From positions 1 through 31,488 of the forward strand of contig CAYJLN010000002.1 in NCBI GenBank assembly GCA_964371275.1: DNA of 31,488 nucleotides. The letters are read 5' to 3'. Positions 1-31,488 of the stretch are shown one piece after another. Under the pieces are notes generated by a model. It was not told the origin of the DNA, did no database searches, and saw nothing but the letters and a program-made list of their open reading frames with translations. The first letter of the stretch is position 1. Every line of letters begins with the position of its first letter. Source of the stretch: Candidatus Woesearchaeota archaeon (lineage in GTDB: Archaea; Nanobdellota; Nanobdellia; SCGC-AAA011-G17; UBA489). The translations under genes and the position numbers were made by a program.

Positions 1-31
1 ACCTATATACCTATTAGTAATATACTATTAA

Positions 32-46
32 GTATTTAAACCTTTC
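32..46 (-). promoter_or_regulatory. Putative archaeal BRE-TATA for a divergent gene outside the window
   Basis: Reverse complement reads GAAAGGTTTAAATAC, like other promoters in this window. Confidence 0.4.
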
Positions 47-61
47 GGTTAGTAACATAGT

Positions 62-74
62 AAAACTTATATAC
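62..74 (+). promoter_or_regulatory. Putative BRE-TATA of the lipid-module operon
   Basis: AAAAC-TTATATAC lies about 25 nt upstream of ATG 98. Confidence 0.5.
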
Positions 75-97
75 TAAAGAGGATATAACTATTCAAT

Positions 98-244
98 ATG
101 GGAAAGATTAAATTAGAAGGCTATGTTTGTGAGCGTTGCAGTCATAAATGGGTTCCCCGGGAAACAACTACAGAAGAGCCAAAAGTCTGCCCAAAATGCA
201 AAAGCCCTTATTGGAATGTGCCGAGAAAGAGTGAGAAAAAATAA
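98..244 (+). CDS. Small zinc-ribbon protein (48 aa), absent from the ORF track
   Basis: Hand translation: MGKIKLEGYVCERCSHKWVPRETTTEEPKVCPKCKSPYWNVPRKSEKK. It has two CxxC pairs, a TATA box upstream, and a stop 1 nt before the next ATG. Confidence 0.85.
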   Translation: MGKIKLEGYVCERCSHKWVPRETTTEEPKVCPKCKSPYWNVPRKSEKK

Positions 245-245
245 T

Positions 246-2603
246 ATGAATAAAAAGGAGGTAGGTTCTATAAAAGAATTAATAGAAAAATTTCTTCTAA
301 CTAATAAAAACAAGTTTCAATTTACGCATAAAAAGGGATATAGGACACATAGCATTAATAACAAAGAATTGCTTATAAAAATACAAAGAACAAGAATTTT
401 TTTAAAAAGTGTAAAAATAAAAAAAGGAGATAAGATAATTATTTTAGGAAATAATTCTATAGATTGGATTAGTGTCTATTTTGCGTGTATATTATCAGGT
501 ATAGTTGTCGTTCCTCTTGACACTTTAACAGATAAATTATTACTAAAAAGAATTCAGAAGCAAATTAGAGCTAAAGCAATTTTTTTAGATAAAGGATTAG
601 CCTCTATCAAAATAAAAAAGTATTATTTAGATGAATTTGATAATTTAATAAGGAATATAAAGATTAAAAATATACAAAAAGTAAAAATAAATCCAAACGA
701 TATTCTAGAGATTGTCTACACATCTGGAACCACAGATGAACCAAAGGGAGTTATATTGGCGAATAAAAATATTATTTGTGCTGTAAATTCTGCAATAAAT
801 TCTGTCCCATTAAAAATAAGATTAAAGATTATTCATTTACTTCCTTTAAGCCATATTTTTGGCCAAGTTTATGGCTTATTTTTACCAATGTATTTCAAAC
901 ATAAAATATTTTTTATTGATTCCATACAACCCAATAAAATAATCTCTTTTATAAAAAACCAAGGTATAAACTGTGCTATTTTAGTTCCAGGTATATTGGC
1001 TACATTAAAAAAAGAATTAGAGGGGAAAAATGTTTTATTGAATCTGGGAATACAGTTTAGGTTAATCGGGGTTGGTGGAGCTCCATTAGATATTAAATTA
1101 GAGAAATGGTGGAGAGCACATCTAATAACAGTAATACAAGGATATGGTTTAACTGAGACAGCTTCTGTTGTTTCAACAAATAGAATAGGAATTAGCAAAC
1201 CAAGTAGTGTTGGAAAGATAGCTGAAAACATCGAAGTTAAGTTAGGCGAAGATAATGAAATATTAGTAAAGGGGAAAAATGTAACACCTGGTTATTATAA
1301 TGACAAGGAAAAAACAAAACAATCTTTTGAAGGTAGTTGGTTTAAAACAGGGGATATTGGAGAAATTAAAAATGGCTATTTGTATGTTAAAGGAAGAAAA
1401 AAAGATGTTATAATAACAGGATCTGGCTTAAAAACTTATCCTATAGACGTAGAAAATATTTTAAACAAAGTAAATGGTGTGGAAGAAAGTTGCGTTTTAG
1501 AAAATGATGGGAAGATACATGCTACTTTAATATTAAATAAAAGAGTTAGTGTTGCCAAGATTATTAATAGCACAAACGAAAAATTAATGACTCATCAGAA
1601 GATTACTAGCTATTCTGTTTGGCCATATATAAATTTCCCAAAGACCCAAATAGGAAAAATAAAAAAATTCATTGTTCTGGAAGAGATTAATAAATTAAAA
1701 AATATTTCTTATAGCTATAAAAATAAACTATTCAAAATTATTGGTAATGTTCTAAAACCACACCAAAAAATAAAATCAAATTCCAAATTATCTGATCTTG
1801 GAATGGACTCTCTCAAAAGAGTAGAGTTGGTTTCTGAGTTTGAAAAAGAATTTGGAATTGAAATTGACGAATTAAAAATCAATCAATATACAAAAATTGC
1901 TAATCTTAATAAAATTATGAAAGAAAGTCATGTCCATAAAATAAGACCTAAAAAATGGACTATAAATCCGATTTCGAAAATTATCAGATTTATCTTTCAA
2001 CAGTTCTTAATCTTCCCAGTAATAAGAATATTTACTAAAACACATTATTATGGTCTGGAAAATATTAAAAATATTGAAGAACAGGTTATATTTGCAAGCA
2101 ATCACCAGAGTTCCTTTGATGCTCCAGTTATTATTAAAAAATTAGGAACAAAAATAGTTGTTGCAGCTGATTCAGATTATGTTATGGGTATAGGAACAAA
2201 AGGATCAATTTTATTTAAATTTTATAGAATATTCAAAGGTTATCTAGTTGGATTATTTTTTAATGCCTATCCATTCGGAGAAACTATTGGAATAAAAACA
2301 AGTTTAGAATTTACAGGTGAAATGATTGATAGAGGATATTCAATTTTGATATTTCCAGAAGCCCATCGAACAAAAGATGGAAAAATAAAATCTTTCAAGT
2401 CAGGTATAGGCTATTTAGCCTTAAATATGGATGTTCCAATTATCCCAATCAAAATACAAGGATTATTTGAAATACTTCCTATAGGAACCTTTATTCCTAA
2501 ATTTGGAAAAAGCATAGTTAAGATAGGAAAACCAATTATAATAAAAAATTTATCTTACATGGAAGCTGCAAAATTAATTGAAAAAAGGATAAAAGAATTA
2601 TGA
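246..2603 (+). CDS. Fused AMP-dependent acyl ligase + acyl-carrier (phosphopantetheine) domain + PlsC-type acyltransferase, 785 aa
   Basis: Adenylation motifs YTSGTTDEPKG, GYGLTE, TGDIG and GRKKD; carrier motif LGMDSL; acyltransferase motifs NHQSSFD and FPE. Start moved from 123 to 246 because 98-244 is a separate gene. Confidence 0.9.
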   Translation: MNKKEVGSIKELIEKFLLTNKNKFQFTHKKGYRTHSINNKELLIKIQRTRIFLKSVKIKKGDKIIILGNNSIDWISVYFACILSGIVVVPLDTLTDKLLLKRIQKQIRAKAIFLDKGLASIKIKKYYLDEFDNLIRNIKIKNIQKVKINPNDILEIVYTSGTTDEPKGVILANKNIICAVNSAINSVPLKIRLKIIHLLPLSHIFGQVYGLFLPMYFKHKIFFIDSIQPNKIISFIKNQGINCAILVPGILATLKKELEGKNVLLNLGIQFRLIGVGGAPLDIKLEKWWRAHLITVIQGYGLTETASVVSTNRIGISKPSSVGKIAENIEVKLGEDNEILVKGKNVTPGYYNDKEKTKQSFEGSWFKTGDIGEIKNGYLYVKGRKKDVIITGSGLKTYPIDVENILNKVNGVEESCVLENDGKIHATLILNKRVSVAKIINSTNEKLMTHQKITSYSVWPYINFPKTQIGKIKKFIVLEEINKLKNISYSYKNKLFKIIGNVLKPHQKIKSNSKLSDLGMDSLKRVELVSEFEKEFGIEIDELKINQYTKIANLNKIMKESHVHKIRPKKWTINPISKIIRFIFQQFLIFPVIRIFTKTHYYGLENIKNIEEQVIFASNHQSSFDAPVIIKKLGTKIVVAADSDYVMGIGTKGSILFKFYRIFKGYLVGLFFNAYPFGETIGIKTSLEFTGEMIDRGYSILIFPEAHRTKDGKIKSFKSGIGYLALNMDVPIIPIKIQGLFEILPIGTFIPKFGKSIVKIGKPIIIKNLSYMEAAKLIEKRIKEL

Positions 2604-2935
2604 TACAAGTCAGAACTGGTTGTGATATTATAGAAATTATAAGATTCAATAAGTTAAATAAAAAAATATTAAATCAAATTTTTCACAAAAGTGAACTTAA
2701 AAGCTTAAAACCAGAAAAATTAGCAGGAATATTTGCTGCGAAAGAAAGTTGTAAAAAAGTATTCAATAGCCTTAGTTGGCATGATATACAAATTAAAAAT
2801 AAAAAAAGTGGAAAACCAGTATTAATATTAAATACTAAAAAAGATATATTAAGTTATGATCTAAGTATAAGTCACGATAAAAATTATGCAATCGCAACAG
2901 TTATCTTTCTGATTAGGAAGGGAGAGAGTATATAG
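2600..2935 (+). CDS. acpS: Holo-ACP synthase (4'-phosphopantetheinyl transferase)
   Basis: Motifs GCDIIEI, AGIFAAKES and LSISHD; ATGA overlap with the upstream gene. Confidence 0.9.
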   Translation: MIQVRTGCDIIEIIRFNKLNKKILNQIFHKSELKSLKPEKLAGIFAAKESCKKVFNSLSWHDIQIKNKKSGKPVLILNTKKDILSYDLSISHDKNYAIATVIFLIRKGESI

Positions 2936-2936
2936 C

Positions 2937-3800
2937 ATGGTTGCTACATTTTTGATTATTTTAAAAATAATTATTTTCTTAATCGGATTTATTTTACTAT
3001 TTTCATTGATGCAATTTTTAATAAGTATCCATCCTCCTCGCTACTACGATCATTCTGCTCCTAATGATTTTGGCTTAGAATATGAAAATGTTTCTTTAAC
3101 AACTTCAGATGGAATAAAGATTAAAGGGTGGTTAATTACCTCTAAAAATGCAAATGGTACTATTGTAGTAGGCCATGGATATCCATTTGATAAAGGAAAC
3201 GTACTACATGCTGTAATATTTCTCTATCCTGATTACAATCTCCTTTTGTATGATCATAGATACTTTGGAGAAAGTTCTGGTTCTATAACCACTGTAGGAA
3301 TTCGAGAAGTAGAAGATGTAAAAGCAGCCATAAATTTTGTTTATAAAAGATTTGGCAAAGACGAACCAATAGCCTTATTTGGATTCTCATTAAGCGCTTC
3401 AGCAATGTTAATGACTAAATCAAATGTAAAAGCAATTATTGCTGATTCGCCGTATGCTAATCTTGAGCTTATGATTAAACATATCTATTCAATATTTGGT
3501 CCATTTAAGTACCCATTTGTTGAAGTCACAAAAATTCTAGGTAAGATTTTCTTAAAAACAGATATAAGAAAGGTTTCACCTACAGTTGCTATTAAAGATA
3601 CAAATATTCCCATCTTTGTCATTCATGGAGATAAAGATACTCAAATACCGGTTGAGAATGCATATAATTTAAAAGCTAGCAATCCAGATATTGAACTTTG
3701 GATAGTTTCAGAAAGCGACCATGGACAAGTATATGTATTATCAAAAGATGAATATGAACGCCGTGTTAAGTCATTTTTAAAAAAGCATATGGTATTGTAA
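2937..3800 (+). CDS. Membrane-anchored alpha/beta hydrolase
   Basis: N-terminal hydrophobic helix; nucleophile elbow GFSLSA; HGDKD acid motif; SDHG histidine motif. Confidence 0.85.
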   Translation: MVATFLIILKIIIFLIGFILLFSLMQFLISIHPPRYYDHSAPNDFGLEYENVSLTTSDGIKIKGWLITSKNANGTIVVGHGYPFDKGNVLHAVIFLYPDYNLLLYDHRYFGESSGSITTVGIREVEDVKAAINFVYKRFGKDEPIALFGFSLSASAMLMTKSNVKAIIADSPYANLELMIKHIYSIFGPFKYPFVEVTKILGKIFLKTDIRKVSPTVAIKDTNIPIFVIHGDKDTQIPVENAYNLKASNPDIELWIVSESDHGQVYVLSKDEYERRVKSFLKKHMVL

Positions 3801-3825
3801 TATAATTATAAAATGGTGATTATAT

Positions 3826-4212
3826 ATGATTAAAGAGTGGAAAAAGGAGATTGCGAGAGATATTATAGCTCTAGGAAGTATTCCATTTTATTTTATTGTT
3901 ATCATCAGAGCAATTATTGGTGAATATACACCTTTTGTTTATCAATTATTATTTACTTTCATTATTCTACTAGTCTTATACCAATTTACAAGATTTAACC
4001 AATATATTGCGAGAGGGCTTGTTTTAGTTGTTTTTACATCAGCTTTCTACAATGTAGTATTATACACTATCTTTGCAGTTCTTTTATGGATCTGTATGAT
4101 TTTATCTTTAGTTTATCTAAAATTTAAAGGTAGTGAAATAACCAAAGGTGTTTTGTTAGGATTTATTAGTACAGGAATAAGTTATTACTTAACAACATTG
4201 TTTATAGCGTAA
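3826..4212 (+). CDS. Multi-TM membrane protein, possibly a degenerate PAP2-superfamily member
   Basis: About four hydrophobic segments. RDIIALGS at the N-terminus and SLVYLK...ITKGVLLG at the C-terminus resemble the PAP2 layout, but the catalytic residues are missing. Confidence 0.6.
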   Translation: MIKEWKKEIARDIIALGSIPFYFIVIIRAIIGEYTPFVYQLLFTFIILLVLYQFTRFNQYIARGLVLVVFTSAFYNVVLYTIFAVLLWICMILSLVYLKFKGSEITKGVLLGFISTGISYYLTTLFIA

Positions 4213-4216
4213 TATA

Positions 4217-5443
4217 ATGTCAATTAAAAAAGAGATATTCGGCTGGAGCATGTATGATTTTGCTAATACAATATTCTCAGCCTTATTTGTCACTGTTTAT
4301 TTTCCTTTATTCGTTGTTCTTAAAGGAGGAAATGCGCTTCATGTTGGACTAGTTATGTCTATCTCAATGTTTTTAGCAGGATTAATAGTTCCTTTTTTAG
4401 GAGCAATCGCTGATGTAACACAAAGAAAAAAGTTATTACTTCTTGTATTTACAATATTGTGTTGCATTTTTACTTTCTTCACAGGATTCTTTGACCTATT
4501 CACAGTTTTATTATTTGCTTTATTTGCTAATTTCTTCTATCATGCAAGTCTTGATGTTTATGATTCATTACTAATTAATATTTCAAATAAAAAAAACATG
4601 GGGTGGATATCTGGATTAGGAACAGGTATTGGATATTTAGGAACAATATTAAGTGTCATATTAGCTTATATTATTGGATATTTTTATGGTTTTGAAAGTA
4701 TCTTGGGAATAAAAACTATATTTATTTTAACAGCTGTTCTTTTCTTTGGATTTTCACTGTTTACATTTATCTTTGTTAAAGAAACTTCAAGAATAAAGAT
4801 TAAAAAACATCATTTTAAAGATGCTTTCAAAAGAGTAATTTTTACATTAAAGAACATAAGGAAATTTAAATCAGTATGGCTCTTTTTACTTGCTTCATTT
4901 TTATATACCGACGGCGCAAACACTGCAATTGTATTCTTATTTTTATATGCTAAAGACCAGATTGGATTAACATTAGTTCAATTTCTTCCAGTATACATAA
5001 TAATTGCCCTTGCTGCCGGTCTAGGTTCTATATCTTCTGGAAAGTTAGCTGATAAGCTAGGACATAAAAGAACTTTATCTATTGTATTATTTTCATGGAT
5101 AATAATTATTTTTATTTTATATCTAAAAACAAGTTATGCAACATTTTTATTAGCAGGTATTTTAGGCGGAGCACTACTGGGAGCTACTTGGACAACTACA
5201 AGACCTATGTTAGTAAGCATAGTGCCAAAAGGCAAAGTAGCTGAATTATTTGGCTACCAAGGTTTAACTGAAAAGTTTTCGGGTGTAATTGGTCCACTTT
5301 TATATGGTTTTATAGCAGTTGCCCTCGGATTTAGACAGGCCCTTTTAGTAGTTATTGTTTTATTTATTTTAGGAGCTATTGTTCTAACGTTTGTGAAAAC
5401 AAAGGAGTTACCTAAAAAGTATCAAGTGGTTACTCAGATATAA
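4217..5443 (+). CDS. MFS transporter (UMF1/Atg22-like family)
   Basis: About 12 TM segments; N-terminal WSMYDFAN signature; GAIADVTQRKK and GKLADKLGHKR MFS motif-A repeats. Confidence 0.85.
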   Translation: MSIKKEIFGWSMYDFANTIFSALFVTVYFPLFVVLKGGNALHVGLVMSISMFLAGLIVPFLGAIADVTQRKKLLLLVFTILCCIFTFFTGFFDLFTVLLFALFANFFYHASLDVYDSLLINISNKKNMGWISGLGTGIGYLGTILSVILAYIIGYFYGFESILGIKTIFILTAVLFFGFSLFTFIFVKETSRIKIKKHHFKDAFKRVIFTLKNIRKFKSVWLFLLASFLYTDGANTAIVFLFLYAKDQIGLTLVQFLPVYIIIALAAGLGSISSGKLADKLGHKRTLSIVLFSWIIIIFILYLKTSYATFLLAGILGGALLGATWTTTRPMLVSIVPKGKVAELFGYQGLTEKFSGVIGPLLYGFIAVALGFRQALLVVIVLFILGAIVLTFVKTKELPKKYQVVTQI

Positions 5444-5615
5444 GTTCTGTAGAGATCAGAAAACAACTAAGTGTATTAATTATTGCTAAACTCATCAAAT
5501 AAGAAAGAAACGAGTTCTTTTATCACCCGCATTCGACTTAGAGTCTGTGACCCGTAGATGTGACATAGAGCGAGATTAAGAACCCTGTTGGTGCCTATAG
5601 TTAAAGAAAAAAATA

Positions 5616-6080
5616 CTATCTTCTCCGTTTCTTAGGTTCATCCTTTCTTTCGGTAAATGATTTAAAATCTGCAGCGAGAAGCTTTTGAGAAAGATCAACC
5701 TCAAAATGGACGGCCAACGGACGACCGTACGTTCGGGTAGCAACTTCTACAGCAGAAACATAAACCCCGTAATGAAGGCGCCGTGCAATACCTCCTAATT
5801 GAGACATAAATGCCTCCGCAGGATCATTATGAACGAGCTTAAAAGCTCCATCAGAGCGTGCATAGAGAAGCATTCCTTTGTTCATAGCGAGAACGACATG
5901 AGGAACAACGCGATTCGGAAATTGACGATCAGCAAAGGAACTAAGATGAACAGTAATCCCTAGCGTAGATGAATCGTACTCTTGTCCTCGTGCATGACGA
6001 CGATCAAGTTTCTCGTATCCTTGCCGAAGTAAATACTCCCGACAAGATTCAATAATAGTATCGCTAAGAGATTTAGTCAT
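5616..6080 (-). CDS. Hypothetical protein
   Basis: 154-aa ORF with GAAAGATTTAAATA about 25 nt upstream; no family recognised. Confidence 0.6.
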   Translation of the reverse strand: MTKSLSDTIIESCREYLLRQGYEKLDRRHARGQEYDSSTLGITVHLSSFADRQFPNRVVPHVVLAMNKGMLLYARSDGAFKLVHNDPAEAFMSQLGGIARRLHYGVYVSAVEVATRTYGRPLAVHFEVDLSQKLLAADFKSFTERKDEPKKRRR

Positions 6081-6209
6081 ACAAAAAGAAAGAAAAATTC
6101 CTATTTAAATCTTTCTCTTATTACCACTAAAAAGTAACGAACAGTAATGCTCTAAAAGAAAACCGGCTATAAAGAAAAAATGAAAAATAAAAGAAAAAGA
6201 AGGAAAACA

Positions 6210-6881
6210 CTAAAAGTGTTTTCGCATGTCTTTGATGATCGTCTCAGATTCTTTTCTCAACCCAAGTCCTAAGCCAATACCAAGAGCTAGAGCAATTCCG
6301 ACAGCTAAAGCGCCGATGATCAGCAGGAAGGTGTTCTCTAAGATAGAGACGTCAACACCAATTTGCTTGAGTCCTAAAATCAGGAACATCGCGATGATCA
6401 CGGTCTTCAAGATGCTTCCGCATGCCTTCGCGCCTTTCTGTTCCGTGTGCTCGCTGATCTTAAGCTTCACATAGTTTGCTACGGCAATACCGAAGAGCAA
6501 GACCACAATGGCTAAGATCACATCAGGCAGCCAGGAAACAAAGCGGTCCAAGAGCATGCTCAAGGTACCAAGGTTGATCAAGGCAACTGATTGTTGTAAG
6601 AATAAGATGATAATGTACCACTTGAATAGTTCGCCGGTAATGGCTGGTACATGCGTATGTCCAATGGTTTTGGACAGTCGTGCACGTCTGACATAATCGT
6701 CAACGCGCAGTTTCTCAAGGATGACCCGGACAGCATGTCCTAAGATAACACCCACAAAGCACCCAATAATGAGCACGATGATTGCAGCCACGAGCCCCGG
6801 TAATTGATTTACAATCGCATACCAAATAGCACTCAATGGATCTATTATTGCTTCACTCGTTTCACCAAAAAATCCTGCCAC
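6210..6881 (-). CDS. Conserved TM-helix-repeat protein (CmpX / MscS-associated TM helix family)
   Basis: Repeated LPxxxxAIxxLxxG helices; GTG start with a GGAGGTGA SD. Confidence 0.75.
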   Translation of the reverse strand: MAGFFGETSEAIIDPLSAIWYAIVNQLPGLVAAIIVLIIGCFVGVILGHAVRVILEKLRVDDYVRRARLSKTIGHTHVPAITGELFKWYIIILFLQQSVALINLGTLSMLLDRFVSWLPDVILAIVVLLFGIAVANYVKLKISEHTEQKGAKACGSILKTVIIAMFLILGLKQIGVDVSILENTFLLIIGALAVGIALALGIGLGLGLRKESETIIKDMRKHF

Positions 6882-6998
6882 TGGCAGTCACCTCCATTTT
6901 TTTACCTACAGTAAAAGGAATAGATTTCTTTAGTAAAGATCTCTTTAAATAGTTTTATAACCACTGGCCAAAAAAGACAAAACATCAAAACTGAGCAG

Positions 6999-7205
6999 TT
7001 ACGCATCAACTTTTTGAGGAAGAGGACGTTTAATCGTGATAGGAAGAAGGTTAAGAGTAAACTCTTTTTTTGCAATGGCGATCGGTTTGTAGTGAAGCTC
7101 ATCAAGAGTTTTTTTGTCAGGAGTAAATAAAATAGGCGCGCCCATGGCAATCTGCAGTGCACGAGCACCGATGATACGCGCTTCCTCAAATTTAGTGAAT
7201 CTCAT
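6999..7205 (-). CDS. rpoK: RNA polymerase subunit K (Rpo6)
   Basis: TKFEEARIIGARALQIAMGAP signature. Confidence 0.95.
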   Translation of the reverse strand: MRFTKFEEARIIGARALQIAMGAPILFTPDKKTLDELHYKPIAIAKKEFTLNLLPITIKRPLPQKVDA

Positions 7206-7987
7206 TTGAGCAAGCCCCGTAAGAATCGTGCTTTCTCAAGCGCAATATCGATCATCTGGCAGGTGTCAGCAACAGTAAGAGCAACGCTGCCACCTTTCTG
7301 CAGAGCGCAAATGGTTTTGTCATCAAGTGAGGCAACCGTCAACCGCGAATCATAGCTCTTTGATTCATTCAGCGTAGGGTCAATCAACAGTTTGTCCTTG
7401 ATTTTATAGACCGTCACTTCAATGGGCGAACACGTCAACGGCAGTTTCTTCGTTGTTTTCTTGGAGTAGTCAGGTACTCCTGTCTTTGCATCAAACTCAG
7501 GGAAGACTGCATGTTTCAGGGCAGCCATCGCAGCTAAGAACCCCGCATCGAACAAATTACCATCATCATTCAACGGATAGATATCGATGAAGACCATCCA
7601 CACTTTTTCGCCCTTCTTGATGCACAGTTTGCCAACATCAATGACAGGGCTTTCACGAATACCACGATCAATGACGCGGGCAAGTTCGACAGCGTCAATA
7701 TTTGGCGGTCCTGATTCAAATTCAGGATTGCTTAAGGGAATAAGCTCGACATCAACCATGAGCGCGCCTTCATCAGGCGTATCAGGATACGGCGTTCCTA
7801 CCGCAAGTTTCACTCCTGCAACAACTTCCGTGTCGCCTATTTTAACACGCGCACTTCCTTCTGCTGATTTGCTGGAAATGCCATACTCAATGGTAATGGG
7901 CTTTCGATAGTCAAGAAGTCCTCTGAAATCTTCCCGAGCATTATGGCTAATTAACGATTCAACATATTCTTTGAGGGCATTAACCAT
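7202..7987 (-). CDS. rrp42: Exosome complex component Rrp42
   Basis: RNase PH fold: GSARVKIGDTEVVAGVK, ELARVIDRGIRES, DGNLFDA. Confidence 0.95.
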   Translation of the reverse strand: MVNALKEYVESLISHNAREDFRGLLDYRKPITIEYGISSKSAEGSARVKIGDTEVVAGVKLAVGTPYPDTPDEGALMVDVELIPLSNPEFESGPPNIDAVELARVIDRGIRESPVIDVGKLCIKKGEKVWMVFIDIYPLNDDGNLFDAGFLAAMAALKHAVFPEFDAKTGVPDYSKKTTKKLPLTCSPIEVTVYKIKDKLLIDPTLNESKSYDSRLTVASLDDKTICALQKGGSVALTVADTCQMIDIALEKARFLRGLLK

Positions 7988-8696
7988 GGCGATACCTCGT
8001 TTTCAGCGCTTCTTGCTGGACCTTATAAATTTTGTCGCAGGCGTGCTTAACAACAGAGAGCGCTTCTGTTAAATGGTCCCTAGAGACCTCACCATCTAGC
8101 TGTAAAAGCGTAATCTGTCCAGTTCGCGGCATCATGGCAACGGGAATATCAACAGCGCCTTCAATGTCCTCTTCTTCTTTGGAAAGATCAACAGATACGT
8201 TGCCATTCACCAGACCAACAGAAACCGAAGCAACCATGTCTTTCATCGGAATGCCTGCATCTGCAAGCGCAAGCGCAGCAGCACAGATACCTGCGCATCG
8301 TGTTCCTGAATCAGTCTGCAATAATTCAATGAAAACATCAATGACTGCATTAGGATACTGCTCCATGGAAAGCACAGGCATCAACGCCTTTTCAATAACC
8401 AGCCCTAATACCTTTGATCGTCGGGATGGCCCTGGCTTAACGCGATCTCCGCTTCCAGAGAAGCTCATCATATTGTAGCTGCAGCGAAGCAATCCTCGCT
8501 CGGGATTTTGAAGAAATTTAGGATGCAAACTGCGAGGGCCATAGACAGCAGCGTACGCAATGGTGTCCCCAATACGGAACAGGGCGCTTCCATCTGCCCG
8601 TTTGATCACGCCTGTTTGTGCGTCCATCTCGCGAAGATCATCAGGTCCGCGGCCATCAGGTCTGCTTGACTTCTTAGAATCCTTCGTTGTTTTCAT
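7980..8696 (-). CDS. rrp41: Exosome complex exonuclease Rrp41
   Basis: RPDGR, ADGSA, YGPR and DSGTRCA motifs. Start placed at ATG 8696, which follows an AGGAG SD. Confidence 0.95.
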   Translation of the reverse strand: MKTTKDSKKSSRPDGRGPDDLREMDAQTGVIKRADGSALFRIGDTIAYAAVYGPRSLHPKFLQNPERGLLRCSYNMMSFSGSGDRVKPGPSRRSKVLGLVIEKALMPVLSMEQYPNAVIDVFIELLQTDSGTRCAGICAAALALADAGIPMKDMVASVSVGLVNGNVSVDLSKEEEDIEGAVDIPVAMMPRTGQITLLQLDGEVSRDHLTEALSVVKHACDKIYKVQQEALKTRYRHG

Positions 8697-9438
8697 GGTG
8701 TTTCTCCTGTTCTTCAGATGACTCATGGTGAGTATGCGTTGATTCTAGGCGTGGAAGGTCCTTCACCAATCGGTCAAGTTCCACACCGACACGGTCAGTC
8801 AGCCCTTCTTTATGAGCCTCATTGTCAATGAGCGTAATGATCTGGGAAACGACACGCTCGTGTTCAGGCGATCCCTGGATCCAGATAATGCCATTCTGTC
8901 CAACAGTAATGCGGCAGCCTGTTTTATCCTTGATCATGGAAATCATGCTGCCTTGCTTCCCGATAATGCGGGGAACTTTCGAGGAATTCACTTTCATAAT
9001 TCTGCCCTTGCCAAGCTTGCGAAGACCCATGTCTTTCATACTCAGTTCAACAGCAGAGCGAGTAACGTTGGAGATTTTTGCCACAATATAATCGCCAAAG
9101 GAATAATACTGCGTCAAGTCAGCTCCTCGTTCAACGTATTCAGGAATATCCCGCACAGAAAGAATAGCGTCGCTTGCGCCGTCAATATCAACAAACCACG
9201 AGCTAAAGCTCATGTCAACAATTCTGCCAAGGACCGTATCTCCTCGCTTCGGGGAATATTTTCCTTTCAGAGGAATAACTTTGATCAGGCGGCCATTTAC
9301 GCTTGCCAACCCAACATACAACGCAACGACTTTTTCGTCTTCTCGGAATGTTCCTGACGCAGGCAGAAAGTCCATGCCTAAGGCAAGAACTTGTCCTGGT
9401 ACAACAATGTCTTTTTCTTGAACGAGTAATTCTCCCAT
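8674..9438 (-). CDS. rrp4: Exosome RNA-binding protein Rrp4
   Basis: IVVPGQ, S1 domain, KH motif PRIIGKQGSMI, ITVGQNGIIWI. Confidence 0.95.
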   Translation of the reverse strand: MGELLVQEKDIVVPGQVLALGMDFLPASGTFREDEKVVALYVGLASVNGRLIKVIPLKGKYSPKRGDTVLGRIVDMSFSSWFVDIDGASDAILSVRDIPEYVERGADLTQYYSFGDYIVAKISNVTRSAVELSMKDMGLRKLGKGRIMKVNSSKVPRIIGKQGSMISMIKDKTGCRITVGQNGIIWIQGSPEHERVVSQIITLIDNEAHKEGLTDRVGVELDRLVKDLPRLESTHTHHESSEEQEKHHENNEGF

Positions 9439-9439
9439 G

Positions 9440-10138
9440 TTATAACACTCTCACAATTTTACTTTCAACTTCTCCATGTGCAATTTTATTCAATTCAGAC
9501 AGCAGATCTTCTTGGATTCCCGCAGGAATTTCCAAGACAGCAACTAAACTGCCGTCATTTTGCCATTCATCTTTGATAAGTTTGTAGCGCTTCAGATTGC
9601 CGTAGCAAGCGCCTGCATACTGAGCCGGAATTTTCACAGCCAGCTCACGAACCTCAAATTTCAGAGGTATGATCAAACGAACCTTCTTAATGACATCATC
9701 GAGCTGTTCTTCAGCGCTTTTAAAGTCATCGATATGGACTTTTGCTTCCTTTAACGCAGCCTCAATACGCTGCGGCGGATGAGGAAAGCCTGTCCTGCTG
9801 TCAATAGCGTTGCGGTGAATCAAATGGATAATCTTTTTAATCTTTTCCTCTCGCTGTGCAGCTCTATGCTTGGCAGTCAGTTGCACCTCTCCTTCTTTGA
9901 TGATGACGCTCGCAATCTCACGATAATCAGTGGTTTTAAAGACTTCTTGCAGAGTGGAATCAGCTATTTTCTCGCCCTTTTTTGCATCCTTCGAAATAAT
10001 GTCGCTCGCAAGAACGTCATCGAGAGGGGCGCTCTTTCCAGCCTTGAAATCAAGTGCCTTGTCGCAGTCCACTAATATTTCAAACGTATGTCCTGCTTTT
10101 TTCAGGCGGGCAATGACTGCTTCATCAACACGTACCAT
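9440..10138 (-). CDS. Ribosome maturation protein SBDS/Sdo1
   Basis: FEILVD, QLTAKHR, PHPPQRIEAALKEAKVHID and DEWQNDGS motifs. Confidence 0.95.
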   Translation of the reverse strand: MVRVDEAVIARLKKAGHTFEILVDCDKALDFKAGKSAPLDDVLASDIISKDAKKGEKIADSTLQEVFKTTDYREIASVIIKEGEVQLTAKHRAAQREEKIKKIIHLIHRNAIDSRTGFPHPPQRIEAALKEAKVHIDDFKSAEEQLDDVIKKVRLIIPLKFEVRELAVKIPAQYAGACYGNLKRYKLIKDEWQNDGSLVAVLEIPAGIQEDLLSELNKIAHGEVESKIVRVL

Positions 10139-10148
10139 AAGTCTTCAT

Positions 10149-10865
10149 CTATTTGTACTTGGAGATATCTTCTCGACTTAAGCGCGCAAATTGTTTGCCA
10201 GATGCATTCACCATGGCGCCATCAATGCGCTCAATGCTGAAATCTTTGCCGAGAGTTTTCTTTAAAATTGAAAGTGCTAATCGCAATCCCTCTTGGACAG
10301 TCATGGATTCTTTGTATTGCTTCGTTAGTTGTTCCTTTGCTTCGGTTTCAGCCTCACCGATAGCAGTTGCTTTGTACTCAAAGAAAATTCCTGTGGGATC
10401 AGTCACATACAGATGCAAATTGTCATCCGCACCAGCGAACATAATGCTCACGCCAAACGGTCGAGCGCCACCAACTTGCGTGTAAAGCTGTTTTAAATTG
10501 CAGATCTCTTTAACTAGCACTTCCGTAGGCATCGCCGTATCATACGTCACGCGATGTTGCTGGGCCATAATCTGGGCACGTTCAATGAGAATCCGCCCAT
10601 CACTCATGATGCCAGAAGCAGCAGCGCCAATATGGTCATCAATCTGAAAAATCTTGTCAACAGACTCAGGAACAATAAGTTTCTCAACAATGCGTTTGTC
10701 AGCAACAAGAACGACGCCGTCCTTGCAGACCATGCCAATGGCGGTAGTGCCTTGTTTCACGGTCTTCTTTGCATATTCTACCTGAAGTAGTCGCCCGTCT
10801 GGGCTGAACATCGTACTCGTACGATCATAACCCATCGCTTGATGTGACATTTCATCTGGTTGCAT
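10149..10865 (-). CDS. psmA: Proteasome subunit alpha
   Basis: GYDRTSTMFSPDGRLLQVEYA; RPFGVS. ATG 10865 lies 8 nt after an AAGGAGG SD. Confidence 0.97.
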   Translation of the reverse strand: MQPDEMSHQAMGYDRTSTMFSPDGRLLQVEYAKKTVKQGTTAIGMVCKDGVVLVADKRIVEKLIVPESVDKIFQIDDHIGAAASGIMSDGRILIERAQIMAQQHRVTYDTAMPTEVLVKEICNLKQLYTQVGGARPFGVSIMFAGADDNLHLYVTDPTGIFFEYKATAIGEAETEAKEQLTKQYKESMTVQEGLRLALSILKKTLGKDFSIERIDGAMVNASGKQFARLSREDISKYK

Positions 10866-10867
10866 GA

Positions 10868-11221
10868 TCAATGCCTCCTTTTTTCAATAGTCGTGGATAA
10901 TGCGTTTCGCAGCATACCTGAAACAGTGATGCTTCTCACGATCACGTTAGTATTTTTAATCTTTTTGACAAGCGCAAGTCCCGCACGAACGCGATCGACA
11001 ACCGTGTGATTCATCCGAATAACGCCTCGCTGTGGAACTTCTGGATTGACAAATTGAAGCCCTGCATGAGCGCATCCTAATTCGCCAAGAAAGCGGACAA
11101 GCTGTTCATGAATTCCAGAAGAATAATCAGTATACATCATGGGTTGGTCTGAAATCACCTCATAGGTGAGATAGCGTTTCTTTTCCCGTAACGTGGGTGA
11201 AAGTGATGGAATAGTCTTCAC
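10868..11221 (-). CDS. rnp2: RNase P protein component Pop5/Rpp14
   Basis: LSPTLREKKRYL and VSGML motifs; conserved position before psmA. Confidence 0.9.
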   Translation of the reverse strand: MKTIPSLSPTLREKKRYLTYEVISDQPMMYTDYSSGIHEQLVRFLGELGCAHAGLQFVNPEVPQRGVIRMNHTVVDRVRAGLALVKKIKNTNVIVRSITVSGMLRNALSTTIEKRRH

Positions 11222-11273
11222 CAGTGAGAAAATAACGTTCTCGTTTTCTCAGTCAACGTACCGATTCAAAACA

Positions 11274-11290
11274 ACTTTATAAAGGTTTCG
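11274..11290 (-). promoter_or_regulatory. Putative BRE-TATA for rnp2-psmA-exosome genes
   Basis: CGAAACCTTTATAAAG; the stop codon of the AbiEii-like gene lies inside the TATA box. Confidence 0.5.
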
Positions 11291-12044
11291 CAGAAACGCC
11301 GTCGTGATCGAGATACTGTGTAAAATGCCACGCAACTTGGGCGAAGTATGCGTCACTAAAGTCAATAGCGCTAAACACATCAGGCGGAAGAAGGTGGTTG
11401 AATGAACTAGTGATATCATCGCGGTGTGCAGGCGAACGGATATGATCGGCAACAGCACGAAGATAGTCTGGCGAAAGAACGTGATCATCCTCGCCATACG
11501 CACGAGCTTTATCCTGAAGCAGATGACTGCATGCGGGCGTTGTCAGCGTCATAAGATACGACAGGTCATAGAGGTCGCTTCCCTTGATGCTGCCTCGCGT
11601 ACGGTAACGAGAAAGGGTCGCAAGAATTTTATCCGCATAAAGTTCTAACGGGTCCTCAACAAGAAGCGCAGCGTGACGACGAGAAACGTGACGTGGTTCC
11701 ACAAGGCACGTCTGGCCATAGACTTCAACGTGCGTCGAAGGAAGATTTGCGCCTAAACCAAAGGAGAAACGTAAAAGGCGATGATGTGGGCCGACATGGG
11801 TTCTGAAGCTAGAAACCAGTTTTGTATAAGCAAGCGATTCAAACGCGTCAACAATACGCGATGATTCAATCGGAAGTGCATCGCTCACAAAATCAGCATC
11901 AGAAGGGTGACGAGGAGAACCATAGACAAAGTGAAGCGCAGCTCCACCTTGAAGGACCAGAACAGAGGGGAGGTAATGATGTTCAGCAATCTCCGTAAGT
12001 AATGTCTCAAGACTCTGACGGCGAAGAAGCTGAGTATTTTCCAT
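11277..12044 (-). CDS. AbiEii/AbiGii-family nucleotidyltransferase (type IV TA toxin-like)
   Basis: LQGGAALHFVYGSPRHPSDADF, ADKILATLSR and SDLYDL match the family pattern GGTAL...R.S.DLDF...K..A...R...D.YD. Confidence 0.8.
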   Translation of the reverse strand: MENTQLLRRQSLETLLTEIAEHHYLPSVLVLQGGAALHFVYGSPRHPSDADFVSDALPIESSRIVDAFESLAYTKLVSSFRTHVGPHHRLLRFSFGLGANLPSTHVEVYGQTCLVEPRHVSRRHAALLVEDPLELYADKILATLSRYRTRGSIKGSDLYDLSYLMTLTTPACSHLLQDKARAYGEDDHVLSPDYLRAVADHIRSPAHRDDITSSFNHLLPPDVFSAIDFSDAYFAQVAWHFTQYLDHDGVSAKPL

Positions 12045-12156
12045 AGGTTCACGAAAAAAGGATGGTTTATAAAGATTACGAATTTAACCATTTTAAAGTA
12101 ATAAAAAAGACATTTAAAGGGCTGCAAACAGTAATCGGCGAGAATTCTAGAATGAA

Positions 12157-12660
12157 TTACGAGATGACCTCAAGTGCTTTTGATTTCTTCGTAAACGACA
12201 ACGCATCTTTTGCTTCCTGAGGCGTCATGCCAAGCGTAATGCCAAAGCTCAGCAAGTCATGAGCACTGCACATCTCCCATTTTGTCTTGGCAAAAGAAGC
12301 AAGCACCATCTTCACCTTGAATTTTCGGCACAAACGAACGTTCTGCATCATGCGACCAAGCAGCACAATACGCTGGTCTGAAGAAACACGAGAAAGATCA
12401 GAGAGAGAAAAACCCATGGCAATCTGATTTTTTTTGGCAAGAGGAAGGAGCACCTGGTTAAATCCAGAGTGGCGGTGGTGAAAGGAATCATGGGATGCAA
12501 CGCGTTCTGCACCAAGAAGGATATCGATGCGTTTATCACTCAGAAGAGAGCGGTTCTTGTCAAGAGTACCTGCCTCGACAATGGTGAACTGTTTGGCAGG
12601 AAGTATCTGGGAGAATCCGAGCTCGAAAAAATCTCCGTCAAAACGAACAATATCAATCAT
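12157..12660 (-). CDS. rnp3: RNase P protein component Rpp30
   Basis: HHRHSGFNQVL, NVRLCRKFKVKMVLASFA and GMTPQEAK motifs. Confidence 0.85.
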   Translation of the reverse strand: MIDIVRFDGDFFELGFSQILPAKQFTIVEAGTLDKNRSLLSDKRIDILLGAERVASHDSFHHRHSGFNQVLLPLAKKNQIAMGFSLSDLSRVSSDQRIVLLGRMMQNVRLCRKFKVKMVLASFAKTKWEMCSAHDLLSFGITLGMTPQEAKDALSFTKKSKALEVIS

Positions 12661-13136
12661 AGCAATCGGGAAATCTGGGACGCTTTTAAACGTTTGGACG
12701 TGTCAATGACTTTAACGCGGTGCTTGTTTACAATCGCCTCAAGAAGGCACACCTCGAAAATTTCCGCATTCATATTCTCCTTGATCTTCTTCTGTGAGTA
12801 ATGTCTCTGTTTCAAGCGGCGACGAAGGACTTTAAGATTACATTTTGTAATAATGCATAAAGAAATGTACTGGTGCGACAAATAATGGCTCAGGTGAGAA
12901 TCAATAACTAAGTTCTTCCGTTCTTTTTTATAGCGCTTCATTACAGGAAGCACTGCCTTGTTCAGCTTCTGGAGGTTAACAACAGAGGTCTGAAGCGAGC
13001 GGTCATATGTTGAAGAAAGATGATATTTTTTAATAAAATCAGCAAGGTCGAGATAGTCTGCCTTCAATTTCTTCGCAAGTATTTTGGCAATAAAAGTCTT
13101 TCCCGTCGCAGGCGTTCCAGAAACAGCAATGATCAT
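12657..13136 (-). CDS. Adenylate kinase AK6/Fap7 family
   Basis: P-loop GTPATGKT; IDSHLSH; RLKQRHYSQKKIKEN. Confidence 0.85.
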   Translation of the reverse strand: MIIAVSGTPATGKTFIAKILAKKLKADYLDLADFIKKYHLSSTYDRSLQTSVVNLQKLNKAVLPVMKRYKKERKNLVIDSHLSHYLSHQYISLCIITKCNLKVLRRRLKQRHYSQKKIKENMNAEIFEVCLLEAIVNKHRVKVIDTSKRLKASQISRLL

Positions 13137-13138
13137 GG

Positions 13139-13816
13139 TTAGTCAATAGTTGTCCCGATAAATGACTGTCCTTTCAGTAATCGTGATAAATTTGACAGGT
13201 CAGGACCAACAATATATGTAGGCACATTATGGAGATAGATGATCTTCACCGCTCGTTGGTCAATGACGTAGTGCTGGCCCGGCTTGTATTCCATCGTACT
13301 CACATGGTCATAGAACGCTTTCAAGCCCATGTGAGGGACAAAATGCGCATCTTTTTCCGTCAGGGGATTTTTGTCATAGAACCCCTTAATGTTCGTCATG
13401 TTAATAAAACGCGTTTTAAAATAATTGGCAATTTCAGCTGCAGTTCCATCGCTCGTATTAGATTCGTGATACGCGAGTGCACCAGCAAAAACGACACGAT
13501 GGGTTTTTAATAGACGTTTAATATCGGCTAAAGAGTTGGGAATCTGCTGGCTCGCTAGTGAACCGAAAAATTTCGCCATAAACCGCGCATGAAAGCGGAC
13601 AATGCGAACACCAACCATCGCATATTCTTTTTGCGAGACTCCCTCTGATTCAAGAGCACGCATATATTTTCTCGCCGTACTTCCGCCACCAGTCACAATA
13701 ACAAACTTCCGGTCCTTACACCGAGAAATGAGTTTTTTGAAACGTCGTAAATACGACGTCTGAACATCATCGGGAACGATAAGGCTCCCGCCTAAGCTTA
13801 ACACCTCTACACGCAT
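13139..13816 (-). CDS. pyrH: Uridylate kinase
   Basis: SLGGSLI, VTGGGSTARKY and TSDGTAA motifs. Confidence 0.9.
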   Translation of the reverse strand: MRVEVLSLGGSLIVPDDVQTSYLRRFKKLISRCKDRKFVIVTGGGSTARKYMRALESEGVSQKEYAMVGVRIVRFHARFMAKFFGSLASQQIPNSLADIKRLLKTHRVVFAGALAYHESNTSDGTAAEIANYFKTRFINMTNIKGFYDKNPLTEKDAHFVPHMGLKAFYDHVSTMEYKPGQHYVIDQRAVKIIYLHNVPTYIVGPDLSNLSRLLKGQSFIGTTID

Positions 13817-13850
13817 ACCAAAAGAAAAGGACGGGACTATTTAAAATTAT

Positions 13851-14138
13851 TTATCCGTCAACAGTAAACAAGCGGTTGTCGTCAACGTCCCACAAGCCAA
13901 TGGTTGCTCCTGCATCAAGCCATCCATGCGCATAGTTCAGAGCAGCAAAAGCAGTCACCAAGTCTCCTTTGTCACAAAAATGCTTCGCATCACTTAAGTA
14001 ATTCTCAACCATCTCCAGAAATTCTTTTCGCGTCGTCTCCGTAATATTCACGTTTTCAAGGGCGCTTTTTGCCTTATCAAGCGCTTCTTCCGTAATCTTG
14101 AAGTATTTCGTCAGGCGTTCAGGAGTAATGGTATCCAT
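13851..14138 (-). CDS. DUF357-family protein
   Basis: YLSDAKHF..KGDLVTAFAALNYAHGWLDAG. Start moved to ATG 14138, which has a TATA box about 25 nt upstream. Confidence 0.85.
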   Translation of the reverse strand: MDTITPERLTKYFKITEEALDKAKSALENVNITETTRKEFLEMVENYLSDAKHFCDKGDLVTAFAALNYAHGWLDAGATIGLWDVDDNRLFTVDG

Positions 14139-14249
14139 AAAAAGAAGAGATGTTGAAGTCTTAAAAACGTTTCTCTTGGAATCGTGTATGTAGGTACTCT
14201 CAGATCTGTTTTCTCGCATAAGAGTTCTTTCTAAAGAGTAGTTAAGCAA

Positions 14250-14265
14250 GAAAAGTTTATAAATA
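14250..14265 (+). promoter_or_regulatory. Strong BRE-TATA with no annotated gene directly downstream
   Basis: GAAAAGTTTATAAATA. Confidence 0.55.
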
Positions 14266-14448
14266 ACGGGAATTTTTTGAGAATATGGTCCCCACAAAAA
14301 AGCTTAAAGGAGCAATAACAATTGACGACTCTGTAAAAAGTATATCTTTAGAGGCATCGTTAGTATGCCTACGAACGTGGACGTAAGAGTGTCAAAAACG
14401 AAAAACAATAAACAAATCCTTTTTAAATCACGAGTTAATGTTTTCTAG

Positions 14449-14808
14449 ATGCTCACCATCGTCCTCGATACCAGTTTTATTCTGACCTGTGTTCAGTACA
14501 GAATTGACATTAAAGAAGCTCTTCAAGATGCAATAGACCAGCAATTCACTATAGCTATTATCGACAAAACAAAAAATGAGCTCAAAAACAAGAAAGAGGG
14601 AAAACTAGCAGAGCAGCTTCTTGAAAAACTCAACCCAACAATCCTCACATCTCGACCAGAACACAATGTTGACACCGCAATCGCCTCTCTTCCTGCAGAA
14701 AACTGCATGGTAGCCACCCAGGACAGGGGCTTAAAAGAAAGGCTTAAAAAGAGGAGAATTCCCGTCCTGACTATCCGTCAAAAGAGGTATATCGAGCAGA
14801 GTGCCTAA
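14449..14808 (+). CDS. PIN-domain protein (Fcf1/Utp24-like)
   Basis: IVLDTSFI, VDTAI and VATQDRGLKERLK motifs; conserved position before rpoE'. Confidence 0.85.
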   Translation: MLTIVLDTSFILTCVQYRIDIKEALQDAIDQQFTIAIIDKTKNELKNKKEGKLAEQLLEKLNPTILTSRPEHNVDTAIASLPAENCMVATQDRGLKERLKKRRIPVLTIRQKRYIEQSA

Positions 14809-14822
14809 CCTATTGAGGTATC

Positions 14823-15407
14823 ATGTTTTACGAGATTACAGCGAGAAGCCACGTGAGAGTGCCGCCAAAGGCATTTAGTGAAAACACGGAAAAATCCATC
14901 AGGGGATCTTTAAAAGCACGTTTTGAAAACTTCATCTCAAAAGATTTAGGCGTCGTGATTGGTGTCACTGAGGTCGTGAAAGTCGGCGAAGGCATTATTA
15001 TCCCGGGCGACGGAGCAGCGTACTATGACACGACATTCAAGATTATTGTATTCAAGCCAGAGCTCCAAGAAGTCGTTGTGGGAAAGATCAACCAGATTTC
15101 TGATTTCGGAGCATTTTTAGAAATGGGGCCTTTAGACGGCATGATCCACATCAGCCAGACGATGGATGATTATGTCAGCTTCTCAAAAAGCAACACATTA
15201 ACAGGAAAAGAATCAAAGCGTTCCGTCAAAGTCGGAGATGTCTGTAAGGCACGTATTATTGCAATAAGCTACAAAGATATGGCAAACCCAAAGATAGGTC
15301 TCACGATGAGACAGCCAGCCTTAGGAAAAGAAGAATGGCTGAAAGAAGCAGTGAAAGTAAAACCGAAAGAAACAAAAGAGAGCAAATCAAAGGAAGAGAA
15401 GAAATGA
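14823..15407 (+). CDS. rpoE1: RNA polymerase subunit E' (Rpo7)
   Basis: IIPGDGAAYY, FGAFLEMGPLDGMIHISQ and KIGLTMRQPALGK motifs. Confidence 0.95.
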   Translation: MFYEITARSHVRVPPKAFSENTEKSIRGSLKARFENFISKDLGVVIGVTEVVKVGEGIIIPGDGAAYYDTTFKIIVFKPELQEVVVGKINQISDFGAFLEMGPLDGMIHISQTMDDYVSFSKSNTLTGKESKRSVKVGDVCKARIIAISYKDMANPKIGLTMRQPALGKEEWLKEAVKVKPKETKESKSKEEKK

Positions 15408-15586
15408 AAAAGGTCTGTAAAAAGTGCAAAATATTTGTTGAAGGAACAGCCTGTCCCATCTGTAAAGGAAACCAGTTTAGTGAAAACTGGAAAGGCAGAG
15501 TCTATATAGCTGATCCTCAAAAATCAATCATCGCAAAAAATATGGGAATCGCTGAAAAAGGAGAATATGCCATTAAGGTAAAATGA
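15404..15586 (+). CDS. spt4: Transcription elongation factor Spt4 (RpoE'')
   Basis: CKKC..CPIC zinc sites, FSENWKG, GEYAIKV; ATGA overlap start at 15404. Confidence 0.92.
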   Translation: MKKVCKKCKIFVEGTACPICKGNQFSENWKGRVYIADPQKSIIAKNMGIAEKGEYAIKVK

Positions 15587-15891
15587 TGATGGAAATCTTT
15601 CGCGAGAAAAAGAACGAACTGGTGAACAGAAAAGAGATTGTCTTTGAATACGATAATGCGGGAAAAAGCACGCCAAAACACGAAGACGTCCTTAAAATGG
15701 TGAGTGACGCAACAAAAAAAGCGCCGGATACAATCTCCATTAAAAAAATCGAGCAGCGTTTTGGTGGTGGGCGATGCAAAATAACCGCCTTTGTCTATGA
15801 TACGAAGGACTCAAAAAACAAGTATGAAATAATCAACAAAAAGAAAAAAGTGAAAAAAGACGAGCAGCCAGCTGCCGAACCAAAGAAATAA
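15583..15891 (+). CDS. rps24e: 30S ribosomal protein S24e
   Basis: KNELVNRKEI, TPKHEDV and FGGG motifs; conserved gene order. Confidence 0.9.
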   Translation: MMMEIFREKKNELVNRKEIVFEYDNAGKSTPKHEDVLKMVSDATKKAPDTISIKKIEQRFGGGRCKITAFVYDTKDSKNKYEIINKKKKVKKDEQPAAEPKK

Positions 15892-15893
15892 CC

Positions 15894-16073
15894 ATGGCAA
15901 AGAAAAAAGTGAAAAATAAAAAACCATCAGAACGATGGAAGAAATACAAAGTTGCCGGAGAAAAGCTCGAACGAGGCCAAAACTGCCCAAAATGCGGTCC
16001 AGGGATATTTTTAGCAGCCCACAAGGACAGGCTTTATTGCGGAACCTGCCATTTTGTCCAAATGAAGAAATAG
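15894..16073 (+). CDS. rps27ae: 30S ribosomal protein S27ae (59 aa), absent from the ORF track
   Basis: Hand translation contains CPKCGPGIFLAAHKDRLYCGTC. Confidence 0.95.
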   Translation: MAKKKVKNKKPSERWKKYKVAGEKLERGQNCPKCGPGIFLAAHKDRLYCGTCHFVQMKK

Positions 16074-16141
16074 AACCTTAATAGTCTAAGTAGCCTCTAC
16101 AAAAAGTAAAGTTTATAATATATAGTCTAAAGTATATATTT

Positions 16142-16485
16142 ATGGCTATACCAGACTCCAGCATTAGGAAATGGGCAAAGGAAGCACTACTATACATCAC
16201 AGAGTCAGGCGTTCCTATCGAAGATCTAATCGAAAAAGAAAGAAGGGAATTAGAACCTAAATTCCGAAATTTGGAAAAGATATCTGTAAAAAAGAGATAG
16301 GCAGGGCAACGAAAAGTCTAGCGGTAAAACTAGTAAAAGCAACCCCTCTGATCGACCGGCTTGATGAAGAAAAATTTCAGGGGCACGTTTCCAATATGGC
16401 TGTATTGATGGTCATGTATTCACTAGAATGTTCTTCGGATAGGAAATCTCCTCGAAATATTTATGATTATTTAGCAAACGTATAA
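16142..16485 (+). CDS. Hypothetical protein split by a -1 frameshift (52-aa ORF plus overlapping -1 frame; about 114 aa fused)
   Basis: ATG 16142 lies about 25 nt after a TATA box. Frame 0 stops at 16300. The -1 frame is open from 16261 to 16485. In-phase A_AAA_AAG sits at 16288-16294. Confidence 0.55.
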
Positions 16486-16571
16486 GAAATCATAATCTTA
16501 AAAATAGAAATATTTAAATATAATTAATACGCATCAAACAGTATATTCTCTGAGATTTGAGGTGGTAAGCA

Positions 16572-17096
16572 ATTCCTGAAAAAAGAGGTAATGATAAGGA
16601 CGTTGAAGATCTGTTTCTTAAGCTGACGATGCCTGGTCGTACGTTACGACCACAAACAGTCATAAAACGGGATGCAGTCTTCGAAGAAGAAGCACAACAA
16701 AAAGCAGTACCGATCCAGCAAGATCCTCAACCACAACCAGTGCAAACTCAGCAACCACAAGAACGACAAACGACCATTCAAGAACCACCAATAGAACAAA
16801 TGACACAGCAAGAAACGCCAGTCCAGCCCCAACAAATACCAGAATTAGTGACGCAACCAGTCATTCAACCAGAACCAGTAATAATTCCTGAACCACCAAT
16901 GCCACAACCGACTCCAGAACCGGAAATATCAACACAAGAACCTGTTCGAGAATCAATTGTCAAGCAAGCAGAAATTCGACCATCAGCGCCAGTCACTGCT
17001 AATGAAGAATCAGCAGAACCAAAATTATCAGGAAACTATCAAGATAGGAAAAAAATCGAAGATTTAGCGCGAAGGATCTTTAATTCTAATCGGTGA
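16572..17096 (+). CDS. Pro/Gln/Glu-rich low-complexity protein; likely ATT start (first ATG at 16629)
   Basis: GAGGTG SD 7 nt upstream of an in-frame ATT; in-frame TAA two codons upstream; central QPQP/PEP repeats. Confidence 0.65.
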   Translation: MPEKRGNDKDVEDLFLKLTMPGRTLRPQTVIKRDAVFEEEAQQKAVPIQQDPQPQPVQTQQPQERQTTIQEPPIEQMTQQETPVQPQQIPELVTQPVIQPEPVIIPEPPMPQPTPEPEISTQEPVRESIVKQAEIRPSAPVTANEESAEPKLSGNYQDRKKIEDLARRIFNSNR

Positions 17097-17277
17097 AAAA
17101 AGCAAGTATAACCCGAGGAAGTCGACTCCGAAGAGCGGACCTCCAGGGGAAAAAGAGGTGATAAAAAATCTGGAGTGGAACTTCTTTATAAATGTTTCGG
17201 TTGTAACTATTTTAAAATAGTAACACAAACAAGCCAAAACTATATATAGCAACAAGGCAAGAAATGACTGAAAGACC

Positions 17278-17982
17278 ATGCAGGACCAAATATACGACCT
17301 ATTAGTGCAAAAGGACGAAGTCACGTGGCAGAGCTTGATCTACGAACTCGTCAAAACAGATCAGCTAAACCCATGGAATATTGATATTAGTGTCTTGACC
17401 AAACGCTATCTTGAAACAGTAAAGAAAATGAAAGAGCATAATTTCTTTATCTCAGGAAAAGTGCTCTTAGCATCAGCAATTCTGCTTAAAGTAAAATCAA
17501 ACAAGCTCGTCGAAGAGAATCTCATGGACTTCGATAACATGTTGTTCCCTCGGGAAGAAGACTTGCTGGAAGACCAAGACTATGAGATACAGCAAAAAAT
17601 AAGGTATGACGCACCAGAACTATTAATCAAAACGCCGCAGCAGCGAAAGAAACAGTTAACCTTGAACGATCTGATGGAAGCATTAGAAAAGGCATTGAAT
17701 GTCGAAGAAAACAGAAAAATTCGCGCCATGGATCGAGTCATTGCAGAGGCAGTCATCCCTGAAAAAACGATCGACATCACAAAACTACTTGCTGGCCTGT
17801 ACGAAAAAATTGTCAATATGTTCAGCGCAAGATCGAAACTGACGTTTTCCGAACTCGTCAATTCAGAAAAGAAGGAAGATAAAATTATCACGTTTATTCC
17901 GCTCCTCCATTTGGATGCGCAGCAGAAGGTTGATTTATCGCAAGAGCGGGCATTTGGGGAGATTGACATTAAAGTACCATGA
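17278..17982 (+). CDS. scpA: Segregation and condensation protein A (kleisin)
   Basis: LNPWNIDISVLTKRYL, SGKVLLASAILLKVKS, TFIPLLHL and LSQERAFGEI motifs. Confidence 0.92.
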   Translation: MQDQIYDLLVQKDEVTWQSLIYELVKTDQLNPWNIDISVLTKRYLETVKKMKEHNFFISGKVLLASAILLKVKSNKLVEENLMDFDNMLFPREEDLLEDQDYEIQQKIRYDAPELLIKTPQQRKKQLTLNDLMEALEKALNVEENRKIRAMDRVIAEAVIPEKTIDITKLLAGLYEKIVNMFSARSKLTFSELVNSEKKEDKIITFIPLLHLDAQQKVDLSQERAFGEIDIKVP

Positions 17983-18197
17983 TGTGGTCTGGATGGTTCG
18001 GATTAGGAATTGGAGCGATGGCGCTGTTTATGCTCATCCCTCTAGCACTCGGCGTTTTCTGGATTGTCATGCTTATTGACTGCCTCATGAGGCCATTTAA
18101 AGATAAATCAGAGAAACTCATCTGGATACTCGTCTTAATCTTTACTAATATTCTGGGCGCATTGATTTATTATTACCTTGTCAAGCGAAAAAAATGA
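17979..18197 (+). CDS. Small two-TM protein with a PLDc N-terminal-like domain
   Basis: FWIVMLIDCL...KLIWILVLIFTNILGALIYY pattern. Confidence 0.8.
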   Translation: MMWSGWFGLGIGAMALFMLIPLALGVFWIVMLIDCLMRPFKDKSEKLIWILVLIFTNILGALIYYYLVKRKK

Positions 18198-18454
18198 AAA
18201 TAGAAAAGAAAATTTGGCCCGAGTACTTTCAGAAAATTCTTGACGGCGTGAAAACCTACGAGCTACGATTAGCTGATTTCACGTGTAATCCTGGCGATAT
18301 TCTTGTCCTCAGAGAATGGGACCCAAACACAAAAGAGTATACGGGAAGGAAAGTCGAAAAACAAGTCACGTATGTAGGAAAAACAAAAAATACGCCGTTC
18401 TGGCCGAAAGAAGAGATAGAAAAACACGGGTTTCAGATCATTGCGTTTAAATAA
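18194..18454 (+). CDS. ASCH/DUF3850 (PUA-like) domain protein
   Basis: KIWPEYFQKILDGVKTYELR...GDILVLREWD. Confidence 0.8.
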   Translation: MKIEKKIWPEYFQKILDGVKTYELRLADFTCNPGDILVLREWDPNTKEYTGRKVEKQVTYVGKTKNTPFWPKEEIEKHGFQIIAFK

Positions 18455-18460
18455 GAATAG

Positions 18461-19723
18461 TTACTTGGTAAGTTTCTTGATGGCCTCTTGAATGCCCAAT
18501 AATTCTTCTTTCCCGCTTTTCATGTCGCGAAGCTTCACTTTCTTCTTCTTCAGTTCTTCAGGGCCAATAATAAGCACGTACGGAATCCCCATGCTGTCTG
18601 CATAGTCAAAATTCTTCGACACATTACGGTCAAGCATGTCGATTTCTGTCGGGATACCAGCGTCACGAAGCTTCTGGGCAAAGGCGAAAGACTCGTCAAA
18701 TGTTTTGATAGGCAACACATAGACGCGTGTCACTGTTTTCTTGGTCTCTTTACGCAAGGTAAGAAGAGCGTCCATAATCGTGTCAAGACCAAAAGAAAGC
18801 CCAACTGCAGGGACATCACCAGTGCCTCTAAACTTGCCAATCATCTGGTCATAGCGTCCACCAGCAGCAATAGCGCTCGATATAGGATTATTCTCGGCAA
18901 AAACTTCAAAGATTGTCCCCGTATAATAGGCGAGACCGCGAGCAAGGGAAACCTCAAAGGTAACCTGTGGCGCGAGAGAAAGAACCTGCTCCAATTCCTC
19001 TAATCCTTCTTGCTGTTTCAAAAGTTTCTTTAATGCAACGAGTTTATCGCCATTCGATCCTTTCAGAGTAATCGCCTTCACCAAAAAATCAAGCGCTGAT
19101 TTTCCAACGCCTTTGTCAGCAAGTTCTTTTTTGACAGCGTCAAGACCAATCTTCTCTAATTTATCAAGAGTGAGGATGACGGTCGTTCGTTGATCAGAAG
19201 GAACAGATGACGCATCAAGCAGTGCATCAAGAATCTTGCGGTTGTTCACGCGGATGATCACGGGGATTGCAAGAGCACGGAATGCTGCCTGTGCCAAACA
19301 GAGCAATTCTGCATCTTGTTTCAGCGAAGAAGCGCCAATGACATCAACGTCGCACTGGACAAATTCACGATAGCGCCCAGTTTTCAACGGTCCATCGCGG
19401 AAAACCGTGCCAATTTGATAGCGGCGGAACGGCATTTTCATCGTTGGATTCATCGCCACGACACGAGCAAGAGGGACGGTAAGATCGTAGCGTAACGCAA
19501 GCTCTCGGTCACCCTGATCTTTTAAAGTAAACGTCTCTTTGAGGATTTCAGCACCGCCAGCATATTTCGAAGAGAGCACATCATACCGTTCTAAGATAGG
19601 AGTATCTGCAGGGGAAAATCCATACTGTTCAAAAGTGGTTCGAAGAATAGTTTCAACCTCTTGGCGCAAGATTTTTTCATCTGGTAAAAAGTCCCGTGTT
19701 CCTTTCGCTCGTTGTAGTTCCAT
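18461..19723 (-). CDS. hisS: Histidine--tRNA ligase
   Basis: KGTRDFLP, LRYDLTVPLAR, GRYREFVQCD, RGLAYYTG and GGRYD motifs. Confidence 0.97.
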   Translation of the reverse strand: MELQRAKGTRDFLPDEKILRQEVETILRTTFEQYGFSPADTPILERYDVLSSKYAGGAEILKETFTLKDQGDRELALRYDLTVPLARVVAMNPTMKMPFRRYQIGTVFRDGPLKTGRYREFVQCDVDVIGASSLKQDAELLCLAQAAFRALAIPVIIRVNNRKILDALLDASSVPSDQRTTVILTLDKLEKIGLDAVKKELADKGVGKSALDFLVKAITLKGSNGDKLVALKKLLKQQEGLEELEQVLSLAPQVTFEVSLARGLAYYTGTIFEVFAENNPISSAIAAGGRYDQMIGKFRGTGDVPAVGLSFGLDTIMDALLTLRKETKKTVTRVYVLPIKTFDESFAFAQKLRDAGIPTEIDMLDRNVSKNFDYADSMGIPYVLIIGPEELKKKKVKLRDMKSGKEELLGIQEAIKKLTK

Positions 19724-19737
19724 GGTTAAGTAAAAAG

Positions 19738-19824
19738 GGTGACCGGGGAGAATCGAACTCCCGTCTCGGGCTGTCTGCTAAATGAAGCCACAGGCCCAAA
19801 TTCTACCATTAAACCACGGTCACC
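19738..19824 (-). tRNA. tRNA-His(GTG) with encoded G-1 and a 15-nt intron at 37/38 (19773-19787)
   Basis: Acceptor GTGACCG/CGGTCAC with discriminator C; T-loop GTTCGATT; anticodon stem TGGGC/GCCCG. The intron CTTCATTTAGCAGAC forms a CUGU/GCAG central helix with GG|C and AC|A bulges. Confidence 0.92.
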
Positions 19825-19952
19825 ATTGTTCTGTCTAGGTAGATTAGAACAGTTTTGTTGTTGACACGACACACTAAGAAAAAGTCCCTTAGCAATGAAG
19901 ACAATCAGCTCGTGTCATGATAGAAGAAAAAAGCGACGTTGAGTATAAAAAG

Positions 19953-20714
19953 CTATCGTTTCCCAAATGCCCAGTTCAAGAATTGATAGAAATGGCCAAC
20001 GTCTTCATGAGAAGTTGCCTTCCCAGTCAAATAGAGTGCTAATTTTGCATATGCCTGAGATGAGGGCGCATGGGGGTACACATAGCTCACCGGTTCTCGT
20101 TTGAACATGGCCTTCTTTACATAGGGGTCCTCAGGAACGACACCAACAATAGGCTGCTCTAAGATCGTCTGAATGTTATGAATCTTCAGATCAAGATCAT
20201 GACCGGCTCTCGTCAGGACTACGCCTGTGATAATCTTATCGTAGTCTTTCGCAACGCGAATTGTTTTCAAAGACTGAGCAACGCTTGGCAGTTCAGGTGT
20301 TGTAATCACTAAAGTCTCATCTGCTAATTTAATCGCAGATCGCGCTTCTCGATCAAGACCAGGTGCGCCATCAAGTAAAATGACTTCAGATTTCAAGCGA
20401 GGAAGATGATGCTGTAAATCATCAAGATTGCATTTTTCCACGTTTTTCATCGATAAACTACCAGGAATAATCTTGACGCCAGAGCGGTGCTGATACACAG
20501 CCTCATGAATAGTAGCAGTCCCTTGGAGAACATCATGCAAGGTAACGGGAACATGGGGCGCACCTAAATACATACTGAGGTAAGGAGTGCTTAAATTAGC
20601 ATCAATAACCGTCACATCACGCCCTAACTTAGAAAGACACACCCCTAAATTCATGGATGTCGTCGATTTTCCAGATCCGCCTTTACTGCTGGAAACAGAA
20701 GCAATGAGACTCAT
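19953..20714 (-). CDS. minD: MinD/ParA-family ATPase
   Basis: Deviant Walker A KGGSGKST; VIDAN; LLDGAPG; VITTPE; GVVPED. Confidence 0.85.
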   Translation of the reverse strand: MSLIASVSSSKGGSGKSTTSMNLGVCLSKLGRDVTVIDANLSTPYLSMYLGAPHVPVTLHDVLQGTATIHEAVYQHRSGVKIIPGSLSMKNVEKCNLDDLQHHLPRLKSEVILLDGAPGLDREARSAIKLADETLVITTPELPSVAQSLKTIRVAKDYDKIITGVVLTRAGHDLDLKIHNIQTILEQPIVGVVPEDPYVKKAMFKREPVSYVYPHAPSSQAYAKLALYLTGKATSHEDVGHFYQFLNWAFGKR

Positions 20715-20780
20715 AACAACCTCTTTTGATGAGAATAGAAGGCGGATAAATCTATATAAAGATTTCCTTTAAGAAAATCC

Positions 20781-20915
20781 CTAAAGAACGCTCTTTCGGC
20801 ATTCTTTGCACAGCGACCCCTTGCCGCAGCGAGAACAGACTAACTGGCCGCAATTTGTGCATTGAAAAGTCGCTAATTCCGCATCACAAATCGCACAAAC
20901 AGCCTCGACTCTCAT
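20781..20915 (-). CDS. 44-aa protein with four CxxC pairs (double zinc finger), absent from the ORF track
   Basis: Hand translation: MRVEAVCAICDAELATFQCTNCGQLVCSRCGKGSLCKECRKSVL; ATGA overlap with the upstream stop. Confidence 0.85.
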   Translation of the reverse strand: MRVEAVCAICDAELATFQCTNCGQLVCSRCGKGSLCKECRKSVL

Positions 20916-21361
20916 GTGCCACCGATAAGAGAATGAGCAGCCTCGACAAAAAGATATGTTTTTTGATAGAAGCTCTTCAATCGCTCAATATCAACCTCAA
21001 CTTTCTGTTGTTTCACCATCACGATTAAAGCAACATTTTTCTTATATTCCTCTTTTTTTGTATAGATAGCGCGATCAATTTCTCTCATGTAGGCGATAAA
21101 ATCAAGTGCTTCTTTAAACTGGGGGCATTTTTTCAGAACAAGATCAGAACGGAGCTTCGATGAGGCAGGAATAGAAGGAATTTTTTTCTTGGCGTGAAGA
21201 TACTGAAGCAGCTCAAGAACGGCGCAGTCGCATGCGCCAATCAGCCGTTTCACAATACTTTTGATCAAATCAACGCTTTTAGTATATTTCAGGCTAATGT
21301 AGATACTATGGTCTGCCCGTTTCAGCTCCGCGTGGGAGCCTTCATGCGAATCGTCGGTCAC
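20912..21361 (-). CDS. Hypothetical helical protein, paralogue of the upstream gene (HEPN-like by inference)
   Basis: Probable GTG start at 21361 after AAGGAG; ADH..Y motif shared with 21342-21827. Confidence 0.75.
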   Translation of the reverse strand: MTDDSHEGSHAELKRADHSIYISLKYTKSVDLIKSIVKRLIGACDCAVLELLQYLHAKKKIPSIPASSKLRSDLVLKKCPQFKEALDFIAYMREIDRAIYTKKEEYKKNVALIVMVKQQKVEVDIERLKSFYQKTYLFVEAAHSLIGGT

Positions 21362-21827
21362 TGGTTTCGAGAACTCCTTGTATGGTATGGATAAATTTTT
21401 TAACATGCGAGATATACCTCTTAACCTTCTCAAGCGTCAACGTGCGAAGCCGGTACTCTGGAGACGCGATCACAAAGGCACTCCGGCGCTTAAATTCAAT
21501 AGTGCTCTGCTGCCGTTTTTCATGAAGTTCAAGAAGGTCCATCATAGCAAGTAACTCGTCTGATGATACGGCATAGCGCTTGGCAACAGACTGGCGAAAA
21601 ATATCAAATCGAGAGCGTAAATCCTGGGGCGGCAGCGATATCCGTTTATACAGCGAATCATAATGAAGTAAAGCGTCCATTCCTTTGCGTGAAGCAGTAT
21701 ACAACTGATCCGCAATAAGCCCCAACACCTTGGCATCGTTCACGACAGGATATGTAACATAGGCGAGATGGTCAGCAGCATCAAAAGCTTTCGTTGCCTC
21801 CGCCACTAGTTGTCGAAATTGTTCCAT
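21342..21827 (-). CDS. Hypothetical helical protein (HEPN-like by inference)
   Basis: 161-aa ORF; A..AFDAADHL...LYTAS..GMDALL pattern. Confidence 0.8.
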   Translation of the reverse strand: MEQFRQLVAEATKAFDAADHLAYVTYPVVNDAKVLGLIADQLYTASRKGMDALLHYDSLYKRISLPPQDLRSRFDIFRQSVAKRYAVSSDELLAMMDLLELHEKRQQSTIEFKRRSAFVIASPEYRLRTLTLEKVKRYISHVKKFIHTIQGVLETSDRRFA

Positions 21828-21925
21828 AGAAGGGAAAAACCCTCTGCGTCATGCATATGATCAAGGTGAAATCTGGAGGGCATGCTACTATAAAAACGTT
21901 TCTTAAAAAGGGCAAAAATAGGTAA

Positions 21926-22762
21926 TTACTGCTTAACGGCGCGGATGCCAGAGGAAAAATCGTGATAAATGGCTGACTGGAAGCCAGAATCGCGCAATTG
22001 GCGTAATAGCCGAGGATACAATTGTTTTCCTTTGGTTTTTTGGGGATGCGGGCAATAATGGTAGAGAATTCCTTTCGGTTTCAAGACGCGGTAGAGCTCA
22101 CGATGGAACTCGAGAGAATACAGTTCAGGAGAGCGAGCAAAGGTCGGTGGATCGTGGATAATCCGGTCAAACGTCGCAGCAGGAAATTCACCAAGCGCAG
22201 AAAACACATCTTGTTCGTGAAGTTTGATAGTACTGGAGGCAAACACAGGCTGCGAATACGGATTCAATTGAGCAATCGCAAGAACAGAAGGATCCCGTTC
22301 AAAAGTATCGACGTGTGTCGCGTGTTCAGAAGCAAGAATTACGGTGTATCCCAAACCACAGCATGTGTCAAGAACACGACCAGTAACAGGAGAAATCTCC
22401 TTGATTTTTAATTGGGTATCGTGATACGGAGACGTCGTTGTATGGCGGTGCATGGGTGTTGAAGATAATGTAATTGTTGGCCAGTCAGTCGTAGGAACGA
22501 GTTTATAGTACAGTCTTGTTTCCTCAGAATAGACAGCAATAGGAATGAGTTTATTTTCCTGAAGAAGATAGCACGTGTGATCGTTCACTTTTTTCAACGC
22601 AGATAACGGAATATGATGATCAGCAATATGAAATGCATCGGTATGAACAGTGACGGAAGAGGTTGTACAACCAAGATCGAGAGAAACGGAAACAGAAGAC
22701 ATTGCAGAATGAAGAATCTGTTCTGCTTCTTTGCGTGTCAGAATAAGCGGTGGTGAAGACAT
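21926..22762 (-). CDS. Archaeal SAM-dependent methyltransferase (COG2521-like)
   Basis: VLDTCCGLGYT, IIHDPP and LYRVLKPKGILYHY motifs. Start moved to 22762, just after the nac stop. Confidence 0.85.
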   Translation of the reverse strand: MSSPPLILTRKEAEQILHSAMSSVSVSLDLGCTTSSVTVHTDAFHIADHHIPLSALKKVNDHTCYLLQENKLIPIAVYSEETRLYYKLVPTTDWPTITLSSTPMHRHTTTSPYHDTQLKIKEISPVTGRVLDTCCGLGYTVILASEHATHVDTFERDPSVLAIAQLNPYSQPVFASSTIKLHEQDVFSALGEFPAATFDRIIHDPPTFARSPELYSLEFHRELYRVLKPKGILYHYCPHPQKTKGKQLYPRLLRQLRDSGFQSAIYHDFSSGIRAVKQ

Positions 22763-22769
22763 ACGACAA

Positions 22770-23099
22770 TTACGCTTGTAAAGAAACAATGGCTTCCGCC
22801 AAGTCGCCTTTAGTCTTGGTAAGTACAGCTCGCGCCTTTTCCTCAGAAACGCCAGCTTGTTTCGCAACCATCTTCACATCCTCGTCAGTAAACGGGGCAG
22901 CTTCCTCAATGTCTCCTGTTATTTGAAGACTTTGCTGTCCCATCATATTAATCCGAGAAACCTGCGGATTTCTAATAATAAGGTCTTTGTCCTTGCATTT
23001 GATGATAACTTCGAGAGCATCAATCTCTTCCTGCTTAATCCCCATGCGTTTCATGACTTTTTCCATCTGTTTGGGATTAATGCCGGGAAGCATACGCAC
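22770..23099 (-). CDS. nac: Nascent polypeptide-associated complex protein
   Basis: NPKQMEKVMKRMGIKQEEI; C-terminal UBA-like DVKMVAKQAGVSEEKA...GDLAEAI. Confidence 0.95.
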   Translation of the reverse strand: MRMLPGINPKQMEKVMKRMGIKQEEIDALEVIIKCKDKDLIIRNPQVSRINMMGQQSLQITGDIEEAAPFTDEDVKMVAKQAGVSEEKARAVLTKTKGDLAEAIVSLQA

Positions 23100-23107
23100 A
23101 GAAGAAG

Positions 23108-23123
23108 GAAAAGCTTTAAAAAG
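23108..23123. promoter_or_regulatory. Putative bidirectional TATA box
   Basis: GAAAAGCTTTAAAAAG lies about 20-27 nt from both the nac start (minus) and ATG 23145 (plus). Confidence 0.45.
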
Positions 23124-23144
23124 GTATTCGTAGCGAGCCTTCGT

Positions 23145-23699
23145 ATGGGGGGGAATATACGAAGTATACAGTTAGAACGAGTCATCCCTATTTGGGAATA
23201 TGAACAGATCTTGAGCCGACTTGAAGGAAGAGCAACAAGAACCAATCCAGCTCCGTGGTATCAGTATTGTATGATTGGGGAGACAGCAGTTTACGAAAGT
23301 CCTGGGCAGCTTCTTGAGGAGATTCATAGAATATCGCGCATTGATGAGATTTCAATCAGAACACGACGAGGAACAGAAAGCACACCAACGCAATGGAAAA
23401 AAGTGTTTGCGCGGTGTGTGCGAACATACCACAGGAACAAGCAAGAATTCTTGGACGATCTTGCAGTGTGTATGGACGATCCAGACGCCTATCTCGAATT
23501 GAAAACGCAACAAGTTGACGCAACATACAGAGGATCAAAATTTGCGTTGTTCCAAGGCGAGCAACAAGGAAAACCTGTTTTATTTTGTGGAACGATAGAT
23601 CTAAGAGAAATTGATCATACACTTGTCGATACAGAAAAGATATGGGCACTGAAGAAAGATTACCGCGCCGTTATTCGGCCAGAACGATTTCGACCGTAA
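23145..23699 (+). CDS. Hypothetical protein, tandem paralogue 1 (184 aa)
   Basis: Start moved from 22857 to 23145 (TATA spacing, no overlap with nac); aligns with 23703-24257. Confidence 0.75.
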   Translation: MGGNIRSIQLERVIPIWEYEQILSRLEGRATRTNPAPWYQYCMIGETAVYESPGQLLEEIHRISRIDEISIRTRRGTESTPTQWKKVFARCVRTYHRNKQEFLDDLAVCMDDPDAYLELKTQQVDATYRGSKFALFQGEQQGKPVLFCGTIDLREIDHTLVDTEKIWALKKDYRAVIRPERFRP

Positions 23700-23702
23700 A
23701 AC

Positions 23703-24257
23703 ATGGACTTAAAATGTATAGTAATTGGCAGAGAAGTCGCATTTCATACGTATCTAGATTACACACAAAAAATGAGGATACGTGTGCCATTTCAAAAGCT
23801 GCCAGAGACGACATATCGTCTACTCGAAGGAACCATACGCTATACCGATCCAGTAACTTTTCTAGACGAAGCAGTTCACGAACCACTCATTGATCAAATA
23901 ACAATAGAAAAAGACTATGGTGCTGAAGATCCGAGAGAGAGATGGGAAAAGTTTTTTGCGCGGCAGATACGAAAAGAGGGCGGAATAGTCCGAAAAGTAA
24001 GAGGAAGATTAGGAAGGCTCTTTGCTGAAGGAAGAGGGTATGTGGAAGTAAACTTTGAGCGACGAGGGATCAAAAACCTTCCCTCAGAGAGACAGTCGTG
24101 TTCACTCGCTTTTGTTATCAGAAAAAATCGAGAACAGCAGACAGAATGTGTTTGTGGGCACATACAAGTTCCTTCCACATACGTACCAGATCTTGGAGTA
24201 CCTATGGGGTCAAAAAGGTTATGCCGCGCAGTACTTGATCCACGATCGCTGTTCTAA
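23703..24257 (+). CDS. Hypothetical protein, tandem paralogue 2 (184 aa)
   Basis: Shares ID.I.I....G.E.....W.K.FAR..R and CG.I...RAV..P with the upstream ORF. Confidence 0.75.
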   Translation: MDLKCIVIGREVAFHTYLDYTQKMRIRVPFQKLPETTYRLLEGTIRYTDPVTFLDEAVHEPLIDQITIEKDYGAEDPRERWEKFFARQIRKEGGIVRKVRGRLGRLFAEGRGYVEVNFERRGIKNLPSERQSCSLAFVIRKNREQQTECVCGHIQVPSTYVPDLGVPMGSKRLCRAVLDPRSLF

Positions 24258-24299
24258 CCCAAACAAAAGCCTTAAAAGAAAAAGAAAGGAAAGGGGGGT

Positions 24300-26144
24300 A
24301 TGGCCTGGTCCCTCTATAATCAAGAACACAAAGAACTCGCACCGCTGACCTTCTCAAATAAAAAAACGCAGGAAGATGTCGTCAATGAGGTGGTGCAGAA
24401 AATACAAGAAGGACATAAAGTTATTTTCATTAAAGGTGTCTGTGGTTCAGGAAAGTCTGCCATTGCGTTAAATATCGCAAAAGAAATGGGAAAAGCATCA
24501 GTTGTTGTTCCTGTAAAATACTTGCAGCAGCAGTACGAGCAGGATTACACAAAAAAATTCTATCTCAGGAAAAAAGACGGCGATCAGGTAAAAATTACCG
24601 TCCTCACCGGAAGAAACAACCATGCCTGCCTCTATAATACGTCCTGCAACGCAGATGATAAATTCTTACCATGCCACATTAAAATCTCAAAGGAAAATGT
24701 TGATTTGATCAGGCTCTATCTAAAAGAAAATCCATTCGTCAAGGAGGATGATTTCAAGGGCGTAGAAGACGTCAAGAGGTTCTCGGTAGCAGCTGCCTGC
24801 CCCTACTGGTCTCCTGTCGTGGGAAAAGACTGGTCCCAAACCTACGAATTTGATGATGCGCAGCCGTATGAATACAAAGGGCTGCGAAATAAACGGCACA
24901 TCTACTACAAGAGAAAGCCAGGATGCTCCTATTACGCGCAGTTTATGTCCTACATCACCTCAGATATTATAGTCTACAACTCAAAGAAGTATGAACTCGA
25001 AAATGCCATGGATCGAAAACCAGAAACTGAAGTCGAAATTATTGACGAATGCGATGAATTTCTTGATAATCTGGGGAATGAAAAACGCATCAACCTGCAC
25101 CACCTCTTGCATCATGTTGAGGAAACGTTAACGACAAAGGAAAGGAAAAAAGAAGGGGAGGACAAGACGAAAGAAGTCCTGCAGGAGCTCAAAGACCTTA
25201 TTCTTACGACCATGGAAGCAAAATGGCTGAAAGAGTGCATCGACAATAGCGAGATCATTAAAATAAAAGACACTCCCTTCTTCGAGCTCATCGCGTTACT
25301 GATCGCAAACGACTTTCTTGCAGAAGACGAAGAACTTGAGCGGTATATCGGCATTGCAAAAAGCTTTGAAGGGATGTTCGAGAGCACCTACATTAATTTC
25401 TCCCGGACCATAAAGGCGCATATTCTCATTAAAATAGTGAACATCAACCTCGAACGGCGATTTAATGAGCTGCTGGAAAAAAATAAGGTGTTTGTGATGA
25501 TGTCGGGAACCTTGCATTCCCCAGACGTGCTTCGCAATATTTTTGGTATTAAAGACTTTATTTTTGTTGATGCAGAGACGCAGCTTCCCGGAATAATCAA
25601 GAAAGTGCGAACAAATGCAGAGCGAAACTTCAGATACAAGGAATTCGCAGCAGGAAAAGTAACACGGGAAGACTATCTGCGCGCCTTGCAAAAATGCATC
25701 GAATTAGCTGAAAAACCCTTTCTTGTCCATGTCAACAGTTTCTCCGATCTGCCAACAGAAGAAGAAAAAGAAAAATATCATCTCGGTATCATTTCACGCG
25801 AACGTTTTTATGAACAGCAAGAACGCTACAAAACAGGAGAATTATTGCAAAGATTCAAAAACAAGGAACTGGAAGTCTTGTACTCGACAAAATGCTCCCG
25901 CGGCGTGGATCTTCCTGGAGATACCTGCAAAAGTATTATCTTCACGAAATATCCCTATCCCAGCATGGATTCGTTGTTCTGGAGAATTTTGAAAGATTCA
26001 AGCCCCGACAAGTTCATGGAATTTTATTTTGATAAGGCACACCGGGAATTTCTGCAACGAATATTTCGAGGATTACGAAGCAAGGATGACAAAGTCAGCA
26101 TCTTAAGCCCAGACAGCAAAGTGTTATCCGCCAATATTGTTTAG
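24300..26144 (+). CDS. DinG/XPD(Rad3)-family SF2 helicase
   Basis: Walker A GVCGSGKS; IIDECD; MSGT; SRGVDLPGD; QRIFRGLRS; four Cys (HACL, LPCH, ACPY, GCSY) in the Fe-S region. Confidence 0.88.
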   Translation: MAWSLYNQEHKELAPLTFSNKKTQEDVVNEVVQKIQEGHKVIFIKGVCGSGKSAIALNIAKEMGKASVVVPVKYLQQQYEQDYTKKFYLRKKDGDQVKITVLTGRNNHACLYNTSCNADDKFLPCHIKISKENVDLIRLYLKENPFVKEDDFKGVEDVKRFSVAAACPYWSPVVGKDWSQTYEFDDAQPYEYKGLRNKRHIYYKRKPGCSYYAQFMSYITSDIIVYNSKKYELENAMDRKPETEVEIIDECDEFLDNLGNEKRINLHHLLHHVEETLTTKERKKEGEDKTKEVLQELKDLILTTMEAKWLKECIDNSEIIKIKDTPFFELIALLIANDFLAEDEELERYIGIAKSFEGMFESTYINFSRTIKAHILIKIVNINLERRFNELLEKNKVFVMMSGTLHSPDVLRNIFGIKDFIFVDAETQLPGIIKKVRTNAERNFRYKEFAAGKVTREDYLRALQKCIELAEKPFLVHVNSFSDLPTEEEKEKYHLGIISRERFYEQQERYKTGELLQRFKNKELEVLYSTKCSRGVDLPGDTCKSIIFTKYPYPSMDSLFWRILKDSSPDKFMEFYFDKAHREFLQRIFRGLRSKDDKVSILSPDSKVLSANIV

Positions 26145-26308
26145 AACAGCCCAAATCCTTTCGTGTGCAAGAATGCCTCAATCACAATCACAAAGATAAT
26201 CATGACAATAACTGACTGTGGCGAGAGCGCGATGGCACTCTTGTAATCATCAGAATACCGAACTAATCCGCCGCCGCTTTGAGGCATAGAAATACGATTG
26301 TTTGCCAT
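26141..26308 (-). CDS. secG: Protein translocase subunit Sec61beta/SecG (55 aa), absent from the ORF track
   Basis: Hand translation: MANNRISMPQSGGGLVRYSDDYKSAIALSPQSVIVMIIFVIVIEAFLHTKGFGLF. Confidence 0.9.
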   Translation of the reverse strand: MANNRISMPQSGGGLVRYSDDYKSAIALSPQSVIVMIIFVIVIEAFLHTKGFGLF

Positions 26309-26358
26309 GATTAATGAATAAAAAACACACTTTAAAAATCTTTCTTAAGAAAAAAGTG

Positions 26359-26692
26359 TAGGAACCCATAAGCCGTCTTGTGTCTGTTCTCCTGTACAGG
26401 AATGAACAGGCCTCCATTAAACTCAGCGTCCAAAAGGACTTGCACCCGTCAGGACGTGCCGTTTCACCGCATCCTTTCACTCAGCTCGGCTTGTTATCTC
26501 ACGCTTCTCGCGAAACGCTTCTCTTGTCATCTCAACAAGAACACCATCGCTGGTGTAAGCCTCATCGCCATTGAAAGGCCGTATCGTTTCTGAGCAGTTG
26601 CCCTCAGTTTCCTGAGCTCTCATCTGAGAGTGACGTTGTTTGGTGGACGGACTTTCCTCAGACATTCTGTCCGACAGGAGGCGTGGTTCCTA
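26359..26692 (-). ncRNA. rnpB: RNase P RNA
   Basis: GAGGAAAGTCC, CAGAAAC, GGTGAAACGG, GGTGCAAG and AACAGA...GGCTTA conserved elements; P1 stem TAGGAACC/GGTTCCTA. Confidence 0.95.
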
Positions 26693-27046
26693 CTATAGAA
26701 ATAGAAAATTGTGTATTTAAAAAAGTAGCGTTTAAAGAAAATAAGAAAAAACGTACAAGGTGAAGTAAATTCTAACGAACGGTTAGTAGATGCAGGCTGA
26801 ACACCTCGTTGCCTTGGTGCGTACACCCCATCCCTATCAAACTCCTGTTTTGGGAGTATTCTCCCTCTCGTATCGAGGCGAGTTTCGAGCTTAGATGCTT
26901 TCAGCTCTTATCTCAAAATGCGTAGCTGCTCGGCCTGCCTTGTCAGACAACCGATGCACCAGAGGCATCGAATGTCGGTTCCTCTCGTACTACGACATCC
27001 TTCCTCTCAGAGGTTTGCACTTCCAGTAGATATCATACAAACTGTC

Positions 27047-27998
27047 TCACGACGTTATGTTATGTGGGAGAAACAGCCTTTGCTTCGAAGGATTGAGAGA
27101 CCCTATGATCCGAATGAAATCCGTATGAGATCTTGTCGAGGTATTAAAAGAATAAAGAATCTGATATTTTCCTTTTCTCGCAGATAATTGCCCAGTCTTG
27201 ATACCGAAACGACCTAATGTTTTTTTAGCAAACAAGATCGCTTCTTTATTGACTTGACAAAATCCCAATTTATAAGATAATCCATCAGCGTCATAAAAAC
27301 CACGAAGATAATATTTTTGTAGACTAAGTGGGGCGTTTTTAATTATTCTTGGTGTGCCCCACTGGCCTTTTTTACCAATAGGAATATCAAAAACACGATG
27401 AAGATACTCAAATATTGGACGATTACTAAGAGTAACGCGATTATTCCTAATCGCTGGCTCATTTGATGGTTGGAATATATCGCAAATAAGATATTTTAAA
27501 GTCTTCAACCAATCATCAGTACTTTGAGAGATACTAATCTCATATTTTCCTGAACGAGCCAATGTTCCATCTCTAATGGCTCCAACAAGATAAACGAGTT
27601 GGGGTGATAATAAAGTTGGTAAATGAGCTGATGCCGCATTACCGCCTTCACCAAATTTAACTCTCGAACTAGCAAGGACATCTTGCAAATTCACAGAGCG
27701 CCCGTATCTTGCCATCAAGTCGCATAACAATCGTAAAAATCCAAGGGTAGGGGTTCTTTTTCCTTCAATGAGAAAATCAAAATTTCTGACAGATTGATAA
27801 AATGTATCAGAAAGAAGATGTCTTAATGAAGAAAGTTCTCCTACTGGAATTATCGATTGTAGACTTGTCCATAACTCAGAGAGGAAATCGCTCTTGACTA
27901 TTAACTCTCGTATCTTCTGGTAATAGATCTGCGTAATGGATCAAATAAGTCTCTCTTTCCTTCGGAAAGCTTTGCTGAATCTCGCGAACTGTGTACAT
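27047..27998 (-). pseudogene. Intron-encoded LAGLIDADG homing endonuclease with HTH-like N-terminus; +1 frameshift near 27903
   Basis: Motifs LVYLVGAIRDG and YYLRGFYDADG. The main frame is open from 27940. The plausible N-terminus MYTVREIQ...IHYADLLPEDTRV from ATG 27998 is in another frame. Confidence 0.75.
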
Positions 27999-28063
27999 AG
28001 ACAGACATTACAAGAATAATGTCCTTATAAAGGTTGCTACATGTACCCAGCTCACGACCACAT
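27057..28063 (-). mobile_element. 1007-nt archaeal bulge-helix-bulge intron in 23S (about E. coli 2588/2589)
   Basis: Central helix GUUA/UAAC, bulges AA|A and AU|A, intron stem UGUGG/CCACA. Excision restores GAGCUGGGUUAAAAACGUCGUGAG at E. coli-like spacing. Confidence 0.9.
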
Positions 28064-28717
28064 TTTAACCCAGCTCACGAACCGCTTTAACCGGTGAACA
28101 CCCGTACCCTTGGGCGCTTCTACACGCCCAGGATGCGATGAGCCGACATCGAAGTAGCAAACAGCGCCGTCGATTTGAGCTCTTAGGCGCTACGACTCAG
28201 TTATCCCCGAGATAGCTTTTCTGCCATCTCTAGCCCTCATTAAGAAGGACATAGAGGTTCGCTAGACCAGACTTTCGTCTCTGATTACCGCAATTTCAAG
28301 CAATCAGTCAGGCGAGCTTATGCTCTTACGCTCCACTCCCGATTTCTAAACGGGATGAGCTCACCATAGGGCCCCGCTGATACCTTTTCAGCGGGCTGCC
28401 GCCCCAGCGAAACTGTCCGCCAGTCGGTGTCCTTGAAGTACATCAAGTAAGCAGCATAAAATGCGGAGAGTGGTGTTTCATTGGTGCCTAGACTCACCCT
28501 GACGAGCGAGCCGTCGAACGGCTACCACCTACGCTACACACCGCATTTTACACCGCAGCAACAAGCTACAGTAAAGTTCTACGGGGTCTTCGCTTCCCAC
28601 TGGAATACTCTGGCCTTCACACCAGAACGGGAAATTCGGAGGCTTCTAGCTTGGGACAATGGAGACCTCGTTATGCCATTCATGCAAGCCGACATTCAAT
28701 CGGCAAGGTATTACGCT

Positions 28718-28999
28718 CACGTCTGTTACTTAATTGACCTTCACTTAAAAAGTAAAGGCGGACATTCATTTCTGAATGTCTCCTGCTATCACTAACAGGG
28801 TCGGACTATATCTTATACCTGCATTTCGGTATTCTGGCGTATAGTCTCTGAGGATTTTTCTCATCGAGAAATCTTTCCTGCTGATGATCTTTCCACAACA
28901 GATTGTCAGAACTTACAGTGCGTTGCCGCACAAAAGGTCTACTGTGTGTCATCAAGAATTTCCAGCATATAGCCAGATTTTACTAAGGCAACATGACTT
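28718..28999 (-). mobile_element. 282-nt group I intron at LSU position 1931, no ORF
   Basis: Inserted in CUUAAGGU|AGCG; 5' exon ends in U and the intron ends in G. P1 UAAGGU/GCCUUA, P3 UCUGGC/GCCAGA, P4 UGCUG/CAGCA, P7 GACUA/UAGUC; R UCAGAGACUAUA; S AAGAUAUAGUCC. Confidence 0.93.
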
Positions 29000-31104
29000 A
29001 CCTTAAGAGAATCATAGTTATTCCCGCCATTCACCCGTCCTTAGCTCCCTTGAAAAGGAGTTTGAGATACGAGCATTGGGCAGACATGGCGTTCCATACA
29101 CACCCTTGCGAGCTTGCGAAACGCTATGTTTTTGTTAAACAGTCGGGAATCCCTAGTCAGTGCCCCCTGTGGTCGCATGTATGCACACACGATCGCAGGG
29201 ATCCCTTATACCGAAGACACGGGACCAATTTGTCGATTTCCCTAAACTAGATTATACCTTCATACCTTGGGCTTCTCACCCAGCGACACCAGTGCTGGTT
29301 CTAGGTATACGTTACAGTGATCCATTCCAATTCCTTTTTCACGGGACCCAGGCATCAACGACACACCCACAAGGAGTGCTATTCCGAGCTTTCATCAGGA
29401 TCTCATCATAAAGATACTCCCCCGATGTATGCTCGTTAACCTTCACGACAGTGAAGGGCCATCTAGCCCAAGGCGTCAGAAATTAGACGTGCGTTGCCGC
29501 ATGTACACTATAAGTAAAGGAATCTTAACCTTTCTCCCTTTCCCGAACGTCCACTTAGGAGTTCAGTTAGGCGCAACTTACTCTTAGTTGATCGACAGTG
29601 CTAAGAAACCCTGGCGCTTACGGTATTGCTGATTCTCACAGCATTTAGATCCTACTTCCACCGGGATTCGCTTTACTCATCGGTCCACGGACTCTTACGA
29701 GAACGCTTCTACCCAACGAGAATGCCTGCCTACCATAACCGTGTTTGACACGGATCTTGAGTATCGGTCATATACTTAGCCCCGTCCATCTTCAGGGCAT
29801 ATCACCTTGACGGGTGAGCTATTACGCTATCTTTAGAGGATTGCTGCTTCTAAGCGAACCTCCCCGCTGTCTCTGGTGACACACGCCTTTTAGCCGTTCA
29901 CACTCAGTATATAGTTTGGGACCTTAGCTCAAGAAAGGGTTGTTCCCCCATCGGAGTACAAGCTTACCCCAGTACCCCTCATTCCCGGCTTCTACGATAC
30001 TTACGCATTCGGAGTTGGACAAGGAGGCGAGAAGTTTCCCTCCCTTACCCCCAAATCCGTCGCTCTACCTCGTAAGCCATCTCCACCGAGACTTGACTGA
30101 AGCCAATTTCGGCAGGAACCAGCTATAACTAGACTCGATTGGCTTTTCACCCCTAACCAAGGATCTGACGAACACATGCACGTAGAACCGCTTCGGACCT
30201 CCACAGAACTTTGGGTTCTGTTTCATCCTGCCCTAGGTTAGATCGTCTAGTTTCGGGTTGTATCCCTGTGACTGCGGCACTTTCGTACCGTGTCCCTCGT
30301 AAACTGCGGACGATTGGTTTCCCTTCGATTACACACTGTAAGTGTTTAATCTCGCCACAAAGATACACTCCCCGGCCCTTTATTCAAAACGTACGATACA
30401 ACTCTGTTACGAGCCGTATCTCAATAAACCTGTTAGATTTCAGGATCTGTTAACTCTCTGTCACGAGTACTTTTCAACGTTCCCTCACGGTACTGTACTC
30501 TATCGGCCTCAAGATGTATTTAAGGTTGGAGGTTAATGGCCCCCATGTTCGAGCCTCAATGCCAAGAGACTCTACTCAGGAGACTCACACACCATGCACA
30601 ACTTCTTCTACGGGACTATCACCCTCTGTGGTATGCCGTTCCAGGCAACTTCGAATCGTTGGCGAAGGCTAAAAGTGAGTCCATAACACTACATCTCCGC
30701 TCTCTTTCAAGAGAGGATTCAGTTTGCCTTGTACTGCGTTCGCTCGCTGTTACTAGCAGTATCTCGCCTTGATTTCTTTTCCTCCGGGTACTAAGACGTT
30801 TCAATTTCCCGGGTGCCAGACCATCACTGGTCAGCTCAGATGAGCTCTGAAGTCAGATTCAGGAATCTGTGGTTCAATGGCTGCATGCGCCTCGCCACAG
30901 CATATCGCAGCTTGCCGCGCCCTTCGTCTGCTCTTGAGCCGAGTCATCCACCTAACAGGCTTTGGGAATCTACTTCACCTATGCACGATGAACATGAAAT
31001 GATTCATCCTTCGCCCAGAAGAGCGCTACATCTTCAGAGCTGCATTGACCAAAGTGGTACAAAGTACGAATATGAAATGAGTGAACTGCCTGCATAACAA
31101 TAAG

Positions 31105-31178
31105 TGGACTCGTCGGGATTTGAACCCGAGGCCCCCTGCTTGCAGGGCAGGTGCTCTACCAGACTGAGCTACGAGCCC
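31105..31178 (-). tRNA. tRNA-Ala(TGC) in the 16S-23S spacer
   Basis: Acceptor GGGCTCG/CGAGTCC (G3-U70), anticodon stem CCTGC/GCAGG, loop CCTGCAA, T-loop TTCAAAT; CCA not encoded. Confidence 0.95.
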
Positions 31179-31259
31179 ATCACGATGCTGGTGAGCTCCA
31201 TGAAGATTCATGGAAACCAAGTATGAGTAGTAAGGACATGTAATCATAGAAGTGAAAAT

Positions 31260-31488
31260 AGGAGGTGATCCATCCGCAGGTTCCCCTACAGATACCTTGT
31301 GACGACTTAACCCACCTCACTGAACAAAAGTTCGTTGCACTCCGAAGAATGCACCTCACTTTAGCCCTGCTTGGTTGGTTTGACGGGCAGTGTGTACAAA
31401 GCACAGGGACGTATTCACCGCTCGCTGTTGACGAGCGATTACTAGGAATTCCAGCGTCATGAGGGCGAGTTACAGCCCTCAATCTGAA
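31260..31488 (-). rRNA. rrs: 16S rRNA, 3' part (truncated by the window)
   Basis: GGAUCACCUCCU 3' end, h45 GGAA loop, h44 region. Confidence 0.97.

Follow-up and report, generated by a model that had tools for sequence, protein, structure and literature searches.

A compositionally foreign cassette for putative fatty-acid salvage in a Woesearchaeota-like DPANN archaeon

The start of the contig studied here raises the question of what genes for activating and transferring acyl chains do in a DPANN archaeon, and whether they are native to its genome. A first-pass annotation had described them as a self-contained, ACP-based operon for the salvage of fatty-acyl groups or lysolipids.

Gene layout and host genome

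The window (31,488 nucleotides) is one entire contig from an archaeal MAG (G000) of 780 kb, for which a completeness of 84% is estimated. Archaeal 23S rRNA and RNase P RNA genes lie on the contig, as does the exosome superoperon; the HisRS encoded there is nearest to Woesearchaeota/Nanoarchaeia proteins, supporting the DPANN-like affiliation proposed earlier. Genome GC is 0.429 (SD 0.024 over 2 kb windows) and GC3 ~0.45. The host is a tiny, symbiont-type, Woesearchaeota-like DPANN archaeon of ~43% GC.

Six open reading frames on the forward strand (98-244, 246-2603, 2600-2935, 2937-3800, 3826-4212 and 4217-5443) are separated, in order, by 1 nt, a 4-nt overlap, 1, 25 and 4 nt. The tight packing reported at first pass is thus real and the domains are as described. 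The first gene (98..244) encodes a 48-residue Zn-ribbon protein (CxxC...CxxC) with a weak Pfam/NCBIfam match, under cut-off. Its GC (0.41) and GC3 (0.37) are host-like, half of the family relatives (12 of 24) have a homologue, with up to 89% identity, and it lies beside the fusion gene in none of the 18 other loci compared. The region upstream of it (1..97, forward strand) is also host-type: positions 1-238 of the window are 90% identical in nucleotide sequence to the relative G017 (locus L127), which provides an 'empty' counterpart of the left flank. Unrelated genes follow the Zn-ribbon gene in G017 and G010. Read depth at positions 62-225 was about ten-fold in all runs. We regard the Zn-ribbon gene as a host-family gene and not, as first proposed, an operon member; judged by these comparisons, the cassette is the five genes that follow it (246-5443, 5.2 kb).

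The fusion protein and its neighbours

The first cassette gene (246..2603, forward strand, as are the others) encodes a 785-residue protein. A start at 123, given by the longest open reading frame, was rejected, as the alignment of homologues sets the start at the ATG at 246. Pfam finds three domains, AMP-binding (E = 4e-51), PP-binding (7.5e-10) and Acyltransferase (3e-16), and the order is fatty-acid-type adenylating ligase, phosphopantetheine carrier domain, hydrophobic linker and PlsC/AGPAT-type acyltransferase. The AMP-binding (ANL) core (PF00501, residues 37-351) spans 354..1298, with the C-terminal subdomain of the ligase extending to about nt 1700; the carrier domain (PF00550) spans 1725..1907 and the PlsC-type domain (PF01553) 2043..2456. 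The acyltransferase motifs are NHQSSFD (HX4D) and an FPEA block. In an alignment of 14 homologues YTSGTTxxPKG, the A10 Lys, Ser522 of LGMDSL, H620x4D625 and P704-E705 are invariant, which bears out the earlier description of an adenylation-ACP-PlsC fusion with intact motifs. Full-length three-domain homologues with 50-67% identity are found in Nanoarchaeota/Woesearchaeota MAGs, and full-length relatives occur in many bacterial phyla as well as in DPANN.

The nearest solved structures to the ligase domain are FadD13 (E = 1.7e-36) and MenE. The only PDB match of the acyltransferase domain is the 1-acyl-sn-glycerol-3-phosphate acyltransferase PlsC of T. maritima (5kym, 2.6e-14), with which it shares HX4D, the FPEx block and a preceding hydrophobic membrane-association segment; unlike PlsC, it shares a polypeptide with the machinery that makes its acyl donor, and it falls under the TIGR00530 cut-off. 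The best named NCBIfam models are AGP_acyltrn (8.7e-15) and the Aas-LplT fusion models (7e-12), with scores below the curated cut-offs (54.6 vs 102.95 bits for PlsC, 43.8 vs 1221 for Aas).

The start of the second gene (2600..2935) overlaps the fusion stop by 4 nt. Matches to ACPS (PF01648, 1.6e-10) and TIGR00516 (4e-15) uphold its identity as an AcpS-type (group I) 4'-phosphopantetheinyl transferase. All 13 sampled fusion carriers have AcpS, compared with 19 of ~387 other genomes.

The third gene (2937..3800) encodes a protein of the Pfam alpha/beta hydrolase families whose N-terminus is hydrophobic and in which Ser151 (GFSLSA), Asp234 and His262 are invariant, as expected of the membrane-anchored Ser-Asp-His hydrolase described at first pass. 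It aligns with the esterase 5g59 over 255 residues (E = 1.2e-28), with matching positions for the nucleophile elbow, HGxxD and the histidine, and differs from it in having an N-terminal transmembrane anchor.

The fourth gene (3826..4212) encodes a 128-residue helical membrane protein without a Pfam/NCBIfam family match. Its AF2 model (pLDDT 88) was compared with 48,161 solved chains, of which the best nine were membrane PAP2-superfamily proteins (Z 14.2-8.5). The helical-bundle fold is common to LpxE (6ebu), PgpB (5jki/6fmx/8bm3) and G6PC1 (9jtl), with VIA-align Z of 14.2-11.5 and Foldseek TM of 0.53-0.67. The family comprises 170 clusters, nearly all of 120-140 residues, in which D12, R28, Y75, G108 and G112 are invariant and a conserved histidine is absent; distant members give weak PAP2 Pfam matches (best E 0.005). 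The window copy contains no histidine and so lacks the canonical catalytic motifs of PAP2 phosphatases (KX6RP, PSGH, SRX5HX3D), which are also much longer proteins, and profile comparison found no similarity to E. coli PgpB. The label 'PAP2-like' therefore holds for the fold, and not for the sequence profiles or the catalytic histidines.

The last gene (4217..5443) encodes a 408-residue carrier of the ATG22/UMF1 type (MFS_1 6e-37, ATG22 1.4e-31), in line with the original MFS assignment. Its identification as LplT was rejected, as comparison with E. coli LplT (E = 0.13) indicates no relation beyond the MFS fold.

In the 18 other loci, the fusion adjoins AcpS in 15, a homologous MFS gene in nine, the hydrolase in four and the PAP2-fold protein in two. 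The last two genes, often paired with each other, also occur without the fusion, and are better described as accessory than as fixed parts of the operon. Two loci (L007 and L124) have the five-gene order of the window, three (L005, L012 and L113) have the same genes, and many others have fusion, AcpS and MFS. On this comparison of neighbourhoods, the core of the cassette is the fusion and AcpS, often with the MFS carrier. Each of the five genes has a dN/dS of 0.10-0.41 between the window and L124.

A low-GC island, probably from another DPANN lineage

The island genes have a GC of 0.25-0.31 and a GC3 of 0.16-0.20, making them the strongest outlier in the MAG; in other genomes the GC of the operon equals that of its flanks. 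At the left edge (239..245), homology to G017 stops at 238 and GC3 falls from 0.37 to 0.18. The island follows the Zn-ribbon gene by 1 nt, with no obvious promoter of its own. The right edge lies within the last MFS codons (5404..5443), from where GC climbs. Locus L124 is collinear with the island at 88.5% nucleotide identity up to 5403, where the alignment ends, and its GC is 29% throughout, including 1.3 kb of unrelated flank; compared with it, the window MFS protein has 11 additional C-terminal residues. A groundwater run (X5) contains a ~97% identical copy without the host flank, which diverges after 5425. No integrase, transposase or flanking repeat >9 nt was found, which counts against a transfer. 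By composition and distribution, the cassette forms an island of 5.2 kb that is foreign and probably recently acquired; the direction and timing of transfer are suggested by these comparisons. The foreign composition and probable recent acquisition were missed at first pass.

Two other explanations of the block would make it either an artefact or a native locus. Its place at the extreme start of the contig and a GC that is off by 15 points could reflect a bacterial or other low-GC fragment misjoined in assembly or binning. This is extremely improbable: a single Logan contig from an independent assembler covers 199-6342 in run X1, contigs from X2 and X3 (different samples from another study) bridge the right junction at 5168-6192 and 5327-6162 with 0-1 mismatches, and read depth is alike on either side of that junction in all three. 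Assembly-graph branch points do remain at 6315-6342 and 6873-6902. The left flank gene is typical of the host family, and the nearest homologues of all island genes come from DPANN archaea, not bacteria. The block is no assembly chimera. The first-pass annotation had named a bacterial origin and lack of conservation in other archaea as what would speak against it; contig markers and junction assembly place the block in an archaeal DPANN genome, and the cassette is present in other DPANN archaea. Vertical inheritance, the foreign look being a local compositional bias, is very improbable too. A genome of the same family (G016) does carry fusion-AcpS-hydrolase-TM4, and the protein tree is poorly resolved, the AU test not rejecting a clade of the window and G016 copies (p = 0.30). 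The G016 copy is, however, host-like in GC (0.44-0.47) and only 50-51% identical, and the fusion, found in one of 24 family relatives, was not found in the other 23 or in any sampled genome of other families of the order. At 0.18 across the five genes, GC3 is at the extreme of the whole genome (host 0.45), and the 88-97% nucleotide identity to copies elsewhere contrasts with the host HisRS, which has no relative above 71% amino acid identity.

Proposed function and alternatives

In five genomes (G000, G016, G042, G166 and G139) the fusion is the sole PF00550 and the sole PF01553 match; searches of them found neither a ketoacyl synthase nor GGGPS, and PlsY in G016 only. In the window MAG, where no synthase for fatty acids was found, carrier and PlsC-type domains each occur once, in the fusion; the best reading of these gene inventories is therefore that exogenous fatty acids are salvaged onto a glycerolipid. 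The logic proposed at first pass, activation of a fatty acid on the cis carrier followed by transfer, fits this pattern and the match to PlsC as the sole solved relative. Self-containment does not fit: no CoA-synthesis genes were found in the 84% complete MAG, leaving AcpS without a visible route to the CoA that it requires.

We propose that a DPANN lineage of low GC (~29%) would have been the donor of a recent horizontal transfer into the 43% GC host, with insertion directly 3' of the Zn-ribbon gene. AcpS would activate the carrier domain (apo to holo) with CoA that the cell probably scavenges. The ligase domain would adenylate an exogenous fatty acid and load it onto the cis carrier as a thioester, from which the PlsC-type domain, kept at the membrane by the hydrophobic linker, would pass the acyl group to a lysophospholipid- or lyso-PA-type glycerolipid. 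The MFS carrier may deliver substrate or flip lipid, the membrane esterase may cleave host lipids to fatty acids or lysolipids, and the histidine-less PAP2-fold protein may bind or present a lipid phosphate. Substrates, acceptor and these last three roles are inferred. We put the probability of transfer and mechanism together at roughly 0.55.

The closest functional parallel drawn at first pass was E. coli Aas/LplT, in which lysolipid is re-esterified with exogenous fatty acid (PMC11416262). Both systems combine an ANL ligase, a PlsC-type acyltransferase and an adjoining MFS gene, and the generic domain match to Aas stands (ligase 23% identity, E = 4e-24; acyltransferase block E = 2e-6). The parallel fails in its details, the domain order being reversed, the carrier present in cis rather than as free ACP, AcpS dedicated, the MFS gene unrelated to LplT beyond the superfamily and the fusion far under the Aas equivalog cut-offs. 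The scores below the PlsC and Aas cut-offs, the ATG22/UMF1 type of the MFS and the missing PlsY/PlsB-type first acyltransferase in most fusion carriers leave room for an acceptor other than a glycerophospholipid: a glycolipid, an amino-acid or polyamine lipid, a lipoprotein, an S-layer protein or an ether-linked 'lyso-archaeol', so that the kit would decorate a surface molecule or signal instead of rebuilding bacterial-type phospholipid. G000 encodes a UbiA prenyltransferase and a CDP-alcohol phosphatidyltransferase and may thus handle archaeal-type lipids. We consider such an acceptor possible, if doubtful, given that PlsC is the domain's sole solved relative, that the highest-ranking named models describe phospholipid acyltransferases (AGPAT and Aas-type) and that HX4D with FPEx is typical of glycerolipid acyltransferases.

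A role in converting fatty acids to alkyl-ether lipids, in the manner of Myxococcus xanthus ElbD, is suggested by domain order: ligase, carrier and AGPAT correspond to the C-terminal three domains of ElbD (PMC9131029), and ElbD homologues have been reported by BLAST in Woesearchaeia MAGs (PMC11868695), when such a role was proposed. For ElbD itself, ligase and carrier activity were shown in vitro and acyltransferase activity was undetectable (PMC9131029). The window fusion, which is of the type listed in the literature as FAR-less 'ElbD-like', lacks the N-terminal FAR1-like reductase domain, has no elbB/C/E-like neighbours, and instead shares an operon with AcpS, the esterase, the PAP2-fold protein and the ATG22-type MFS. 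For FAR-less homologues the literature explicitly gives no function (PMC9131029), and we hold this role to be very improbable.

Fatty-acid salvage onto a glycerolipid thus stays our preferred reading, and the kit probably serves to link scavenged fatty acids to lipids of the membrane. Its type was already known, with a predicted biochemistry; what is new is its presence here as a block of foreign DNA that would have come from another DPANN lineage.

The fusion protein and its partner genes

Six open reading frames follow one another on the forward strand between positions 98 and 5443, at spacings of 1, −4, 1, 25 and 4 nt, as the first-pass annotation had described. Its domain assignments hold as well: a weak Zn ribbon (98-244), a 785-residue fusion of AMP-binding, PP-binding and Acyltransferase domains (246-2603), AcpS, an alpha/beta hydrolase, a 128-residue membrane protein without a family (TM4, 3826-4212), and an MFS carrier. 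Alignment with homologues places the true start of the fusion at the ATG at 246. All its catalytic motifs, Ser522 (LGMDSL) and H620x4D625 among them, are shared without change by 14 homologues, the most distant of them 35% identical. A query with the exact sequence of the fusion gave no match.

The ligase domain of the fusion scores 174 bits for the ANL family (PF00501; cut-off, 29.9), and motifs A3 (YTSGTTxxPKG), A5 (GYGxTE), A7 (TGD) and the A10 lysine are invariant in the 14 homologues. The best solved relative is FadD13, and the closest enzymes are FadD13 and those of the MenE type. On these sequence features, the domain is predicted to be an ANL adenylate-forming enzyme of the fatty-acid ligase type. 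The carrier domain, which contains Ser522, exceeds the cut-off of PF00550 (39.4 versus 20.8 bits), and the acyltransferase domain exceeds that of PF01553 (59.9 versus 23 bits). The acyltransferase motifs are NHQSSFD (HX4D) and FPEA (similar to FPEG of block III), with H620, D625, P704 and E705 invariant. PlsC (5kym) is the only solved structure matched by this domain (2.6e-14), and the named models matched are AGPAT and Aas-type phospholipid acyltransferases; the score for the AGPAT subfamily model TIGR00530 is below its curated cut-off (54.6 versus 102.95 bits).

A group I AcpS is recognised by an ACPS domain of ~110-130 residues above cut-off, and the AcpS encoded here has such a domain (PF01648, 41.4 versus 25 bits; TIGR00556, 51.1 versus 45.35 bits). 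It falls narrowly short of the equivalog model TIGR00516 (56.1 versus 59.8 bits). In the hydrolase, Ser151 (GFSLSA), Asp234 and His262 are invariant in eight homologues and align with the solved esterase 5g59 (E = 1.2e-28); the Ser-Asp-His triad and the GxSxG-like nucleophile elbow are those of an alpha/beta-hydrolase esterase. The MFS carrier is of the ATG22 type (ATG22 match, 1.4e-31).

The earlier description of TM4 as PAP2-like can be kept for the predicted helical-bundle fold, but not for catalysis. The structure model is confident (pLDDT 88). Its nine best matches among 48,161 solved chains (VIA-align) are membrane proteins of the PAP2 superfamily (G6PC1, LpxE, PgpB, Aur1, SMSr, LPP1), with Z scores of 14.2-8.5, to be read against chance values that can reach ~13 for helical bundles. 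Foldseek agrees with a PAP2 fold, matching LpxE (TM 0.67) and many AFDB 'PAP2 family' clusters, and three distant members of the TM4 family have weak PAP2 matches in Pfam. TM4 itself has no Pfam PAP2 match, and hhalign against PgpB returns a probability of 0.4%. The PAP2 motifs KX6RP, PSGH and SRX5HX3D are absent together with both catalytic histidines; there is no histidine in the 128 residues of TM4, and none is conserved across its family. We therefore reject a catalytic PAP2 phosphatase and read TM4, from its modelled fold, as a putative non-catalytic or non-canonical lipid-phosphate-binding protein.

In a set of 1.84 billion proteins, the TM4 family is small and makes up 170 clusters at 50% identity. 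Its members are nearly all 120-140 residues long, and the named ones are from Woesearchaeota. Because TM4 is seen alone, adjoining a phosphatidylethanolamine-binding-protein (PBP) gene, or with the hydrolase only, the hydrolase and TM4 constitute an accessory pair. The PBP case is on a 1 Mb Woesearchaeota contig (L139:6556-7393), where the TM4 gene lies directly 3' of a PBP family gene and far from any fusion, a further hint of a lipid-related role.

A foreign island at the end of an archaeal contig

The window is an entire contig of a 780 kb MAG (80 contigs, 84% complete, 0.01% contamination). It carries a complete archaeal 23S rRNA, archaeal RNase P RNA, tRNA-Ala, the 3' end of 16S rRNA, and an archaeal exosome superoperon (two RNase PH subunits, Rrp4, SBDS, proteasome alpha), as well as a HisRS whose closest relatives (66-71% identity) are named Woesearchaeota, Nanoarchaeia or Nanoarchaeota. 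The label 'DPANN-like archaeon' is therefore correct. The genes at 246-5443 differ in composition from the rest: their GC content is 25-31% and their GC3 0.16-0.20, compared with 42.9% GC in the genome (SD 0.024, 2 kb windows) and a GC3 of ~0.45 in neighbouring genes. Of all 2 kb windows in the MAG, the eight with the lowest GC fall inside this block. Atypical composition, host genes on both sides and absence from close relatives identify it as an acquired island.

The position of the block at the end of a contig prompted a test for a chimeric assembly, for which we used independently assembled contigs from public metagenome runs. In the probable source run (X1), a single contig of 6,144 bp covers 199-6342, and with it the entire block, its junction with the host and the ORF beyond. 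Contigs from two other samples of another study (X2 and X3) bridge 5168-6192 with no mismatch and 5327-6162 with one mismatch, respectively. Read depths on the two sides of the junction are similar (22 versus 27 in X1, ~4-5.6 versus 3-4.4 in X2, ~4.3-5.7 versus 3.6-4.9 in X3). With the right junction bridged in three samples, a chimera is rejected, and the join between island and host is real. Bacterial contamination is rejected because the nearest homologues of every island gene are from DPANN archaea and the flanks are archaeal.

The left edge of the island is at 239-245 and the right edge within 5404-5443, since homology of the flank ends on one side and the match to a related metagenome contig (L124) ends on the other. 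Positions 1-238 are conserved at 90% nucleotide identity in G017, a relative in the host family, and are followed there by an unrelated gene. On the right, an 88.5% nucleotide alignment with L124 ends at 5403, and the MFS gene of the window extends for 11 extra codons. The Zn-ribbon gene had been counted as part of the operon and has to be removed from it: its GC of 0.41 is host-like, its homologues occur in 12 of 24 family relatives (up to 89% identity), its position in G017 precedes an unrelated gene, and in none of 18 DPANN loci does it adjoin the fusion. As host DNA, it may be a promoter source for the island. Neither an integrase nor a transposase is found among the six genes, no tRNA lies at either island edge, and the longest words shared by the two edges, as candidate att-like repeats, are 9 nt. 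A scan for bacterial promoters and terminators gave 33 matches versus 35.6 expected, the promoter type being the wrong one for archaea.

The Zn-ribbon gene and its upstream region (62-225) show ~ten-fold depth in all four metagenome runs, and 84-90% nucleotide identity between genera of the host family (L127 from G017, L128 from G010). What lies immediately downstream varies: the lipid island here, an unrelated ORF of 97 or more residues in G017, an ORF of 194 residues in G010. Foreign cargo may have a hotspot on the 3' side of this small gene; alternatively, the gene itself may serve as a portable promoter or leader. Directly beyond the island, a 154-residue ORF (5616-6080, reverse strand) has host-like GC (0.43), belongs to no Pfam family and lacks both a homologue among the 24 family relatives and a convincing relative in the Atlas; it may be an orphan or further foreign DNA. 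The 23S rRNA gene (28027-30975) contains a match to a group I intron (28782-29064, reverse strand; Rfam, 64 bits, E = 3e-14). The HisRS gene (18461-19723) has a tRNA 14 nt away, at 19737-19823 (reverse strand; Rfam tRNA, 51.9 bits). ARAGORN leaves its type undetermined, and by eye it is tRNA-His (GUG) with a short intron 3' of the anticodon. This very small genome also encodes an AbiEii-type nucleotidyltransferase toxin of a type IV toxin-antitoxin system (11277-12044, reverse strand; PF08843, 4.9e-16). AT skew is unusually strong (0.25-0.33) at 14000-17500, a region with several short forward-strand ORFs.

Exchange and distribution among DPANN lineages

The metagenome contig L124 has the gene order of the window (fusion C-terminus, AcpS, hydrolase, TM4, MFS). 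Its GC content is 29% along the whole length, also in 1.3 kb of unrelated DNA downstream, so that some lineage has this exact operon as compositionally native DNA. A ~97% identical copy is present in a groundwater run (X5) at a depth of 15-27, without the host flank and diverging after 5425. The protein collection holds no protein more than 88% identical to the island copy, so the copy in X5 was not recovered as a contig. Other groundwater runs contain 6-15% of the sampled words of 4600-6600, a share that a ~97% island-only copy would give and that may reflect one.

Among 24 relatives in the host family, only G016 (63% complete) has the fusion, and none of the sampled genomes from the order's other families has it. 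The G016 operon has a GC content of 44-47%, like its own flanks, and its fusion is just 50-51% identical to that of the window. A protein tree joins the window fusion to the homologues P0002 and P0004 (SH-like support 94), all of them within a DPANN clade that numbers 61 rows (support 100). Since its backbone is poorly resolved and a clade uniting the window and G016 copies is not rejected by an AU test (p = 0.30), the tree does not decide between vertical and horizontal descent. Transfer is argued from composition, context and near-identical copies elsewhere. The island is a verified, recently acquired segment of 5.2 kb that has been exchanged between DPANN lineages. Comparison with L124 gives dN/dS values of 0.10-0.41 for the five island genes, indicating that all five are under purifying selection.

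There are hundreds of full-length homologues of the three-domain fusion. At 50-67% identity they are from Nanoarchaeota/Woesearchaeota MAGs, several of them on contigs of 100-230 kb; at ~35% they are from Patescibacteria, Chloroflexota and unclassified bacteria; relatives at 22-31% are from Terriglobales, Nitrosomonas, Bacteroidales and Opitutales. Of 400 high-quality genomes sampled from the phylum, 14 have the fusion; all belong to the host's class, in orders other than its own. A contig scan with generic ligase motifs retrieved mostly ordinary bacterial acyl-CoA ligases and added no DPANN neighbourhoods.

At the 18 DPANN loci surveyed, the neighbours of the fusion include AcpS in 15, a homologous MFS carrier in nine, the hydrolase in four and TM4 in two, and gene order differs among the loci. 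The operon MFS comes in two subtypes that do not track the fusion. Three loci (L108, L111, L113) have an MFS 70-77% identical to that of the window and a fusion of 37-42% identity; two others (L007, L008) show the reverse, with ~32% for the MFS and 53-56% for the fusion. This discordance implies that the modules of the cassette have been reshuffled between lineages by recombination. AcpS is present in 13 of 13 sampled carriers of the fusion versus 19 of ~387 other genomes. Those 19 high-quality genomes (G125, G136, G104, G132, G146 and 14 more) have an AcpS domain and no fusion match at E ≤ 1e-60, and may hold more divergent fusions or another DPANN carrier-protein system.

Relation to known systems and proposed role

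The nearest functional analogue is the Aas/LplT system of E. coli (PMC11416262), but membership in this system fails on each defining feature tested. The domain order here is ligase, carrier, acyltransferase, whereas Aas has an N-terminal acyltransferase followed by a C-terminal ligase and lacks a carrier domain; a BLASTP alignment of the two proteins pairs their domains crosswise. The carrier is in cis here and a free ACP there. The fusion is far below the NCBIfam equivalog cut-offs (PRK08043, 16.5 versus 886 bits; PRK06814, 128.5 versus 1349 bits; PRK08633, 121 versus 1221 bits). An LplT identity of the MFS carrier is rejected by BLASTP against E. coli LplT (E = 0.13), and its NCBIfam matches at E ≤ 0.01 include no LplT or LplT-Aas model.

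The nearest relative in architecture is ElbD of Myxococcus xanthus (FAR-ligase-ACP-AGPAT), for which ligase and carrier activities have been shown, but not acyltransferase activity (PMC9131029). The fusion shares the ligase-ACP-AGPAT order and lacks the N-terminal FAR1-like reductase domain, having three Pfam domains in 785 residues with the ligase starting at residue 37. According to a review (PMC9131029), ElbD-like homologues that lack the FAR domain are spread widely over other phyla and are unstudied. ElbD BLAST matches in MAGs of Woesearchaeia are listed in a Black Sea survey (PMC11868695), previous work noted PlsC homologues in DPANN (PMC6431249), and other bacterial-type fatty-acid and lipid genes are known from Woesearchaeota (PMC10936187). 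The module is not new: databases contain hundreds of copies, papers list ElbD-like matches, and the family has been noticed while remaining biochemically uncharacterised.

In the host genome and four other carriers (three of them ~100% complete), the fusion has the sole PP-binding domain and the sole PF01553 domain. Neither ketoacyl synthase nor GGGPS was found in any of the five; PlsY is present in G016 only, CDP-alcohol phosphatidyltransferase in four including the host, and the host has one UbiA prenyltransferase. With a sole carrier domain and no ketoacyl synthase, AcpS has a single plausible client and the acyl chains must be exogenous. An archaeal dephospho-CoA kinase was not found in the five genomes, nor a PPAT-type domain in that of the host. 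The CoA for AcpS is probably imported, and the operon is therefore not the fully self-contained unit that had been proposed.

The original observation of the gene cluster is confirmed, and its interpretation as acyl salvage is partly supported. In the best-supported mechanism, plausible and unproven, AcpS would convert the carrier domain to its holo form, the ligase would load a scavenged fatty acid onto it, and the PlsC-type domain would move the acyl chain onto a lyso-glycerolipid. From their context, the MFS carrier may act in uptake or flipping, the esterase may release fatty acids or lysolipids, and TM4 may have a part in the same process. A wider reading, which we hold tentatively (probability about 0.3), is that a mobile, self-sufficient 'ester-lipid salvage cassette' circulates among DPANN archaea, with related forms among CPR bacteria. 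An archaeon without fatty-acid synthesis, and apparently without its own ether-lipid synthesis, would use it to esterify scavenged bacterial fatty acids onto glycerolipids, giving a mixed or bacterial-type membrane. The window would then capture the cassette just after transfer, its composition not yet drifted, and expressed by read-through from the conserved Zn-ribbon gene of the host.

DPANN archaea and CPR bacteria mostly lack their own lipid synthesis and have to acquire and remodel membranes in other ways. As a concrete, testable candidate for bringing foreign fatty acids into an archaeal membrane, a ligase-carrier-acyltransferase enzyme paired with its own AcpS bears on the 'lipid divide'. 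Distinctive here is the five-gene version with the esterase and the histidine-less PAP2-fold protein. What gives the window its value is the evidence for transfer, together with a well-defined protein set for biochemical work. It adds that the cassette passes from one DPANN lineage to another as a compact unit and, once transferred, stays under purifying selection, which argues for a portable, self-contained benefit.
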